Virus record (IMG/VR): IMGVR_UViG_3300049259_000022
Coordinates: 1-55,505 of that record
DNA: 55,505 nt
Reading direction: 5' to 3' (one strand)
Source: a virus
Taxonomy: Duplodnaviria > Caudoviricetes
The position numbers were made by a program, and so were the translations under genes. The notes beneath the pieces are model-generated. The model saw only the letters and a program-made list of their open reading frames with translations. It made no database searches and was not told where the DNA came from. This document shows positions 1-55,505 of the stretch, in pieces; the first letter of the stretch is position 1; every line of letters starts with the position of its first letter.

Positions 1-349
1 CGAGGATGGCCTTCCGCTTGAATCCGTAGGGTTCGAAGAGCTGTCGCGTGAAGACAAGCCACTCCTCCAATACCTGATGAGCCGTGAATACATAGATATC
101 TGACTCGTCATGCATACCCCCGATAAGTACCTGCATGACGTTAGTGAAGACTGCCATGGCAATCTCTGGCGACTCGTCGTTGGCGATCTTCCGAGCATTC
201 TTCTTGCCGTCCGCCGTGACCGCCATGTTGCTCTGGTTGTTGACACCGAAGGGCGGATCGGTGATCACGGAGCGGACGTTGCGCTTCCTGTGGAAGATGG
301 TGCACTTCTCGACCGAGTCTCCATGCCAGACATCCTGGATGAGTTTCAT
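1..349 (-). CDS. DNA N6-adenine/N4-cytosine methyltransferase (runs off the window edge)
   Basis: Not in the ORF track. Manual translation from ATG 349 gives MKLIQDVWHGDSVEK...VITDPPFGV...KIAND..., a GD(S/C)...DPP(Y/F) motif IV near the N-terminus as in beta-class amino-MTases. RBS AGGAG upstream. Confidence 0.85.
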   Translation of the reverse strand, partial: MKLIQDVWHGDSVEKCTIFHRKRNVRSVITDPPFGVNNQSNMAVTADGKKNARKIANDESPEIAMAVFTNVMQVLIGGMHDESDIYVFTAHQVLEEWLVFTRQLFEPYGFKRKAIL

Positions 350-357
350 GCGTTCTC

Positions 358-669
358 CTACCAGGGCATATCAGCTGAGTCGGGAGGGGGTCCAGGCATG
401 GCGACAGGTACCTCCGGAACCGCGACGACTTCCTGCTTGGTCTCGATGTCACAGGTATGTACACTGTTGTGCTCGCACACAGGACAGCATACGACCCAGG
501 TAACCTCGCCGTGAGTGAGAACGGATTCCAGGGAGGGCATCAGTTCGACCTGGACTGTCACGCCTTCCTGGTCAGCCTCTACGACGACCAGGCGAACACC
601 CTTGATCTCCTTGCCATCGGATAGCAGGCGGGGACGCTGGGCGTAGTCATACCTGAGTTCCAGTGGCAC
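358..669 (-). CDS. hypothetical protein with CCPVC/HTC metal-binding motif
   Basis: Fits the packed leftward operon; CPVCEH...HTC cluster. Confidence 0.6.
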   Translation of the reverse strand: MPLELRYDYAQRPRLLSDGKEIKGVRLVVVEADQEGVTVQVELMPSLESVLTHGEVTWVVCCPVCEHNSVHTCDIETKQEVVAVPEVPVAMPGPPPDSADMPW

Positions 670-1141
670 GGTCCATCAACTCCCAGATTTCCTTGGGGAT
701 CTCGTTCGGATCGAAGCCGGTATACTCTTCGACCTTGACGACAATCACCGGATGAGTGATGTCGATATCTTGCGACACCATGACCGACCGGACTTCCAGG
801 TTGTCCTTGTCGTTGTGGTACAGGAACCCCTGGAACGCATCCTCGATAGCTTTGAGGGCGTTTGTCGCGTCGATCTCGTGCTTGCGAGCTGTCCGGGCCT
901 GGGGGGTGACGTACTCGGCGCGCTGCCTCCAGAAGAAACAGCTGAGCTTGAGCTTGACCCCCTTCTCGAACCAGAGCTGACCCTTCTCGGTGCCGAGGTA
1001 TTCGCGGATCGCTTCCTGGTAGGCGCGCAGCTGCTGGTTCGGTCCGACCGCAGCACGCATACCTCCCTTGCGGATAACGTACGCCTCGCCAACCGCCCAG
1101 GGCTCAGGATTGATCGGAAAGACGAACCACTTCTCGGTCAC
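647..1141 (-). CDS. rusA: RusA-like Holliday junction resolvase
   Basis: DATNALKAIEDAFQGFLYHNDKD matches the RusA D-x-x-N-x-x-K-x-x-x-D-A-x-x-G...D-D pattern. Confidence 0.8.
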   Translation of the reverse strand: MTEKWFVFPINPEPWAVGEAYVIRKGGMRAAVGPNQQLRAYQEAIREYLGTEKGQLWFEKGVKLKLSCFFWRQRAEYVTPQARTARKHEIDATNALKAIEDAFQGFLYHNDKDNLEVRSVMVSQDIDITHPVIVVKVEEYTGFDPNEIPKEIWELMDRATGTQV

Positions 1142-1731
1142 CGGTCATCCCGCTCGTGAACATTCTTGGCGTAGGTCACGTCTCCAGCCAGCGCGCCGAG
1201 CTTGGAAGTCAGCTGCTGGAGGACCATGTCCGCGTCGTAGTAAGGCTTCATCTCCTCGGTGATCGTCATCTCCAGCTCGATCTTGACGCCGGTCTCGTCA
1301 CTGTAGGCGACCTCGATGCGAGGGCCATCCGGACGCCAGTCGGTCTCTCCGCTGTCCCGGATGGTGGCGACAGCCTCGAGTGGAGGGTTGACCATGAGGG
1401 GTTGGAGCTTGCCGATCGCCGTCATGTACTGATTGGTCTCGATGTTGTTCGGCAGACCTTCCGGCGAGATCGAGAAGTTGTCCGGGCGCTCAAGCTTGAC
1501 GATCGCGTCGACCGGCATCCCAGACTGGCTGTAGCCCCAGGGGGTGTCGCCGTACGTGGCATCGTGAATGCTTACGGCTCGGTCAGCGATGTTCTGTGCG
1601 CGGGAGGCTACCCTGGTCAGAAGCTCGTCGGTTACCGCGACACCGTCATCCGGCAGGGGGTTATGCGTCGCGTCAAAGCAGGCGCCGAGGTGATCTCGGT
1701 CCTCAATAGCGCAGTACTTGTGATGCTTCAT
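1138..1731 (-). CDS. hypothetical protein
   Basis: 197-aa ORF with 4-bp overlaps to both neighbours. Confidence 0.65.
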   Translation of the reverse strand: MKHHKYCAIEDRDHLGACFDATHNPLPDDGVAVTDELLTRVASRAQNIADRAVSIHDATYGDTPWGYSQSGMPVDAIVKLERPDNFSISPEGLPNNIETNQYMTAIGKLQPLMVNPPLEAVATIRDSGETDWRPDGPRIEVAYSDETGVKIELEMTITEEMKPYYDADMVLQQLTSKLGALAGDVTYAKNVHERDDR

Positions 1732-2852
1732 ACTGATTCAGCCTTTCGTTCTTCGCGTGGCACTCCGATGGAGATGTAACCAGACCCGCCGTCAATCTTC
1801 CAAGGCTTGACCGGGTCGTCAGGGTTGTAATAGATCACGACCTTGTCATCTGGCGCGTTGTTGATGCCGTCGAGGATGTTCTGGGGTGTGAACTTGTAGG
1901 TGACACGAGCATGATCTGCCTGCGCACCATTGAGCATGATCGAGCTACCGAGCAGACCCATCTCGGCGTCCGCTCCCATGGCCGCAAACTCGCCTCGCCC
2001 GATGATGATGCTGACCGTGGGAGTATCCCGCTCGTTCTGGGTCATGATGATTGCCTGTGACAAGATACTCAGTGCGAGATCCTTGTTAACCTCGATCATC
2101 GCGGGCGGTGTGTAGGTTGCGTAAGTCCCGATGTTCGGATACTGTACATCGTAGATGACAGTACGGATCTGAGTCGCCTCGTCGGGCATCAAGAGCAGGG
2201 TATTCTTCACCATGCCCATCTTGACATCGGCTTCAGGTCGAATCACGGCACCCAGGAGCCCCGACGGGATGGTCACGGGCGCGTCTAGCGGCACGCTACA
2301 CGGGATCATAGCGAGCCTGTATTTGTCCGTGGCCGCTATGGCGTGTCCGTTCAAGTGAACCCCCGTATAGGGCGGTTCACCACGCTTGGCAGCTGCCCAT
2401 TCGACCGCCGCGATCAGGGCTCCGAACTTCTCCACCGTGGCAAGATTCTCAGGAGGCACAGCATCCCACTGTGGATAGCCTTCAGCGCGCATCATATTGA
2501 GGCGTCCTCGTGAGCGCCCCTGTGTGAAGTGAATCTGAGTGTCCTTCTGTTCCAGGGTAACTGTCTGGCCGGAGCCCAAAGGGAACGAGTTCACGATCGA
2601 GGCGAGGATCGATGAGCTCAGTCGCCACACGGTATACTGGTCCACGGCGACCTCGAGGGCTGGTACGATCTCCAGGTAGAAGACTTCGAGGTTGGTAGCC
2701 TTGAGTGTAATCTGTCCTGGGTACTGCGGGCTGATCTCGAAGATGAGCCCAGCCGAGCTATCGAGTGCCTTTCCGGCCTTCGTGGGCGCAATCCGGCTGG
2801 CCTTCTTGATGGCGGCAGCCAGGGCGGCGACCTCGAATCGCAGCTTGGTCAC
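1728..2852 (-). CDS. dnaN: DNA polymerase III beta sliding clamp
   Basis: 374 aa; ATNLE, GVHL, AATDKYRLA and YPN motifs typical of the beta clamp. Confidence 0.9.
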   Translation of the reverse strand: MTKLRFEVAALAAAIKKASRIAPTKAGKALDSSAGLIFEISPQYPGQITLKATNLEVFYLEIVPALEVAVDQYTVWRLSSSILASIVNSFPLGSGQTVTLEQKDTQIHFTQGRSRGRLNMMRAEGYPQWDAVPPENLATVEKFGALIAAVEWAAAKRGEPPYTGVHLNGHAIAATDKYRLAMIPCSVPLDAPVTIPSGLLGAVIRPEADVKMGMVKNTLLLMPDEATQIRTVIYDVQYPNIGTYATYTPPAMIEVNKDLALSILSQAIIMTQNERDTPTVSIIIGRGEFAAMGADAEMGLLGSSIMLNGAQADHARVTYKFTPQNILDGINNAPDDKVVIYYNPDDPVKPWKIDGGSGYISIGVPREERKAESV

Positions 2853-3433
2853 GCGTTATCCCAGGAGTCCTCAGCGACGGCCAGGTAGTGGTCGAGCATC
2901 CAACGGTACCGGGCGATGCTGTCCTCGAGGTCTGGACGGACGCGGTGCTTCTCGCGACCAGGACAGTCGATTTCCATCTTCGTGAACAGATTTGGATTGA
3001 CGATCTTCATCGTCTCGATCATCGAGGTTGTGTCGATGTTCCGGTAATGGAAGCGCTCAACCAGGGGATCTGGAGCGTGCCATTCCATGAACGAGCGGTC
3101 GAACTGGATCGAGCTCCCGCACATCGGATGCCGGTTGATGTTGTGCTCGATAAGGAAGACCTCTAGCTCGCCCCAGGCGATATCCTCGCGCTGACCTTCC
3201 TTCTTGTTGATGACCTGCTGGAACAGGCCGGAGTTCGCGTGCATGGTCTTGACGAACGGCTCGCAGCTGATATCCCAGTTGTACTGCTTGGGATCATACT
3301 TGACCAGGGTATCGAACCAGTCGAGCTCCAGACCCCACTGATCGGTGATCATGCAGCCGATCTCGAGGATGATCTCCGTCTGCGGGTTGAGACCACTGGT
3401 CTCCAGGTCGATCCAGAACATCTTGTGAATCAC
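2849..3433 (-). CDS. orn: oligoribonuclease (DEDDh exonuclease)
   Basis: WIDLETSGL, ILEIGCMITD, MHANSGL, CGSSIQFDRSFM, FHYRNIDTTS and KHR...D motifs. Confidence 0.9.
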   Translation of the reverse strand: MIHKMFWIDLETSGLNPQTEIILEIGCMITDQWGLELDWFDTLVKYDPKQYNWDISCEPFVKTMHANSGLFQQVINKKEGQREDIAWGELEVFLIEHNINRHPMCGSSIQFDRSFMEWHAPDPLVERFHYRNIDTTSMIETMKIVNPNLFTKMEIDCPGREKHRVRPDLEDSIARYRWMLDHYLAVAEDSWDNA

Positions 3434-3630
3434 GTCTTACTCCCGTACGTGTTATTGACCAGGCGGCTTGCCTCGGTCTTGGAAATCCTGTAGTCGCCTC
3501 GTTCACCAGGTAGGCGGATGGCCTCGATGGTCTTATCCTTGATCCATCGACGCACGGTGTAAGGCTTCACACTGAGCATCTTGGCGAGCTGCGCAACAGA
3601 ATAATACTGCTCGATAGGCTCCTCGCTCAC
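3430..3630 (-). CDS. excisionase/MerR-like helix-turn-helix protein
   Basis: YYSVAQLAKMLSVKPYTVRRWIK...AIRLPG..YRI. Start placed at GTG 3630, overlapping the helicase stop. Confidence 0.8.
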   Translation of the reverse strand: MSEEPIEQYYSVAQLAKMLSVKPYTVRRWIKDKTIEAIRLPGERGDYRISKTEASRLVNNTYGSKT

Positions 3631-5174
3631 TCGTCCTCCTCCTCTTGCAGGGCGGCGATGAGCTTCTTCTTGAAGCTTCCCTCGTTGACAGTCATGCCGA
3701 TGAGGTTCGACTTTGTCTTGAGAATCTGCTCTACTCGAGACTCGATCGTTCCGCGACACATGTACTCGTGAATCTGTACTGGCTGCGTCTCGTTCGCACC
3801 GATGCGATGCATGCGGTCGATCGCCTGCTGGTTCATGCCAGGCGTAAATAGCTTGTCGATGAAGAATCCGTGCCGAGCTGCAGTCATATTCAGACCGACG
3901 CCAGCAACCTGGAGCATACAGACGATGACGTTGCCGAACTCGACTATCTCACCGACCGCGTTCCGGCCAGAGGCGTTCGTACCAGACCACTCGCGAACAA
4001 CTCCCTGACGATCCGCCTTGTCTACATCGCCGTGGAGCTCCCAGATCTTTGTTGACGGAGATTGCTCATCGAGGCGCTGGGCGAACTGCTCTAGCACATC
4101 CCTGAACTGGGTGAAGACAACGCAGCGATGTCCGTTGTTGGAGACCTGCATGACATCCTCGACAACCGAGTCCAGCTTGGCACTGATGTCCTTGCCGTTG
4201 AAGGTCATCGTCGTTCCGCAGACCTGCTTGAGGCGCAAGAACTTGGTGAGGGCGTTTTCGATCTCTTCAGGGTTATCGAGGTTGGCGCGTTCTACTTGCA
4301 GCTCGTTCTTGATCTGTTCGTAGATGCGACGCTGCTCGGCGTGGAGGTCCACCGTGTGTCGGATGATCTGGACCTCTGGTAGGTTCAGTACCTCCGACTT
4401 CATCCGGCGAACCATCCAGCGAGAAAGGCGTTCGCGGAGTTCCTTCTCGTTCTTGATGCCGATGATGGACTTGTCCTGGTAGCCGCCGAAGACTGCATAC
4501 CGATTGACGAAGCTCCAGTACTTCGGGAATTCCATCGGAGCTACCGAGTGTAGTAGACTCCATAGCTCGTCAACCTTGTTCAGCATTGGCGTACCGGTCA
4601 TCGGGAAGGTGCGGGGTGCCCGAAGTGCATGCCAAGCCTTGGTGCGCTTTGCCTTGTAATTCTTGATGAGGTGAGCTTCGTCAGCAATCCGATGACTGAA
4701 CTCCATCTCATTGAAGTCATTGACGTGCTGCACGAGCATCTCGTAGTTGACGACCATGATCTTGGGTGTCCAGCCGGATGCTGCCTGCAGTCCCTCGATT
4801 TCCATGAAGGACTCCAGTTGCTTCCTGCGGGCAGCTGGTGTGAGTTTCTTTGATCGACCATGATCGTCGTACTCAATCCCGCAGATCATCACGGGGAACC
4901 GAGTGAAGTTCTTGATCTCGTCATACCAGTTACCCAGCAGACCTGCTGGGCAGACGACGATGGCATTCTTCGCCCAGGGGACATCCGGAGTGGACCGGAT
5001 CACGTCAGCGGCATACACAGTCAGCGCCTGCAAGGTCTTACCGAGTCCCATGTCATCGGCCAGGATGAGGGACTGCTGACGAAGCATGCGTCGCACCCCG
5101 TCCAGCTGGTGCGGGTAGTACTCGATTGAATCGAAGAGCCAAGGCTCGAGACTCTTGCGGTGCGCCAGGCTCAC
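3627..5174 (-). CDS. SNF2-family helicase/translocase
   Basis: LADDMGLGKT, DEAH, TGTP, GVGLN and QAIDRMHRIG motifs. Confidence 0.95.
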   Translation of the reverse strand: MSLAHRKSLEPWLFDSIEYYPHQLDGVRRMLRQQSLILADDMGLGKTLQALTVYAADVIRSTPDVPWAKNAIVVCPAGLLGNWYDEIKNFTRFPVMICGIEYDDHGRSKKLTPAARRKQLESFMEIEGLQAASGWTPKIMVVNYEMLVQHVNDFNEMEFSHRIADEAHLIKNYKAKRTKAWHALRAPRTFPMTGTPMLNKVDELWSLLHSVAPMEFPKYWSFVNRYAVFGGYQDKSIIGIKNEKELRERLSRWMVRRMKSEVLNLPEVQIIRHTVDLHAEQRRIYEQIKNELQVERANLDNPEEIENALTKFLRLKQVCGTTMTFNGKDISAKLDSVVEDVMQVSNNGHRCVVFTQFRDVLEQFAQRLDEQSPSTKIWELHGDVDKADRQGVVREWSGTNASGRNAVGEIVEFGNVIVCMLQVAGVGLNMTAARHGFFIDKLFTPGMNQQAIDRMHRIGANETQPVQIHEYMCRGTIESRVEQILKTKSNLIGMTVNEGSFKKKLIAALQEEEDE

Positions 5175-5572
5175 AAGTTCTTGCCTCCGTGACGGAACGC
5201 TCGCGTCTTGTTGTACTCCATCTTTCGACGCGTCTCGGCGATCAGGTCGATGTCATGTACAGCCGAGTAATGGAGCAGCCGGATGAAGATGTCAGCGAAC
5301 TCACTGCCGACACCCTCGGGCTTTGGAAGGCTGCCGGTGCCACGCGCACTCTCCTGGACAGTGGTGTCATCGAAGCCCCAGTTCCGGAACGCCTCAAAAG
5401 CCTCACTGACCTCCGAATGCAACAGGGCGATCTCGTCACCGAATGTACGCTTCGGGTCTGGCTCCCAGCCGAGCTTGATGCAGTTCTCTACGATCTCGGC
5501 GGTGATCTTCTGGATGGCCACCTTGAGGGTGCCGTCGTTACACTCCTTACACACGCTGTTTCCTTCTCTCAT
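5171..5572 (-). CDS. MazG-like nucleotide pyrophosphohydrolase
   Basis: EIALLHSEVSEAFEA...SEFADIFIR...KMEYNKTR; start trimmed to ATG 5572. Confidence 0.85.
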   Translation of the reverse strand: MREGNSVCKECNDGTLKVAIQKITAEIVENCIKLGWEPDPKRTFGDEIALLHSEVSEAFEAFRNWGFDDTTVQESARGTGSLPKPEGVGSEFADIFIRLLHYSAVHDIDLIAETRRKMEYNKTRAFRHGGKNL

Positions 5573-5834
5573 CCCACTCGTCTGGCGTGATCTCGCCGTC
5601 ATGCAACTTGCGACACAGCTCGGAGCATACACCCGTGCCCCTGAAGATCTGCATCTGAATCTCGTCGCGGCACTCAGTGCAGAAATACCCTGGAATGACG
5701 CGAATGGTCATCTTAGGCTCCCCCGGCCACAGCACGAAGTCCTCCTGCCTCAGAGGTGTCGCGAACAGCTCCCGGAGAGCCTCCATCGCTCGGCTGTACT
5801 CCTCGAACGTCCTGAATGGACTCTGGCTCGACAT
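5547..5834 (-). CDS. hypothetical zinc-finger protein
   Basis: CTEC...CSELC motif; start taken at ATG 5834. Confidence 0.55.
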   Translation of the reverse strand: MSSQSPFRTFEEYSRAMEALRELFATPLRQEDFVLWPGEPKMTIRVIPGYFCTECRDEIQMQIFRGTGVCSELCRKLHDGEITPDEWDERRKQRV

Positions 5835-6054
5835 TGAGTGTCTCCACAAGATTGTTCCACAGGTCGGGATACTTCTCGATCACCTTCTGCAGCAACATCG
5901 CCTGCGTAGTGATCTCATCCATGGATGTAACCAAAATCTGAACCTCGCGAGGAACAAGATACACAGGCATGGATCGGAGAGCTCTGCCGCTCAGCTTCTC
6001 AACGAGACGGCTCCACTCTCGCATTGCCTTCTCCGTCTCAGTAGGACCTGCCAT
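5713..6054 (-). CDS. hypothetical protein
   Basis: Start coupled to the upstream stop (TGATG); tail overlaps the next gene by ~120 nt. Confidence 0.55.
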   Translation of the reverse strand: MAGPTETEKAMREWSRLVEKLSGRALRSMPVYLVPREVQILVTSMDEITTQAMLLQKVIEKYPDLWNNLVETLNVEPESIQDVRGVQPSDGGSPGAVRDTSEAGGLRAVAGGA

Positions 6055-6284
6055 CAGAACAACGGCTCCTGTCCTGGGACCTGCTCATCAGCCATCTGCT
6101 GTTCGGTCTTAGTGTCCCCATTGGTCTTGCGGACGCAGTTACCGTGCGCCGCCTTTCCGCTTGGACGCTCGACCATAGCTGGCTTTAAGCGTCCTCCGCG
6201 CCGACGATACCAAGGTGTGATCTCTTCGAACACATCCTTGTCATCGTCAGATATCTCTTGAGTACATAGCGAGCACGTCCGCAT
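6054..6284 (-). CDS. hypothetical zinc-binding protein
   Basis: CSLC...HGNC; RBS GAAGGAGG before ATG 6284. Confidence 0.6.
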   Translation of the reverse strand: MRTCSLCTQEISDDDKDVFEEITPWYRRRGGRLKPAMVERPSGKAAHGNCVRKTNGDTKTEQQMADEQVPGQEPLF

Positions 6285-6432
6285 GTCGCCTCCTTCTACA
6301 GTCACATGTTAGTTTGGTGCGACCAGCGCGAGTGCGGGCGATATCGATGCAGTGCTCGCAGTCATCATCCTGGCAGAAGGTGCAACTCCAGGGGACCGAT
6401 GAGATATCATGACGCTGATCATGGCGTTTCAC
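6247..6432 (-). CDS. small Cys-rich hypothetical protein
   Basis: CTFC, CEHC and CDC in 61 aa; ATGA overlap with the upstream gene. Confidence 0.55.
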   Translation of the reverse strand: MKRHDQRHDISSVPWSCTFCQDDDCEHCIDIARTRAGRTKLTCDCRRRRHADVLAMYSRDI

Positions 6433-7022
6433 TGTTTGTCGGGCGGGGGGAACTTAACACCCTTGCCAGCGAACTGATGGCATCCAGAGCAGTCGTCCGG
6501 AGCGTTCACCATCCGGTCATCCAGGTTCGGATACCTCATGTTACAGTTCTTGCAGAACACCTCGCCGTCCTGCTCGATGTTCGAGGTGACGTTATACTCG
6601 TTGCACAGGCGCAGGTACTCAGGGAAGTTCCGGCCGATGATTTTCTGCGCCTGCGCCTCGAAGGCCGCCGCGTCGCCCACATGAAAAGGTGAGCCGGGAA
6701 TCTTGGTCCCCTCGGTGGTCATCTTGGCGTGTTCCGCGTCGATGACCTCCTGCTGCTCCTTGTCGTGATTCACGCCACAGACTACACAGCGTCCATACTT
6801 GAACTTCCGCGTAGCTTGGAGGATGCCGAGCATCTGCGCACCCCAGCCGTTGAAGTTCATGGCAGCCCACATGAGACTGCCGATCTTGTCGAGGGCCTCG
6901 TCGTCTTGCTGATCCAGCCAGAGATGCACCTCATGCGAGATGGACTCGTTCATCACCTGCTGATGCTCGACGAACTGCTGATATTGAGTCAGCGGATCTT
7001 CTTCGTTGCCAGCGGTTGTCAC
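6429..7022 (-). CDS. hypothetical protein with three CxxC motifs
   Basis: CVVC, CKNC, CSGC; RBS AGGAG. Confidence 0.7.
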   Translation of the reverse strand: MTTAGNEEDPLTQYQQFVEHQQVMNESISHEVHLWLDQQDDEALDKIGSLMWAAMNFNGWGAQMLGILQATRKFKYGRCVVCGVNHDKEQQEVIDAEHAKMTTEGTKIPGSPFHVGDAAAFEAQAQKIIGRNFPEYLRLCNEYNVTSNIEQDGEVFCKNCNMRYPNLDDRMVNAPDDCSGCHQFAGKGVKFPPPDKQ

Positions 7023-7037
7023 TTGTCTCTCCTAAGA

Positions 7038-7085
7038 GACGACGGGGACACGAGGGTAGCAGCTCTAGGACTCGTGCCCCCGTCT
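7038..7085 (-). terminator. hairpin downstream of the SSB-like gene
   Basis: Imperfect inverted repeat agacg..ggggacacgag / ctcgtgcccccgtct. Confidence 0.5.
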
Positions 7086-7096
7086 GGGGAGGTGGA

Positions 7097-8425
7097 TCAG
7101 AAGGGAAGGTCGTCGTTGTCAGCGCCAGGGGCAACCGGGACGGAGGCTGCTGGGACAGCTGGGGATGTGGGCACCTGTGCAGACGCAGTAGGAGCCGGTG
7201 CCGCTACAGCCTGCGAGGGGGCAGGCTGCGGAGTAGGGGCCGCGACAGCTGCGGGCGCAGGTGCCGGGACCGGAGCGGGTGTAGGAACGGCCGCTGGAGC
7301 CGGTGGGGTGACGGGTGCGGATGCCACCGGAGCGGGCGCTGGTGGTGCCACAGCGGCCGGTTGCGGTGCGGGTGCGGGCTCCGCTACGGGAGCCGGGGTC
7401 GGCGTTACCGGGGCGGCCTGTGGGACAGGCTGCTGGATAGCAGCAGGTGCCTGCATCGGCTCCTGGTTCGGGAAGGTCTGACCGGCCCACGGGTCGGCAG
7501 AGTTCGGAACAACCTCTCCCTGGACGGGAGCCTGTGCTGCTGGTGCGGGCTGAGCCACAGGAGCAGGTTGCGCGACTGGCGCTGGCTGGGCGGGCTGAAC
7601 GACGGCAACAGGCTGGGCCATTGGCTGCGCTGCGACAGGCTGTGGAGTCGCTGCAGCCGCAGGCTTATCCTCGAATACCCGAGGTTCGCGGGCCAGGAAG
7701 TTCCGCATCTCGATGTAGAGACCGGACCACTCGGCCCAGTTCACGGAGTCCGTCGCGGCGGCGCGCTGGAAGGTGATGTTCGAGTACTCGTTGTCGCCGC
7801 GCTTCAGGAGCTGGAGGCTGATCGTGGTGATGGCCGTGAAGGCCGCCGTCTCTGCTGCCTTGAATCCGCCCAGGTAGTGCTTGGCCGGGGTGATGTTGGT
7901 CTTCGACAGGTTCAGGACGGCCGGAAGGTACTGGCCGGTGCCGAACGGGTCCATCAGTAGAGGAAGCGACCAGACCTCGTTGCAGTACGGCTTGCCGCCC
8001 AGAGGATGCGTATCCCACTCCTTGAGCTTGCAGTCCGCGCAGTTGAATACCAGCTGGCCGTCATCACGCGGCTGGACGTGAGCCTGAGTCAGTTCCGCCC
8101 TGTCATACGGGAACGGCGAGATGGTCTGCTTCAGATTGACGAAGCCTTGTGCGAAGTCGTTCGATCGGCACATCGGCTGCGACTGCTGACCAGCCGGAAC
8201 CTGAGCGGGCCACAGCGTGCGCTGCTTGACCAGCCCGAGGATGATGACGTTCAGCGACTGCATCTTGTTATTCGACAGGCTGTCGCGGAACATTCCCTCC
8301 TTGTTGACGATCTGCAGCCGGGGAATGCTGAGATCCGCCTGGGTCATGTCATCCAGGCCGGTGTTGAACTGGTCGGCCTGAGGTACGGCAACTTGAGTGC
8401 CAGGACCAACGGGTGATACCGTCAT
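7097..8425 (-). CDS. putative single-stranded DNA-binding protein with long Pro/Ala linker
   Basis: DLSIPRLQI N-terminal motif, four Cys, ~180-aa Pro/Ala tract, acidic-aromatic C-terminus DNDDLPF; lies in a replication cluster. Confidence 0.65.
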   Translation of the reverse strand: MTVSPVGPGTQVAVPQADQFNTGLDDMTQADLSIPRLQIVNKEGMFRDSLSNNKMQSLNVIILGLVKQRTLWPAQVPAGQQSQPMCRSNDFAQGFVNLKQTISPFPYDRAELTQAHVQPRDDGQLVFNCADCKLKEWDTHPLGGKPYCNEVWSLPLLMDPFGTGQYLPAVLNLSKTNITPAKHYLGGFKAAETAAFTAITTISLQLLKRGDNEYSNITFQRAAATDSVNWAEWSGLYIEMRNFLAREPRVFEDKPAAAATPQPVAAQPMAQPVAVVQPAQPAPVAQPAPVAQPAPAAQAPVQGEVVPNSADPWAGQTFPNQEPMQAPAAIQQPVPQAAPVTPTPAPVAEPAPAPQPAAVAPPAPAPVASAPVTPPAPAAVPTPAPVPAPAPAAVAAPTPQPAPSQAVAAPAPTASAQVPTSPAVPAASVPVAPGADNDDLPF

Positions 8426-8439
8426 TCTTTCTCGCTTCC

Positions 8440-8883
8440 CTAGGGTTTGGTGACTGGGGCGACAGCTTCAGCTTTCATGATCTCGAACAGGAAGGGGAAG
8501 TACCCTCCCAGCTGAATCATTCTTGCGGTCGCTATGGAGATTCGGTTCTGACAGGCCTTGATGCTCTGCTCATGCATGTCCTCTGTGGACTGAGCTTCCT
8601 GTAGGCCACGGCGAAGGTCTTGCAAGGTTGGATCAGTACGACGTTCCAGCTTCGCTTTTCCGTCCAGGGCGGTAGCGGAAAGCTCTGGGTGTTTATCGCG
8701 AAGCTCCCTCCAGATGATAGCTTCACGATCAGCGATTTCTTCCGTCAGCCGACGACGCATATCCTTGGCTTCAAGAAGATTGGAATGATAGCCAATCAGT
8801 TCGCCGTTTGCGCTCTGAGCCTCAACGTAAACCTCGTGCACACCGAGCTCATTCTCGGCGTAGGTACGCATCTTACTGGCCAT
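8440..8883 (-). CDS. hypothetical coiled-coil protein
   Basis: 147-aa helical ORF directly after a promoter. Confidence 0.65.
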   Translation of the reverse strand: MASKMRTYAENELGVHEVYVEAQSANGELIGYHSNLLEAKDMRRRLTEEIADREAIIWRELRDKHPELSATALDGKAKLERRTDPTLQDLRRGLQEAQSTEDMHEQSIKACQNRISIATARMIQLGGYFPFLFEIMKAEAVAPVTKP

Positions 8884-8889
8884 GATGTC

Positions 8890-8918
8890 AACCTATCATT
8901 TCCTACGAATTGTGCCAA
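8890..8918 (-). promoter_or_regulatory. SigA-type promoter, probably giving a leaderless mRNA
   Basis: TTGGCA-N17-TAGGTT, then 6 nt, then ATG 8883 with no Shine-Dalgarno. Confidence 0.55.
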
Positions 8919-9188
8919 TCACACGGCGCTATCGGCGGGCGCGTCGGGGGCCTTGACGTTCCATATCGACAGCCCCGAACGAAGAGACAGCTTGTCGTAG
9001 TCAACCGCATTGTGCCTCTCGGTCGCCATCGGGACGAAGACTGCCGCCTCAACGCCCTCTTCGATCTCAATGATCGGAACGAGGGCGGTACTGAATGCGA
9101 CGATCACCTCGCCGTCATGCTCGAGAGAGTCAATTATCGTAACGTCAACTCGACCATTAGTCTCATTGCGATTGAGCCTAATTCTCAT
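8919..9188 (-). CDS. hypothetical protein
   Basis: ATGA overlap with the upstream stop; RBS GGAGG. Confidence 0.6.
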   Translation of the reverse strand: MRIRLNRNETNGRVDVTIIDSLEHDGEVIVAFSTALVPIIEIEEGVEAAVFVPMATERHNAVDYDKLSLRSGLSIWNVKAPDAPADSAV

Positions 9189-9658
9189 TCCGGATGTACC
9201 TCCTTGTTCGACTTGGCGAATCTGCAATTCAGGCAGATTGCCGGATTCTCGTCCATCGGGTTATACTTGTGTGGCTTGACTCCAGCTTTGATGTGGGTCA
9301 GCTCGGCTAGAGAAGAGTGACCCTGACGACGGTTCTTCTTGTCTTCACCCAGGAGAAGTTCGGTCAGCTCATCAAAGCGTCTGTAGGTTCGTTCAGTACC
9401 GCCATCGATGGCGGCAGTGAGGGCCTCATGGAAGGTCTCGAGACCAGTTGCAACTGCTTCTGCTATCCGCGTATCGATCGCCTCCTGGGCGGCCGCCTCG
9501 AGTTCCTTGCGATATTGCTTGGCCTCCCGCATTACCTCGCGAACGCCCTGGATTGCCTCGTTGGCCTCTCGGGTCGCTTCCTTGATAGCGGCGAGCTTCT
9601 TGTCGAGCTGAGTGAGCAAGCCGTCCGGATCGATACCTCCTGGATTTTTTCGAGACAT
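9185..9658 (-). CDS. coiled-coil protein with C-terminal H..CxxC..H motif
   Basis: Heptad-like N-terminal half; HKY...CLNC...H. Confidence 0.65.
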   Translation of the reverse strand: MSRKNPGGIDPDGLLTQLDKKLAAIKEATREANEAIQGVREVMREAKQYRKELEAAAQEAIDTRIAEAVATGLETFHEALTAAIDGGTERTYRRFDELTELLLGEDKKNRRQGHSSLAELTHIKAGVKPHKYNPMDENPAICLNCRFAKSNKEVHPE

Positions 9659-9963
9659 CAGTGCACGAACCCTCTCTCGTAGTACTTGTATCCCTTGTAG
9701 CGTAGGAACCGGATGATCTCACGTTCTGAGCAACGCCATTCAGGCTTTGCTCCATGGGGGGCGATGTTGCGAAAGACGATTCGATCTGATGTTGGAACGC
9801 CGATCGACCGTCCCTCCCAGTGGGCGTATTCCAGCTTGACGTATTTTTCGGAGACAGCCAGAAGCATAGCTACCTGATCGAGGGTATACAGGAACGGGCG
9901 AGTGGGCAGGCCAACCGAGACGCGATCCGATTCGGACTGGTTACCTGGCCTTATCTCGGTCAC
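9658..9963 (-). CDS. helix-turn-helix DNA-binding protein (excisionase-like)
   Basis: LYTLDQVAMLLAVSEKYV...WRCSEREIIRFL. Confidence 0.65.
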   Translation of the reverse strand: MTEIRPGNQSESDRVSVGLPTRPFLYTLDQVAMLLAVSEKYVKLEYAHWEGRSIGVPTSDRIVFRNIAPHGAKPEWRCSEREIIRFLRYKGYKYYERGFVH

Positions 9964-10643
9964 CGATAACCTCGATCCGCCTTAGCCTTGTTGATTCGGC
10001 GATCCTGTTCCCACTTGTACTTCATGAAGTCGATCCCCTTCTCGCGACCAATGGCCGTAAATCCACCGAACGCAAGAGGATCCTGCTTGAGCATTGCGAA
10101 GTTGTACTTCATCCAGCGAAGTACTACCTCACGAATCGCGCCGACAGATGGTGGCTCATGCTCGTTGATCTGGGTTGCGATAAAGCTCAGTGGGAGATTG
10201 ACTGGGCCATCTCCACGGTCCCAGTCGTTGCACACCTTCATTACTTCAGCCTCGAGCTGTCCGCGTGCGCGATACCCGGACGGGGTCGGCGCGAATGCCC
10301 GCTCAGAGGACCGTGACGCGTCCTCTACGGTCCATTCACCATTCCCTGGGGTAGCGGTAGTGTCCCCGTCCCGCTCGGCCCGCAGCGCGGCCAGGAATTC
10401 CGGCGATGGCATCCAGAATGGTGACACTGACGGTTCATATTCCGGATTGACCGCCAGTACTCGCTCGATACCTGCCATCTCGCACATCTCGGAAAGCTCT
10501 TGGTGGCAGTGGCAGGGACACGTCAGCCAGTATTCACAGGTCTTGAGAGGCTTACCTGAAGGACTCTTCGGCCGCTGTCCTTCATGCTGGCCAACAGTAC
10601 AGAAGCCGGATCGCATCTTGGACTTCACGATAACGCTTGTCAC
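9960..10643 (-). CDS. Cys/His-rich N-terminus plus winged-helix-like domain protein
   Basis: CPCHCH cluster; C-terminal RGQLEAEV...IATQI...PPSVGAI, shared with 27910..28869 and 33223..34014. Confidence 0.65.
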   Translation of the reverse strand: MTSVIVKSKMRSGFCTVGQHEGQRPKSPSGKPLKTCEYWLTCPCHCHQELSEMCEMAGIERVLAVNPEYEPSVSPFWMPSPEFLAALRAERDGDTTATPGNGEWTVEDASRSSERAFAPTPSGYRARGQLEAEVMKVCNDWDRGDGPVNLPLSFIATQINEHEPPSVGAIREVVLRWMKYNFAMLKQDPLAFGGFTAIGREKGIDFMKYKWEQDRRINKAKADRGYR

Positions 10644-10822
10644 TAACCTCTCCTCAGAAGAATCGCTGCTTCGAACCCAGGCTGACGCTGTCGGGTGATC
10701 TCGGTCACCCGGTAGATATGATCCTCGGCTGCCATGTAGACCTGTTGGCGGATGACTGGCATATCCTTGAACTCGACAACCCTGTTATTTAGATCGCGGG
10801 GCATTCTCACGAAGATCTTCAC
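10643..10822 (-). CDS. small hypothetical protein (59 aa)
   Basis: Manual translation VKIFVRMPRDL...LLRRG*; fills the gap exactly with 1-bp overlaps at both ends. Confidence 0.55.
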   Translation of the reverse strand: MKIFVRMPRDLNNRVVEFKDMPVIRQQVYMAAEDHIYRVTEITRQRQPGFEAAILLRRG

Positions 10823-11658
10823 TAGAACTCGACCGCCTTCTTCATGGCTTCCATCTGCGTCTCGGTGTAGATCTGTGTTGTCGTGATCGAGGCATGACCC
10901 AGGAGTTCCTGAACGACTCGGATGTCCTTCGTGTTCATCTGGATGATAGTCGCGAACGTAGCGCGCAGGTCATGACTTGCAATCTCGCACTTGAGACCTG
11001 CGGTCCGACCCATGCGCGTTACAAGACTCCGTGCGGCACGATCCGAGATGGGGCACAGGAGACTGTTATCCTCGAAGGACTCCACGACCGCGCCCATGAT
11101 GGCGGACCAGGCGACGGGTGACACCGGCACATAGCGAACCTTGTCACCCTTGCCATAGACGGTCAGGATCATCGTCTGGATGTTCAGATGGGACGGGCGG
11201 ACCCTCCGTGCCTCGCCTACCCGTAGCCCAACGAGACCACACAGGCCGATGATCGCCTCTTCGTGACAGGACTTAGCTACCGCCAGCAATGACTGGAGGG
11301 ACGACAGGAGCCCCGGGATTGGGTGAGGCAGGGATCGAGGGGGCGTCGGAGCTTTGTACTTCACTAGGACTGGTGGGATCTCCGCCCAGGTAGCTAGGCT
11401 CTTCAGACTCGTGATACGCCTTCTCGTAGTCCTCGGAGAAGCGATCTTCCTCTGGATCGCCAGCCATTCCCGACTCTTCTGATCCAATTCCTCCATCGGC
11501 AGCATCACCATCTGAGGCTTCACTCCCTGTTGCTGCGCCACCCACTCCAGGAACATCCTCAGATCCGACTCGTACCCCTTCGCCGTCGCTTCCGCTAGGC
11601 CATCGTCTAATAACGAACTGCGGTACTTGGCGATAATTTCTTGGGTTAACGTCGTCAC
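10822..11658 (-). CDS. XerC/XerD-like tyrosine recombinase
   Basis: GLRVGE, GKGDKVRYVP, HDLRATFAT and LLGHASITTTQIYT give the full catalytic set. Start GTG 11658 after GGAGA; ~278 aa with no arm-binding extension. Confidence 0.92.
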   Translation of the reverse strand: MTTLTQEIIAKYRSSLLDDGLAEATAKGYESDLRMFLEWVAQQQGVKPQMVMLPMEELDQKSREWLAIQRKIASPRTTRRRITSLKSLATWAEIPPVLVKYKAPTPPRSLPHPIPGLLSSLQSLLAVAKSCHEEAIIGLCGLVGLRVGEARRVRPSHLNIQTMILTVYGKGDKVRYVPVSPVAWSAIMGAVVESFEDNSLLCPISDRAARSLVTRMGRTAGLKCEIASHDLRATFATIIQMNTKDIRVVQELLGHASITTTQIYTETQMEAMKKAVEF

Positions 11659-12019
11659 CAGATGTCTCCAATGCTTCTCGGGCTTCTCTGTCCCGGAGTT
11701 GAACAACAGGCCTCGCCCATTGAAAGGCGAGGTCCAGCAGCTGTTGAAGCTCGTCGAGCTCGCGCTCATTGAGGTTCGTCAGCATGAGCGTGATACCACT
11801 TCTGGCCCTGGTCGGATTGAACTGCACATGCACATTGTCACCCACACCGAAGTGAGAGTAAGTAGTAAGCGGAGTGCCATCCTCGGCGAACAGGTTTGCC
11901 GGATCCTGAACGAAGACAATAGTCTCGCCTTCGTAGTTATTGACCCAGGCGTATCGCTCGTCTAGCTTCTCGCGAGGAGGACGACGAGGACCTGGTTTCC
12001 ACCTTCTATTGACGGGCAC
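11273..12019 (-). CDS. hypothetical protein whose C-terminal half overprints the recombinase gene
   Basis: RBS AGGAG before GTG 12019; ordered-looking N-half and acidic low-complexity tail. Confidence 0.6.
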   Translation of the reverse strand: MPVNRRWKPGPRRPPREKLDERYAWVNNYEGETIVFVQDPANLFAEDGTPLTTYSHFGVGDNVHVQFNPTRARSGITLMLTNLNERELDELQQLLDLAFQWARPVVQLRDREAREALETSGDDVNPRNYRQVPQFVIRRWPSGSDGEGVRVGSEDVPGVGGAATGSEASDGDAADGGIGSEESGMAGDPEEDRFSEDYEKAYHESEEPSYLGGDPTSPSEVQSSDAPSIPASPNPGAPVVPPVIAGGS

Positions 12020-12027
12020 AGGAACTC

Positions 12028-12237
12028 CTATAGCTGGTAGGCGGGCGCGTCATGTGAAGCAAGATTCCACACTGGATCCTTACCGAGGCATTCTGGACAT
12101 AGCCAGTGTGTGGTGCGAGATTTGATGACCCTCGCTCCGGAGCCGGGCGGCAGGAACTGAACTCTTACGACCGTAATCTGCTCGCGAGGAAAGATCTGAT
12201 TGCATGCTGTGCACTTGTATGGCTTTCGGTAAGCCAT
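12028..12237 (-). CDS. small zinc-finger protein
   Basis: CTAC...CPEC. Confidence 0.65.
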   Translation of the reverse strand: MAYRKPYKCTACNQIFPREQITVVRVQFLPPGSGARVIKSRTTHWLCPECLGKDPVWNLASHDAPAYQL

Positions 12238-12854
12238 TAGAGACTTCCTAGGCCACTGGCTGCAGAACCAGCCTTAGTGTTAGCAGCTCCACGATTCCAC
12301 ATGCAGACGATGCACGAGCTGGTCTGTAACTTACTGAGCAGATCCCACATTCGCATCATCGGCTTGTCGTCCAGGAAGGGCGCGAGGAAGTTGAGCTCGT
12401 TCTGCGTGCTCATCTTATGAGACGGACCATTGCAGTTGCCGAATCGATCACCAACCTGATAAACGACCTGGCTGTCAACAAACTCCTGAGTCGTCTCGTA
12501 GATTGAGACGATCGCATCCTCGGGATTCAGCATCATAAGGAAGTGTTCGCCCTCCGTGGTCGGGAGGTGAATGGATCGAGTGCCGTAGCTGTTCAGTGGA
12601 GAACTAACCGCGACATCGAAGCTGCCCACTTTCTCCTCGGTAAGCTCTTTTGATCCACCTTCCCCTAGACCGGCCCAGTTAGGAAACTCTCCGGCCATAG
12701 GGAGGCGAACAAGACCTTCTGGAATGACGAGTTCCTCCGGAGGGGCGGATGTCATGAGATCGAAGGTGTGCACGCAAGCTATGAGTCCGTCACATGAAAT
12801 CATGTCGCACACCAGAGCTGTGCCATCTCCGATTGACTGCCAACTAACAGTCAC
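12237..12854 (-). CDS. hypothetical protein
   Basis: 205 aa, several Cys/His pairs, coupled start and stop. Confidence 0.6.
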   Translation of the reverse strand: MTVSWQSIGDGTALVCDMISCDGLIACVHTFDLMTSAPPEELVIPEGLVRLPMAGEFPNWAGLGEGGSKELTEEKVGSFDVAVSSPLNSYGTRSIHLPTTEGEHFLMMLNPEDAIVSIYETTQEFVDSQVVYQVGDRFGNCNGPSHKMSTQNELNFLAPFLDDKPMMRMWDLLSKLQTSSCIVCMWNRGAANTKAGSAASGLGSL

Positions 12855-13081
12855 AGGTACGTACTCCAGTCTTCAGGATTGAGACCCATTCGCCTGAGGG
12901 TCCTTTTGAGCCAGGCTACATCGCCGCCCAGTCGGTGCATCCGTACGTAATTGCGGATGACGAGCTGGCGACGGATGGCATCGACATTGCGCGGCACGGA
13001 TTGACGGGTCGTCGCCTCCTCGAATGAGATGACATCCTTGCGATCCAGTCTGCGTCTGGGAGGTTTAGGATTCTGACGCAT
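12851..13081 (-). CDS. small basic hypothetical protein
   Basis: Overlaps neighbours in operon fashion. Confidence 0.55.
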   Translation of the reverse strand: MRQNPKPPRRRLDRKDVISFEEATTRQSVPRNVDAIRRQLVIRNYVRMHRLGGDVAWLKRTLRRMGLNPEDWSTYL

Positions 13082-13568
13082 TGCGCTTCCTCCACTCGAC
13101 CAGGCGCTTCATGATGCTCTTTGGTACCTTGGCATCAATTCGATCGCGATGCTTACGCTGATCGTCGACCGACAGGAGACCAGCGTCATTCAGTGCACGG
13201 ATCGCATCGCGGAGCATCACCTCATCGCCGTCCAGGATGATGGGCTCGATCTCGACAGGCTTGTCGGAATTGAAGTAAACGAATGCCTGCGACTCGACCT
13301 TGATCTCGCCTACTCCTGTCGGCATGACGATCGGTCGCTGCTTTTTCATCTCTTCGTCGAATCGCTCCCTAAAGTCCTCCACTGTAGGAGGATTGTCGTC
13401 GTCAAACGGTTCTTGCCACTTGTCAGGGACGGGCAATACTGGGGACGACTGGGATGGCAGGAACTGTGGCTGGAACGATGGGGACTTGTGTGGGAGCTGG
13501 TTGGTCTTCTTCTGACTCAGAGTATCCTCCGGAAACAGGGAGGAGTCCGGCGAGTTCTTCTTCGACAC
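13065..13568 (-). CDS. hypothetical protein
   Basis: 167-aa ORF; start uncertain. Confidence 0.55.
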   Translation of the reverse strand: MSKKNSPDSSLFPEDTLSQKKTNQLPHKSPSFQPQFLPSQSSPVLPVPDKWQEPFDDDNPPTVEDFRERFDEEMKKQRPIVMPTGVGEIKVESQAFVYFNSDKPVEIEPIILDGDEVMLRDAIRALNDAGLLSVDDQRKHRDRIDAKVPKSIMKRLVEWRKRNASES

Positions 13569-13800
13569 GGTGAATCAGTCTCCAGTCTTGCTGTCCCTTG
13601 TCACGCTTTTCGACAAGCATGACCTTCGTCCTTGGGTACCATTTGTTGACTTGAGCGACGTAGTCGATAGCCGCTTCGTCTTCCTGTGGAACACTCGACA
13701 CATGGAGAACTACGAAGTTAATGCTGGTGTAGCGGTACCCGCATTGAGCTCCGAGTGGTACTCGATACGTCTTGTCCACAAAGTCACTGAGGAATGTCAC
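13423..13800 (-). CDS. hypothetical protein
   Basis: GTGA overlap with the upstream stop. Confidence 0.5.
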   Translation of the reverse strand: MTFLSDFVDKTYRVPLGAQCGYRYTSINFVVLHVSSVPQEDEAAIDYVAQVNKWYPRTKVMLVEKRDKGQQDWRLIHRVEEELAGLLPVSGGYSESEEDQPAPTQVPIVPATVPAIPVVPSIARP

Positions 13801-14315
13801 CTGAACGCCTCCACATCCTGGACAGAAACCTTATAGAGGTTGGCCAGTGTGTTTGCATCGAAGCCTGCGGCCAGGCCGTTGCGGATCTGCTTCTCAGTCT
13901 CAGCTGAAACGTTCGGCTTGCTGATATTCTTGAAGCCTTGCGGGGCGCGCAAGATGGGCAGCGGATTGTATCCGTTGCAGCCCACCGTATCAGGCATTGG
14001 CTCGCCAGTTGATGCCGCCTGATAGCGACGCAGGGCATGCTTGGCTACCGCGTTTGGCGCGTCATACCAGGGTGCCGACCATTGCTGGATAGCAAAGGCG
14101 ATCCCGCGCATCTCGCCCTGGAGGGATGTAAGTTCTCTGGCTTCAGCCCAAGGTGCCGTTACGGATGGTGTCATGACAGCTTTTTTGCTGAGGTACTCAG
14201 CGAGGAGCTCGTCCATCTTGTACCAGAGGATCTCGAACATCGTCGGTCCTACCTTCTGGTAGGTAATGGTATCGGAAGCCTTCACAACTCTTCCGATGTC
14301 TGTTGGCTGCGGCAC
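13797..14315 (-). CDS. protein with C-terminal helix-turn-helix
   Basis: SAETEKQIRNGLAAGFDANTLANLYKVSVQDV has an HTH pattern; RBS AAGGAG. Confidence 0.7.
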   Translation of the reverse strand: MPQPTDIGRVVKASDTITYQKVGPTMFEILWYKMDELLAEYLSKKAVMTPSVTAPWAEARELTSLQGEMRGIAFAIQQWSAPWYDAPNAVAKHALRRYQAASTGEPMPDTVGCNGYNPLPILRAPQGFKNISKPNVSAETEKQIRNGLAAGFDANTLANLYKVSVQDVEAFR

Positions 14316-14367
14316 GGGTCTCCTTAACTCGCTAAGGGTAAAAATATACTACCGAAATTTTCCAAAC

Positions 14368-14383
14368 ATGATAGCACTATCAT
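14368..14383. promoter_or_regulatory. palindromic operator-like site ATGATAG-CA-CTATCAT
   Basis: Perfect 7-bp arms in an AT-rich intergenic patch; related copies at 36399-36411 and 36872-36883. Confidence 0.55.
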
Positions 14384-14392
14384 TGAGTCTAA

Positions 14393-14670
14393 CGAAAGCC
14401 GGAACCACCTGACGAGAAGGTCCCCGTGAGGGGCTCCGGTTGGTTCCGGCTTTCGGTCAGCAGTTTCGAGCTTGGCTAGCACGCTCCAGGGAAGTGCTGA
14501 CTCAACCTGACCACTATGAGTTTTACGAGTCATCCTTTACAGGGACTTCTCGCGCCCCCGCGCCGTTGGTCAACAAGCTTGGGGCAGGACCGGTACAGTG
14601 GTCATCGGTCCTGTCTGACACTGCCTGCTGTGGCCGCACGGGGTCTGTGAGACGGCACGAGCAGGCAGTG
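14393..14670 (-). ncRNA. candidate structured non-coding RNA(s)
   Basis: No credible ORF; consecutive stems 14393-14407/14441-14455, a multibranch segment ~14468-14580, 14585-14613, and 14619-14629/14660-14670. Confidence 0.4.
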
Positions 14671-14672
14671 AA

Positions 14673-15086
14673 TCAGGCAGCGGCTGGTTCCGCTTCGGCC
14701 TTCGCGGTCGACTTCTTGTGATCGTGTCCGAGCTTGTCGTGGTTCAGATCGGTGTTATGCCAGGCCAGCGCCTGCTCTGGCGTCATGGCCTCGATGGCCT
14801 CGACCTCGTAGCCGTGGCGGTCCACGAGGTGCTGACGGATGTTGTCGAGGCTGGCGGGCAGCATGGACTTGCGCGTGATCTTCTTGACCACGGCCGCCGC
14901 CTCGATCGAATCGATGTCAGACGGCAGGACGATGATGGAACCCTTACCCTTGGGCTTGAAGGCGACACCCATCGTGGACGCAGCCTCAACCTTGCCCTCG
15001 CCGGACGACGCGGCATACTCGCCAGTCAGGACGATGTTGACATTCTTGCCAGCGTAGTCGGCGAGTGTGTTCGGGTCGACAGACAT
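14673..15086 (-). CDS. hypothetical protein, possible Sm/LSm-like N-terminal domain with His-rich C-terminus
   Basis: LADYAGKNVNIVL...EGKVEAA...IIVLPSDIDSIE resembles the Sm/SH3-like pattern; RBS AAGGAG; strongly biased codons. Confidence 0.65.
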   Translation of the reverse strand: MSVDPNTLADYAGKNVNIVLTGEYAASSGEGKVEAASTMGVAFKPKGKGSIIVLPSDIDSIEAAAVVKKITRKSMLPASLDNIRQHLVDRHGYEVEAIEAMTPEQALAWHNTDLNHDKLGHDHKKSTAKAEAEPAAA

Positions 15087-15117
15087 ATCTTTTCTCCTTG
15101 GAGGCGACGTTACTTCG

Positions 15118-15190
15118 TGGCGGGAGTGGGTCTCGATCCCACGACTTCCGGATTATGGGTCCGGCGTTCTGCCTGCTGAACTATCCCGCG
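15118..15190 (-). tRNA. tRNA-Met(CAT), atypical initiator-like
   Basis: Cloverleaf: acceptor GCGGGA/TCCCGC with C1xC72, D stem GTTC/GAAC, anticodon stem CCGGA/TCCGG with loop CCCATAA, T stem GTGGG/CCCAC. Confidence 0.85.
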
Positions 15191-15304
15191 TCATCGTCGG
15201 AGGATGACTACGGGTAGCCCGCAACCGCCACCCCAGGCATCCTCCGACGGGGCAATCATGCCCGATCACCCCGCATCCGTCCAGCCACGAGCGGGCGTCG
15301 GGTG

Positions 15305-18211
15305 CTATCGGTGTATTCGGGTTAGTTCGCCCTCAAGGTGCTTGACGACTTTACCAATGTCACCCTTGTTGTCGATCCGTACAGTGTCCAGGCCATAACT
15401 CTTGGGTGAATCAGTTCCGACTCCTACACCAACGAGCACGATACCCAAACGCTTATAGGTTTCGATCTCGCGCTTGAGGACTTCGAGCTCATCCTCGTAG
15501 TTTGCCGCAGGCATCTCGCCATCAGTGTAGTACAGCAAGATCTTGTCGGTCGCATCAGTCATCATCAGACGCTTCCGCAGGAACTCGAGATTGTGGCCGT
15601 CCAGGTTGGTCTCAACGGCGTGCAGCCAGGAGAGACCTTCCTGTTGCTTCTCGTTCCACGGATCAGTCCAGCCCTTGATCTGATTCATCACCATTTCGAA
15701 GTCTGGCTCTACGTCATCGTTACCCTTACGACGAGCTTGCATGTACGCCTCGCCAACCTCGGCAGTGTGCGCCCAGACCTCGAAGGCGATACCCATACGG
15801 TGCAGGAGTTCAGACTGGGCGAACATTGCCTGCTTCGTGACCACCATCGTCTTGCCGAGGTGCTGCGACCAGGAACAATCACCAGCGACGATGACTGCAT
15901 AGTCACGCTTCTTCGGACGATCCCGCTTCTTGTAGAGACGATCGTCGTCACCCTTCCAGGCGCGCTTGCCGAGCGCTCGCCCATCGAGCTTACCTCGCTT
16001 GAGGTTGCGCGCATCTCGAGTACGCCTGTTATCCGAGAATACCCTACTCATCTCGAACATGGCTGGCTGCAGGATGTCTTCCGGAGTCCGGAGTATGTCC
16101 CACTGGTCGCGACCCTGACGGTCCGTACCTCCGATGCGGATAGTCAGGTCGATGGATTCACGCATGCCTTTCCAGGCTTCACACCGTCTGTCATCCTTCG
16201 GCCAGGTATAGACCCTAAGGTTGGAAACGCTAGCCGTTGGCGCATCGAAGTGCTTGTTCTGCACGATCGCCTTATCGACGGCCTGTTCTACGGCAGGGTC
16301 TGCACCCTGTAAGGCTGGCATATGCTCATCGTCATCGTGAGTGTGTCCAGTGAAGTCCTGGATCAACTCAGCAACATCATCAGCGGAACCGTGGTCAGGA
16401 AGATCCTCTGATTCTGGCTCAGGAGTTCCTGTTCCACTATCTCCGCTGAGACTCGCCTCTGTATTCGGTGCGACGTTTGCCTCATCAGGAGTGGCCAGGT
16501 CCGAAGTCGTTTCGCCTGATCCATCATCGTCAACTGGCGATCCAGGGTCGCCAGATCCCACAGACTCAGATCCTGACTCAGATTGAGGAGCAGGTGAACC
16601 TCCCGCCTCGCTTCCGGTTTGATCAGCTCCATCTGTAGACTCTCGTCCAGGATCCTCCAGAGGTTCAGCTGGTCCGGCCTCGGTGGAATCGGATACGTCG
16701 TCTCCTTGATCACTTTCGTCAGACGCGCCGCCATCGCCTCCGGTCCCGGAAGGATCAGCTTGTTCTTCAGGTTCGGTTCGAGTACCTTCTCCTGGTGAAT
16801 CTTCTGCATCGCTTCCAGGATCAGGTTCTGCTTCTGAGGTAGGGTCAGCTTCTTCTTCTTCGGAGGGTTCGCCTGAGCCTCCACCAGCTTCTCCAGGCTC
16901 GCTACCTCGTTCCCCAGCTTCACCAGGATCTTCGCCGTCTCCGTCGCTGTCTGATCCGCTGCTTGATGGCTTGGGAACTCCAGCGTCTGAAGTCTCGCAA
17001 GATCCTTCGTCATGCTCTGTGCTCGGAGTTCCAGATCCGTCCAGATCCTCGTCACCTGTTGATCCGTTCCCGGACCCACCAGGATCTTGTTCAGTGCCGT
17101 CTGCGCCTTCTTTAGATGATTCCTCAAACCCTCCATCGTCAGCGGAACTACCCTGATCGCTGGAGTCATCAGCTGTCCCTTCGTCCCCTTCGGAGGAGTC
17201 ACTGCCACCTGATTCTTCCTTTGGCTCGGGTTCATCCTTGTCATCTTGCTCTTCGTCCTGTGGCGGGTCAGGCGGTGGCGGCGGTGGCTCGTATGGAGGA
17301 GGTTCTGGCATATCTTCGGGTGGCTCGCAGTAACCAAGCTCCCAGAGGCGTACGAGGCACTCAATGGTGAGCGCTGCGATCTCGAGCGCACTGCCGGATC
17401 GGTTGACTCGAAGGCAGACATCCTGCAGGATCGGATCTTCAAGATCCTGTTTAACCTTGTCGTGAAGCTCGCCTAGACCAAACCCCTCAGCCTTCCAAAG
17501 CAATCCGATGATGATCTGAGCATTGAGTGGGCGCTCGGACCAGCGGATCACCTCGCCGTCCAGGTCTACGGACCCTACTGTCGACATACGCTCGGCTGCA
17601 GACGCGAACATCTTACGAACGCCAGGACGAGCCTGGAACATCTTAATATCGATCCGAGCGTCCTCGAGAGCCATGATCGTCAGGCCAAGGAACGGTGACA
17701 TCTTGAACATCATCACCTGAGGATCATCGCCCCACTGAACCTTACGCATGCCTGCTTCTAGGTGCGCTCGGGCGATGGGGTTCTGTGCGTACATCACGGC
17801 GCGACGAAGTGCAGTCTGCTGCTGATCGGGCGTGGACTTCTGAAATGACCCTCCGACGATATGCGAGATCTCGTGAGTGATGCTTCTCTCGACCATCTCC
17901 CTGGCCGAGCAGGCGGGGCAGGTCAGGTGTCCAGCGGCGTTCCGGCGGTCGCACTGGTTGCGGATGTGCGGGGACGGATCGCCTAGCAACAGCGGGGGAC
18001 GGTAGTAGATCGTGGTGCCGTCCGTGCGGGGTGTACCGCCCGACAGCACCACGCGTACGGCCGGATTACCGGTCAGAACGCGAGCGAACGCGGTCCACAG
18101 GTATTCCATGTTCTGGAAGGTCTTAACTGCCCGTCGAGCCCACTCGTCTCGCTCTTCAGGAGCCAACCGCTCGATGCGGTCAGTGAGATGGAGCTCAAGT
18201 GTGTCGGTCAC
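15305..18211 (-). CDS. CobT-like vWA domain protein with N-terminal HExxH domain and long acidic linker
   Basis: TDGTTIY...THEISH...LEDARID N-domain; MIDAS DCSWS and YTDG; ~300-aa D/E/G/S/P-rich linker. Confidence 0.85.
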   Translation of the reverse strand: MTDTLELHLTDRIERLAPEERDEWARRAVKTFQNMEYLWTAFARVLTGNPAVRVVLSGGTPRTDGTTIYYRPPLLLGDPSPHIRNQCDRRNAAGHLTCPACSAREMVERSITHEISHIVGGSFQKSTPDQQQTALRRAVMYAQNPIARAHLEAGMRKVQWGDDPQVMMFKMSPFLGLTIMALEDARIDIKMFQARPGVRKMFASAAERMSTVGSVDLDGEVIRWSERPLNAQIIIGLLWKAEGFGLGELHDKVKQDLEDPILQDVCLRVNRSGSALEIAALTIECLVRLWELGYCEPPEDMPEPPPYEPPPPPPDPPQDEEQDDKDEPEPKEESGGSDSSEGDEGTADDSSDQGSSADDGGFEESSKEGADGTEQDPGGSGNGSTGDEDLDGSGTPSTEHDEGSCETSDAGVPKPSSSGSDSDGDGEDPGEAGERGSEPGEAGGGSGEPSEEEEADPTSEAEPDPGSDAEDSPGEGTRTEPEEQADPSGTGGDGGASDESDQGDDVSDSTEAGPAEPLEDPGRESTDGADQTGSEAGGSPAPQSESGSESVGSGDPGSPVDDDGSGETTSDLATPDEANVAPNTEASLSGDSGTGTPEPESEDLPDHGSADDVAELIQDFTGHTHDDDEHMPALQGADPAVEQAVDKAIVQNKHFDAPTASVSNLRVYTWPKDDRRCEAWKGMRESIDLTIRIGGTDRQGRDQWDILRTPEDILQPAMFEMSRVFSDNRRTRDARNLKRGKLDGRALGKRAWKGDDDRLYKKRDRPKKRDYAVIVAGDCSWSQHLGKTMVVTKQAMFAQSELLHRMGIAFEVWAHTAEVGEAYMQARRKGNDDVEPDFEMVMNQIKGWTDPWNEKQQEGLSWLHAVETNLDGHNLEFLRKRLMMTDATDKILLYYTDGEMPAANYEDELEVLKREIETYKRLGIVLVGVGVGTDSPKSYGLDTVRIDNKGDIGKVVKHLEGELTRIHR

Positions 18212-18516
18212 TTACGCTCCTCCGGATTATAGCAGATGATGCACTCGTCGTGACGAACATCATTAGCACGATACCAGCAGGTACCGTTAGGCGAGTCCTT
18301 GCAGGGCCAGACTGTACCCATAGTCGGACGGTTATTGAGACCGAAGAACTTCTGAGCCTCTCCTTCGACCTTCTCTCTAGTGAGTCTGATATCCTGATCG
18401 AGCTTGGAGGTGACTATGTAGCGAGCCGATATCATGTCAGCGATGTCACTCGTAAGGCGCTGCATCCTGTTACTGTGACGCTTCAGGCCCGGTGTACTAC
18501 TTCCCATCGTTCTCAT
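18208..18516 (-). CDS. hypothetical zinc-finger protein
   Basis: C..SP.G.C.Y...CIIC..PEERK. Confidence 0.6.
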   Translation of the reverse strand: MRTMGSSTPGLKRHSNRMQRLTSDIADMISARYIVTSKLDQDIRLTREKVEGEAQKFFGLNNRPTMGTVWPCKDSPNGTCWYRANDVRHDECIICYNPEERK

Positions 18517-18712
18517 CCTCTTCCAGGGGCACCATGATCAACTCGACTTCGTAGACGGAGATGATATACTGGTTGCCCTTCTCGTCGCACACCAGTATCG
18601 TGGCCTGGGAGCGAGACCTTTTATGAAACCACTCCATCCATTCGCCGACGGTCCAGGGGTGCTCGACGAAGATCTGCTTCTGGGACTTTAAGTGCACAAT
18701 TGCGCGAGGCAT
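18497..18712 (-). CDS. small hypothetical protein
   Basis: Start trimmed to ATG 18712 (MPRAIVHLK) after AGGAG. Confidence 0.55.
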   Translation of the reverse strand: MPRAIVHLKSQKQIFVEHPWTVGEWMEWFHKRSRSQATILVCDEKGNQYIISVYEVELIMVPLEEDENDGK

Positions 18713-18713
18713 C

Positions 18714-19172
18714 TCACTCCTCCTGTTCCACGGTCTCAGCGCCAGGTTTCTGTGGAGGTACTGGTACGATGGGCACGGAGATCGTCTGTCCCGGTGCGAG
18801 TTGCGGCTCGACCGGAGCAATCTCCTTTGGTGCAGCCGCTGCCTTCTTGGCTGGATTGCCTGACCTAGCGGCCTTCTTTCGCGGGAGAGCCTTGCGCGGC
18901 TCTCTGGCCGGAACCTGCTTAACCGTGACTGCAACCTCTTGGCGAACCTCGCCTGTCTCTGCGACCTGGTCGAAGTACCGATCGAAGGTCTCGGGGTCCT
19001 CGGTGATCAGTTCAGCCATAGTGTGCAGCGCCTCGCGCTGAGCCTTGAGCTCATCGTCCAGCTGTGCATACTCGTAGGGCGCTTCGGGATGTTTCACCTT
19101 CTTTACGGCCGCCGCATTGAGCTGGTTGGCGGTCGGGGCAATCACTGCGCTGATGCGCTTTGCTGTCGTCAT
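18714..19172 (-). CDS. hypothetical protein with basic Lys/Ala-rich segment
   Basis: RBS AGGAGG; PRKKAARSGNPAKKAAAAPK. Confidence 0.65.
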   Translation of the reverse strand: MTTAKRISAVIAPTANQLNAAAVKKVKHPEAPYEYAQLDDELKAQREALHTMAELITEDPETFDRYFDQVAETGEVRQEVAVTVKQVPAREPRKALPRKKAARSGNPAKKAAAAPKEIAPVEPQLAPGQTISVPIVPVPPQKPGAETVEQEE

Positions 19173-19190
19173 CTCGTCCTCCTGGAACGG

Positions 19191-19631
19191 TTATCGCTTC
19201 TCGGTTCTGCCTGGATCTGGGAACCTTGTGGCAGGCGGTGGGGGTGGTGGTGCAGGAAGAATCGGTATAGCCTTACGTTGACCAGACATGTTCGGCGCTG
19301 GAGGCAAGTGCATCATCTGTCCGTTGCGCATCTGGCGCAGGAAGTTTGGATTGCAGGCAGGATCAACGCAGTCCTTGACATCGTGTGACCAGGACTCCTC
19401 TGAGAACATCTCGTGCTCCATGCGGGCAATCGACCAGCGCACCTGGGGCCAGGAAAGCTTCGTGTTAAAGCGCTTCTGGTTAGGTGTACGGCGCTCGATC
19501 TTGTGCGGACGAGAAAGCCACAGAAGGCCGGACTTCATCCCATTCCAGATCAGCTCAATCCAGTTGTAGCAAATCTGGAGAATCCAGCCAATGACGAAGC
19601 AGGTACCAAAGATTATGATGTCAGCTGACAT
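19191..19631 (-). CDS. putative membrane protein
   Basis: N-terminal hydrophobic helix IIIFGTCFVIGWILQICY. Confidence 0.6.
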   Translation of the reverse strand: MSADIIIFGTCFVIGWILQICYNWIELIWNGMKSGLLWLSRPHKIERRTPNQKRFNTKLSWPQVRWSIARMEHEMFSEESWSHDVKDCVDPACNPNFLRQMRNGQMMHLPPAPNMSGQRKAIPILPAPPPPPPATRFPDPGRTEKR

Positions 19632-21165
19632 TACCCCTCACAGCCGTTAGGAGTGACTCGCGGGTCACTGGGTCAAGGTTGTTCGCCACAGCCTGTCGGT
19701 ATGCCTCGATAGGGCTGAAGTACCGCAGCGCTCGGGCTACCTTGATCTGTGGCCGCAAGCCCCAGGTGATCGACGCCAGCGGTCCGGCCTGGATCAGCCC
19801 ACGAATCTCGGTGGCAATGTTCATCACCATTTCGGCTTGCATGTTGTTCAGCTGCCAGCCATCGTGCGACACATGCTTCTGGATGATACCGAGCTCAACG
19901 GCATCCTCAGGCATCGGGATCTCGATGTGCATCAGCCGGTTCGTGTCGGCATCCGCCAGCGATTCTGCGCCCACATTACGAAGGTCCCAGGCTGGGTTCA
20001 TCGCGAAGCCCATGTACGTGAAGTCGGTGGGCCTAATCGTCTCGCCTACGTTGACATCCATGATGAGCTGCTTGGAGTTGTCGATCAGCGGCCGGAAGAA
20101 CTGCTGGACATCCTTTGGTCCGAGGTTCCACTCGTCCACACACAGCCAGCATATAGTCTGGTATGCTTGTACGAACCGACCATAGGAGAAGAAGGTCCCC
20201 TTCTCGGGTGAGAAGTGAGGTCGACCAGCCAGGTCGTCGAGTTCCGACGAGCCTGTGATCGTGAACCTCTCGAAGGGCATTCCGCACATCCAGGCTAGGT
20301 GACGGAACAGTTCCGTCTTGCCGGTACCAGGCTCGCCCCATACGCCAGGAGCCATGCCGAGCTTGGTGATGTGTACCGAGACCGCATACACGCCGCCGAA
20401 GTGATCGACATACTCGTCTGGGTGTTCCTTCTGGCCGCTGCGTGGGATCTTTGCCTGGGCAGCCTCGCCAAAGATACTGTCCGTGAAAATAGGGAGGTAG
20501 ATCTCCTGGCCGGGCGTCTGCTCGAAGTCGGGATCAGGGTTCTTGATCTCCCGCCATGCGATGATGCCCTGCGCCTTGTCTAGATCCGACAACTCCTTAT
20601 CAGAGTTGTAGTCCCTGGGGTCCCCAACGAGGAGGTCTGCGATCCCGGACGCCTCAGCTCCACCAAAGTTCTCCATGAGCTCAGGGAACAGCGTTACGCC
20701 GTTAGTAGACCTGTCGATCATCCCGGTCTGACCTTCAGTGCAAGCCTCAGCGGCGGCGCGAAGCTCAGTACCTAGAAGGAGTTCACCCTTCTTCTTGCAA
20801 AGAGGTGTCGTCCAGCTGAGTTCCTCCATGACCACATCCTCGGGCGCGTAGAACTTGCACGCGGCACACGAGGGAGGCTTAGAAACAATCGGCGGTACGC
20901 CACCAGAAGATGAGGCGAAGAGTCCGATGGCGATCGGAAAGACATTGACGGCCTTCTTCTGCGGACGCGCCTGTCCATACTGGTCACAAGTCGCCGCATA
21001 GAACTCTGCAAGCTTTCTTGTGCTTCGGTCGGGGAGTCCGATCTTTCCGAACACCTTGCCGTACCTGGCGCAGACTGGTGCACCGATCGACTTTCCGAAG
21101 TGCGTAGCGGCCTGTTGCTTCGTGAGATAACTCGGGCAGTTCTCACATGACAGTGCGGATGACAC
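19621..21165 (-). CDS. MoxR/CobS-family AAA+ ATPase with Cys-rich N-terminus
   Basis: Walker A GEPGTGKT, Walker B CVDEWN, AMNP sensor, NRL arginine finger. Confidence 0.9.
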   Translation of the reverse strand: MSSALSCENCPSYLTKQQAATHFGKSIGAPVCARYGKVFGKIGLPDRSTRKLAEFYAATCDQYGQARPQKKAVNVFPIAIGLFASSSGGVPPIVSKPPSCAACKFYAPEDVVMEELSWTTPLCKKKGELLLGTELRAAAEACTEGQTGMIDRSTNGVTLFPELMENFGGAEASGIADLLVGDPRDYNSDKELSDLDKAQGIIAWREIKNPDPDFEQTPGQEIYLPIFTDSIFGEAAQAKIPRSGQKEHPDEYVDHFGGVYAVSVHITKLGMAPGVWGEPGTGKTELFRHLAWMCGMPFERFTITGSSELDDLAGRPHFSPEKGTFFSYGRFVQAYQTICWLCVDEWNLGPKDVQQFFRPLIDNSKQLIMDVNVGETIRPTDFTYMGFAMNPAWDLRNVGAESLADADTNRLMHIEIPMPEDAVELGIIQKHVSHDGWQLNNMQAEMVMNIATEIRGLIQAGPLASITWGLRPQIKVARALRYFSPIEAYRQAVANNLDPVTRESLLTAVRGNVS

Positions 21166-21199
21166 TGAGGGTCTCCATCATCTAATGGGAAGTTGGTAT

Positions 21200-21760
21200 T
21201 CAGGCGGACATGCGACGTTCGTACTGTTCTCGCCTTTCGGCGGCCTGGTGTGTAGGGCATAAGAAGATTGGCAGACCCTTGTCGAACATCAGGGCGAGAT
21301 CACTGGTTCTACCACAGCGCTCGCCTACGCTACCAACTTCGAGCCACCATCCGCACCTGTTACCGTTGCGCTGCACGGGAGCGTAGATAGCCCCTCCGGT
21401 GCGTTCGGTGTTGTGCTGATCGAGGCGAATGGACCACGCCTGGACTATCTGCATCTTCTTGAGTTCGTAGCGAGCGCGCTTCAGGTCCATGAAGAAGTCG
21501 ATAGGAATGTTACAGCCGACCTGAAGCTTGATCTCAATCAGTCGCGTCGAGTGATGCGAGGGGTCGAGAGTGTTGAACCGACTGACGTCATACTCGGTGA
21601 ACAGCTCGAAGAATGGTCCGTACTGCACGACAGCAAAGTCGTCACCATACTCCTTGCGCTTTGGGTTGCGCAGAGGCTCCTCGATACCGACTATAAGGTA
21701 CGGCCTGGCGCGTACCCCCCAATCCAGAGGGTCCATGACCTGGAACCGTGTAATCTTCAT
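21200..21760 (-). CDS. hypothetical protein with C-terminal Zn-finger
   Basis: RCGW...RCG...LCPTH; RBS GAGGAG before ATG 21760. Confidence 0.6.
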   Translation of the reverse strand: MKITRFQVMDPLDWGVRARPYLIVGIEEPLRNPKRKEYGDDFAVVQYGPFFELFTEYDVSRFNTLDPSHHSTRLIEIKLQVGCNIPIDFFMDLKRARYELKKMQIVQAWSIRLDQHNTERTGGAIYAPVQRNGNRCGWWLEVGSVGERCGRTSDLALMFDKGLPIFLCPTHQAAERREQYERRMSA

Positions 21761-21812
21761 GACTGACTCCTCGGGCGAGTGGGATTGGGGGGCACACATG
21801 GTACGCCGCCTT

Positions 21813-22358
21813 CTACTTGATGTCGAATCGGCTGCGGAGCATCGCAGCGTGCTTCTCGAGTTCAGTGACCTCGATACTCAGCCACTCCTTGTCGGAATCC
21901 TCAGGCTCTTCTTCGCCCGCCAGAATTGCATCGCGGCGAAGCTCCTCGTACTTCTTCTCGAGGTCGACGGGGAAGAGGAACTCCTCAAATACCGGAGTGA
22001 ACACTTCCCAGAAGTGCTTGAGGTCGTTCTTCTTCTGACCCGGCACGAAGATCTCGGTCCAGGCTGCGTCGAGAACCGGGAACAGGGTAGTCTCAACCTC
22101 GAACGCTGGCACGCCAACCACGGAGGTCAGTCGATCGCCGTAGCGTTCCACCCGCGCCCAGGCGATGTACACCTCGAAGGACTCGGCAAGGGCACTGCGG
22201 AACCCTCGACCGTATTCCTCGCGCTTCTTGAACGCCTGCGTCGACTCGCCGTCCTTCTGCTCGGGGTACATCTTTGACCAGTTGTTGATGTACTTACTAA
22301 CGAACAGGTCACCCCCGCTGAACTCTTCCACTTCGAAGCGCAGCTCCATACTGCGCAC
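21813..22358 (-). CDS. hypothetical protein
   Basis: 181-aa ORF, RBS GGAGG. Confidence 0.65.
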   Translation of the reverse strand: MRSMELRFEVEEFSGGDLFVSKYINNWSKMYPEQKDGESTQAFKKREEYGRGFRSALAESFEVYIAWARVERYGDRLTSVVGVPAFEVETTLFPVLDAAWTEIFVPGQKKNDLKHFWEVFTPVFEEFLFPVDLEKKYEELRRDAILAGEEEPEDSDKEWLSIEVTELEKHAAMLRSRFDIK

Positions 22359-22362
22359 CTCC

Positions 22363-22773
22363 CTACTGGATGCGACGAAGGACCGTGAGTCGATCGTCGG
22401 ACTTCATGGACAGATTGGCCGTGCTGTTCTTGAACGTGAAGTGTCGATACTCCACCAGCTCATCCAGCTCGGACGTTGGAACGATCTCGGCATACTTCTT
22501 CTCGATGTCGACGCTGTCCACCGAGCCTCCGTTCATCAGCGGAAGTCGATCGTCCACCTGGACATCCCCAGCCGTGACCAGCAGCTCATCGTAGCCGACG
22601 GATAACAGGGCGACCCTTCGAGCCTCGACGGCGAAGTCCACCACCTGCTGAACGTCGGAGAACTGGAAGCGCTCCATCTCCCGGCCCTCCATCCAGGTGT
22701 CCAGGAAATAGCCGTCCGGGTGCGGCGTGAGGGTGACACTGTTCAGGACAGGGATGGCAACCTTCTTGGGCAC
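22363..22773 (-). CDS. hypothetical protein
   Basis: GTG 22773 coupled to the upstream TAG. Confidence 0.6.
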   Translation of the reverse strand: MPKKVAIPVLNSVTLTPHPDGYFLDTWMEGREMERFQFSDVQQVVDFAVEARRVALLSVGYDELLVTAGDVQVDDRLPLMNGGSVDSVDIEKKYAEIVPTSELDELVEYRHFTFKNSTANLSMKSDDRLTVLRRIQ

Positions 22774-23126
22774 TACTGCTCCTTTGCGTTGAAGAACTGC
22801 TGCTTCCATTCGCGGGGCATCTCACCGGCGGCAATCGCCCTGTCAAGCTCATTCCAGGTGTCAGCGAGGTGTTGCTGATGAATCCCCTCGTTGCCGTCAT
22901 CCTCGTTAATCGACGCCTGCAGTTCGGCAAATACGGTGCGCATCTGCCGGAGATACAGGTCACCACGATTCAGGCCATCCTGACGTGGTGTCACTTCCGA
23001 GCGGAAGATCGCGTTGCCGAGCTCCTCGGTCATGTCCTGGTTGCCGCCAGGCCAGTTGCGATACAGGTACTCGTAGAGCTCGTGAGCTCGCCTGTTGTCA
23101 TCGATAATCCAGATGATGCGAGCCAT
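22773..23126 (-). CDS. hypothetical protein
   Basis: TGATG coupling with the upstream gene. Confidence 0.6.
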   Translation of the reverse strand: MARIIWIIDDNRRAHELYEYLYRNWPGGNQDMTEELGNAIFRSEVTPRQDGLNRGDLYLRQMRTVFAELQASINEDDGNEGIHQQHLADTWNELDRAIAAGEMPREWKQQFFNAKEQ

Positions 23127-23857
23127 CAGATGGTGCCGTCGAAGCTGCCGATGACCTTGCTGTGAACGGTACTGGCCTGTACCTTGGTCGCCGCGTCGGC
23201 GAACGACTGCGCCAGGAACTCCGCGCCCTTTTCAGTGACGGCCTTCAGGACGGCGGTCTTCGCATCGGTCATCGTTGCCTTGAGATCTTCGTTGAACTTG
23301 CGGTCGAGCTCGGTACCGATGAACTTCTTGAGCTTGCCCTTGTGACCGTCGCCCCGGTCGTAGTCGTGGCGACCTGGCTCGGCCAGCGCCTCGGCGAGGA
23401 ACTTCTCGGTCTGAGTACTGACGACCTCGGCCAGCGTCGTTGGGTCACCCTTGGGCTTGCCGGTCCAGTCGACTGGCTGGAATGAACGCTCGAGCGCCTC
23501 GTCCACGATCCGTCCGAGTCGAGCACTGATCTCGGCGTCGAGTCGGTCCTTGAAGGACTTACCCTGGAGGGATTGCTTGACGAGCTGGTCGGCTACCATA
23601 CCCATGATCTGAGACCTGATGTCGCCGCTCGGCGTGCCCGTCGGGCCATCCTCGTCGTACTCCATGCCGAAGTACTGCATGACCTCGTCGAGGTTGACGT
23701 TGAAGGTGACCGGAGCGAAGGTATGTACAACTCGCTTCGGCTCGTCAGCTGGAAGCTCCGGCGGCAGCTCGTTGTTCGGAGTCGAACGGGGCCAGGGAGC
23801 CTCGCTGGTTGGCTCGTTGGCGATCCCGAACCACTCGTCCTTGTTATCGTCACTCAC
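23126..23857 (-). CDS. hypothetical helical protein
   Basis: 243 aa, coupled at both ends. Confidence 0.7.
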   Translation of the reverse strand: MSDDNKDEWFGIANEPTSEAPWPRSTPNNELPPELPADEPKRVVHTFAPVTFNVNLDEVMQYFGMEYDEDGPTGTPSGDIRSQIMGMVADQLVKQSLQGKSFKDRLDAEISARLGRIVDEALERSFQPVDWTGKPKGDPTTLAEVVSTQTEKFLAEALAEPGRHDYDRGDGHKGKLKKFIGTELDRKFNEDLKATMTDAKTAVLKAVTEKGAEFLAQSFADAATKVQASTVHSKVIGSFDGTI

Positions 23858-24084
23858 TTGCTGTTCTCCTCGTCTTCATCGTCGTACTCTTCCGGGTCAT
23901 CCTGACCCAGATACTCCTCGCCACCTTCACCTGAGATCCGCACGGTCGCAGGTCCCATCTGAGACACCTCGGCAGCATACGTCTCCATCTCACCCGAGAT
24001 GGCGGTGATGACGTGATGATCAGGGTTGAACTCCCGGAGCTTCTCGATGAGCTCCTTCACAGTGATCTTTTCGGGTCTGCTCAC
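23854..24084 (-). CDS. small hypothetical protein
   Basis: TVKELIEKLREFNPD pattern common in small phage proteins. Confidence 0.6.
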   Translation of the reverse strand: MSRPEKITVKELIEKLREFNPDHHVITAISGEMETYAAEVSQMGPATVRISGEGGEEYLGQDDPEEYDDEDEENSK

Positions 24085-24578
24085 TTGCTCTCCTTCTGGC
24101 ACAGCTGCCACTTGGCGGTGAACTGCGGATAGATGATCGCGTACGCTTGCTTGGCCTTGAGGGTGTTAGCGTTCAGCTTGGACACCTTCTCGGCCGCCGC
24201 GTTCATCACATTCTTGTCCTGTGAGTACAGGGCAACTCCGGCCTGCTTCATTGCGTCGATGAGGGGCTCGGAAGAATCTGCCATCGTGACGGCGTTGGTA
24301 GACAGCGCCGCAGCCAGTGCAATAGCATCCTTACACGACTGCGGCTGCTGGACCTCGATGATCTTCTCGGGAACGGGCTGCTTGGCAGGCACGTACACGG
24401 TGTGAACAGGCCCGACCTCGTGCTTGACGATCGTCTTGGGCGGACCCCAGATGCTCATACCAGCACCGAAGCAGATGATCCCAAAGGCGGCATACCACTT
24501 CAGGTGTTGCTTCCACCAGGAACGCGATGGTCCAGCTGGTGGAGTAGTGCCCGTGTATCGTTCGGTTGGGAGGTTCAT
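24081..24578 (-). CDS. putative membrane-anchored protein
   Basis: TM segment WYAAFGIICFGAGMSIWG; start ATG 24578 overlaps the upstream stop. Confidence 0.6.
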   Translation of the reverse strand: MNLPTERYTGTTPPAGPSRSWWKQHLKWYAAFGIICFGAGMSIWGPPKTIVKHEVGPVHTVYVPAKQPVPEKIIEVQQPQSCKDAIALAAALSTNAVTMADSSEPLIDAMKQAGVALYSQDKNVMNAAAEKVSKLNANTLKAKQAYAIIYPQFTAKWQLCQKESK

Positions 24579-25192
24579 TCGCTGTCCTCCTCTTCCTTGC
24601 CGTCGACGTACTCGATGACCTCGGGGTGATCCTTCTCGCAGTCCGGGCCGATGCCGTAGTGGATGGACCTGGGGTCTGTGAGGGTCTTGCCGCAGATCAT
24701 GCACCGACCGAGCTCGGAGGCATACGCCTGGCCTGCGCCCATCGGGTCGACAATCGCCAGGATGAGATACGACTGCATGTTGGGTTGGCCGACCCACAGC
24801 CACTCGTCCTTACGAAGCGCGTTCTCGGAGTTGAGAGGGCGGTACATCAACAGTGGCTTCAGGTTGTCGCTGTGCTGGGACTGTACCTGGATGCAGCCGA
24901 GCCACTTAGACCGCTTGCCGAACCGGCGACTGATGCGCAGGAAGCGGTAGTGATCCCTCTCGTCCTGGCGTACGGCGTAGTACCCGTCCGGGGTCGTCTC
25001 CAGCATAGCCAGCGGCACGGTCGTGCGGGGCTGCATGGCATGTGGGACGGCCGCTGGGGGTGTCGGCGGGGGATTGGTCACCCCGACCGGAGCGGACGCG
25101 TTAGACGGGCTCGTAGCGGCCCAGCACTGACGCGATTCCTCGACGGACCCATGCCTGTGTTCGAGTCCATTCTTGCATAGTATACTAGCCAT
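24575..25192 (-). CDS. DUF6011-like zinc-finger protein
   Basis: GRCMICGKTLTDPRSIHYGIGPDC; RBS AGGAGG 9 nt before ATG 25192. Confidence 0.75.
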   Translation of the reverse strand: MASILCKNGLEHRHGSVEESRQCWAATSPSNASAPVGVTNPPPTPPAAVPHAMQPRTTVPLAMLETTPDGYYAVRQDERDHYRFLRISRRFGKRSKWLGCIQVQSQHSDNLKPLLMYRPLNSENALRKDEWLWVGQPNMQSYLILAIVDPMGAGQAYASELGRCMICGKTLTDPRSIHYGIGPDCEKDHPEVIEYVDGKEEEDSE

Positions 25193-25341
25193 ACTTCTCA
25201 TCCTCCTGGGATGGTAAGGTGAATAACCTTCTAGGGCAGTACGGACGTGGCCAGGCGGGGGGGGTAATGCCTGCGCCATGCGAGGGGTGTCGGGGGAGGC
25301 ACCACACTCTCGCCCGTACTGCCTTAGTAAGCTATTCACAA

Positions 25342-25400
25342 GTCACGCCAGGCGGGTGACGCGTGTCCGGACTCCGCTAGTGCGGTCCGCCTGGCGTGAC
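25342..25400 (-). terminator. long-stem hairpin (terminator or processing site)
   Basis: Perfect 14-bp stem GTCACGCCAGGCGG/CCGCCTGGCGTGAC with a 31-nt interior, just past a stop codon. Confidence 0.55.
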
Positions 25401-25409
25401 GACTGTGGG

Positions 25410-25706
25410 TTACATCAGTGAAGCGGGCACCTTGCGGCGCTTGGCGATCGGCCGCGACTTGCGAGGCGGCGTCGGCTTCTCGGGCTCCTGGTTCGGGTGC
25501 TCCTGATCGAACAGACGCTGCCGGATCTTGCTTGCCTCCTTGCAGTCACCAGCGCCCCGTTCGTTCAGGAGTTGGAGTTGTACCTCGTCGGAACGCTGAT
25601 TGCGAGCTGTACGACGAGCCGAAGCTTCATTGCGCTTCTGCTCTCGCAGTGCACGTCGGATGACTGGCTTTCGACTGCCAGCGGGATTTGGGTTCTGACT
25701 CTTCAC
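25410..25706 (-). CDS. small basic hypothetical protein
   Basis: Arg/Lys-rich 98 aa; RS.E.QL..L..RG.G..KE pattern. Confidence 0.6.
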   Translation of the reverse strand: MKSQNPNPAGSRKPVIRRALREQKRNEASARRTARNQRSDEVQLQLLNERGAGDCKEASKIRQRLFDQEHPNQEPEKPTPPRKSRPIAKRRKVPASLM

Positions 25707-25732
25707 GGCTTTACCCTTTCACGAGAGTCTTG

Positions 25733-25831
25733 TTACATTCTACCGGAAAACATGATCGAGCTCAAAACGGCCAAGATGCAAACCGTTAGAGCAATGACTG
25801 TAAGCTCAGTCTTGTGTTGCCGCCAGCCCAT
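25733..25831 (-). CDS. small membrane peptide (32 aa)
   Basis: Manual translation MGWRQHKTELTVIALTVCILAVLSSIMFSGRM*. Confidence 0.4.
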   Translation of the reverse strand: MGWRQHKTELTVIALTVCILAVLSSIMFSGRM

Positions 25832-25846
25832 GGTGCAGAAGGTTCC

Positions 25847-26422
25847 TTACTTCGTGAAGATGGTGGAGTCGTACTCGAAGCTGGGAGTCAGCTCGAAGAC
25901 GACATCTTTCGGGTTGGCGACGCCGAATACTACACGGTACTTCCCCTGGCGTCCATTGAGGATCTTGGTGTCGAGCGAGCCGTCGATCCCCTTCGCCGAG
26001 TCGAACACCTGGCCACCCTCGACATCCGCGCTCTGGACGGACTCCTGTGTCATCGACGGGTCGAACGGCTTGCCAGTCTTGTTGACCAGCGTGACCGTGA
26101 AGACGACGAAGTACTTGAAGCTTCCGTCGGCCGAGGCGGTGTCCGAAGGCTTGTACGCCTTGGGAGCGGACACGGTTGCGGACAGCCCGTTCTCCCAGGT
26201 GTACGCCTTGTCGAACTTGACCGTACCGTCGTCGGTCGGGGTCGGGGTGGGCGTCTCGGACGGCTCTGTCACGGCGACATCCGGCGTGCTGGTCGGTGCA
26301 GACGAAGGAGCAGCGTTCGTACCGGTGGGCTGCGTGGAGGCAACCTCTCCGGTGACGCCACCGCAGGCGGCCAGCAACACGAGGGACAGACTGGATATTG
26401 CGAGGATACTGATGCGCTTCAT
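25847..26422 (-). CDS. lipoprotein
   Basis: MKR + hydrophobic stretch + LAAC lipobox, Thr/Pro linker, beta-rich domain. Confidence 0.8.
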   Translation of the reverse strand: MKRISILAISSLSLVLLAACGGVTGEVASTQPTGTNAAPSSAPTSTPDVAVTEPSETPTPTPTDDGTVKFDKAYTWENGLSATVSAPKAYKPSDTASADGSFKYFVVFTVTLVNKTGKPFDPSMTQESVQSADVEGGQVFDSAKGIDGSLDTKILNGRQGKYRVVFGVANPKDVVFELTPSFEYDSTIFTK

Positions 26423-26458
26423 TTCGTTCTCACTCTCCTGGAATGGTTGTGTACTGCG

Positions 26459-26532
<74 letters not shown>

Positions 26533-26574
26533 TAAGCCGTCCCCCCTCCCGCCCAGAAGAGGGGACGGCGGTCT

Positions 26575-26694
26575 TCAGTTCCAGCCGCCTGCACCCGGAG
26601 AGGGTTCACAGGCTACTGCCGCCAGGGCCATGATGCCCAGTGCGACGATGGTCAGACGCACGCCCGAGGGAAGGCGCATGAATGCGCTGATCAT
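26575..26694 (-). CDS. very small putative lipoprotein (39 aa)
   Basis: Manual translation MISAFMRLPSGVRLTIVALGIMALAAVACEPSPGAGGWN*; ATGA overlap; AVAC lipobox. Confidence 0.5.
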   Translation of the reverse strand: MISAFMRLPSGVRLTIVALGIMALAAVACEPSPGAGGWN

Positions 26695-27293
26695 CCGTCA
26701 GTCGACTGCAGGTACGTCTGGGTCACCGGAAGGCTGAGACCCGGGACGCACAGCGCCCAGACCTTGACCTTCAGCGGCGGGCTGTCGCTCGTCGCGCCCG
26801 CGTTCCCGCCGAACTGAACGACCCAGCCGTCGAGACGGTTCGCCTTCGGCAGGTTCGTGGTCCAGTCCATCCGGCCCGGGAACGACGAGCTGACCGGGGT
26901 GTTGCGCGCCAGGCTGGTCGCGTCCACGAGGGTCTGTGCGCCGCCGCTGATGGCCGTATCGGTGACCTTCTTGCAGGCGACCGTGGCGATGGCTCCCGCG
27001 TTCGTGTCGCCCTTGTCGTAGTAGGCGACCGAGTAGTACGCGCCAGTGAGGGTGTCGCCGTCCTTCAGGAACGCATCCCGGTCGGCCGGAACGATCTTCG
27101 ACTTCGGCAGCGAGTTGTCCACGACCTGGGCGGCCGCGACGGAACGATTGCAGAGTGGATACGTCAGGGTCTTGCAGTCCGGCTTGACGGCGGCCGACGA
27201 GATGGCGACGATGCCGACGGTGCCCATTGCGGCGACGGCACCTGCGACGACCAGTCGCTTCCAACCCTTGTTGATCAGGTTCTTGACCTGCAT
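26691..27293 (-). CDS. secreted protein
   Basis: Signal peptide KGWKRLVVAGAVAAMGTVGIVAISSAA; paired Cys; RBS AGGAG. Confidence 0.7.
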   Translation of the reverse strand: MQVKNLINKGWKRLVVAGAVAAMGTVGIVAISSAAVKPDCKTLTYPLCNRSVAAAQVVDNSLPKSKIVPADRDAFLKDGDTLTGAYYSVAYYDKGDTNAGAIATVACKKVTDTAISGGAQTLVDATSLARNTPVSSSFPGRMDWTTNLPKANRLDGWVVQFGGNAGATSDSPPLKVKVWALCVPGLSLPVTQTYLQSTDG

Positions 27294-27325
27294 TGCTTCA
27301 TCTCCTAGATGAGAACAGTAGGACA

Positions 27326-27391
27326 GCTCGCATCGTCCGTGCATCCTGGGAGGTTCCGAATCCAGGTGCGTACAACACGGACGATGCGAGC
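27326..27391. repeat. 16-bp perfect inverted repeat with 34-nt interior
   Basis: GCTCGCATCGTCCGTG / CACGGACGATGCGAGC. Confidence 0.8.
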
Positions 27392-27460
27392 CTTGGTAGA
27401 ACAGAACTGCGTTAAGTGTGGGGCTTGAGCCCCGATTTTATTAGTGTCTCACGGACACCG

Positions 27461-27534
27461 AGCGCCGGGCAGGACTTGAACCTGCTTGCTCTCACCTGGA
27501 AGGTGAGCGCTCATTCCATACGAGCATCCGGCGC
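27461..27534 (-). tRNA. tRNA-Gly(TCC)
   Basis: GCGCCGG/CCGGCGC acceptor, U73, CTCAC-CTTCCAG-GTGAG anticodon arm, GCAGG-TTCAAGT-CCTGC T arm. Confidence 0.88.
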
Positions 27535-27538
27535 ACAT

Positions 27539-27892
27539 TGAGGGTGACTCACTGCGTGAGGCGGCAGGTCTGTCACCCTCATGCCTGGCGCGCACAGCAC
27601 CAACCTGAGTCGACGCGCCAGATCCACGAACCTACCTACCTGAATCCCTCAGCCGCCGTACTACCGACGATACAGGTCGCCTCCAGGGGAGGGCGGGGTG
27701 ACCGGTGGCCCGGTCTGGAAGCACTCCCACCACCTCGGTTCGTGGAGGTATTCAGTTGTGTTACAAGACGAGGTGCAGCCTGCATCCTCGCACGGCCGGT
27801 AGCGAAGTCTCCTTCTGTGATCCCGCACCATCCCCGCAGGGTGAGTAGGTGCAGCTGGAGTTCATTCACTAGCTGCTACAGGCCACACCTCG
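27539..27892 (-). ncRNA. candidate structured non-coding RNA(s) upstream of tRNA-Gly
   Basis: 16-bp helix 27769-27784/27877-27892 whose three non-WC positions are G-U on the minus strand; further stems 27640-27650/27746-27756, 27539-27581 and 27585-27621. Confidence 0.5.
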
Positions 27893-27909
27893 CCCGGACC
27901 AGCTGCGGA

Positions 27910-28869
27910 TCAGCTCTTGCGAGCGCCCTTCGGCTGGCCGTCCTTGGCGTCGACCGGCTCGACGCCCTCGAGGGTGCACTTGCCGGAACGCGGGAACAGA
28001 CGGGCCGACACCGCACCCGGCGACGGAGCCTCGTTGCCGTACTCCTCCGAGTGGTGCGTGACGATCTGCGCGATGGTCAGGAAGTCGCCGGACGCCTTGT
28101 CCGCGAACGCCGCCTGAATGTGCTTGCCGATGTCCCGACGCGTGCCGGTGAAGGGGGCCTTCGGGCCGCCCCCGCCGCCACCCTTGACGCTCTTGCCCTG
28201 CGCCAGCTTCAGCGCACGCTGCGCCAGGGCCGACACCTCGGGCTTCTCGCCCTCGCCGGTGTACTTCGCCAGGGTGTCGACCTCGTTGACGGTCTTCTGC
28301 GCCAGCTCGTTGGCCTTGGTCTGCCAGTCGTCGGACACACCCTCCGGGACGTTCTGCGTCACGTAGCCGTACGCCAGCTGGAGACCGACAACCTGCTGCA
28401 CGAATGCCTCGGTCGGGTCGGACGGGGTCGCGTCGGCCTTCTTGCCCCCGCCGCGCGACTTGGTCAACTCCTGGCGGATGGTGTTGAGCGCCCGAGCGTT
28501 CGGGATGTTGCCGTGCTCGGGGTCCAGGGCCTCCTTGACGCCCTGCTCGATGCTCGCCCGCACCTTGGCCTTGGCCTTCGAGCCGTCGAGCTCGTGGTAC
28601 GCCTTGATGACCGGCTCGAGCTGGGCGGGCGCGAGGGTGCCGGTGGACTGGTCCATCTCGGCCAGCGCGACCTTCAGGGCCTCGTCGAAGCCGGTGGTGT
28701 CGATGACCTCAGGCGCAGCGGCGGCCTGCGGCTCGGTGTTCTCGGTGTTCTGTGGGGTGCTCTGCGCCTGCTCGTCGGCTGGCGCGGTAGCCGTGGTAGT
28801 CACGGTCTCCTCCTTGTTAGATGCGGCGGCCTTCTTGGCAGCTGCCGTCTTGGTTGGCTGACGCGCCAT
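27910..28869 (-). CDS. putative DNA-binding protein with C-terminal winged-helix-like domain
   Basis: Lys/Ala-rich N-terminus; RRDIGKHI...FLTIAQI...SEEYG...PSPGAV; RBS AGGAGG; paralog of 33223..34014. Confidence 0.75.
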   Translation of the reverse strand: MARQPTKTAAAKKAAASNKEETVTTTATAPADEQAQSTPQNTENTEPQAAAAPEVIDTTGFDEALKVALAEMDQSTGTLAPAQLEPVIKAYHELDGSKAKAKVRASIEQGVKEALDPEHGNIPNARALNTIRQELTKSRGGGKKADATPSDPTEAFVQQVVGLQLAYGYVTQNVPEGVSDDWQTKANELAQKTVNEVDTLAKYTGEGEKPEVSALAQRALKLAQGKSVKGGGGGGPKAPFTGTRRDIGKHIQAAFADKASGDFLTIAQIVTHHSEEYGNEAPSPGAVSARLFPRSGKCTLEGVEPVDAKDGQPKGARKS

Positions 28870-28915
28870 TTCGATAACCTCCTGCGATACCGGGCGTCGG
28901 ATATTGCGTGATCGT

Positions 28916-29231
28916 CGGCTTGACCATCTGTGATGACAGCGAACCTAGCGCTGACACGGACACATGGTCAAGCCGGGTAGTGGAGTTGAATGTTCTAACT
29001 TGCTATCGGAGACCAGCCCTCGACTCAAGCGTTCATTCGACTGGGAGACTTACTCCTGCACTCCGTGTGTACTTGTAGGGTATCCGGCTAGGACTTCTGG
29101 TCGATCAGCCACCCCATAATGTCACCTCCCAGCTATACCCTTCGAGGGTTACGTGCTGGGACCTTCACGCACCTGGTTAGAGGGCGTGCGGTATCCCCAC
29201 GCAACAAACATTACTCAGCTGATAGGCTGAT
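28916..29231 (-). ncRNA. candidate structured leader or ncRNA
   Basis: 12-bp stem 28916-28927/28964-28975; multibranch domain closed by ATCAGCC/GGCTGAT (29104-29231). Confidence 0.4.
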
Positions 29232-29271
29232 GGGAAGCATTTTGCGGTATGGACTTTGCCGGGCGTGTTGA

Positions 29272-29574
29272 TCAGAACGGCGCATCTGGCTCGTTATTCG
29301 TGAGACCTGCCAGGACAACAGCTACCTCGTTCGCGTCGAGGATGAGCTCCACGATGCCGCCGCCTGGGCCATCGAGCTGCATCCATTCGGTGAAGGTGCC
29401 GCAGTGATGACAGCGTCTGATCACGATATACAGACCCATGGCATGACTGGGATCGGTGCATCGGTGCGCCTGGCGGAAGAAGCTCCACGTATCGTGAGGT
29501 GTAGACTCGAGCTCGATCTTGCACTCCATTGGAGCGTAATCGGGCTCGTCATATGGAATCAGGTGAAGGGTCAC
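29272..29574 (-). CDS. hypothetical Cys/His-rich protein
   Basis: HRC..P.H, CHHC. Confidence 0.55.
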   Translation of the reverse strand: MTLHLIPYDEPDYAPMECKIELESTPHDTWSFFRQAHRCTDPSHAMGLYIVIRRCHHCGTFTEWMQLDGPGGGIVELILDANEVAVVLAGLTNNEPDAPF

Positions 29575-29708
29575 TGGATACGCTCCGAAATGGTCTTGTA
29601 CTTCTCGTCGTCGGACAACGGTGGCAGAGTGTAACCTTTGATGGAGCGTACGATAGAAGCTCCAACGTAGACTGCAAACGCGAATAGGATTACTATTGCG
29701 AGTGCCAT
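29571..29708 (-). CDS. small membrane protein (45 aa)
   Basis: Manual translation MALAIVILFAFAVYVGASIVRSIK...; RBS GGAG; GTGA overlap with the next gene. Confidence 0.5.
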   Translation of the reverse strand: MALAIVILFAFAVYVGASIVRSIKGYTLPPLSDDEKYKTISERIQ

Positions 29709-29720
29709 TGATCTCTCCAG

Positions 29721-29900
29721 CTAGGAGGTGAGACTTCCGTTCAACAGACCCTCGCGGATCTTGGCGTAACGAGTGTTAGCAATATGCTTGACCTCGCCAG
29801 TATACAGGTACCATCTGACGTTGCGAATGGTGATCGGCGAGTGGTCTTGGGTCTCGTAGCCGTGTGTTACCAGGTTGCGCATTACTACGGTATCAGTCAT
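29721..29900 (-). CDS. small hypothetical protein (59 aa)
   Basis: Manual translation MTDTVVMRNL...; TGATG coupling. Confidence 0.5.
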   Translation of the reverse strand: MTDTVVMRNLVTHGYETQDHSPITIRNVRWYLYTGEVKHIANTRYAKIREGLLNGSLTS

Positions 29901-30376
29901 CAGGCTCGCCGCGCCGCCTCTCGGGCATCCCGTTCGATCCTGGGTGACAGTACCGCACCCATGTGATACGGACTGCGGAACTCCCAGGTACCCTCTAGGC
30001 GGTAGATCAGCGACGGGTGATGGACATCGGGCAGTTGATAGAAGCCCCGGTAGCCGTCGAGCCCCTGGTCGTATGGTCGCAGCCAGGAGAGGAGCAGCGG
30101 GATCTCGTTCGTGTGCTTGAAGCTGCTGTTCACGATCAGCTGGTAGCGCTCGGTATAGGAGTCATACCTGAACTCCGTGGTCGCCGTCATGTGCGTATCC
30201 GAGCTGAGTACCAGCATCGAACGCCACTTGATCGTGTCGAAGAACGGGTGATCCGGAAGCTGGTTGCGCTCCTTGGCTGGCTCGCCAGACAGGTCAATCA
30301 TGTGCTGAATGATCGGGACGGCAGGGTTACCGACCTTGAACTCGGCGGTGAGGTAGAACCAAGTTGGGTCACCCAT
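29900..30376 (-). CDS. hypothetical protein
   Basis: 158 aa, coupled at both ends; LPDHPFF..RW motif. Confidence 0.65.
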   Translation of the reverse strand: MGDPTWFYLTAEFKVGNPAVPIIQHMIDLSGEPAKERNQLPDHPFFDTIKWRSMLVLSSDTHMTATTEFRYDSYTERYQLIVNSSFKHTNEIPLLLSWLRPYDQGLDGYRGFYQLPDVHHPSLIYRLEGTWEFRSPYHMGAVLSPRIERDAREAARRA

Positions 30377-30645
30377 CAGAACACATCACCCTGCGGGCGC
30401 TCGACGTACCACCACATCTCGGCGTCACCGACCTGGGTTCCCTCGTAGAAGCCAGCCTCGCCGTGCGTGATCGGGAAGGAGAACTTGTTACCTTCCTCGT
30501 CGTACAGCTGGACCCCCCGACCGAGCAACTCGCAGGTCATAGTCTTGCCTGCGACATTGAGGTGCATGCACACCTCCGACCAAGGCATGATGACCTTGAT
30601 CTTCTCTCCAACCTTAACGCGGACTTTGTCCGGCATTTCTCTCAT
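30376..30645 (-). CDS. hypothetical protein
   Basis: RBS AGGAGG; stop coupled to the next start. Confidence 0.6.
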   Translation of the reverse strand: MREMPDKVRVKVGEKIKVIMPWSEVCMHLNVAGKTMTCELLGRGVQLYDEEGNKFSFPITHGEAGFYEGTQVGDAEMWWYVERPQGDVF

Positions 30646-30658
30646 CCTCCTGGATGGA

Positions 30659-31018
30659 TTACTTGTTGTTAGCGGAGCCCTTTTTGTACCAGGTCGGGCA
30701 GTCGAGCGTGTAGAAGTTGTATCCCTCGTATCCGGAGTACATCACGAAAGTTTGCTCGCGAGGCACTTTGATGCCCTTCACCTTCGCTTCACCGTGAGCG
30801 AGAAGGGTGCCACCCTTCATCTTGTCTGACACCCACCACCTGCACTTCGCAGAAGGTGTAACGCCAGGTGCAGTGTCGTACTGCGATCCGACGAAGTCCT
30901 TCACGATCTTGACTCCGTGGTCGGCATCACCTGTGAGCTGATCTGGACCATTACCACATGCGGCCAGGGTGAATGCGAGTCCTACGGTTCCCCCGACTGT
31001 CAATACTGTGCGCTTCAT
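30659..31018 (-). CDS. lipoprotein
   Basis: MKRTVLTVGGTVGLAFTLAAC lipobox. Confidence 0.75.
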   Translation of the reverse strand: MKRTVLTVGGTVGLAFTLAACGNGPDQLTGDADHGVKIVKDFVGSQYDTAPGVTPSAKCRWWVSDKMKGGTLLAHGEAKVKGIKVPREQTFVMYSGYEGYNFYTLDCPTWYKKGSANNK

Positions 31019-31084
31019 GAGCGACCTTTCTCCCCTGATCCGGGGCGGCACACCTCACTGCAAGAGTGAAGCGGCCGTGCTGGA

Positions 31085-31297
31085 TCAGGACTTCCTGGTA
31101 CGTACTGTCTGACCAGTGAAGCTCATCGGCATCACCGAGAAGATGATGTCAGTCTCGATGGGGTGATTCTCCTTGAGCTCTTTCTCGGTGAGCCAGCGTG
31201 TCTCGCCTGTGTTGCGCGTCTTGTAGACAGCGCCATTCCTCCACTCGGTGATCTCCCACACCTCGTAGAGCGACTCGATGTCATCAATGGTCGGCAT
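31085..31297 (-). CDS. small hypothetical protein
   Basis: Start trimmed to ATG 31297 (MPTIDD). Confidence 0.5.
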   Translation of the reverse strand: MPTIDDIESLYEVWEITEWRNGAVYKTRNTGETRWLTEKELKENHPIETDIIFSVMPMSFTGQTVRTRKS

Positions 31298-31298
31298 G

Positions 31299-31781
31299 TC
31301 AGTTCCAGTACCTCTCCATTGCTGGGGTCGTGTAACCCTCCGCCGTTCGATCGGCATTGTCAAGGGGGAACCGACCCCCACCTGGGCGATGACAGTCTGC
31401 CTCATAGACGCGGCGGTCGCGTTGCTGGTACTCATCGCGGTGCTCCCCCGCAGCCTCGTAAACAGCGTGTGGCCGGAACCGTACATCCGGGGCCGAGAAT
31501 TGGTCCGTACGCGACCAGACGCCATCGTCGCGGGTGTAGACATCCAGAATGCGTTCCGCCGCGTTGTAGCGCGTCTCACGGGACATGACTGTCACGTCAT
31601 ACTTGATGTACGACACGCCCAGCCTGTCCTCCTCCACGAGGATGCTATCCACGGTCGAGTGGAAGGGCAACTTGATCTTGATGCCGATGTGAGCCTCGCC
31701 TGCGGCCACTAGTTGGGCGGACGTGAGGTCATGCTCGACACCGTGACGGCCGTGCTCGACCTTGATGAGCGGGTTGATCAT
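31299..31781 (-). CDS. hypothetical protein
   Basis: Start trimmed to ATG 31781 after AGGAGG. Confidence 0.55.
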   Translation of the reverse strand: MINPLIKVEHGRHGVEHDLTSAQLVAAGEAHIGIKIKLPFHSTVDSILVEEDRLGVSYIKYDVTVMSRETRYNAAERILDVYTRDDGVWSRTDQFSAPDVRFRPHAVYEAAGEHRDEYQQRDRRVYEADCHRPGGGRFPLDNADRTAEGYTTPAMERYWN

Positions 31782-31809
31782 CTCTTCCTCCTGGGAAGGG
31801 TTGATACTG

Positions 31810-32085
31810 CTAGTACTGACAGACTGCGATGATGTCGGACTCATAAGCCCAGATGTGGTTATTCTCGTCAATCTCGACCCACTTGCCCTCGCCGTCCTTG
31901 ACGAGGGCAGGCTCACCTTCCTCGCGAACACCTTCCCACCTGACTGGCTCGAGGTGCGTCCAGATCTCGGTGACTGCGGCTACCTCGGGGTGACCGTTGC
32001 GCAGGTAGCGAACAAGACTGCCCTCGGTGTACGTCAGGCTTGTACCGGGAATGGTGCGAGGCTCGGTTGCGCCTGGCTGGGTCAC
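31810..32085 (-). CDS. hypothetical protein
   Basis: GTGA overlap with the upstream stop. Confidence 0.55.
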   Translation of the reverse strand: MTQPGATEPRTIPGTSLTYTEGSLVRYLRNGHPEVAAVTEIWTHLEPVRWEGVREEGEPALVKDGEGKWVEIDENNHIWAYESDIIAVCQY

Positions 32086-32549
32086 TTGAACTCGCCCCTG
32101 TGGTATTTCTGGATCATGGTGCCGTCCATAGCAGAGGAGCTCCTGTACAGCACCTCCCACTCGAGGCGCGTGACAGGCTTGGAGAACTTCCCGAAGGCAC
32201 CCTGCCAGACCGCGTCTCCGTAGTCACGCTGATGCTTCGGCAGGTTCATCCAGCGCGCCTGGTAATCAACCGGGCCAACCGGCGGCGTGGGCGGCGTGCG
32301 TGTGAGCTCCACGAGCTTCGAGACATGCAGGTACAGGTGCGGGTCACGCAGTACAGCGTCCATCAGGAGTGACTGGACCTCGTCACCGATCTCATCGCCA
32401 TTCTCGTCCAGATCCTGCGGGCTACTGTGCCCCGCCTGATACAGGAACTCCACAACCAACTCGGACGCCTCGTCAACGCGTTTCTGCGACAGGTCATCCA
32501 ACGCCACCCATTGGGCGGGCAACTTCGGCAGCTTCATGGTTCCATTCAC
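32082..32549 (-). CDS. hypothetical protein
   Basis: 155-aa ORF, first gene after a non-coding gap. Confidence 0.6.
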   Translation of the reverse strand: MNGTMKLPKLPAQWVALDDLSQKRVDEASELVVEFLYQAGHSSPQDLDENGDEIGDEVQSLLMDAVLRDPHLYLHVSKLVELTRTPPTPPVGPVDYQARWMNLPKHQRDYGDAVWQGAFGKFSKPVTRLEWEVLYRSSSAMDGTMIQKYHRGEFK

Positions 32550-33172
32550 CCCTCGTCATCTGTGGCCAGGTCATGGGGCTGGCCCACATGTCCATTCTAC
32601 GGCACACTGGTTAGGCTCTCCTAACAACCGATAGCATACACTTTACTATCGGTGACCAGAGTGTGACAGGCACAGCTAGTTGCCTAGCGCAACCAGTTAT
32701 CGCCTGGCCACGGTAGACAGTGTTCTACGCCGGGTGCCGGGGGTACGTCATGCCTGAACCAGGTGCCGTTGGGTGGTCGGCTAGAACATGGCCTGACTGG
32801 CCCGCAATGGGGGCTAGGAGACGCGTTCACGCCTTCCCGGTAGGTGGGGGCCGGTACGGGGGTTGAGTCCGCCAGGCGGGCACACACGGCGTGTGATGTG
32901 GGGACCGGTGGTGATGTCGGCGGGCTAGCGGCTAGGGCATGTGGTGATCGGGCCACAATGGGGCCGCTAGGGGGCGCTGGGCGGGTGATGCACACATGGG
33001 CGTAGGTGGCATGTAGCGACCCGTTAGGACGGCACGTAGGGGCTAGGCGTCAGGTGTGCATGAGGCGTGTGGATTGTCCACGGGATGCTGGACATTGCAT
33101 ACTGGATACACCAGGTGTGTCGGCGGGCACGGGGGTCGTATGCGGGAGACTGTATACAGTCACATGACAGAG

Positions 33173-33207
33173 ACAAACCCACCTGGCTGGTGACCAGGTG
33201 GGTTTGT
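33173..33207 (-). terminator. intrinsic terminator-like hairpin
   Basis: ACAAACCCACCTGG-N7-CCAGGTGGGTTTGT just after the stop at 33223. Confidence 0.7.
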
Positions 33208-33222
33208 TACTTACCTGATGGG

Positions 33223-34014
33223 TCAGGCGAGCCGGTAGCCCTTGACCTTGGCGTCGTTGACGACGGACTCGATGCCGTCCATCTCACGGCCGTACGCCGC
33301 ACCGATGGCACCGACCGAGGGCGAGTCGTCCGGACCGTACGCGTCGGACCGGTGGTTGCGCACCTGGGCGCAGGTCAGGATGGTGCCCTTGGGGGCCGCG
33401 TCCAACGCGGAACGGATGTGCGCCTCGACGGACCGCTGCGGGCCGGTACGACGCGAGCCGGACTTGACGACGGCCAACTTGGCGGCCAGGGACTGCGCCG
33501 ACTTGCGCTCGTCATCGGTCAGGTTCGTCAACCGCTCGAGCATGGCGTTCGTGACCTCGTCGCCGTGCGCCTCACGGAACGTGGCCCGTGCTGTGGCGGA
33601 TGCCATGGACAGCGCGGCCAGGTGGATCACGTAGCCGTCGGCGGGGTCAACCTCGACGGGTGCCTTGGTGGTCACCATGACGGCCAGCACGTCGCGCAGC
33701 ACGGCCAGCTTGTCCATGTTGAGCTCGTTCAGCGCGTCGGTCTGGAACTTGTTCCACGCGGACCGGATGGCGGCCTTGCCGGACTTGTCGGCGGACCGGT
33801 ACGCCTCGCCCACGGTGGCCACGTACGCGGCCTGGTCGGTCTCCCAACCGGTGGGAATGACGTAGGCGGGGGTAGCGGCCTGATCGGTCTCAACGGCCGT
33901 CACGGTGGCATCGGTGCCCTGTGCGTTCGGCGCGGCCTGGACGGGTGCCGGGGTCGCGTTCGGCGCGTCGGCGGGGGTGGAGGTGGTGCTGGCCTTGCGG
34001 GTACGTGCGGTCAT
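33223..34014 (-). CDS. putative DNA-binding protein, paralog of 27910..28869
   Basis: QRSVEAHI...ILTCAQV...SDAYG...PSVGAI; start ATG 34014 after AGGAG. Confidence 0.75.
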   Translation of the reverse strand: MTARTRKASTTSTPADAPNATPAPVQAAPNAQGTDATVTAVETDQAATPAYVIPTGWETDQAAYVATVGEAYRSADKSGKAAIRSAWNKFQTDALNELNMDKLAVLRDVLAVMVTTKAPVEVDPADGYVIHLAALSMASATARATFREAHGDEVTNAMLERLTNLTDDERKSAQSLAAKLAVVKSGSRRTGPQRSVEAHIRSALDAAPKGTILTCAQVRNHRSDAYGPDDSPSVGAIGAAYGREMDGIESVVNDAKVKGYRLA

Positions 34015-34071
34015 GATCTCGGCTCCTAGCCGGTAGGTGGTGCGCGGCGGGCACGGTGCCCGCCTAGAACC

Positions 34072-34101
34072 AGAATGGGTGCTGATGGGGTGCGGTGTCA
34101 A
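34072..34101 (-). promoter_or_regulatory. SigA-type promoter
   Basis: TTGACA-N18-CATTCT upstream of ATG 34014. Confidence 0.55.
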
Positions 34102-34169
34102 GCTAGTCCGTATGGTGGACTGGTGGGACTGTTGCCGGGGGCAACGAATTACCCCCGGCGTAGTGCGTA

Positions 34170-34577
34170 CTACGGGATGACTGGCAGCCAGTCGTAGTCG
34201 TTACCGGTCCAGACGCGCAGGCATGAGTCCTCGGTGGGGCATGTGCGTGTCGGGTGCCACTCCGGAGGGTTGCTGATGGGTGCCTGCTGGTCGTGGACGA
34301 TGCGGTCCACGTAGGCGGACATCTGGACGGCTCCTAGGCCGGACACGCACGCCACCATGACGCCCAGGGCCAGCCATCCGGCCAGGCGGGTGATGAACGA
34401 CGGGCGGGAGCCCCGACCGGACTGGCGGCCCATGCGGCGCATCATGCGTCGGTGCTGGCGACGGGACTTGCCCGTGTCGTGGGCGGCCATGGTGCGGGCG
34501 ACGTGAGGGTAGGACTGGGGATCCGGCATGGTGGATGCGGCGGTCAGGTGGTTCTGGCGGGTGGTGTGTGTGCGCAT
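34170..34577 (-). CDS. putative membrane protein
   Basis: Arg-rich stretch followed by TM LAGWLALGVMVACVSGLGAV; CPTEDSC motif. Confidence 0.65.
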   Translation of the reverse strand: MRTHTTRQNHLTAASTMPDPQSYPHVARTMAAHDTGKSRRQHRRMMRRMGRQSGRGSRPSFITRLAGWLALGVMVACVSGLGAVQMSAYVDRIVHDQQAPISNPPEWHPTRTCPTEDSCLRVWTGNDYDWLPVIP

Positions 34578-34641
34578 GATCTCGGCTCCTAGCCGGTAGG
34601 TGCCCCGCTACGGGGCTGATGGGTGGTCGGTGGGTGATTGG

Positions 34642-34680
34642 GTGTGTGGGCACCTGATAGGCCGGTAGGTGCCCACACAC
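34642..34680 (-). terminator. hairpin after the Thr/Tyr-rich gene
   Basis: 14-bp stem GTGTGTGGGCACCT/AGGTGCCCACACAC. Confidence 0.6.
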
Positions 34681-34695
34681 AGCGTGTGGTGGGTG

Positions 34696-35862
34696 CTAGA
34701 TGGAGTAGTGCGCGTCCAGGGTGTCGGAGTAGGCGGGGTAGTGGACGTTGGCGGGCTCGTAGGTGTCGTAGGGCATGCCGATCACTAGGGCGGCGTACGC
34801 CTGGCCGTCGGTGCGGAACGGGTGACCGAACGCGGCCATGAGGTCGGTGTAGTCGTGCACCATGGCTGCCACGTCGACGCGTAGGACCGTGCGGTAGGTG
34901 TCGCGGTGCATGGGTACGCGGGTGACTACGCGGGTGTAGGTGGCGGGGGCTACGGGGCCGAGCTCGCCGTAGTTGAATCGGTGCGACGTGCCGGTGAACT
35001 CGTTGCCGTTGGCATCGATGTGCTCGGCGTGCGTGTGGCCGAACGGGGCGATGCACGCGCCGTAGCCCGCGTAGGTGTGGCTGCACGTAGGTGCCCCGGC
35101 TTGCGCCCAGGAGACGGCCGTGACCAGGGTTGCCTCGAGGTTGCGTGCGTAGGTGCGGTAGTAGGCGTGGTCTGCGGCGACGTAGGTGATGGTGTCGCCG
35201 GTACCGTCGTCGGTGGCAACCCAGGCGTGGTTGACGTCGGTGCGCGTGGTGACGTAGGTGCCGTCGTCGTAGGTGTAGGTGCGGGTGACGATGCCACCAC
35301 CGGCGATGGCGGTGTAGTCGGTGCACGTGGACCGTACGCCGTCCATGTACCGGGCCAGGCTAGTGGTACCGGTGTAGGTGGTGTAGGGAGTCATGGTGGC
35401 ACCAGCGGCCTGCGGGGTGGTGTTGGTGATGATGCGGACGGGTGCCAGGTCGGTGTCGAAGGTCGGTGTCGCGGCGTGTGCGGGAACGGTCGGCGCACCG
35501 TAGGTGTCGTGTCCGGGCATGGGGGACGCGTAGCCGTAGCCATCAGCGGTCTGGATGAACGACCTGGCCGCGTCCACGGTGGTGATGGCAACGCCGTAGC
35601 GGGTGCGTAGGGCGATGGGCTCGTCGGTGTAGGTGGGTGCGGGAGGCGGGGTAGGCACGGTGCCGTCTGATTGGCCATCGATGGTGTCGCACACGATCTC
35701 GTAGGTGTCGGTGCCGGGGGTGGCCTGTGCGCCGTAGCAATGGCCGCTAGGGGCCTCGTGGGTACGCATCCAACGGTGTGCGCCGTCGTAGGTGCGGTAG
35801 CCGCTACGGACAACCACGGGTGCGGTGTGGTCGGTGGTGTGGGTGTGTGTGTGGATCGCCAT
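34696..35862 (-). CDS. Thr/Tyr/His-rich, lysine-free hypothetical protein
   Basis: 388-aa ORF with C-ending codons, AGGGG SD-like site upstream and a hairpin after the stop. Confidence 0.65.
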   Translation of the reverse strand: MAIHTHTHTTDHTAPVVVRSGYRTYDGAHRWMRTHEAPSGHCYGAQATPGTDTYEIVCDTIDGQSDGTVPTPPPAPTYTDEPIALRTRYGVAITTVDAARSFIQTADGYGYASPMPGHDTYGAPTVPAHAATPTFDTDLAPVRIITNTTPQAAGATMTPYTTYTGTTSLARYMDGVRSTCTDYTAIAGGGIVTRTYTYDDGTYVTTRTDVNHAWVATDDGTGDTITYVAADHAYYRTYARNLEATLVTAVSWAQAGAPTCSHTYAGYGACIAPFGHTHAEHIDANGNEFTGTSHRFNYGELGPVAPATYTRVVTRVPMHRDTYRTVLRVDVAAMVHDYTDLMAAFGHPFRTDGQAYAALVIGMPYDTYEPANVHYPAYSDTLDAHYSI

Positions 35863-36025
35863 GGTTGTGCCCCTAGGTGTGTAGGTAGGTGGTGGTGCAT
35901 GTGTGTGCCTAGGAACAACGTAGGCGTCAGGCGTAGGTGTGTGTAGGTGCGCGCACCTTATTCACAAGATCGATACCACATCGTGACCTGACGATCAGTC
36001 ATGTGGTGGTGGCTGTGTGTGCTTA

Positions 36026-36316
36026 GTTGCGTTAGGCAACAGTATGAGGAGTTGTTGCAAAGGGCAACGAAAGTCTATCTATTCTTGCCTTTGGCAACGA
36101 CTTTGTTGTAGACATCCCACAACTCGATGCCTTGGGCAACAATGCACCTTATTGATGCCTTTGGCAACGATTACGCGTGCCGTAGGCAACTGTTGCTAAA
36201 GGCAACCGATAACGTACATTATCGGCGGGTTATATGATGCCTTATGCAACGAGTTTGATTGCCGATGGCAAACACCTTGGTTGCCCTTGGCAATCGATAT
36301 GGTTGCACCTGGCAAC
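36026..36316. repeat. array of 11 imperfect 15-bp palindromes, consensus GTTGCC-NNN-GGCAAC
   Basis: Starts at 36026, 36054, 36084, 36126, 36154, 36176, 36192, 36236, 36258, 36280 and 36302. Confidence 0.9.
36206..36225. other. symmetric dif-like tyrosine-recombinase core site
   Basis: CCGATAA-CGTACA-TTATCGG: inverted arms around a 6-bp spacer. Confidence 0.5.
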
Positions 36317-36389
36317 AAAGAAAATTCCGACCGGGGGTATGTGCGCGCGCCCTTAGGCGCCTCGTCCACATATCAAACTTTTCGGCTCT

Positions 36390-36960
36390 AAGACTATAAT
36401 AGTACTATCATCTATCTGTACAACAGGTCCCGTCCATGTGAACGATCTAGCGTCCAGGAGACAAGAAGAGGACTGGTCACTGTAGTATATATATATATAT
36501 ATATATTACTTATATTTCTTACATTTATTTGGGGTATATTTCCCGGGTGATTTCTAGGCGTGTTTCCGCAGGTCACGGCCATGTTCTCGGTTTGTTCCGG
36601 TTTCCTCGGACACCATACATCCCCGGCACCTTGTTCATCAGGCGACAGTCTTCCCTATGGCCGCATTCACTCAGCAGTTGTCGCCTCTTTTTCTTCTCTC
36701 TTTCTTGGTGCTCTTGGGTATCTATTAGGACCCCGAAATATTAAATTCGATTTTCGGCCCAAAGGTGCCCCGTGACCTGCACAGATGTCCGAAAATGACC
36801 GCCCGGATTTATTCCCCATAAAATGCTTCTGGGCACCCCACTTTATCGCCCGGACTAAACTGACTGTAGGTTAGTGCTATCATTAATCCACCCTAAAAAC
36901 CACCAGTTGAATAAAATGGGGTATAAATCCGGGCGATACTCCCCGAAAAAACCCTTACGG
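36390..36960. other. AT-rich non-coding region, candidate replication origin or genome-end region
   Basis: (TA)~10 tract near 36486-36506; inverted repeats 36801-36819/36916-36934 (18/19) and GCAGGTCACGG/CCGTGACCTGC; no credible ORF. Confidence 0.5.
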
Positions 36961-37021
36961 GTCACTTTATACTCGTTCTGTAGTGTTTTTGATGCCTTGT
37001 TAGACTCGTTTCTGGGCAAAG

Positions 37022-37066
37022 AAACAGCCCTACAGACACCTGTTTCGAGGTGTCGTAGGGCCGTTT
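37022..37066 (-). terminator. terminator-like hairpin ending the primase operon
   Basis: GCCCTAC-A-GACACC / GGTGTC-GTAGGGC stem flanked by AAAC/GTTT. Confidence 0.6.
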
Positions 37067-37076
37067 CTAGGGTGTG

Positions 37077-37307
37077 TTAGGGAGCCTGTTCGCCTGTTCC
37101 TTGGCCGGTTGAGGGGGTGCTATCGACCAGAATCTGAAAGGCGACCCCGTCCAAAATACACGGACACTCGACAGAATCGTCCAGATGATGGCACTTCATG
37201 GGCGCAAGAATGCCCCCATCGTGCTCAGCTCCGAGGTGTGTGCACTCTGGACAGGGGATAAAGTCCCCGATGATGATGTACTGGATTTTCTTGGCTTGAT
37301 TTGTCAT
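37077..37307 (-). CDS. small Cys/His-rich protein
   Basis: CPECTH...H...C...CPC; ATGA overlap. Confidence 0.55.
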   Translation of the reverse strand: MTNQAKKIQYIIIGDFIPCPECTHLGAEHDGGILAPMKCHHLDDSVECPCILDGVAFQILVDSTPSTGQGTGEQAP

Positions 37308-37501
37308 CTGTTTGGACCTTCCCAGGGTTTGGCCTGTAGGAATTCTGTATAGTTGGGGTACTGGCCTGCCCAGTCGCGGAGCCAGCCTGCAATGCACCAA
37401 AGTCCGGCTGGAGTGGTGGTTGCGCCGTTACCCTGGCAGTTCATAGTTGTCTGATCGGTGTTGATTGAGTCGGCTCCACAGCCCGACATCACACACTTCA
37501 C
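37304..37501 (-). CDS. small hypothetical protein
   Basis: Coupled at both ends. Confidence 0.5.
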   Translation of the reverse strand: MKCVMSGCGADSINTDQTTMNCQGNGATTTPAGLWCIAGWLRDWAGQYPNYTEFLQAKPWEGPNR

Positions 37502-37995
37502 GAGACGGCTACCTTGTCGGCCAGGAACGGTGTCAGGGAAGCTCCTTGTCGCTCAAAGGCTTGTTCGACCTCCTCTAGCAGCTCATCTGCAGCTGCATAT
37601 TTGGGGCTGCGCTTGGTGCCCTGATGGATGCGCATGCCTTCCCGATGGGCGCGACGGCAAAGAAGACCTCGACACCCCATCGTGTAGGTAGACCGTGATG
37701 CGTGCTGATTGAATCCAGGCTGACGGATCTCACTGATGATGTGATCGATCATTCGCTGGCGAATTTCTCCGCGAGACTGCAAGATGTAGGTGTCTATGCT
37801 TGTCGCAGGAAAGATGTCTTGCGAGCCATCTTCACGAGGAAAAACTGCAAAGTGGATGTTCTGAGTGGGGTCCCAGACAATCTCGCACTTGGTGTACGAG
37901 CAAGCAAGGCGGATGATATCATCGGCATCTTGGGCGAGTTTTGAGTGGCGTACGGCTACCTCTCCAAGCCAAAGAAGATTTGAACTGTCAGGCAT
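37498..37995 (-). CDS. hypothetical protein with H...Y..GCR..LC motif
   Basis: HASRSTYTMGCRGLLCR; start ATG 37995 overlaps the upstream stop. Confidence 0.6.
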   Translation of the reverse strand: MPDSSNLLWLGEVAVRHSKLAQDADDIIRLACSYTKCEIVWDPTQNIHFAVFPREDGSQDIFPATSIDTYILQSRGEIRQRMIDHIISEIRQPGFNQHASRSTYTMGCRGLLCRRAHREGMRIHQGTKRSPKYAAADELLEEVEQAFERQGASLTPFLADKVAVS

Positions 37996-40063
37996 GCTTG
38001 ACACTTTGGTATCCCTGGGGAGGGCGACCACGGGTACCGGTCGCAAGTTTGAAGGGTTCGACCTGGTCGGCGTCCATGAGTTGTTTGAGTGCATCATTCA
38101 CCTGCTTATCGCCGATATTCTTGGTTTTAAAGGCGTCGCGGATTTGCGTCCGCGTAGGACCGCGACCCATCTCGAGCTCTTTGCGGCGGATATAGTTAAA
38201 GATTCTGTCGATGAATTCTTGCTGCTGTGATTTGCCAATTTGCGCACCGACGAGCTTGAATGTCGCGAGGACATAAGGGTGAAGACGCTCCACGAACAGA
38301 ACATCTTGTATATCAGCAAAAAGGGCACGTCGATTGATCGCGTGACAGAACATTAGCTTCTTGTAGTGAATTTCCAGGCGACTCAGCATGTCGTCGTCTG
38401 TTATTTTGAGCATGGCCTCAATCGGCCGGAAGAACCTCTTGAATTCAGCTCGCGCACTATCCGTCACGCCGACGACGACCGGAGGGTCTGTCGGATTCTT
38501 CTTGAGGTGTGCGATGTGGATGCCGTTAAGAATGAGCTCGGCGGGGCGTAGATTGACGTTCGTATCATTGAAGTAATCATCGCGAGGCTTCGACGGACCG
38601 GCTACATACAACCATCTGTTCAAATAGCCTGACGCCGAGTCCTGGCCGTCCAGGAGCTTGCGGAGTGCTCTCGGCTGGCTGGAAGTACTAAAGGCGGCGA
38701 ACGCATTATAGGCTACTTTCCGTCCATGCGTCTGGCTTGAATTGGAAATTTTCGGCTTACCGTCGATGAAGTCCATGATCTTCGTTTTCAACGTTGATCC
38801 CTGGACGGAAGACTTTGCAAGAAGGCCAGATAGCTCACTGAACTCTACATAGCCGCGAATAGGCACATGCCCAGTAGCTGACCCCTTGACGATTTGCTGG
38901 AATTCACCAATCAGCGCTTCGCCAGATGCTACTTCACCAACCTCGCGAACACCCTCGACCAGGATTCCTAGGTCGTTCTCTGGCATTGCAAAGTTAAGAG
39001 CTCGAGAAACGAAAGCCTGTGCGGTTGACTTGCCTGATCCGGTGCGCCCTAGGTAGCAGATTGCCAGATTAGGCATGACGGGGCGAGTGCCATCCGCCAT
39101 AAGAGTATCTCGCCCAACGGCTAGCCCAAGAAGCATGAGACCACTGAAGAAGTGATACTCCTCTGGGCTATAGTCCAGACTAGTGGCATCGCACCACTTG
39201 TATAGGAAGGTTTCCTCGTAGCCCGCCAGTGCTTCTCGCCAGTCGAAGCTCAGCGAATATGACTCCGAATCCAGCTCCGGATCGTATGCGTCGACTTCGG
39301 GATCAATGCTGATGACTTGCGCGACAGAGTTATCAGCAGGCTGATCCACCTCCTCTGGAGCTTGTACAGGTTCGGCGAGTGGGATCTGTGGCACAAGAGA
39401 CAGGTGAGATCCAGTCGGCGGGACGGGCGGCAATACAGCTTGATGAGGGGCAGGCAATGACGCTTGTTGTGGGGCAAGTACCGGAGGGGGTGGAGCAGGT
39501 GTAGATACAACGACCGGCGGTACGAGGTCATACCCGCCTCCTAGCTTTTCCTTGAACGAATAGCCCAGGTCTTCGCCCATGGCACGCCTGAGCTTGTGAA
39601 ATAGTGCGCCCCTCTTGTAATCGGGAACCGGGAGACCGTGATGATATGCAGCGATGTCGTAAATATCGCCGCCTTGCATTCCGCAAGGTCCACAGACCCA
39701 TGTATTATTCTCAGTATTGGCCCATGCCGATGGATTACTGTCTCGATGTCCTGGAATAGGACATGAGATCTTGATACCTTCGGTTCGGCCGGATGTGATA
39801 ACTGGTGTCATCTTTCCGCACCAGCGATTATACGCTTCAATGATCCCGATACCCTTGAGGATTCTGTCGAGTTCGAGTTCCTCTTCGCTGCGTTCGCGAG
39901 ACGAATCAACATCAGGAATCAAGACTGGATCAAACTGATGAACAGAGGGGGCTACTGGAGGTGTAGGAGATAGTTCTGGTGCTTCAGTAGAGGTTTGTGC
40001 GGCTCGTTTGGCATCTTCTCGAGCCTGATACTCCATGGCTTTCTTGAGAAGATCACTTGGCAC
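37988..40063 (-). CDS. CHC2-like zinc finger fused to a P-loop helicase-like (DUF3987-like) domain
   Basis: CPIPGHRDSNPS...WVCGPC..GGDIYD; Pro-rich linker; GRTGSGKST; SGYLNRW; C-terminal winged-helix-like tail. Confidence 0.8.
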   Translation of the reverse strand: MPSDLLKKAMEYQAREDAKRAAQTSTEAPELSPTPPVAPSVHQFDPVLIPDVDSSRERSEEELELDRILKGIGIIEAYNRWCGKMTPVITSGRTEGIKISCPIPGHRDSNPSAWANTENNTWVCGPCGMQGGDIYDIAAYHHGLPVPDYKRGALFHKLRRAMGEDLGYSFKEKLGGGYDLVPPVVVSTPAPPPPVLAPQQASLPAPHQAVLPPVPPTGSHLSLVPQIPLAEPVQAPEEVDQPADNSVAQVISIDPEVDAYDPELDSESYSLSFDWREALAGYEETFLYKWCDATSLDYSPEEYHFFSGLMLLGLAVGRDTLMADGTRPVMPNLAICYLGRTGSGKSTAQAFVSRALNFAMPENDLGILVEGVREVGEVASGEALIGEFQQIVKGSATGHVPIRGYVEFSELSGLLAKSSVQGSTLKTKIMDFIDGKPKISNSSQTHGRKVAYNAFAAFSTSSQPRALRKLLDGQDSASGYLNRWLYVAGPSKPRDDYFNDTNVNLRPAELILNGIHIAHLKKNPTDPPVVVGVTDSARAEFKRFFRPIEAMLKITDDDMLSRLEIHYKKLMFCHAINRRALFADIQDVLFVERLHPYVLATFKLVGAQIGKSQQQEFIDRIFNYIRRKELEMGRGPTRTQIRDAFKTKNIGDKQVNDALKQLMDADQVEPFKLATGTRGRPPQGYQSVKHA

Positions 40064-40328
40064 GCTCTTCCTCCGTTAGTGAAACGGCCTTTGTGACATC
40101 AGGCATAATCCTTGAGAACCAATCAGCGAAGCACCAAAGGTGCATCCTGAGGATAACTTTATCGAACTCCCATTCCCAGGATTGATGCTTTCGTTTGATC
40201 TTCTTCCTACACCAAGTACAGTGTCCACCTGATTCATTAAGCTCGATACCGATAGTGGAGATGCGGTCAGATGGTGTGGCAGGAGCGATAAGTTGAGTAA
40301 TCAACTCATCGAAGCTCTTTCTAATCAC
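40053..40328 (-). CDS. small zinc-binding protein
   Basis: CTWC...HLWC; start taken at GTG 40328. Confidence 0.5.
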   Translation of the reverse strand: MIRKSFDELITQLIAPATPSDRISTIGIELNESGGHCTWCRKKIKRKHQSWEWEFDKVILRMHLWCFADWFSRIMPDVTKAVSLTEEERAK

Positions 40329-41151
40329 GGAAAGGGTCCCCCATTTCAAGCACTCTAGCCTGGTCGGCATGCGGTCGAAGGTCCGTCATTCTCCCCCCCA
40401 TATCGATGAAGAATGTTGGATCAGTTGTTTTACGGTTTCTGCCCAGCGGCAGGCGCATCAGATTCCCTAGATCCTTTCCAGCGAGGGAATCCTGTTTGGG
40501 GAATACCTCGATTTCAAAGTTTGCATATCCGGAAGTAGGATCTTCATTGACGTGTTTATAGAAGTTGTCGCCCCGCGTGGGTGTATACTCTCGAGAAGCC
40601 ATGATTGCGATCTTCGCCGCTTCTCGCACCTCGGAAGCAGCCATGAGACCAGTGAATCCATAGACATGGATTCCTTTGCCGCCGGTGTACGTCACTGCGC
40701 AGGGTAATTGAAGATCTCTGGTGATAATCTTTGCGAACTTAGTTCCGATCATCTTCATCTGATACTTATACCAGGCGCGCGAAGGATGCGAGCGGTCGCG
40801 CCACTCATCACGGGGCGAGCCCGAATAGATCTGGAAAGCCTCGCCTTCGCGAAAGTCGATCCAGGTTCCCGCGCCCTTTACGAGGTCAACATCGAAGGCA
40901 AAGAGCTTGCAGTTTCCGTCCTGATCAAGCATGTAATGCCCGTAGGTACGCTCGCCGGACAGATGCTGCTGCAGATGAGTCATCTTGAATCCGACGGGGC
41001 CGTAGGGGGCGAGTTTATTGGTCCCCTTTTCGGCGTCGATCTCTGCAAGGCGGCTATCGGGGCAGTAAGTGCCATCATCGAATTGGATCGCCTTGACATC
41101 CCGCCTTGTGATAAACTTTTTGGCGAGTTGAACAGCGAGATCTTCTGCCAT
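40321..41151 (-). CDS. archaeo-eukaryotic primase (AEP) domain protein
   Basis: HLSG..YG.Y, FAFDVD, GGKGIHVY, IEVFPKQ and GNLMRLPLG motifs. Confidence 0.85.
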   Translation of the reverse strand: MAEDLAVQLAKKFITRRDVKAIQFDDGTYCPDSRLAEIDAEKGTNKLAPYGPVGFKMTHLQQHLSGERTYGHYMLDQDGNCKLFAFDVDLVKGAGTWIDFREGEAFQIYSGSPRDEWRDRSHPSRAWYKYQMKMIGTKFAKIITRDLQLPCAVTYTGGKGIHVYGFTGLMAASEVREAAKIAIMASREYTPTRGDNFYKHVNEDPTSGYANFEIEVFPKQDSLAGKDLGNLMRLPLGRNRKTTDPTFFIDMGGRMTDLRPHADQARVLEMGDPFRD

Positions 41152-41203
41152 TGATACTCCAGGGAAGAGGCGACCGATATTTCAAACGGGCGTTGCAAGC
41201 GTG

Positions 41204-41281
41204 ACGCTACTAGATCGGTCTCGTCAATGTCAAACATTGCTGTCGGCAATGCTTGACTATCGGCACCTGCATCCCTACCCT
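41204..41281. promoter_or_regulatory. divergent SigA-type promoters with a central TTGC-N5-GCAA palindrome
   Basis: Minus strand: TTGACA(41233)-N18-TAGCGT. Plus strand: TTGACT(41253)-N17-TACCCT. CATTGC-TGTCG-GCAATG at 41235-41251 lies between the two -35 boxes. Confidence 0.7.
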
Positions 41282-41458
41282 GGGTGCACCTCCTTGAATC
41301 TGCGATCGGGCGACGGCAGATGAGGCAGTAGGGGACGGCGGTTCGGTGAGCTCTGGAGGGGAAGCCAGGCACCGGGCCGCCGTTGCTTCTCTGTAGCGGG
41401 TTGGTCGTGTACCGTTACTCGGGACGCCCGCGCACGCCTAGAGATATCGGATACTTCC

Positions 41459-42802
41459 ATGGAGCGAGTCTGGTTTCGTAACCCTAACAGAATTGCCGGT
41501 GAGATTGGTGAGGTGGGACATCTTTATGTGTCCTGGAGTCGCGTCGAGCTGAATAAGTCGAAGACAGACCCGAAAGCCTTCGGCAATCTTCACTGGGGGA
41601 CGAGCTCTAAGTGGCAGGGTCTGATTATTGGCCAGGGGTCCGCCGTTCACGTGGACGCAGAGCATGGTCTAGAGAATCCTCGCGCTGTATACCCGGTCTG
41701 GGAGTATGGCGAAGAGTGGAATGTTCTAGAAGAGCTCGCATCGAGACCTATTGGCGAGAATGAGGCTGTCTGCTCCGATCCTGTGATCGATCAGGCGTGG
41801 CGGCCAGTATTTGGCCAGGAGCACGTAGTATTCATTACAGGCTTGCCAGAATTTACTACTGGCGTTGGCAAGTCGATCGTTCGCAGGCTCAATGAGTTTC
41901 AGAATGATTTCCCTGAGTGCTGCGTGTATATCGACGGCAGTTACTCGTACAACGTCTTGTTCGGGATGGCCTTTCGGGCAGGTAACGTGGATACGTTTGA
42001 GTCCGCTAAAAGTAACGAGGTCATACTTCCCTCGGGGCGGCGCGCTAAGAATCACTCGTTTCCACAGCATCAGAAGTGGATTCACCTGCTCGGAGCAAGT
42101 ATTCCTGAACTCAACGACCAGGGTAAGCGAATCAGGTATAACTGTAAGTCCGCTCTCTGGGCGGCTGAGAACTTCAAGAGAGATATTGCCTTCAAGACGC
42201 AAAAACCTTCTGGACAAGTTGATCCTGACGCCCTGGTGCACGTACCTGAGCATGGCAGCAATCAGATTGGTGCTGGCATTGATGGCGATAAGATCAACTG
42301 TGATACCTGTTCGCTGGCTTTGCAGTGCAAGTTTTACCGTCTGGGTTCGGTGTGTACCTTGCCGAAGACCGAGACAAAGGACCTCGCAAAGATGTTCGGA
42401 ACTCGCGATGCCGATACAATCGTAGATGCCCTCGGAGCCCTCGTCGGCCGCCAAGCACAGCGAGTTGAGCGAGGCATGGCGGAAGAGGAAGTCCTCGGAG
42501 TCCTTGATCCCGAGGTCAGTAAGCAGCTGAACTCTACGATTGATAATGGGATCAAACTTGCCAAAATCATCGACCCATCGAGGGCCGGGGGCACCAAAGT
42601 TCAAGTCAACGTCGGTCAAGGCGCGGCGAGCGCGACGCAAGTCCAGATGGTCAACCCTGATCAGATGGTTGGGCAGATTGTTCGGGAGATCACCCAACGT
42701 ACCGGTATCCCAGCCGCGCAGATCACCCAAGAAATGATCATGCAGCAACTCATGCTCATGGGTGGCGGGGCGCAGGTTGTCCAGGGAGAAGTGATGCCGT
42801 GA
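41459..42802 (+). CDS. putative terminase small subunit-like protein with degenerate TGT-like N-domain and Cys4 cluster
   Basis: Immediately upstream of terL with GTGA overlap; YPVWEYGEEWNVLEEL; CDTC..C..C cluster; helical C-terminus. Confidence 0.55.
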   Translation: MERVWFRNPNRIAGEIGEVGHLYVSWSRVELNKSKTDPKAFGNLHWGTSSKWQGLIIGQGSAVHVDAEHGLENPRAVYPVWEYGEEWNVLEELASRPIGENEAVCSDPVIDQAWRPVFGQEHVVFITGLPEFTTGVGKSIVRRLNEFQNDFPECCVYIDGSYSYNVLFGMAFRAGNVDTFESAKSNEVILPSGRRAKNHSFPQHQKWIHLLGASIPELNDQGKRIRYNCKSALWAAENFKRDIAFKTQKPSGQVDPDALVHVPEHGSNQIGAGIDGDKINCDTCSLALQCKFYRLGSVCTLPKTETKDLAKMFGTRDADTIVDALGALVGRQAQRVERGMAEEEVLGVLDPEVSKQLNSTIDNGIKLAKIIDPSRAGGTKVQVNVGQGAASATQVQMVNPDQMVGQIVREITQRTGIPAAQITQEMIMQQLMLMGGGAQVVQGEVMP

Positions 42803-44655
42803 GTCAACCGATCTTCGATCCGGCTGCGATTCAGCGAAGCCTTAAGTTCCTTCAGGATTACCCCTGGTTCCAGGAGCGCCCAGCAAGTATTGCGGAGTTC
42901 CTCGGTCCACAGTATTTGAACATCGAGAAGCGTGTTCGGCCGGGGATCAGGGAAGAACTTCTCGAGATTTTCGGTCCTGAGCCGAACCCTCACCGTGTAG
43001 CGGTGTACGAAGAGGCTATGTTTACTGGTGCGATCGGCATCGGCAAGACTACGATGGCCTCGATCGTCATTCCGTACATGGTGCACCATACTCTGTGTCT
43101 CAAGGACCCCCAGGATTACTACGAGCTCATGTCCGGCTCGCGTATCGCCTTCATGCAGATGTCCACGTCGGACTCGCAGGCGAAAGAGACGCTGTTTGGT
43201 GATATCAAGGCGCGTATTCAGTATTCTCCGTGGTTCATGAACGCCTGGATGTATGACCCGAACTACAAGAACCAGCTGAGGTTCCCGAAAGATGTCTGGG
43301 TCTTGCCGGGCAACAGCCAAGAGACTACTTTTGAGGGTTACAATATTCTCGGTGGCATCCTGGATGAGGCTGATTCGCATAAGGTGACCGAAGAGAAGGA
43401 CTACGCCGAGCAGGGCTTCACTACGATCGACTCGCGTATTCGGTCGCGGTTCCAAGATCGCGGATTCTTGATGGTCGTCGGCCAGATGAAGAAGGCTGAC
43501 GGCTTTGCGGCGCGCAAGTATGCAGATATGAACAAGAACGACAAGGCTCACACGGTGAGAATGTCGATCTGGGAGTCCCTGGGATGGCATAAGTTCACGC
43601 TCCCGAATGGTGAGCGTAACAGCTTCTTCTATGATACGCACCGTAAGGTGGTCGTGCCGAAGGAAGCTGTCCCGCTACTCAAGACGACCGATTATCTGAT
43701 CGAGATTCCCACTGTTTACCAGAAACCGTTTGAGAATGCTCCTGAAAAGGCTCTCCGAGATCTGGCTGGCATCCCACCGGCGATCGATGACCCATTCATC
43801 TCGCTGATTGACCGCATCACGGACTGTCAGGACAGGTGGGTCGAGATCTTCGGACAAGAGTCTCCCGTTGACCAAAGTCCGACGCGACCTCAGTTCTTTG
43901 ACTGGTTTACCTGCAAGGACGGTCTTAAGCGAGCTCTCGCCATCGATACGGCTATTTCTGGTGATGGGGACGCCCTCGGAATCGCCATGGGGCACGTTCG
44001 TGAAGTCGTAGAGATGGACGGCGAACTTAAGCCTTTCATCGTCTTTGATTTCTTGATGCGCATCAAGGCCGCCAAGGGAACAGAGATCATGCTCGGAGAT
44101 ATACGCCAGACTGTCTATCATGCCTCGGATGAGCTTGGATTTAAGATCAAGACCATCACCATGGATGGATTCCAGTCGACGGATTCGCTTCAGCAGTTCC
44201 GTAAGCGTCACTACCAGGCAGACTACCTTTCGGTTGACCGGAATAAGCTACCTTATGAGGATCTTCGTGACGCGATTTACGAGGGCCGGATGGCCTTTCC
44301 TCGATACCTCACCAAAGTCCGAAAAGGTGAAGACGAGACAGTCAACATCGCGTTCAAGGAGCTTTCGGAGCTCTCGGATAACGGAAAGAAGATCGATCAC
44401 CCGCCAACGGGCAGCAAGGATGTAGCAGATGCCATGGCGGCCGTCACCTATATGCTAATGGGTGACAGGAGTTTCAGGAAGGGAGTAGTCTCCGTCTCGT
44501 TCAGTTCAGAGAATGAACTTCAGCCAGTAGGTGCGGCTGGACCAGGCGAAGCTCTTCTGCATCCTGCACTCGGCAGTTTCGGTAACTTGATGGCTCCGAT
44601 CCCGCCTTCTCAAGATGTACTTGGCTTCTTCCCTGTTCCCAAGGCGCCACAATAG
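42799..44655 (+). CDS. terL: terminase large subunit
   Basis: Walker A GAIGIGKT, Walker B GILDEAD, nuclease IDHP..GSKDVADA. Confidence 0.93.
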   Translation: MSQPIFDPAAIQRSLKFLQDYPWFQERPASIAEFLGPQYLNIEKRVRPGIREELLEIFGPEPNPHRVAVYEEAMFTGAIGIGKTTMASIVIPYMVHHTLCLKDPQDYYELMSGSRIAFMQMSTSDSQAKETLFGDIKARIQYSPWFMNAWMYDPNYKNQLRFPKDVWVLPGNSQETTFEGYNILGGILDEADSHKVTEEKDYAEQGFTTIDSRIRSRFQDRGFLMVVGQMKKADGFAARKYADMNKNDKAHTVRMSIWESLGWHKFTLPNGERNSFFYDTHRKVVVPKEAVPLLKTTDYLIEIPTVYQKPFENAPEKALRDLAGIPPAIDDPFISLIDRITDCQDRWVEIFGQESPVDQSPTRPQFFDWFTCKDGLKRALAIDTAISGDGDALGIAMGHVREVVEMDGELKPFIVFDFLMRIKAAKGTEIMLGDIRQTVYHASDELGFKIKTITMDGFQSTDSLQQFRKRHYQADYLSVDRNKLPYEDLRDAIYEGRMAFPRYLTKVRKGEDETVNIAFKELSELSDNGKKIDHPPTGSKDVADAMAAVTYMLMGDRSFRKGVVSVSFSSENELQPVGAAGPGEALLHPALGSFGNLMAPIPPSQDVLGFFPVPKAPQ

Positions 44656-44664
44656 AAGGGAACA

Positions 44665-46368
44665 GTGGTGGCAGGCTTTCAGGCTTACGACCGCCATAAT
44701 CGTCCGATCAGTGACTCGGCTTTCAAGAAGTCGAAGCCACCAGCGATGGGCGAGAAGTACGGTAACTGGTCTGGCGACACTAACCTGGTGACTCAGTTCC
44801 CCGGTGGTGGAGCCATGGTGTTTAACCTGGATCGGCTTACCCTTCAGGACTTCAGGTCGATGCGTGATCACTACCAGATCAATGCATCCTTGTCGGTCCT
44901 GACGTTCATGCTACACCAGCTGTCGTGGCACATCGAGTCGGACGAGAAGAAGATTGCTGTCCAGTGCCAGGATATCCTCCAGGATGTCTGGACGCGCCTC
45001 GTTCGCGCCAAGTCGACAGCTTTCTGGGCCGGGCGCTCTCCGAATGTGCTCCAGTGGGAGAATAACAGCATCAAGCAGCGCGTCGACCTCACTAAGATCA
45101 AGGACCTCATTCCAGAGGATTGCACTGTCAACTGGAAGCAGGTCGACGGCGCGACCTCGAAGAATGGGGTCACGCAGAAGCTCAAGATCTACGACGGCAT
45201 TCGTCAGATAGGCTGGCATGAGCCGATTCCGACGAAGGCGACGTACTGGTATCCACTCCTGATGGAGAACGGAAACTACTACGGCAAGAAGATCTTGCGA
45301 TCCGCCTTCGTGCCGTGGTTCTTCTCGAACCTCATGCACTTGTACTCGAACCGGTATTACGAGCGCTTCGGTGAACCTCTCCCGATCGGTCGTGCACCCT
45401 TTGATGAAGAAGTCGACGTAGAGGGCAAGAAGGTTCGCGGTAATCAGCTCATGGGTGCGATCATGCAGCAGATTCGAAATCGTTCGGTCGCGGTACTGCC
45501 GAACACTCGAACTGCAGCCTCCATGAACGAGACGAACCCAGAGTTCGACTACCAGATTGAGTATCTCGAATCCCAGATGCGTGGCGTCGACTTCGATCGC
45601 TACATCACTCGCCTGGACGAAGAGATTACGCTTGGTCTGTTCACTCCGCTCCTGGTGACTCGCACTGCGGATGTCGGCAGCTATAACCTCGGCGTTGGCC
45701 ACATGCAGACGTACCAGTGGATGCTGAACGCGATCGCTATGGACTGGACGGAGTACATCAACAAGTACATCCTTGGCCCGATGGTAGACTTCAACTTCAG
45801 TGAGCGGGCTCCTCGGGCACGCATTGTCTTCCGGAAGCTCGGCGCAGAGTCGGCTGACACGATCCGTGCTATCGTTACTGCGCTCATCGGGAAGGGCTCG
45901 ATCAAGCCTGACATCATTGAGCTCGGAGAGATGGCGGGCCTTACGTTGACGGAGGTCCAGCAGGTTACAGCAGATCCCAACGCTGACCCCAATGCCGACC
46001 CGAACGCTGATCCCAACGCCAATGACCCGGCAAACCGTAGGCGCAGCGGGCCGCGTGGAACCGATGAACCACGCGCTACGACTAAGGATGTGACCGCTCG
46101 TGTCCGCAGGCAGGCTGAAAAAGCTTTCAAGTCCGGCGAGTTCGGGCCTGGGTTCACGCCTAAGTTCGGCTATGAGAAGCAGCTTGCGGAGAGCCTCAGC
46201 ACTGCTGGCGTTGACGATGCAGCAGCAGCTGTCAAGCGACTCTACGGACGCCTCGGTGCGTGGACTGGTGACGTAACTCAGGTCACGCAATACAACTCGG
46301 TTGACAGCTTCATGACGGAGTTCGAGAAGGCGATGGACTATCAGCTGGAGGAGCTGGTAGCGGCATGA
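44665..46368 (+). CDS. portal protein (Mu gp29/DUF935-like)
   Basis: Follows terL; YG..ILRSAF.PW...ERFGEPLPIGR; four ADPN repeats near 45970-46020. Confidence 0.85.
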   Translation: MVAGFQAYDRHNRPISDSAFKKSKPPAMGEKYGNWSGDTNLVTQFPGGGAMVFNLDRLTLQDFRSMRDHYQINASLSVLTFMLHQLSWHIESDEKKIAVQCQDILQDVWTRLVRAKSTAFWAGRSPNVLQWENNSIKQRVDLTKIKDLIPEDCTVNWKQVDGATSKNGVTQKLKIYDGIRQIGWHEPIPTKATYWYPLLMENGNYYGKKILRSAFVPWFFSNLMHLYSNRYYERFGEPLPIGRAPFDEEVDVEGKKVRGNQLMGAIMQQIRNRSVAVLPNTRTAASMNETNPEFDYQIEYLESQMRGVDFDRYITRLDEEITLGLFTPLLVTRTADVGSYNLGVGHMQTYQWMLNAIAMDWTEYINKYILGPMVDFNFSERAPRARIVFRKLGAESADTIRAIVTALIGKGSIKPDIIELGEMAGLTLTEVQQVTADPNADPNADPNADPNANDPANRRRSGPRGTDEPRATTKDVTARVRRQAEKAFKSGEFGPGFTPKFGYEKQLAESLSTAGVDDAAAAVKRLYGRLGAWTGDVTQVTQYNSVDSFMTEFEKAMDYQLEELVAA

Positions 46369-46664
46369 CCGTAACGACGAGCAAGAAGACGACGCATGAC
46401 TTGAGGTGTTCTTGTCGGCGTCGTCCCTTGCTCGCCCTGTATGGCGTGGATGACCATGGTCGTCTGTATATCGAGATGAAGGTGTATAAGCAGCAGATGG
46501 TTTACGGCCACATGGTGGCCATTCTGCGTAGCGGTGAGGTCAAGCTTTTCTGTCGCGAGTGTCATAGATGGTATACCGTAACTGTGACTGAAGAGACGAC
46601 TGCAGTCCTCCAGGAGATCGACAGTCCTGTACAAGAAGAAGCGTCGGATAGCGAAAATCCGTAA
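46365..46664 (+). CDS. Com-like zinc-ribbon protein
   Basis: DLRCSC...LLA...VKLFCREC. Confidence 0.6.
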   Translation: MTVTTSKKTTHDLRCSCRRRPLLALYGVDDHGRLYIEMKVYKQQMVYGHMVAILRSGEVKLFCRECHRWYTVTVTEETTAVLQEIDSPVQEEASDSENP

Positions 46665-46667
46665 TGC

Positions 46668-46697
46668 TTGCCGGGGCAACATCCTACCGAGTAAGGT
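46668..46697 (+). promoter_or_regulatory. putative promoter for head genes
   Basis: TTGCCG-N18-TAAGGT ending 10 nt before ATG 46708. Confidence 0.45.
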
Positions 46698-46707
46698 ATG
46701 CGACGAG

Positions 46708-47940
46708 ATGAGTACTACAGGAACGTTGAGCCGAAGTGACCGGATGAACTCTGTTTTGTTCTCCGGCCAAAGCTTTGCGCCCGTCGATGTCGGCACCGAG
46801 ATGTTCAAGAAAGACAACGGTGTTCTCGTCGTCAAGCGCAAGCCGGTTTTCCGCTCCGGGACCTTCCGCGACAGCATGGGCATTCAGTCGACGTGGGAAC
46901 CTCTTCACATCGACATGATGATGAATCACTTCAAGATGCTCCGAGACCGGAACATCTTGAAGGACGTACCCGTGCGAGATGGGCATCCCGGCTGGATCAT
47001 GTCTGGCCAGGAGGGCAACGGAAAGGTCATCGGCTGGCACACCGACCTCACTTCCGAAGAGCTCGATATCGAGCAGGGGAAGTTTACCTTCCTTCTTGCT
47101 GATTACGAGATCACGGACGAGGAGGGTAAGGCCAAGGAGCAGAGCGGTACCTACCGCAACAGGTCTTCCGAGATCGGCGAGTATCACACCAACGACGAAG
47201 CGATGTTCTGGCCTGTCTATATGGGCGTGGCCATGGTCGACTTCTCGGCGGTCGAGGGATTGAACTTCTCGAAGTTCAGTTCCACGAGTGAACTCAAGAC
47301 CCCTGAGGGCAGAGTTTTCCACGTGTTCATGGACGAGAAGGAGGCACCTGCAGTGAGCGGCGCCCAAGCACTACCCACCGGCCAGGCGGCGCCAGCTGCA
47401 CCGCCCGTGGTTCCAGCAGTCCCAGCGGTCCCAGCCGGACAGCAGCACGCTGCTCCCCCGGCTCAGCCGTTTCAGTTCACGATGAACGGACAGGCGACCA
47501 CGGATTTCGCGGCCGTCCAGACCCACATCAACAACCTCGAGCAGTTCCGCAGCGAGACCGAGAGCGCGGCCGTCGAGAACTTCGTCAGCCAGCTGGTCAG
47601 CGACAACAAGCTCCTCGCGCCACAGAAGGTCGCAACGATCGCCTGGGCCAAGACCCAGACGCCCGAGCAGTTCGCGGCCTGGAGGGCGATTCAGGAGCAG
47701 GTCCCGGCTCACCCGATTGTCGGCCAGCAGTTCGGAACCACCAATCAGGCCAACGAGGGAACCGGCGCGCAGACCACGCCCGAGGCGGCCGCCCTGCTTC
47801 AGCAGTACGAGGACGCCTGCGAGGTCGTGCGGATGCACGAGCGCGGCGGCATGAAGCGGGAGGTTCTCGAGAAGACCGAGTCCTTCACGAAGATGAAGGC
47901 ACTCGAGTCCAAGGTCCAGGCCGCGCAGGCGCAGAGCTAG
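46708..47940 (+). CDS. capsid maturation protease/scaffold
   Basis: VFRSGTF, DGH, IGW, YRNRSSEI, GVA..AVEGL; Ala/Gln-rich helical C-half; position between portal and capsid. Confidence 0.8.
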   Translation: MSTTGTLSRSDRMNSVLFSGQSFAPVDVGTEMFKKDNGVLVVKRKPVFRSGTFRDSMGIQSTWEPLHIDMMMNHFKMLRDRNILKDVPVRDGHPGWIMSGQEGNGKVIGWHTDLTSEELDIEQGKFTFLLADYEITDEEGKAKEQSGTYRNRSSEIGEYHTNDEAMFWPVYMGVAMVDFSAVEGLNFSKFSSTSELKTPEGRVFHVFMDEKEAPAVSGAQALPTGQAAPAAPPVVPAVPAVPAGQQHAAPPAQPFQFTMNGQATTDFAAVQTHINNLEQFRSETESAAVENFVSQLVSDNKLLAPQKVATIAWAKTQTPEQFAAWRAIQEQVPAHPIVGQQFGTTNQANEGTGAQTTPEAAALLQQYEDACEVVRMHERGGMKREVLEKTESFTKMKALESKVQAAQAQS

Positions 47941-47952
47941 GAGATCTGAACT

Positions 47953-48438
47953 ATGCCAAGCTTCAGCAAGCAGGACGTGGCCGATCGGTCGCCGTTCGGC
48001 ATTCGCGAGTACCTTCGCTCCACTGAGGGGATGAAGTTCGAGTCGTACACGCTGGCCGCCAGCACGATCCGTACTCAGACCACCGATGGAGTTCCAGGCA
48101 TGAAGATCGCCCAGCGCGGTCTCGTCATCGCCAAGATCACGAGCGGTGGCGACGCTGGCAAGGTCGGTCCGTTCGCCAGCCCGACGACCGATGTCGCAGA
48201 TGGTCGTCAGACCGTCGCGAACATCGTCGGCATCCTCGAGACCTTCCTGCCGTGGCAGACGATGGATCGAGATGTCGAGGTGGCCGTGAACTACGAGTGC
48301 GCCGCGATCCAGGCCTGGTGCCTGGAGTACACCGGCAACCTCGCCGCAACGACCGAAGTTGCCCTGTCGAACACGACTGCGGCGGCCATGATCGGTGGTG
48401 GCGCTGCAGGCAAGGGCGTTGCCATCCTGTTCAAGTAA
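47953..48438 (+). CDS. head decoration protein
   Basis: G.VIAKITSG..GKVGPF...DG.QT...GIL pattern; precedes the capsid gene. Confidence 0.75.
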   Translation: MPSFSKQDVADRSPFGIREYLRSTEGMKFESYTLAASTIRTQTTDGVPGMKIAQRGLVIAKITSGGDAGKVGPFASPTTDVADGRQTVANIVGILETFLPWQTMDRDVEVAVNYECAAIQAWCLEYTGNLAATTEVALSNTTAAAMIGGGAAGKGVAILFK

Positions 48439-48454
48439 GGGAGGTAGCCTCGAA

Positions 48455-49747
48455 ATGGGTAACACCACGCTCGCTACGCCGAGCAACATGAACGCCTTTG
48501 CGGCTGCGATGGCTGCCTTCTCGGCCGCCGGTGGCGATCCGACTCAGTTCGCGAACTTCGCGCCCAGCCCGATCGGTGCTGACCGTCTGGTTCGCAAGGA
48601 GGTGGCTCTCGGTGTCATCCGTGAGATCCTCCCTCCGGACAACCACATCGGCCTCACCCTTGTCCCGTGGCTGGAGGTTGCGTCTGACGACGTGATCTTC
48701 GCCTACGCCAAGGGCCTGACGGACGGTCTGGCCCCGGCGCGTGCCGAGGATGCCGAGTCTGAGCTGTCGATGAAGGACGACATCTTCCCTGGTCAGGGTC
48801 GTGCGTCGATCATCGACTGGGCGCACAAGACGCGCTACTCGGCGTCGGACGTGACGCGCTACCGGGAGATGAACCGCATCCTGGAGCAGATGCGGGACAC
48901 GAACTCGCTGCCACTCACGGTCACCTCCATGATGGAGGACTGGGCCACCAAGGTCGCCAAGGACACCGCGCTGCGCCGTCGGAAGCTCGACAACCGGCTC
49001 GAGTGGATGATCATGACCTCGTTCGGTACGGGCACGCTGGCGTACAACGATGGCAAGATCAAGTTCACGATCCCCTGGGGTCGGCCTGCGGCACAGGAAG
49101 CTGGCAACGCAGCGAACGACATTGCAGGCTTCGTCGTTGATGGTGCGGTTGACTGGCAGACGACCACCTTCGATCCGATCGGCTTCATCCTGGCCGTGCA
49201 GGAGTACATGTACGACACGTACTCGGTGCACATCACTCGGGCGATCACGTCGCGCAAGGTTCTGAACCGCATCGTCGCGTCGGACAAGTTCGCGCAGCGG
49301 TCCGGTCTGATCGTGCCAGGTCTCACCGGCGGAACGATCGCCTCGGCTGACCCCAACTACGTCATGGACGGCTGGGGACCTTCGGCGGCGGTGCAGGTGG
49401 TTGAGAACAACACCGGCCTGAAGTTCATCGAGTACGACTCGGTCTACCGGACTCGTGCCCTCGGTGGCACGACCGTCACGGCGAACCGGTTCCTACCGCA
49501 GAACGAGATCATCTTCCTGCCGGACGAGTCGGACATCGCGGACTTCGATGAGACCGAGATCGGCTTCGGCAAGATGCTGACCGCTCCGCACCCGGAGGGC
49601 AACTGGACTGCCGGGTTCTACGAGTGGGAGAAGGAGCGGTCGGACCCTTGGGGTTACGACGTCGGTACTGGCGTCAAGGCCTTCCCGGTCCTTCCGCACA
49701 TGGACAAGACCTACGCGGTCAACGTCACCGGCGTTGCGGCCAGTTGA
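48455..49747 (+). CDS. major capsid protein
   Basis: 430 aa from ATG 48455 after GGGAGG; NRLEWM, DP, FPVL features of lambda-E-like capsids; synteny. Confidence 0.85.
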   Translation: MGNTTLATPSNMNAFAAAMAAFSAAGGDPTQFANFAPSPIGADRLVRKEVALGVIREILPPDNHIGLTLVPWLEVASDDVIFAYAKGLTDGLAPARAEDAESELSMKDDIFPGQGRASIIDWAHKTRYSASDVTRYREMNRILEQMRDTNSLPLTVTSMMEDWATKVAKDTALRRRKLDNRLEWMIMTSFGTGTLAYNDGKIKFTIPWGRPAAQEAGNAANDIAGFVVDGAVDWQTTTFDPIGFILAVQEYMYDTYSVHITRAITSRKVLNRIVASDKFAQRSGLIVPGLTGGTIASADPNYVMDGWGPSAAVQVVENNTGLKFIEYDSVYRTRALGGTTVTANRFLPQNEIIFLPDESDIADFDETEIGFGKMLTAPHPEGNWTAGFYEWEKERSDPWGYDVGTGVKAFPVLPHMDKTYAVNVTGVAAS

Positions 49748-50052
49748 TGGCTAGTGGTGACGTGGTCCTCGACGTGAGTTGTGCTGCAAAGTATACTCGC
49801 GTCGAGGATAATCCTGACATTCCAGGGACATCTGCCGAGCGGTGGGTTGCAGAGTTTTCAGGATCTATGCCGCATGCGGGGGCTACGATTCCCAACCTGT
49901 GGAATACTGATCACAAGGTGACTGTTACTGGAACCATTCCACCGGCCACCATCACTGACACCTACACCTCACCTGCAACTGTTTTTCATCCGGAACAAGA
50001 TGTCCCGTTCGAGCGCGAGAAGCAGTACCGAGTTCAGATCACGGAGGTCTGA
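49747..50052 (+). CDS. hypothetical virion-region protein
   Basis: TGATG coupling to the capsid stop. Confidence 0.55.
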   Translation: MASGDVVLDVSCAAKYTRVEDNPDIPGTSAERWVAEFSGSMPHAGATIPNLWNTDHKVTVTGTIPPATITDTYTSPATVFHPEQDVPFEREKQYRVQITEV

Positions 50053-50053
50053 C

Positions 50054-50245
50054 ATGGCAAAGAACAGCAGCAGCCGCCGAGGTGGTGGGGTTGTCATCCG
50101 GAGGACTCAGGGTCGTCCGGGCGGCACGAACACCAGCCTCGGCAAAGCGGTCGGAGTCCGCGCCATCGGGAGTCCGACTTCGAGCACCGGCAAGCACGGG
50201 ATCGACAAGAAGACCACGGTGGCGCCTCGCAAGACCGCGTCCTGA
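50054..50245 (+). CDS. small basic protein
   Basis: ATG 50054 after GGAGG; R/K/G/S/T-rich 63 aa. Confidence 0.55.
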   Translation: MAKNSSSRRGGGVVIRRTQGRPGGTNTSLGKAVGVRAIGSPTSSTGKHGIDKKTTVAPRKTAS

Positions 50246-50250
50246 TCACA

Positions 50251-50290
50251 CGAAAGGGGAGGCTGGAGAAGTCTCCAGTCTCCCCTTTCG
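50251..50290 (+). terminator. terminator-like hairpin
   Basis: CGAAAGGGGAGGCTGGAG / CTCCAGTCTCCCCTTTCG. Confidence 0.7.
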
Positions 50291-50310
50291 CTTCGAGAAA
50301 CGAGAGGCAA

Positions 50311-50721
50311 ATGGCACAGAGCAAGAAGGTCGAAGACGAGCCGCAGGACGTGAGTGCCTACATCGGCACGGATCCGATCTACCAGAACTACTCTGACGAT
50401 CGCAACAAGCCCTTCAAGGCCGAGGCGGACGAAGACGAAGACGGCAACGACAACGAGGATGTTCTCGCTGCCGAAGGGCGTGCCTACGAGATCCAGGGTC
50501 AGCAGCGCGAAGCGGTCGGCCAGGACCCCGAGACGGGCGAGCAGGTGCTGACCGAGGAGGAAGTCCTCGAGCGCAACGCTCAGCTCAACGCTGGTCCGAA
50601 CATCCCATCGCGGGCGACTGGCGTCGAGGGCATCGAGCCGCACCTGACCCAGCCAGCCGAGGAGCCGGTGGAGTCCACCCCGCCACCTGCGCCGTCGGCT
50701 CCGACCGCCGACAACCAGTAG
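50311..50721 (+). CDS. acidic hypothetical protein
   Basis: 136 aa, D/E-rich, RBS GAGG. Confidence 0.65.
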   Translation: MAQSKKVEDEPQDVSAYIGTDPIYQNYSDDRNKPFKAEADEDEDGNDNEDVLAAEGRAYEIQGQQREAVGQDPETGEQVLTEEEVLERNAQLNAGPNIPSRATGVEGIEPHLTQPAEEPVESTPPPAPSAPTADNQ

Positions 50722-50734
50722 TCAGGAGACTGGG

Positions 50735-51238
50735 ATGGCCTACTGCGAAGCGAGCGACCTGCTCATCGGGAACATTCCCTTGTCGTCTCAGTATGGAGAC
50801 GGCACTGGGTTTGTTGACACTGCAACTGACGAGATGGACGTTGTCCTCGGTCAGCTGTACGAGACTCCGATCGTGCTGGCCGACACGCCTGCAAATAGGC
50901 CATCCCAGCTCTGGCTGAAGACGTGTAACAAGTTCATTGCTAGTGGCCGTCTGATTCTGGATATCGCCATTGCGGCCGAGGATGACAACCTGAATGCATA
51001 CGGTCTTAGTATGCTGAATCAGGGCCTCGCTATGCTGAAGGCGATCCAGGATGGGGCAGCTTCTATCACTGGAGCCACTCCACTCGACCCAAATGCTGGT
51101 GCATACCAGACTGGTCCTGTAATCTTCAATGAAGACTCGGAAAGCCTTGTCAAGGCTGGATATGAGTTCTTGCTTGACCCATGGGCTACTTCTGAATGGC
51201 CTCCGCACTTCGGTTCTGACGTAAGCCCGTACAGCTGA
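50735..51238 (+). CDS. head-to-tail adaptor (Mu gp36-like)
   Basis: MAYCEASDL...A..E.D..L...Y..P...LK.I..G pattern; synteny. Confidence 0.7.
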   Translation: MAYCEASDLLIGNIPLSSQYGDGTGFVDTATDEMDVVLGQLYETPIVLADTPANRPSQLWLKTCNKFIASGRLILDIAIAAEDDNLNAYGLSMLNQGLAMLKAIQDGAASITGATPLDPNAGAYQTGPVIFNEDSESLVKAGYEFLLDPWATSEWPPHFGSDVSPYS

Positions 51239-51759
51239 TGGCAAAGGGTAGCGGTTACGTCGATATCGACCTTACTGGAGATTCTCAGTATGTCGAGAAG
51301 ATGATCACCCATTTGGACCAGAAACTTGGCCCGCAGGGTCTGGTTTCGTTTCTTGCGATGAGTGTCTATCCATATCTGATAAAGCGCGCCAAGGAGCGAT
51401 TCCAGGGTGAAGGCGATGATGTGGTTGGTAAGTGGGCTCCTCTCGCGCCTGCTACGGAGGTCATCCGGCAGACGATGGGCTACGGGGGGGCTCATCCCAT
51501 CAACGTCCGGACTGGAGAGCTCGAACGCTATATTACTCAGGGCTCCGTTACCTCGTCAGTGCAAGCATCTGGACTCGGCGCCTTCCTGCAGCATCCAGCA
51601 AGTCCGCCTACCGGAAAGCTGAAGAGCAAAGTCAAGACTGCACAGCAAGGTGATCCATCGTTCGGGCGAGGTGTTCCGCCTCGTCCTGTTCTCGGCATGA
51701 ATGAGACTGATCTTGGTTTCATTATGACTGCCCTAGCCTTCTTTGTGGGGACGCCATGA
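51238..51759 (+). CDS. virion morphogenesis / tail completion protein
   Basis: RF.....KWAPLAPAT, RTGEL, PPRPVLG. Confidence 0.75.
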   Translation: MAKGSGYVDIDLTGDSQYVEKMITHLDQKLGPQGLVSFLAMSVYPYLIKRAKERFQGEGDDVVGKWAPLAPATEVIRQTMGYGGAHPINVRTGELERYITQGSVTSSVQASGLGAFLQHPASPPTGKLKSKVKTAQQGDPSFGRGVPPRPVLGMNETDLGFIMTALAFFVGTP

Positions 51760-52247
51760 TTGTTCCAGACACCGAGATCTTCCCTAATAACATCATCGAG
51801 CGCATGAGGGTTCGCATTCCCGTTGCGATTGATCCGGACGTAACAGTCGTACTTCGACCTCTTCGTCCTTCCGATCCGAATCAGTCGATCGGTCTATACC
51901 CCGACACCTGGGCGCCAGACGAGGAATCATTTGAGATGGCGCCTCAGATGAAAAACATTCCCACCCTGCAGGACTACCGGGTGTTTGTTCAGTCCTTTGT
52001 GAAGCACCAGGACGAGGCAACTGCAATTGGCACTCACGCTGTAATGGCAGAGCGCATCCGGGCAATGCTTTACGAGGATCAAACACTGCAGCTAGCATTC
52101 GGCGAGTTGATTGCCACGAGTGGCGGTAGGACTCACAAGGCAATGCGCTGGGGGCCTCGAGCTCAACGCTTCATGTCGAATGAGGTGCAGGGCTCTTTTC
52201 TTCAGAGCACCATCACCGAATTCTGGCTGCAAACCGCTACTCAGTAA
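51756..52247 (+). CDS. putative tail terminator
   Basis: Size and position before the tail tube gene. Confidence 0.55.
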   Translation: MIVPDTEIFPNNIIERMRVRIPVAIDPDVTVVLRPLRPSDPNQSIGLYPDTWAPDEESFEMAPQMKNIPTLQDYRVFVQSFVKHQDEATAIGTHAVMAERIRAMLYEDQTLQLAFGELIATSGGRTHKAMRWGPRAQRFMSNEVQGSFLQSTITEFWLQTATQ

Positions 52248-52259
52248 GGAAGGATTGAG

Positions 52260-52679
52260 ATGCCAACCAGCGAGCAAGACCTGGAAGCCCTGCATGATGC
52301 AAATCAGGATCTCCGCGAACAGATCGCGCAGGCCCAGAGTGCGCAGGCGCAGGCGCAGAACCAGGCGGAACTCGACACGCGTGCAGCTGACTTGAAGGTC
52401 GAGCAGGCCCGCTTGCAGGCCGAGCTCGACTCGGCTCTGGCAAATGTGTCGGTTACGGTCGAGGCGGCTGATGCGGCGGCCGAGAGAGCTGACGCTCCCG
52501 TCGAGACCGCGTACGAGAAGATGATGCGCGAGTCCGAGGAACTCAATGCGGCCGCTCAGGCGGAAGCTGACAAGGCGGCGGGCGTAAAGCCCAAGGCTAA
52601 TGGCTCCAGTAATGGCAGTCAGACGCCGCCGCCTGCTCCGAACGCCGGAACTGGCGACAACGGAAACGGAGGGCAGTAA
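52260..52679 (+). CDS. coiled-coil hypothetical protein
   Basis: Ala/Gln/Glu-rich heptads; RBS AAGGA. Confidence 0.65.
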   Translation: MPTSEQDLEALHDANQDLREQIAQAQSAQAQAQNQAELDTRAADLKVEQARLQAELDSALANVSVTVEAADAAAERADAPVETAYEKMMRESEELNAAAQAEADKAAGVKPKANGSSNGSQTPPPAPNAGTGDNGNGGQ

Positions 52680-52682
52680 GCC

Positions 52683-53693
52683 ATGGGGTACTCTTCGCAG
52701 GCCGGTGCCGTAGGCTTCATGACGCAGGCCACGCCGGACACCTTCCCCGCGACTTTTGATACGGCGTCGCGGTTCATGAAGCTCCGGTCGGGTCAGCTGT
52801 CCCCGAATCGTGAGCTTCTGGTGACCGATCCCGAGATCGGTGGCGGTCGCGACACGGTGGACGCGTACCTCGGAGCGGTCGCCTACTCTGGGGACTACGA
52901 GGCGTACGTACGTCTCGAGGCACTCTGTACCATCATGAAGGCTGCCTTCGGAACGGCCGTGAGTGTCACCACGACTGGTGTTACCACGCATACCTTCACG
53001 CCTCTCGACAGCGCTACCCTGCCTTTCCTGGCGGTCCAGGAGAACATCGGCGGCGGACTCGAGAAGTTCAACTACACGGATGCTGTGGTCAACACCCTCC
53101 ACGTGGAGTGTGACGCCAACGGTTACCTGATGTGCACGTTCGGGATGATCGCTCGGAAGCAGACGGCTGGTATTACGCCGGATGCGACTCCGAGCTTCGA
53201 TGACAGCTTCCTGATCGTCGGCACGAACATCTCGGTCACGTATGGCGGCGTGACCCTTCCAGCGAAGTCGTTCTCGTTCGACATGACGAACAACTTCGAG
53301 GATGACGACTTCCGGCTGGGATCGTTCTTCATCGGTGATCTGACGGCGAAGTCGCGGGAGTTCACGGGTTCCGTCAGTATTCGCCCAACTGACTCCGTCC
53401 TCTGGAAGAAGGCCGTGAATGGCGCTGCTTCGGCGGTTGTTCCCGGTGGTCTGACTAACAAGGAGCAGTTGGTCATCACCATGACCACCTACGAGGATAT
53501 CGTGGCAGGTACGCCACTGACCAAGGAGTCGTTGACGCTGACGCTTCCCAAGGTGGCGCTGGAGCCGTATGGCCTCGAGCAGTCGGGTGACGACATCATC
53601 GAGAACGACATCAACTGGCGCGGCCTGCGGCCGGTGTTCGCGACTCCCGCGTGCACCGCCGTGATCAAGAATGGCCTCGCTGTGATCGTGTAG
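52683..53693 (+). CDS. major tail (tube) protein
   Basis: 336 aa, beta-rich, HTFTP and FSFDMTNN motifs; precedes chaperone and tape measure; no sheath gene nearby. Confidence 0.85.
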   Translation: MGYSSQAGAVGFMTQATPDTFPATFDTASRFMKLRSGQLSPNRELLVTDPEIGGGRDTVDAYLGAVAYSGDYEAYVRLEALCTIMKAAFGTAVSVTTTGVTTHTFTPLDSATLPFLAVQENIGGGLEKFNYTDAVVNTLHVECDANGYLMCTFGMIARKQTAGITPDATPSFDDSFLIVGTNISVTYGGVTLPAKSFSFDMTNNFEDDDFRLGSFFIGDLTAKSREFTGSVSIRPTDSVLWKKAVNGAASAVVPGGLTNKEQLVITMTTYEDIVAGTPLTKESLTLTLPKVALEPYGLEQSGDDIIENDINWRGLRPVFATPACTAVIKNGLAVIV

Positions 53694-53704
53694 GACCGAT
53701 AGCA

Positions 53705-53741
53705 CACCGGACCAGGATGCCGTTAGCTTCCTGGTCCGGTG
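53705..53741 (+). terminator. terminator-like hairpin
   Basis: CACCGGACCAGGA / TCCTGGTCCGGTG. Confidence 0.7.
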
Positions 53742-53795
53742 CTGTGTTACCCTCCATCAACCAGATCCACGAAGCCTTTGAGAAGGGGCACCAGG

Positions 53796-54350
53796 ATGAC
53801 TGCACCATACACCGAACATGAGGGCGGCCTCGACCACTCGGGACACACCGTCGTCTCCGATAGCGAGCCGGGTCGCGAGCCTGAGGTTACGGTCTACGAG
53901 GACTACTGGGGCACCAAGGGCGAGAAGTTGCACTACATGCCCGACGGCAAGCAGTACTTCAAGATCAAGAAGATGAACGAGGGTGACCGGGCGAAGTACC
54001 AGTTCGAGTCTGGCATGCAGATGACCTCGATGCGGAAGACCGGCGACACCAAGATCGACATCAACCAGGCTAAGGATCGCGAGGCTCTGGTGTGCGCGGC
54101 GGTCATCGACTGGAGTCTGTTCAAGGATCAGTCGCCGGTGCCTTTCAACAAGGGCAGTCTGCGCGCCTGGATTCAGGGTGCCGACCCGAAGCTCCTCGAC
54201 AAGCTCCTCATGGACATCCGCAAGTTCAACCCGTTCCTGCAGGAAGATCTGTCGGTCAAGGAGATCGACGAGCAGATGCAGGAGCTGCGAGAGCTTCGTG
54301 ACGTTGCGGCGAAGCGCGAGGCTGAGGCGGATTTTTCACCGGCCAAGTAG
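53796..54350 (+). CDS. tail assembly chaperone (G)
   Basis: Between tail tube and tape measure; VIDWSL motif; ends just after GGATTTTT. Confidence 0.8.
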   Translation: MTAPYTEHEGGLDHSGHTVVSDSEPGREPEVTVYEDYWGTKGEKLHYMPDGKQYFKIKKMNEGDRAKYQFESGMQMTSMRKTGDTKIDINQAKDREALVCAAVIDWSLFKDQSPVPFNKGSLRAWIQGADPKLLDKLLMDIRKFNPFLQEDLSVKEIDEQMQELRELRDVAAKREAEADFSPAK

Positions 54351-54574
54351 ACCTGTTCGTCAAGAACTCGCCAATCCCTGATCAGTGGCATGGCGCACTC
54401 GTTCTGATCAACTGGATGGTCATGACTCAGTTTGCCGTCTGGCCGGAAGCCGGTGGAATTCTGGATCAGGATCCTCTGTTCCTTCGAAGGCTACAGCAGT
54501 ATACGGCAGTCAAGAATGAACATGACAAGAAGGAGCGCGCCGCCGAGGAAGCGAAGGCGAAGCGTAAGAAGTAG
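53796..54574 (+). CDS. tail assembly chaperone, -1 frameshift extended form (GT)
   Basis: The -1 frame is open from GGATTTTT (54329-54336) to TAG 54574 and encodes WPEAGGILDQDP. Confidence 0.7.
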
Positions 54575-54576
54575 AT

Positions 54577-54619
54577 CGCCCGGCATTGCTTGACAGAGCG
54601 ATGTCGGGCGGTTTATCTT
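54577..54619 (+). promoter_or_regulatory. hairpin overlapping a SigA-type promoter for the tape measure gene
   Basis: CGCCCGGCATTGCT/AGCGATGTCGGGCG stem; TTGACA-N18-TATCTT. Confidence 0.5.
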
Positions 54620-54684
54620 ATCGCCTGCATTCGGGTACAGTGGAGACCCATAACTGGACCTTAAGGTCAGCGAGGAGATCCACT

Positions 54685-55505
54685 GTGCAGGGCTACATGA
54701 ACATTACCGTTCGTGTTGCGGCAGCTCGAGCCCAGGCGCAACTGAAGGCGCTTCAGGGCCAGGTCGCTTCCCTTGAGAAGGAACTCGGGAAGGGCAGTTC
54801 TGCAGCCGGTGGCTTCATCGGAGATAAGCACATCTCCGCGATGGCCAAGTGGGGTAATCAGGTCCAATGGACTGGCAGACAGATCAGTTACAACTTTACT
54901 CTGCCACTCGCTATCGCTGCTGGCGCTGCCGTAAAGTGGCAGCTTGCAAACGAGAAGGCCTTCACGCAAGTCCAGAAGGTCTATGGCGACACGCAGGCTG
55001 CTGCTGCCTTCTACATGAAGACCCAGAAGGGTCTTTCGCAGGAGATGGCAAACCAGAAGGCCACTGAGACATTCAATAACGAGCTCACTGCCCTTCAGAA
55101 GAACTTCAAGGCACTGAGTAATTACTACGGCGTAAACCAGGCCGAAGTAATTAACGTCGCCGCAGCTTGGGCTGCCGCTGGAGCGTCCGGTAAGGATCTC
55201 GCGGTAGCGACCGAGGCTACTATGAAGGCGATCATCCTCGGTGATATGGACTCGGCCTCTGCTACGCAGGCCTTGATTTCCATTCAGTCGCAGTATCAGC
55301 TGAACAGCGAAGAGTTGATGAAGACTCTTGCTCAGCTGAACGCAGTTGAGAACCAGACCGGCATTAGTATGCAGGGTCTGATTGAAGGCTTTGAGCGTGC
55401 AGCTGGAACGGCTCGGACGGCTGGAGTTTCCACTCGAGAACTCGCCGCCATGCTGGCCGCCCTCACGCCTGCTACCGGTTCCGCAGCCAATGCCGGTAAC
55501 GCACT
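54685..55505 (+). CDS. tape measure protein (N-terminal part, truncated)
   Basis: GTG 54685 after GAGGAG; open to the window end; FTLPLAIAAGAAVK..EKAFTQVQKV pattern of TP901-type tape measures. Confidence 0.9.
   Translation, partial: MQGYMNITVRVAAARAQAQLKALQGQVASLEKELGKGSSAAGGFIGDKHISAMAKWGNQVQWTGRQISYNFTLPLAIAAGAAVKWQLANEKAFTQVQKVYGDTQAAAAFYMKTQKGLSQEMANQKATETFNNELTALQKNFKALSNYYGVNQAEVINVAAAWAAAGASGKDLAVATEATMKAIILGDMDSASATQALISIQSQYQLNSEELMKTLAQLNAVENQTGISMQGLIEGFERAAGTARTAGVSTRELAAMLAALTPATGSAANAGNA

Follow-up and report, generated by a model that had tools for sequence, protein, structure and literature searches.

A GAAG/CTTC desert reflects the unusual composition of a conserved three-gene block in a phage related to Gordonia cluster CS phages

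Introduction

In some phages, the part of the genome that enters the cell first stands in a special relation to host defence. In T5, only the first-transferred part is exposed to EcoRI and CRISPR attack, according to bioRxiv 10.1101/866236, and Murciavirus phages evade type I restriction when the first-entering region lacks the motif, as described in PMC12455610. The phage studied here is represented by a window of 55,505 nt, i.e., the whole stretch of DNA that was analysed, and belongs to a group that contains the Gordonia cluster CS phages and the Rhodococcus phages ReqiDocB7 and Trogglehumper. Within this setting, Monty-type phages are reported to carry direct repeats of 191-192 bp (PMC4982279; also PMC5559632), and the first 191 nt of SteveFrench are the same as its last 191 nt. 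The gene order of the window resembles that of SteveFrench, namely, a CobT-like gene, an ATPase gene, a phrog_6708 gene, and small genes, after which the SteveFrench ends follow; past the ends, the shared order continues with small genes, helicase, primase, and terminase.

Results

GAAG/CTTC occurs 773 times in the window, and a single copy (at 35458) lies inside 32837-36464, leaving gaps of 2625 and 1007 nt, which are the two longest site-free gaps in the window (the third is 523 nt). In this 3628-nt interval, 54.0 copies would be expected from the density of the remaining genome and 22.5 from base composition alone. A preliminary description of the sequence had reported this single copy and, as a control, the paralogous genes 33223-34014 and 27910-28869, for which the recount gives 0 and 13 GAAG/CTTC, respectively. 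Its further observations were also borne out, i.e., depletion on both strands (affecting coding and noncoding DNA), a G/T skew (plus-strand G+T 0.592 vs 0.515 elsewhere), and an abundance of GTAGGT (23 copies in the interval, 13 in the remaining window) and CTAG (16 and 59).

The GAAG/CTTC-free stretch is real and is found in related soil phages too: as the proposed comparison with relatives revealed, three metagenomic loci contain it. GAAG/CTTC is absent from the first 2824 nt of L004, occurs four times in 2744 nt of L005, and leaves long gaps (1399, 751, 889, and 832 nt) between 9230 and 13112 of L006; the flanks mostly carry 5-16 copies per kb. Fourfold-degenerate sites share the same base at a frequency of 0.50-0.63 vs 0.36-0.44 if independent, and a signature that is kept with these sites so close to saturation points to a DNA-level cause. 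No physical end of this phage was located: where contigs L001 and L004 end together, their exact overlap of 127 nt, a common assembler word length, marks an assembly-graph break and not a genome terminus.

Under synonymous shuffling of the three block genes, GAAG/CTTC (1 vs 8.9 expected, z -4.1) ranked lowest among the 136 tetramer classes in the window, and it was absent from the 1261 nt of noncoding DNA of the interval, where dinucleotide shuffles give an expectation of 3.5 (P 0.023). Other tetramers are down by a like factor against the rate of the remaining genome, e.g., AGAG/CTCT (2 vs 18), AAGA/TCTT (4 vs 32), and AAGC/GCTT (4 vs 29). With a strict null that left the encoded proteins, the codon usage, and the dinucleotide counts unchanged, the four loci together held 10 GAAG/CTTC vs 16.0 expected (rank 14 of 136), with 1 vs 5.8 in the window and 2 vs 3.0, 3 vs 3.2, and 4 vs 4.0 in the relatives, so that the deficit is erased in all three relatives. 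Other words, i.e., CTCC/GGAG, CTGC/GCAG, and GAGC/GCTC, are depleted at least as strongly as GAAG/CTTC. The preliminary description had proposed DNA-level selection on GAAG, to be abandoned if a matched null removed the deficit or many other tetramers were equally low, and this is largely what was found. The DNA-level cause is supported, given the persistence of the depletion in relatives near synonymous saturation; GAAG/CTTC as the selected unit is not. The desert is best seen as a single facet of the odd composition of a conserved three-gene block, and it does not indicate avoidance of GAAG itself. Nor are restriction-like sites missing from the block in particular, as GCCGGC, CCGCGG, and GGGCCC have zero copies genome-wide, in the block and outside alike.

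Three minus-strand genes and the noncoding DNA flanking them make up the block, which has 67-70% GC. The gene gA (34696..35862; 388 aa; GC3 0.87; function unassigned) encodes no lysine in any of its four DNA copies, is rich in Thr, Tyr, His, and Asp, and has a Cys/His cluster (C260, H262, C270, H276, H281) conserved in an alignment with seven homologs besides the window's own protein. This family has no Pfam match above the cut-off and none in PHROGs or PADLOC, and the mean pLDDT of its structure model (44) is too low for use. The leader 5' of gA (35863..36025, minus strand) is dense in CCTAC/CCTAG words and, in a separate alignment, has a conserved ribosome-site context, ACCTAGGGGCACA...ATG. 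The small gB product (34170..34577, minus strand; 135 aa; 1 Lys, 16 Arg), which has weak relatives in L004 and L006, contains a hydrophobic stretch, LAGWLALGVMVACVSGLGAV, that, read by eye, is a putative membrane segment. The gC product (33223..34014, minus strand; 263 aa) is a distant paralog of the 27910-28869 product (26% identical, E 6e-10), matches phrog_6708 over its C-terminal part only (E 5.5e-13), and is 60-65% identical in L004, L005, and L006; its C-terminal 70 aa may form a winged-helix domain, a lead only, with structural likeness to Atlas models at TM under 0.6.

A 28-nt element, CACCTACCGGCTAGGAGCCGAGATCATG, is present in two exact copies (none in 100 shuffles) on the minus strand, at 34575..34602 and 34012..34039, the 3' ends of which are the start codons of gB and gC, respectively, and L004 is identical over the 25 nt that precede the gC ATG. 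Directly 3' of gC lies an intrinsic-terminator-like hairpin with a T-rich tail (33179..33193, minus strand), which counts by its position, such sites being no commoner than in shuffles. The noncoding DNA 3' of gC (685 nt; 32538..33222, minus strand) keeps the block composition down to about 32840 and is about 71% identical with L004 and L006. Immediately outside the block, an array of TTGC-N5-GCAA palindromes (36026..36320; seven by the pattern TTGC-N1-9-GCAA) provides candidate operators or origin repeats, and the related form GTTGC-N3-7-GCAAC has one copy at 34131 and one at 32679. A promoter-like site (TGTACA, 18 nt, TATAGT; 36393..36422, minus strand) faces the block as a consensus match only, in a scan that gave 3 sites vs 1.9 in shuffles. 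No anti-defence gene was recognised with Pfam, PHROGs, or PADLOC.

The composition of the block is set at the DNA level and not by its proteins. The sense strand is C-rich, with C at 54-70% of third codon positions, and the coding and the noncoding DNA of the block both avoid steps from purine to purine or from pyrimidine to pyrimidine (AA/TT, AG/CT, GA/TC), which make up 0.37-0.44 of all steps there, while the genome averages 0.505 (sd 0.032). In the noncoding DNA of the block, AA/TT (0.53) and GA/TC (0.66) are low compared with the remaining genome (0.89 and 1.29), AC/GT (1.40), CA/TG (1.45), and TA (1.32) are high (0.96, 1.08, and 0.62), and the noncoding DNA of the L004 and L006 blocks agrees with this pattern. 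Compared with its same-GC paralog, gC has AG/CT of 0.67 vs 1.10 and AC/GT of 1.41 vs 1.07, as in all four gC copies.

A broader signal than GAAG is the loss of the trimer AAG/CTT, which, instead of GAAG, is also the word common to the wider phage group. Its observed/expected ratio (base composition) is 0.33 in the window block vs 1.25 in the remaining genome, and 0.19, 0.29, and 0.26 in the blocks of L004, L005, and L006. Sense-strand CTT numbers 4 vs 37.0 expected in the 11 block genes of the four loci, and 5 vs 8.8 in three control genes (synonymous shuffles). GAAG/CTTC shows the loss most plainly because outside the block it outnumbers every other tetramer and because it is built wholly of avoided steps. 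Against first-order expectation, AAG/CTT stands at 2/5, 4/5, 13/9, and 12/15 per kb in the blocks of the window's clade, i.e., dinucleotides account for the deficit, and a general composition shift is enough there.

By synteny with phages of known ends (PMC4982279), the block probably adjoins a physical genome end, which makes a region that enters first a reasonable idea. At the same map position, AAG/CTT falls to 0.33 in ReqiDocB7 (1.43 in the rest) and 0.34 in the Rhodococcus phage Perlina (1.35 in the rest), ranking lowest of 32 trimers in both zones. ReqiDocB7 has a 2376-nt GAAG/CTTC-free gap in an unannotated region, with a purine-purine plus pyrimidine-pyrimidine share only about 1.5 sd under the locus mean; this phage has AAG/CTT at 3 vs 28 and at 3 vs 25 per kb by first-order expectation, and AAG (23 vs 68.8) and CTT (28 vs 60.3) are both lost on a single strand. 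At known right ends, AAG/CTT shows milder troughs, with 0.50 in SteveFrench, 0.70 in Kvothe, and a drop to 0.32-0.59 across the last 4 kb of Trogglehumper.

Discussion

The block could be a foreign or otherwise unusual module, with host-like GC, extreme C-ending codon bias, Lys/Glu/Phe-poor proteins, and many CACCTAC, from which the loss of GAAG/CTTC and AAG/CTT would follow without selection on words. The deficit is indeed mostly low order, the expectation for the interval falling from 54 to 9.2 in a first-order and 6.1 in a second-order Markov model, and the relatives have none once dinucleotides are held. The GC content (0.67-0.70) is near the 67.8% given for Gordonia terrae in PMC5559632, C prevails at third codon positions, and CACCTAC-like units would give high AC, CA, and TA and low AA, AG, and GA, as observed. 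However, the signature extends to noncoding DNA and is retained over near-saturated synonymous divergence in four lineages; gB and gC lack CACCTAC, yet avoid CTT (0 in each vs 1.1 and 2.4 expected in the window); in ReqiDocB7 and Perlina, where GC is ordinary and the dinucleotide make-up near normal, the loss is specific to AAG/CTT; and no mobile-element genes lie beside the block. A by-product of composition is considered unlikely, though by no means negligible.

CACCTAC itself is the top heptamer of each of the four blocks (23, 25, 11, and 30 sense copies; 0, 1, 0, and 1 antisense). In the window, 23 of the 29 copies are packed into 3.1 kb (32840..35949), every one on the minus strand, with 8 in noncoding DNA (0.5 expected), 15 in gA (9.5 expected), and 0 in gB or gC, and CTAC and CCTA stay enriched under the strict null (z +7.6 and +7.2). 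The heptamer (GTAGGTG on the plus strand) might be a directional signal read from the nearby DNA end, with the remaining composition as collateral, e.g., a Chi-like site taming a helicase-nuclease that processes DNA ends, a signal that loads or orients a DNA translocase during entry or packaging, or a site for a phage protein such as gC. Its G/T-rich complement would stand on the strand ending 3' at the terminus, which is the Chi orientation needed by RecBCD, and in SteveFrench a different repeat, GTACCA, is confined to one strand of the right-terminal noncoding DNA (10 vs 0 copies by strand). For mycobacteria, a Chi site is not known according to PMC12848934. On the other hand, 14 of the 15 gA copies are in-frame Thr-Tyr, and many of these pairs occupy conserved alignment positions, so protein constraint may hold them; the repeats vary by phage group, which a shared host Chi would not; and the heptamer does not account for the missing AAG/CTT of ReqiDocB7 and Perlina, where the zones carry other repeats. 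CACCTAC is regarded as quite an improbable primary signal.

Very little probability is given to selection on early mRNA, in which the transcript would avoid pyrimidine words resembling the 16S rRNA 3' end (CUCC, CCUC, CCUU, CUUC), so that strong ribosome-binding sites (AGGAG, as within the 28-nt start element) remain unpaired, and would be G-poor and therefore unstructured. The lowest sense words across the four loci fit, i.e., CTCC (9 vs 34.1), CTTC (3 vs 19.7), CCTC (17 vs 37.8), and CCTT (4 vs 19.4), as does sense-strand GAAG, the depletion of which is not significant (7 vs 12.8). However, both strands show the same dinucleotide signature, which runs about 350 nt past the terminator-like hairpin, and ReqiDocB7 loses AAG as well as CTT on a single strand, with AAGC/GCTT, which has no resemblance to the rRNA tail, among its most depleted words.

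That GAAG/CTTC is a restriction/modification or nuclease recognition site kept from the block is largely refuted. Beyond its top rank under synonymous shuffling and the deficit left in the window under the strict null, its codon contexts would fit, as C precedes 13 of 13 Lys-AAG codons and G 8 of 10 Phe-TTC codons, while just 26% of third positions are G, in agreement with the preliminary description; but the word was chosen post hoc among 136 classes, the strict null speaks against it in the relatives, and AAG/CTT loss regardless of flanks accounts for the same data. Avoidance of host topoisomerase I sites is just as improbable: the mycobacterial enzyme is sequence-specific, cleaving C(G/T)CTT(C/G) between both T residues (PMC6379724), the tiling tetramers CGCT, GCTT, CTTC, and CTTG are all depleted on the sense strand, and each zone (window, L004, L006, ReqiDocB7, Perlina) has 0 or 1 full site, which covers 6-8% of CTT copies outside the zones, but CTT loss alone gives that count (1-3.4 expected), CCTT, outside the site, is equally depleted, TCTT, inside it, is tolerated in ReqiDocB7 and Perlina, and no cause is evident for harm limited to the block region.

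The reading preferred here, with somewhat less than even confidence, is that of a terminal early module under DNA-level selection, possibly escaping host defence before the remaining genome enters. As part of it, the window phage is tentatively taken to be a siphovirus that has short direct repeats at its termini, the end being placed by synteny. The composition, conservation, and map position of the block are what was observed. Several observations sit uneasily with this reading: the Kvothe trough is weak; residual CTT is mostly A-preceded in the zones of ReqiDocB7 (26/43) and Perlina (20/41), where the avoided word comes closer to (C/G)CTT, a pattern not predicted by a simple three-letter PAM; and the genome-wide absence of GCCGGC, CCGCGG, and GGGCCC implies that these phages are able to purge sites throughout, yet AAG/CTT is purged only locally, for no evident reason.

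The terminal early module would comprise the leader, gA, gB, gC, the terminator-like hairpin, and a conserved noncoding stretch of about 650 nt. Lying just inside the right terminus and transcribed inward, it would be the first part to enter the cell and to be expressed. Words containing AAG/CTT, together with purine-purine and pyrimidine-pyrimidine steps, would have been purged from both strands, within genes by removing sense CTT via the choice of neighbouring codons and AAG by avoiding lysine, as in gA. A more doubtful last step is that this purge strips the block of short words read by a DNA-attacking host system, for which a type I CRISPR PAM such as AAG is a candidate, at a time when the remaining genome would not yet be exposed, or would be protected later.

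Gene content and affiliation of the phage

The window (55,505 nt) is a complete virus record, but a partial genome. Genes for the small and large terminase subunits, the portal, the protease, the major head protein, and a tail protein run on the plus strand from 41459. The remaining approximately 41 kb of genes lie on the minus strand and include those for an AEP-type primase, a helicase, a CobT-like protein and its ATPase, a sliding clamp, a DnaQ-like exonuclease, and a short tyrosine recombinase. Among the 30 proteins scanned (some 80 genes are called in the window), none was a tape-measure, tail-fibre, or lysis protein. The window falls about 20 kb short of its relatives (74-84 kb) and hence probably represents an incomplete genome running across the point where the two ends meet. 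A protein search with the helicase returned 114 phage records (Gordonia 104, Rhodococcus 6, Tsukamurella 4), all at less than 60% identity, and the gene order is that of Gordonia cluster CS phages, e.g., SteveFrench, as well as of the Rhodococcus phages ReqiDocB7, Perlina, and Trogglehumper. In a 2026 paper, these phages are placed in one loose group that shares short direct terminal repeats, a left arm running rightward, a right arm running leftward, and an orphan tyrosine recombinase (PMC13313380).

The block denotes the minus-strand unit of genes gA, gB, and gC with its flanking noncoding DNA. Neither the block, in near and distant modes, nor window positions 1-20000, in near mode, gave a match in DNA searches of a phage collection, and a protein search of that collection with gA was also negative. 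Scans of bacterial genomes with gA and with the tyrosine recombinase were likewise without a match, a scan of viral contigs with gA only returned no relative, and a scan with the gC alignment recovered just the L006 contig again. Three metagenomic relatives supplied DNA of the block region, namely L004, L005, and L006 (the last contig is identical to L009); the record behind the contig L001 (59% complete) contains neither gA nor gC and stops where gA would start.

Two further compositional features were observed in this clade. The stretch 7001-8000 of the window, inside gene 7097-8425 (phrog_5686, function not known), has a GC content of 0.677 and a plus strand with 403 G versus 274 C, with an ordinary GAAG/CTTC count of 11. 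Furthermore, GCCGGC, CCGCGG, and GGGCCC have zero copies in approximately 99 kb of the clade (window, L001, L004, L005, and L006), where 43.5, 32.0, and 21.8 copies, respectively, are expected outside the blocks alone. This has the appearance of textbook restriction-site avoidance across the genome and is not peculiar to the block.

Genes and elements of the block

On the minus strand, the block encodes gA (34696-35862, 388 aa), gB (34170-34577, 135 aa, with a hydrophobic stretch), and gC (33223-34014, 263 aa), followed 3' by a terminator-like hairpin on the same strand (33179-33193) and flanked by noncoding DNA of 685 nt and 1.2 kb. Block GC is 0.67-0.70 and GC3 0.87-0.91, compared to a GC of about 0.57 for the window genome. 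Gene order, including the next gene, is kept in the relatives, whose copies share 60-65% (gC) and about 49-57% (gA) identity with those of the window. gA is a genuine protein family, with seven homologs besides the window's own and invariant Cys and His residues. None of the three proteins matched a Pfam family above the cut-off or a PADLOC entry, by which an anti-defence or takeover gene might have been recognized, and in a PHROGs search only gC matched (phrog_6708, function not known). The structure model of gA was unusable (mean pLDDT 44), and an Atlas search gave no usable match for it; the C-terminal end of gC may, as a lead only, be a winged helix.

Two identical copies of a 28-nt element, CACCTACCGGCTAGGAGCCGAGATCATG, lie on the minus strand at 34012-34039 and 34575-34602 and end in the start codons of gC and gB, respectively. 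In L004 (2248-2275), the 25 nt preceding the gC start are the same as in the window. In the window, a third CTAGGAGCC lies within gB, at 34329, and the in-frame ATG after it may represent an internal start. Cluster K mycobacteriophages carry start-associated sequences, in which a conserved element with AGGAG is found immediately upstream of several starts. The element described here resembles these in that a conserved, AGGAG-containing sequence directly precedes several starts, but differs in having only two full copies with dissimilar flanks.

A search with the pattern TTGC-N1-9-GCAA revealed seven TTGC-N5-GCAA palindromes within 300 nt just upstream of the block (36026-36320); related GTTGC-N3-7-GCAAC palindromes occur as single copies in the gB-gC gap (34131) and after the block (32679), and an (AT)n run is located at about 36486-36506. 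The palindromes and the (AT)n run are candidate operators or a candidate replication origin near the primase and helicase genes. Rfam models gave nothing above chance over 32000-37500.

The GAAG/CTTC desert and its dependence on composition

The block had first been described as an interval almost free of GAAG/CTTC on both strands, and the counts bear this out: one of the 773 copies in the window, at 35458, falls inside 32837-36464, where the site density of the remaining genome would predict 54. The site-free gaps measure 2625 and 1007 nt, and the next longest gap in the window is 523 nt. The internal control of the preliminary description also holds, as gene 33223-34014 has no site and its paralog 27910-28869 (26% identity, E 6e-10) has 13. 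The paralog equals the block gene in GC and GC3, and its 13 sites are close to its own synonymous-shuffle expectation of 14.4. The reported codon contexts were recovered as well: all 13 Lys-AAG codons are preceded by C and eight of the ten Phe-TTC codons by G, although G makes up only 26% of third positions. So were the G/T skew (plus-strand G+T of 0.592 in the interval) and the enrichment of GTAGGT and CTAG. A comparable desert was present in L004, L005, and L006, within genomes of ordinary site density.

The strength of the deficit depends on the null. In the Markov check that had been proposed, expectation fell from 22.5 (base composition) to 9.2 (first-order) and 6.1 (second-order), versus one observed. 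Synonymous-codon shuffling within the three genes gave 8.9 expected versus one (z -4.1), the lowest of 136 classes, with CCCA (-3.7) and CTGC (-3.5) close behind; the 1261 nt of noncoding DNA in the interval contain none versus 3.5 expected. Under the strictest null, in which protein sequence, codon usage, and all dinucleotide counts were held, the deficit of the window stays (1 versus 5.8), whereas the relatives show none (observed/expected 2/3.0, 3/3.2, and 4/4.0), and the four loci pooled give 10 versus 16.0 (z -2.4, rank 14 of 136). As the word was picked after viewing one genome, the residual deficit of the window is unconvincing on its own. The idea that GAAG itself is an avoided site is not supported, since the depletion largely disappears under a matched null, and a GAAG-specific site was rejected given the lack of a deficit in the relatives. 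GAAG/CTTC is the commonest tetramer elsewhere (772 copies) and is built wholly of avoided dinucleotide steps, and hence shows the effect most strongly; the deficit goes beyond composition only in part.

The underlying signature is equal on both strands. The block has few purine-purine and pyrimidine-pyrimidine steps (AA/TT about 0.5, AG/CT 0.65-0.8, GA/TC 0.66-0.9), alternating steps are frequent (AC/GT 1.4-1.5, CA/TG 1.3-1.45, and TA 1.1-1.8, versus 0.62 for TA elsewhere), and the share of the former is 0.37-0.44 compared to 0.505 (sd 0.032) for the genome. The noncoding DNA of the block carries the same signature in the window, L004, and L006. The three relatives share a GC of 66-70%, a C-rich sense strand, and an enrichment of ACCTAC and CTAG. 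At fourfold-degenerate sites, the lineages agree at only 0.50-0.63 versus 0.36-0.44 by chance, an agreement so low that the signature must have been kept for a long time in each lineage.

At the synonymous level, sense-strand words in which CT is not followed by A are purged, e.g., CTCC (9 versus 34), CTTC (3 versus 19.7), CCTT (4 versus 19.4), CTTG (1 versus 13.4), and GCTT (0 versus 10.7), and CTT on the sense strand of 11 genes counts 4 versus 37.0 expected. For AAG, the avoidance lies in the proteins: lysine is absent from gA in all four DNA copies, and gB has none or one. Eight palindromes of the AG...CT type have seven copies in 13.4 kb of blocks versus 347 in 85.3 kb of flanks, which is consistent with a defence explanation, yet the dinucleotide shift alone yields it. 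General palindrome avoidance was dropped as CTAG, CGTACG, ACGCGT, and ACCGGT are present or enriched in the block, and Z-DNA was dropped with 11 of the 37 alternating purine-pyrimidine runs of at least 10 nt in the block, all of at most 15 nt.

AAG/CTT loss across the wider family

In the annotated phages, the zone at the same map position, i.e., downstream of the primase and helicase genes, was compared. ReqiDocB7 has a GAAG/CTTC-free gap of 2376 nt (68196-70572) in a 2.5-kb unannotated region with a GC of 0.53, and Perlina has one of 1571 nt. In both phages the depleted unit is the trimer AAG/CTT, the lowest of the 32 trimers in their zones. In ReqiDocB7, 3 versus 28 and 3 versus 25 AAG/CTT copies per kb are found relative to first-order expectation, and the purine-purine/pyrimidine-pyrimidine share of the region is only about 1.5 sd below the locus mean. 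Relative to base composition, AAG/CTT observed/expected is 0.33 in the zone versus 1.43 in the rest of ReqiDocB7, 0.34 versus 1.35 in Perlina, and 0.33 versus 1.25 in the window, with 0.19, 0.29, and 0.26 in the blocks of L004, L005, and L006; taken together, values range over 0.19-0.34 in the zone and 1.2-1.4 elsewhere. Where ends are experimentally defined, the last 2-6 kb on the right show milder troughs (0.50 in SteveFrench and 0.70 in Kvothe), and at the right end of Trogglehumper AAG/CTT falls from 0.8 to 0.32. At the left end of SteveFrench, the first 841 nt are not depleted of GAAG/CTTC (8 versus 5.1 expected).

The loss affects both strands, as counted on a single strand of ReqiDocB7 (AAG 23 versus 68.8, CTT 28 versus 60.3), and depends on the flank. 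Remaining CTT copies follow A in 26 of 43 cases in ReqiDocB7 and 20 of 41 in Perlina, compared to 21-22% elsewhere, and copies after C or G are almost gone from both zones. Both zones have the look of an early control region: TTGACAT promoter-like boxes and GGATCG motifs recur in them, alongside GAAATG...CATTTC palindromes and TATATA runs. Within ReqiDocB7, the unannotated 2.5 kb at 68370-70852 hold eight GGATCG-type repeats, a repeated ATTTAGGG, several of the TTGACAT boxes, and the GAAATG...CATTTC palindromes and TATATA runs, and are likely an origin plus early control region.

Position relative to the genome ends

In SteveFrench, the first 191 nt recur at the right end, in line with repeats of 191-192 bp in Monty-type phages (PMC4982279), which are also tabulated in part of a second source, where terminal repeats of relatives span about 190-1180 bp (PMC5559632). 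The ends of SteveFrench are bordered on one side by the small genes that follow the helicase and on the other by the last small right-arm genes. The matching interval of the window is 32538-37076, which includes the block. From this synteny, the block would lie immediately inside the right end, ahead of any other unit, and would be transcribed inward, with the later minus-strand genes running in the same direction.

The end of L001 and the start of L004, although from different collections, are evidently two pieces of one phage of approximately 74.5 kb (45.3 + 29.3 kb) that is broken at the upstream edge of the block. The coincident ends were rejected as a physical terminus: their overlap is exactly 127 nt, a common assembler word length, and thus marks an assembly break. 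One sequencing-run contig covers the whole stretch at flat depth (the runs consist of contigs).

A one-stranded heptamer in the block

The enrichment of CTAC (z +7.6) and CCTA (z +7.2) persists under the strictest null. Of the heptamer CACCTAC, 23 of the 29 window copies lie inside the block. Over the four blocks, 89 copies are on the sense strand and two on the antisense strand. Noncoding DNA holds eight versus 0.5 expected, and gA holds 15 versus 9.5, of which 14 read Thr-Tyr; the protein has 14 such pairs versus 5.3 expected from its amino-acid composition.

Chi sites, and the short repeat arrays adjoining the terminal repeats of T7, are known examples of short one-strand words clustered near a genome end. 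The CACCTAC array resembles both in this respect, but it is 3 kb long and passes through a gene. A Chi-like site read in one direction is a candidate, but its orientation suits only a terminus on the gA side, the position suggested by synteny. A literature search for CACCTAC/GTAGGTG returned eight hits, all in unrelated contexts, and an extract from the literature states that no Chi site is known in Mycobacteriales (PMC12848934). In SteveFrench, the right-terminal noncoding DNA (73920-75687) has GTACCA ten times on one strand and not at all on the other, together with TTCACTATCACAAAGA-like units and CTTAGGTTAGCC units.

Explanations for the purged words

The reading that we put forward, tentatively and as somewhat short of probable, is that the block is an early module at the genome terminus, with selection acting directly on its DNA. 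Its main rival holds that the block is a by-product, in which everything follows from unusual composition plus a repeat array. The composition-matched nulls speak for a share of this, but the trimer-specific loss in ReqiDocB7 and Perlina is something dinucleotides do not explain, and as a full account the by-product appears unlikely.

Under direct selection, it is rather doubtful, though conceivable, that a host system directed against leading DNA recognizes the purged words. A type I CRISPR PAM is a candidate reader. Its short length and strand symmetry fit, and one source lists AAG as a type I-E acquisition PAM in Gammaproteobacteria and GAA as a type I-C PAM, with E. coli interference permitted by AAG, ATG, AGG, and GAG; however, the same source gives AAY, and not AAG, for one actinobacterial type I-E PAM (PMC4246573). 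Moreover, a PAM does not predict the flank preference, i.e., the retention of ACTT in ReqiDocB7 and Perlina.

A horizontally acquired island that keeps its donor composition would account for the GC of 0.67-0.70 versus about 0.57 and for the distinct dinucleotide signature. However, the block is in the same gene order in 3/3 relatives with the region recovered and is not patchy, no integrase or transposase adjoins it, and the signature is unchanged in four lineages with no decay toward the resident one. The mycobacterial topoisomerase I site C(G/T)CTT(C/G), as given in part of one report, contains CTT (PMC6379724), but the flanks of avoided versus tolerated CTT copies do not fit, and the ordinary restriction sites GCCGGC, CCGCGG, and GGGCCC are missing genome-wide and not specific to the block.

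In its broadest form, direct selection would define a conserved 2-6 kb leading zone at the right end of direct-terminal-repeat siphoviruses of Gordonia- or Rhodococcus-type hosts, with three elements that we regard as distinctly unlikely to hold jointly. I) AAG/CTT words would be purged on both strands of this zone as its DNA would be unprotected in the cell before phage countermeasures act; II) in the window clade, the pressure would have reshaped proteins, giving a lysine-free family of 388-580 aa and Thr-Tyr pairs that carry the one-stranded heptamer; and III) the purged words would point to the recognition element of an uncharacterised Mycobacteriales defence (e.g., a type I CRISPR PAM or a short-motif nuclease).

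Comparison with known systems and implications

The proposed module would resemble the pre-early region of T5, a terminal stretch that enters and is expressed ahead of the rest. An excerpt on T5 reports that only the first-transferred stretch is open to EcoRI and CRISPR attack, and that repeat- and palindrome-rich noncoding DNA comes after it (bioRxiv 10.1101/866236). Unlike in T5, with terminal repeats of about 10 kb, those of the relatives are about 190-1180 bp, and the avoided words are three letters or general composition rather than a defined 6-bp site. Two-step entry is a property of T5, and no relatives of the T5 genes A1 and A2 were identified here.

A second possible parallel is Murciavirus (Autographiviridae), for which parts of a report describe escape from restriction by phages that lack a type I restriction motif only in the first-entering region, the motif being still present elsewhere in the genome (PMC12455610). 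There, the host system and motif are known and tested, while the zone here is known from the sequence of the window phage, a siphovirus with hosts of Mycobacteriales type. The depletion of CRISPR PAMs reported from phages is similar in that short motifs are selected against on both strands; it is genome-wide and mild, whereas the loss here is local and up to tenfold (PMC4246573). By analogy with these systems, motif avoidance in a leading region would be a kind of phenomenon already known. What is described here is a conserved AAG/CTT-poor, one-stranded-repeat-rich zone at a probable phage genome end that yields a lysine-free protein in the window clade, and no description of such a zone was found in literature searches, whose only pertinent hit was the Murciavirus report (PMC12455610).

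As a lesson of method, before a tetramer desert is taken as site avoidance, it should be compared with a null in which dinucleotides and codons are both retained, and examined in related phages. If the zone is the first-entering DNA, merely counting three-letter words would reveal the leading end in a large group of actinobacteriophages and would also hint at the defence that is evaded. The one-stranded heptamer is a concrete candidate for direction-dependent processing of DNA ends in Mycobacteriales. If true, the lysine-free family would be a clear case of selection at the DNA level dictating protein composition.

Follow-up and report, generated by a model that had tools for sequence, protein, structure and literature searches.

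A dif-like palindrome in lytic actinobacterial phages as the putative crossover site of an orphan Xer-like recombinase

We analysed a window of 55,505 nucleotides (the whole stretch of DNA presented above) and identified a 20-base palindromic core, CCGATAA-N6-TTATCGG, that resembles half of a bacterial dif site. It is very probably the long-missing target of the small orphan recombinase found in these lytic phages of actinobacteria, and we propose it as the crossover site of that enzyme. The site probably joins or resolves the phage genome ends rather than making lysogens. The complete reading, in which the phage's own Xer-like recombinase would carry out crossover at the core so as to join genome ends or resolve multimers, the enzyme not being a lysogeny integrase, is one that we favour at slightly better than even confidence, from sequence comparison and analogy. 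A symmetric resolution or joining site for a single recombinase had been suggested in an earlier note on this DNA, and it stands as the best reading. The features concerned are listed below by position in the window.

10822..11658, minus strand: Xer-like tyrosine recombinase of 278 aa (PF00589, E 7e-23), with a catalytic and a putative core-binding domain
35863..37076, no strand: AT-richer long non-coding region, downstream of the primase/helicase operon
35950..36400, no strand: approximate position predicted for the direct terminal repeat in packaged DNA, placed by synteny only
36027..36317, no strand: 11 short palindromes, TTGC(C)-N4/5-(G)GCAA(C), forming an array on both sides of the core
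36202..36229, no strand: 28-bp (11-6-11) extent of the site, its right side overlapping the array copy at 36193-36206
36206..36225, no strand: core site CCGATAA-N6-TTATCGG, with an asymmetric 6-bp spacer, TGTACG on the minus strand
36322..36362, no strand: G/C box, minus-strand reading ...GGCGCGCGCACATACCCCCGGTCGGAATTTT, conserved in the related contig L005
36485..36507, no strand: (TA)n run, from the sequence
36568..36576, minus strand: promoter-like GTGACCTGC box, with a second, inverted copy at 36772-36780 (plus strand)
37988..40063, minus strand: DUF3987-type helicase, context gene from the protein scan
40321..41151, minus strand: AEP-type DNA primase, context gene from the protein scan

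The plus strand at 36202-36229 reads GCAACCGATAACGTACATTATCGGCGGG, and the minus-strand reading, CCCG CCGATAA TGTACG TTATCGG TTGC, agrees exactly with the inverted CCGATAA arms around 6 bp that the earlier note had described. That note had also taken the site as a symmetric 11-6-11 structure, which holds for the inner 7 bp of each arm: perfect symmetry covers 7+7 bases (36206-36212 and 36219-36225) and stops there in the window, where the four outermost bases of each 11-bp arm, as proposed, are asymmetric. Eleven copies of TGC-N5-GCAA lie between 36027 and 36317 with start-to-start spacings of 28, 30, 42, 28, 22, 16, 44, 22, 22 and 22, and the palindrome fills the 44-bp gap of the array, with an overlap of a few bases with the copy at 36193-36206. 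We considered whether the palindrome arose by chance and has no function. The window contains 11 perfect 7-6-7 palindromes, including two within the (TA)n run, and eight 20-mer palindromes with at most one mismatch, including four within the TA run; the shape by itself is therefore not above chance. However, the specific pattern CCGATAA-N6-TTATCGG exceeds chance, with one match in the window against 0.00 expected from 100 shuffles, and it recurred exactly in 12 recombinase-bearing genomes, the window included, as well as in the incomplete contig L005, with symmetric variants in 10 more genomes, so that a chance origin is extremely improbable. Between the window and L005, 18 of the 20 core bases are identical, against 77% for the non-coding DNA around the core.

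The recombinase gene at 10822..11658, as given in the earlier note, was confirmed. PF00589 matched its product at 81.7 bits against a gathering cut-off of 27.1, and alignment with relatives favoured the shorter start at 11658. The protein gave full-length matches to the XerC, XerA and XerD profiles (115 bits for XerA), with scores under every curated Xer cut-off, including the equivalog cut-offs for XerC (TIGR02224, 126.5 versus 335.15) and XerD (TIGR02225, 112.3 versus 329.6). The nearest solved structures were XerA and XerD, with XerA the best match (4a8e, E 2e-20; 5hxy, E 1e-19). Residues R146, K170, H229, R232, H255 and Y264, which we take to be the catalytic R...K...H-x-x-R...H...Y, were invariant in 12 homologues, and these catalytic-type positions aligned with the XerA 4a8e stretches GLRVSE, GKGGKDR, HQLRHSFAT and LLGH..TTQIY. 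The Xer profile alignments span residues 48-313 of the 315-aa reading of the enzyme, and the N-terminal SAM-like core-binding profile PF02899 scored 20.4 bits, under its cut-off of 22.3. At a length of 278 aa, the protein has no room for an extra arm-binding domain of the lambda-Int kind. BLAST scores against actinobacterial XerC and XerD were alike (66-77 bits), and the phage enzymes, which have diverged down to 30-40% identity with that of the window, formed one clade apart from host XerC/XerD with support of 100/100. A recent capture of host XerC was ruled out, as the phage enzyme lies no closer to XerC than to XerD and falls in this separate clade. A single-protein search of IMG/VR returned no close relatives of the recombinase; its relatives in IMG/VR were found by an alignment-based search. 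We also considered a 227-aa neighbour gene (9960-10643) with a weak HTH match as an accessory of the recombinase, and rejected it because homologues are also present in three recombinase-less relatives. In excerpts of PMC5559632, PMC4563357 and PMC13313380, such an 'integrase' is described in the middle of a lytic-type operon, with neither an identifiable attP nor lysogens; there the attP 'could not be identified' in clusters CX and DF (PMC5559632), and the genes were judged 'unlikely ... used as phage integrases' (PMC13313380). PMC4524720 reads the GMA3 gene literally, as an indication that the phage may form lysogens.

The pairing of the site with a stand-alone Xer-like recombinase, which the earlier note had claimed, was borne out across the relatives. 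The site or a two-fold symmetric variant was found in 22 of the 28 genomes carrying a homologue of the window recombinase, one more (Reynauld) having a weak candidate only, and in 0 of 3 related phages without the gene, namely SteveFrench, Austin and GTE7, which share the helicase and were searched at up to 2 mismatches. The exact CCGATAA-N6-TTATCGG is present in the window, ReqiDocB7, Perlina, GMA3, GordDuk1, GordTnk2, Gmala1, Camerico and Jumbo; Orchid, Gibbles and RobinSparkles carry (T/G)CGATAA-N6-TTATCGC, and Trogglehumper carries CGCATAA-N6-TTATGCG. Nine of 12 further uncultivated, recombinase-bearing contigs also had the site (three exact, four as CCGATAG-N6-CTATCGG, one hybrid and one with one mismatch), and a reversed control pattern gave 0 matches in all 12. 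The complete, recombinase-bearing Mbo2, G003 and G165 had no convincing site, and the incomplete contigs G159 and G167 had none. The isolates are partly non-independent: GordTnk2, Gmala1 and GordDuk1 are more than 93% identical, and Orchid, Gibbles and RobinSparkles have their genus label, site position and recombinase identity in common. A scan of IMG/VR with the bare pattern returned at least 119 stretches and was set aside, the 80 loci read being mostly unrelated hairpins and a different palindrome family.

Every spacer read with its flanks was asymmetric, and the spacers vary among phages; none of TGTACG, CCGCGA, CAATGA, CAAGTG, CGTCTG, CTTAGG, CTCTGG, CCGACG and CCATCG, nor any of those in the further uncultivated contigs, is its own reverse complement. 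The outer arm bases covary symmetrically (ATTG/CAAT, CTG/CAG, GTA/TAC, TGA/TCA, TGC/GCA, CCGGC/GCCGG), and GordDuk1, Jumbo, GMA3, Perlina, Gibbles and G162 have arms whose symmetry extends to 10-12 bp. Three features of a lox-type site, namely identical inverted arms, a variable asymmetric spacer and co-occurrence of site and recombinase, were found. Alternatively, the palindrome might bind another dimeric protein, such as a replication initiator, a terminase small subunit or a regulator, in an origin or packaging region, the recombinase being unrelated to it. This would be consistent with its place among short repeats beside the TA run, downstream of the primase and helicase genes, with its location in the terminal repeat of relatives, and with flanking repeats that are particular to each phage. 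However, the site is absent from all three recombinase-less relatives, which possess the helicase and of which GTE7 has a terminase small subunit. Moreover, ATAA-N6-TTAT with a variable asymmetric 6-bp spacer and symmetric arms of 10-12 bp is the architecture of a tyrosine-recombinase core, and the arm is a known Xer half-site. We therefore consider binding of an unrelated protein improbable, and hold to the recombinase as the partner of the site.

The likeness to dif, together with the actinobacterial XerC arm that the earlier note had given, was verified against bacterial loci and against the dif sites of Mycobacteriales. Among 80 bacterial loci, mostly from Actinomycetota, holding CCGATAA-NGTACN-TTAT, a query from which the TTATGT-type arm is absent, 55 go on as TTATGT(C/A/T), 44 of them as TTATGTC, and the TTATCGG arm was found in 0 of 80. 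CCGATAA-N6-TTATGTCA was present in 95 of 151 Mycobacteriales genomes (one copy in 87, two in 8), and the reversed-pattern control gave one match. The inner 7 bp of the window arm and its spacer match the XerC half and the spacer of chromosomal dif in actinobacteria, so that the window shares a run of 17 bases, through arm, spacer and TTAT, with real dif sites. The phage site has the inner 7 bp of the XerC arm and the 6-bp spacing in common with the XerCD/dif system of Actinomycetota. It differs from dif, as it is defined, in lacking the XerD arm; in the window, TTATGTCA is replaced by TTATCGG, an inverted XerC-type arm.

Given this likeness, the palindrome could be an attP-like site for integration at host dif, in an IMEX-like or lysogenic manner, by the phage recombinase and/or host XerC/XerD, as the earlier note had offered as an alternative. 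In favour of this stand the 17-base identity, the spacer TGTACG in 10 of the 55 dif-type matches, and the spacers of three uncultivated relatives: CGTACA of L005 is the dif spacer of G009, TCGACA of G168 is the commonest among the dif matches listed in the Mycobacteriales search, and TGCACA of G161 is also among the dif spacers listed. IMEX such as CTX-phi, VGJ-phi and TLC-phi are likewise mobile elements with a dif-like sequence. However, these elements use host XerCD and are not known to carry a recombinase, whereas a dedicated recombinase co-occurs with the phage site. Against the four dif-identical spacers, the eight distinct spacers from cultured relatives are all unlike every dif spacer listed, and the XerD arm is missing. 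No repressor was recognised among 24 window proteins scanned. A search for related prophages, which the earlier note had advised, was made with the phage helicase and found no homologue at E<=1e-20 in a sample of 401 Mycobacteriales genomes. Excerpts of PMC4563357 report that lysogen isolation failed for GordTnk2, Gmala1 and GordDuk1 and that related prophages were not known. Taken together, integration at host dif is unlikely.

Host XerC might also use a site made of two XerC half-sites. It could drive the resolution of phage DNA, or the site could act as a decoy or recruit the host protein; the phage recombinase would then take part alongside XerC or have some other task. The arm sequence is that of the XerC half of dif in 95 of 151 Mycobacteriales genomes, and CCGATAA is retained on both sides of the deepest split in the tree of phage recombinases, although the proteins there are just 30-40% identical to that of the window, which could mean that a host protein constrains the arms. 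On the other hand, the site is absent from the three relatives without the phage recombinase, and the arm variants ATAG/CTAT, GCGATAA and CGCATAA shift symmetrically in particular phage lineages. Such lineage-specific changes fit co-evolution with the phage protein and not with a conserved host one, and we give the use of the site by host XerC a low probability.

The earlier note did not mention that, in relatives whose record ends are repeated, the short direct terminal repeat contains the site. This was the case in six of six such relatives that have the site (seven with the weak candidate), with end repeats of the six, measured on the deposited records, of 249-370 bp. The site occupies 163-182 of a 316-bp end repeat in Camerico, 194-213 of 370 bp in Jumbo, 170-189 of 249 bp in Orchid and 254-273 of 330 bp in Trogglehumper, and is likewise within the end repeat in Gibbles and RobinSparkles. 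The record ends of SteveFrench and Austin also repeat, though the recombinase is absent, and the L005 contig begins 362 bp beyond its site. For the window, we predict that the site and its flanking array lie within a terminal repeat at about 35950..36400, an extrapolation because the data are assembled contigs without molecule ends. The 370-bp repeat of Jumbo is also stated in an excerpt of PMC5559632; PMC4563357 and PMC5559632 (Table 1) assign GordTnk2, Gmala1, GordDuk1 and GMA3 to the circularly permuted or pac-type genomes instead of those with a DTR.

On the model of Cre/loxP and single-Xer systems, two monomers of the recombinase would bind the identical inverted arms CCGATAA / TTATCGG, a pair of sites would synapse as a tetramer, and cleavage and strand exchange would take place where the 6-bp spacer meets the arms; the asymmetry of the spacer would set the direction of the site. 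Where the site lies within a direct terminal repeat, each packaged genome would hold two directly repeated copies. Crossover of the two end copies would close the genome into a circle, and crossover between molecules would build head-to-tail multimers for packaging, which the reverse reaction would resolve. We propose tentatively, at a confidence just short of even, that lytic actinophages like ReqiDocB7, GordTnk2, Jumbo and Orchid have a previously unrecognised Cre/lox-like system, made up of a phage-specific Xer-like recombinase and a dif-derived symmetric site in the short DTR. The incoming linear genome would then be circularised or concatemerised by site-specific recombination, and not by annealing or homologous recombination. 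In the subclade of the window, whose spacers match those of real dif sites, the site may in addition cross-talk with host dif or XerC.

As in the Cre/loxP system of P1, one phage-encoded tyrosine recombinase that probably lacks an arm-binding domain is paired with identical inverted arms around an asymmetric spacer, and the site can sit in the terminal redundancy, where recombination would cyclize the incoming genome, which is the role of Cre/lox in P1 itself. Unlike loxP, with its 13-8-13 layout, the phage site has 7-12 bp arms and a 6-bp spacer. The phage enzyme is Xer-like, Cre not being among its nine PDB matches at E<=1e-5, and the hosts here are Actinomycetota. In further contrast to P1, these phages are reported or predicted to be lytic, with short exact terminal repeats, and are not temperate plasmid prophages. 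'Cre' is spelled out as 'cyclization recombination enzyme' in the abstract of PMC11117649. Archaeal XerA/dif, XerH/difH and XerS/difSL also pair a single Xer-type enzyme with a near-symmetric dif-like site; the enzyme studied here differs in being phage-encoded, under all curated Xer cut-offs and in a clade apart from host XerC/XerD, and its site in being on the phage genome in the terminal repeat.

The conserved core links a mid-operon 'integrase' without attP to an unusually long non-coding region, and supplies a concrete candidate target and function for the orphan recombinase. If the proposal is true, virulent phages with short terminal repeats would use site-specific end-joining or resolution, and such genes would drop out as markers of a temperate lifestyle, which is relevant to the choice of biocontrol phages. 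The small recombinase/site pairs, with their natural spacer and arm variants, could then also serve as orthogonal genetic tools for Actinomycetota.

The array probably is a feature of the terminal repeat, with sites for a packaging or replication protein, and not a set of accessory sites of the recombinase. Of 34 strand-matches to the array motif, 18 lie inside 36027..36317, the expectation for the entire window being 7.5, and the density of GCAAC/GTTGC is 46.5 per kb in the array versus 2.0 per kb elsewhere. The earlier note had proposed that the core is a dimer-resolution site with the TTGC-N5-GCAA array as accessory sites controlling the recombinase, as in cer/psi, where an Xer-type core also lies beside extra protein-binding DNA. 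The core does lie mid-array, the same motif surrounds the G161 site, and the stems are better conserved between the window and L005 (77/99 identical) than loops (31/55) or inter-site DNA (69/118). However, other recombinase-bearing relatives flank the core with different repeats or none of this type: seven of eight uncultivated sites have 0-2 GCAAC/GTTGC within 200 bp on either side, and Camerico, Jumbo, Orchid, Trogglehumper and Reynauld have 0-1 per terminal repeat. SteveFrench, with neither recombinase nor site, has a terminal repeat of 191 bp that holds six of them. In cer and psi, the accessory sequences are on one side only, whereas the phage repeats are two-sided and vary between phages. 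We therefore abandoned the accessory role of the array as unlikely. TGC-N5-GCAA also gave 16 strand-matches at 11 places outside the array, at most a mild excess over the whole-window expectation of about 7.5±3.

The elements in 35863..37076 follow the same order as in relatives, with TGACCTGC boxes, the TA run, the G/C box, and the repeats with the core site; the equivalent region of relatives is described as unusually long in an excerpt of PMC4563357. TA-rich tracts are found at the corresponding position in ReqiDocB7, Perlina, Camerico and Jumbo, and comparable G/C boxes are about 100 bp away from the site in G160-G163, ReqiDocB7 and Perlina. The GTGACCTGC box also occurs in non-coding DNA of ReqiDocB7, Perlina, Camerico, Jumbo, Trogglehumper, SteveFrench and Austin. 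A blastn search of the region against the phage collection gave no match, Rfam and tRNA scans of it found nothing, and a promoter/terminator scan gave counts at chance level, the sole 'terminator' being an array copy. The assembled contigs of one sequencing run span the stretch, and a diverged relative in those of a second run covers 36187-36414.

The window (55,505 bp) is one IMG/VR virus record with a completeness estimate of 72%. Its nearest cultured relatives, at 25-35% protein identity, are ReqiDocB7 and Perlina of Rhodococcus and, among Gordonia phages, those of the GordTnk2, GMA3, Jumbo and Camerico type. The earlier note had described a symmetric dif-like site at 36202-36229, and the window sequence bears out both its sequence and its symmetry: a perfect CCGATAA-N6-TTATCGG is found at 36206-36225. 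It lies within an array (36027-36317) made up of 11 TTGC-N5-GCAA palindromes, where it occupies a gap of 44 bp. The array itself is part of an AT-richer non-coding region, about 1.2 kb long, downstream of the helicase operon.

Genes of the window referred to in the text
10822-11658, minus strand, Xer-like recombinase, 278 aa
37988-40063, minus strand, DUF3987 helicase, in one operon with the AEP primase
40321-41151, minus strand, AEP primase, in one operon with the helicase
41459, divergent start of the terminase genes

The window contains 11 perfect palindromes of the 7-6-7 type, and this shape of the core site is by itself not significant. The specific pattern CCGATAA-N6-TTATCGG gave one match in the window against 0.00 expected from shuffles, which is significant. 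The region is also conserved in L005, a close uncultivated relative whose helicase is 64% identical to that of the window. Its homologous non-coding region (77% identity) carries both the array and the palindrome; the core palindromes are identical at 18/20 positions, and within the array the stems are identical at 77/99, the loops at 31/55 and the linkers at 69/118. Through its two base differences, the L005 20-mer (11497-11516) is the exact reverse complement of window 36206-36225, relative to the conserved flanks. The spacer reads CGTACA in L005 and TGTACG in the window around a palindromic GTAC centre, reflecting either one transition per lineage or a flipped core. The L005 contig starts 362 bp past its site, on the side opposite the helicase, a weak hint of a physical genome end.

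The catalytic domain of the recombinase scores over the Pfam cut-off, and the protein aligns over its full length with the XerC, XerA and XerD profiles at scores far under their cut-offs; among solved structures it matches XerA and XerD best. Across 12 homologues the residues R, K, H-x-x-R, H and Y do not vary, and we take these to be the catalytic residues, with roles assigned from the family. The phage recombinases form one clade, separate from actinobacterial XerC and XerD.

The first set of recombinase-bearing genomes (n = 16) comprised 14 isolates, the window and contig G003, with Kampe and PatrickStar left out, and is partly non-independent: the GordTnk2 trio is >93% identical, and Orchid, Gibbles and RobinSparkles agree in genus label, in recombinase identity and in where the site lies.

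Core sites in the first set of recombinase-bearing genomes
Exact CCGATAA-N6-TTATCGG: window, ReqiDocB7, Perlina, GMA3, GordDuk1, GordTnk2, Gmala1, Camerico, Jumbo (n = 9)
(T/G)CGATAA-N6-TTATCGC: Orchid, Gibbles, RobinSparkles (n = 3)
CGCATAA-N6-TTATGCG: Trogglehumper (n = 1)
Imperfect candidate site, 8/10 arm pairs: Reynauld (n = 1)
No site found: Mbo2, G003 (2 of 16)

G003, which is without the canonical site, has a perfect 12-6-12 palindrome at 1695-1724, AAGGATGGTTAT-CGAATA-ATAACCATCCTT, overlapping a weak site-like sequence. An alignment-based search yielded 12 further uncultivated recombinase-bearing contigs, nine of which carry the site: three exact, four as CCGATAG-N6-CTATCGG, whose change relative to CCGATAA-N6-TTATCGG is symmetric on both arms, one hybrid and one with one mismatch. 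The reversed-pattern control gave 0 matches in all 12, and no site was found in G165 (complete), G159 (45% complete) and G167 (51% complete). As negative controls we used SteveFrench, Austin and GTE7, which have the helicase and genome layout in common and lack the recombinase; no site was detected in them at ≤2 mismatches, nor any 7-6-7 palindrome within the terminal 1.8-1.9 kb of SteveFrench and Austin. The pairing of site and recombinase proposed earlier is upheld by their co-occurrence in recombinase-bearing relatives and by the absence of the site from 3/3 recombinase-less ones, and the core site is very probably the target of the phage recombinase.

Across the phages, the 6-bp spacers vary and the arms are retained. 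Because no spacer equals its own reverse complement, the sites are directional. Bases beyond the 7-bp arms covary on both sides (ATTG/CAAT, CTG/CAG, GTA/TAC, TGA/TCA, TGC/GCA, CCGGC/GCCGG), giving symmetric arms of 10-12 bp. Such an architecture is that of a tyrosine-recombinase core site for a homodimer. Some Gordonia phages (Camerico 201-212, Jumbo 267-275, GordDuk1) have additional lone half-sites (GATAAC/GTTATC) at a distance of 20-60 bp from the core; close to the window's core, none was detected.

With CCGATAA-NGTACN-TTAT as query, a scan of prokaryote genomes, one for each species, gave at least 80 loci. Among those listed, Actinomycetota were in the majority, and the sequence continued as TTATGT[C/A/T] in 55/80 (TTATGTC in 44 of those 55), an arm absent from the query; among these 55 the spacer was TGTACA in 40 and TGTACG in 10. 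With a free spacer, CCGATAA-N6-TTATGTCA was present in 95/151 Mycobacteriales genomes (one copy in 87, two in 8), and its reversed control gave a single match in the same scan. The unpublished genome G156 is among the 95, and the dif claim is independent of it. This pattern is the chromosomal dif site, and by these bacterial scans the actinobacterial XerC arm given in the earlier note was correct. The description of the phage site as dif-like holds for the XerC arm, spacer and TTAT, 17 matching bases, but not for the XerD arm of dif, in place of which the phage core has an inverted XerC-type arm; TTATCGG occurred in 0/80 of the loci listed for CCGATAA-NGTACN-TTAT.

That the phage site serves integration at host dif, as had also been suggested, is improbable. 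The phage core is without the XerD arm, and the spacers of the cultured relatives are unlike dif spacers from the Mycobacteriales scan, whereas those of the window, L005 and the uncultivated contigs G168 (TCGACA) and G161 (TGCACA) are identical to real dif spacers. By a rough estimate such identities exceed chance (for about 19 sites, about 30 dif spacers in both orientations out of 4096 would give an expectation of about 0.3), and they may reflect descent from dif, a Xer-type cleavage sequence preference or cross-talk with the host system. The phage helicase had no match in a sample of 401 Mycobacteriales genomes. The GMA3 gene has been counted among putative integrases and read as a sign of possible lysogeny (PMC4524720). 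According to PMC4563357, lysogens were not obtained and related prophages were not known, and phages of this group are predicted to be lytic (PMC13313380).

An unrelated palindrome family, GATG-CCGATAA-CCCCAT-TTATCGG-CATC, was seen at L201, L217, L241 and at least ten or so further IMG/VR loci, on virus contigs of 10-16 kb and ~50-55% G+C, at times in two copies 7-9 kb apart; they may represent the attL/attR of integrated elements of small size with the same arm motif.

In the records of ReqiDocB7, Perlina, GMA3 and the GordTnk2 trio, the site is located close to the helicase end; in ReqiDocB7 it is within the annotated CDS-free gap, and in GordDuk1 it is ~0.8 kb beyond the helicase. Terminal repeats were measured by comparing both ends of each deposited record, and in every recombinase-bearing relative with repeated ends the site is inside that repeat (in Reynauld, the candidate only).

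Core site position and terminal repeat length
Camerico: site 163-182, repeat 316 bp
Jumbo: site 194-213, repeat 370 bp
Orchid: site 170-189, repeat 249 bp
Gibbles, RobinSparkles: site 171-190, repeat about 250 bp
Trogglehumper: site 254-273, repeat 330 bp
Reynauld: candidate site 231-256, repeat 362 bp

Table 1 of PMC5559632 likewise gives a DTR of 370 bp for Jumbo. In SteveFrench and Austin, which lack the recombinase, the end repeats are shorter (191 and 179 bp) and do not contain the site. The window, Camerico and Jumbo have a landmark order in common, namely helicase, TGACCTGC boxes, TA or CT-rich tract, repeats and site, and first leftward-arm gene; we therefore infer that the array and site of the window correspond to the terminal repeat. 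The same TTGC-N5-GCAA motif flanks the site of G161, quite different repeats flank the core in other recombinase-bearing phages, and the terminal repeat of SteveFrench (1-191), a phage without the recombinase, has six GCAAC/GTTGC motifs resembling the window array. The array is therefore probably a terminal-repeat feature, perhaps for packaging or replication proteins, and the earlier view of it as accessory sites is not supported, the dif-like site paired with a recombinase being retained.

Based on the observed sequence, symmetry and conservation of the site, its co-occurrence with the recombinase and its terminal-repeat placement in relatives, we propose that a recombinase homodimer would bind the core site and exchange strands at the spacer edges. 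Recombination between two terminal copies would convert one genome to a circle and, between genomes, produce head-to-tail multimers, which the reverse reaction would resolve. Cre/loxP in P1 acts by the same kind of scheme. The name 'cyclization recombination' is used in the abstract of PMC11117649. We slightly favour this full reading, a recombinase target with an end-joining or resolution role, and on sequence grounds the pair looks to be a lox/dif-type module in lytic actinophages. The literature searched gave no description of the site or of its link to recombinase and terminal repeat.

Other features were observed in the window. A (TA)n microsatellite at 36485-36507 could be a DNA-unwinding element; in ReqiDocB7, Perlina, Camerico and Jumbo the corresponding position is taken by TA-rich or CT-rich tracts. 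The (G/C)TGACCTGC box, at 36568-36576 (minus) and 36772-36780 (plus), occurs in several copies in the long non-coding region of L003, L004, Camerico, Jumbo, L162, SteveFrench and L337, recombinase-less phages included, and looks like a conserved promoter element with a -35-like TTGACC. At 33000-36000 the window has 66-67% G+C against ~57% elsewhere, with a strongly positive GC skew (0.12-0.28) and ORFs without family match (e.g. 34696-35862, 388 aa). The terminase small subunit (41459-42802, plus) is unusually large at 447 aa and has a weak match (E 2.4e-5) to a PHROG whose annotation is queuine tRNA-ribosyltransferase. For a 968-aa protein (15305-18211, minus) the matching PHROG, at E 2e-139, bears the annotation 'cobalamin biosynthesis protein'. 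The window also has three tRNA genes, for Met, Pro and Gly, at 15117, 26458 and 27460.
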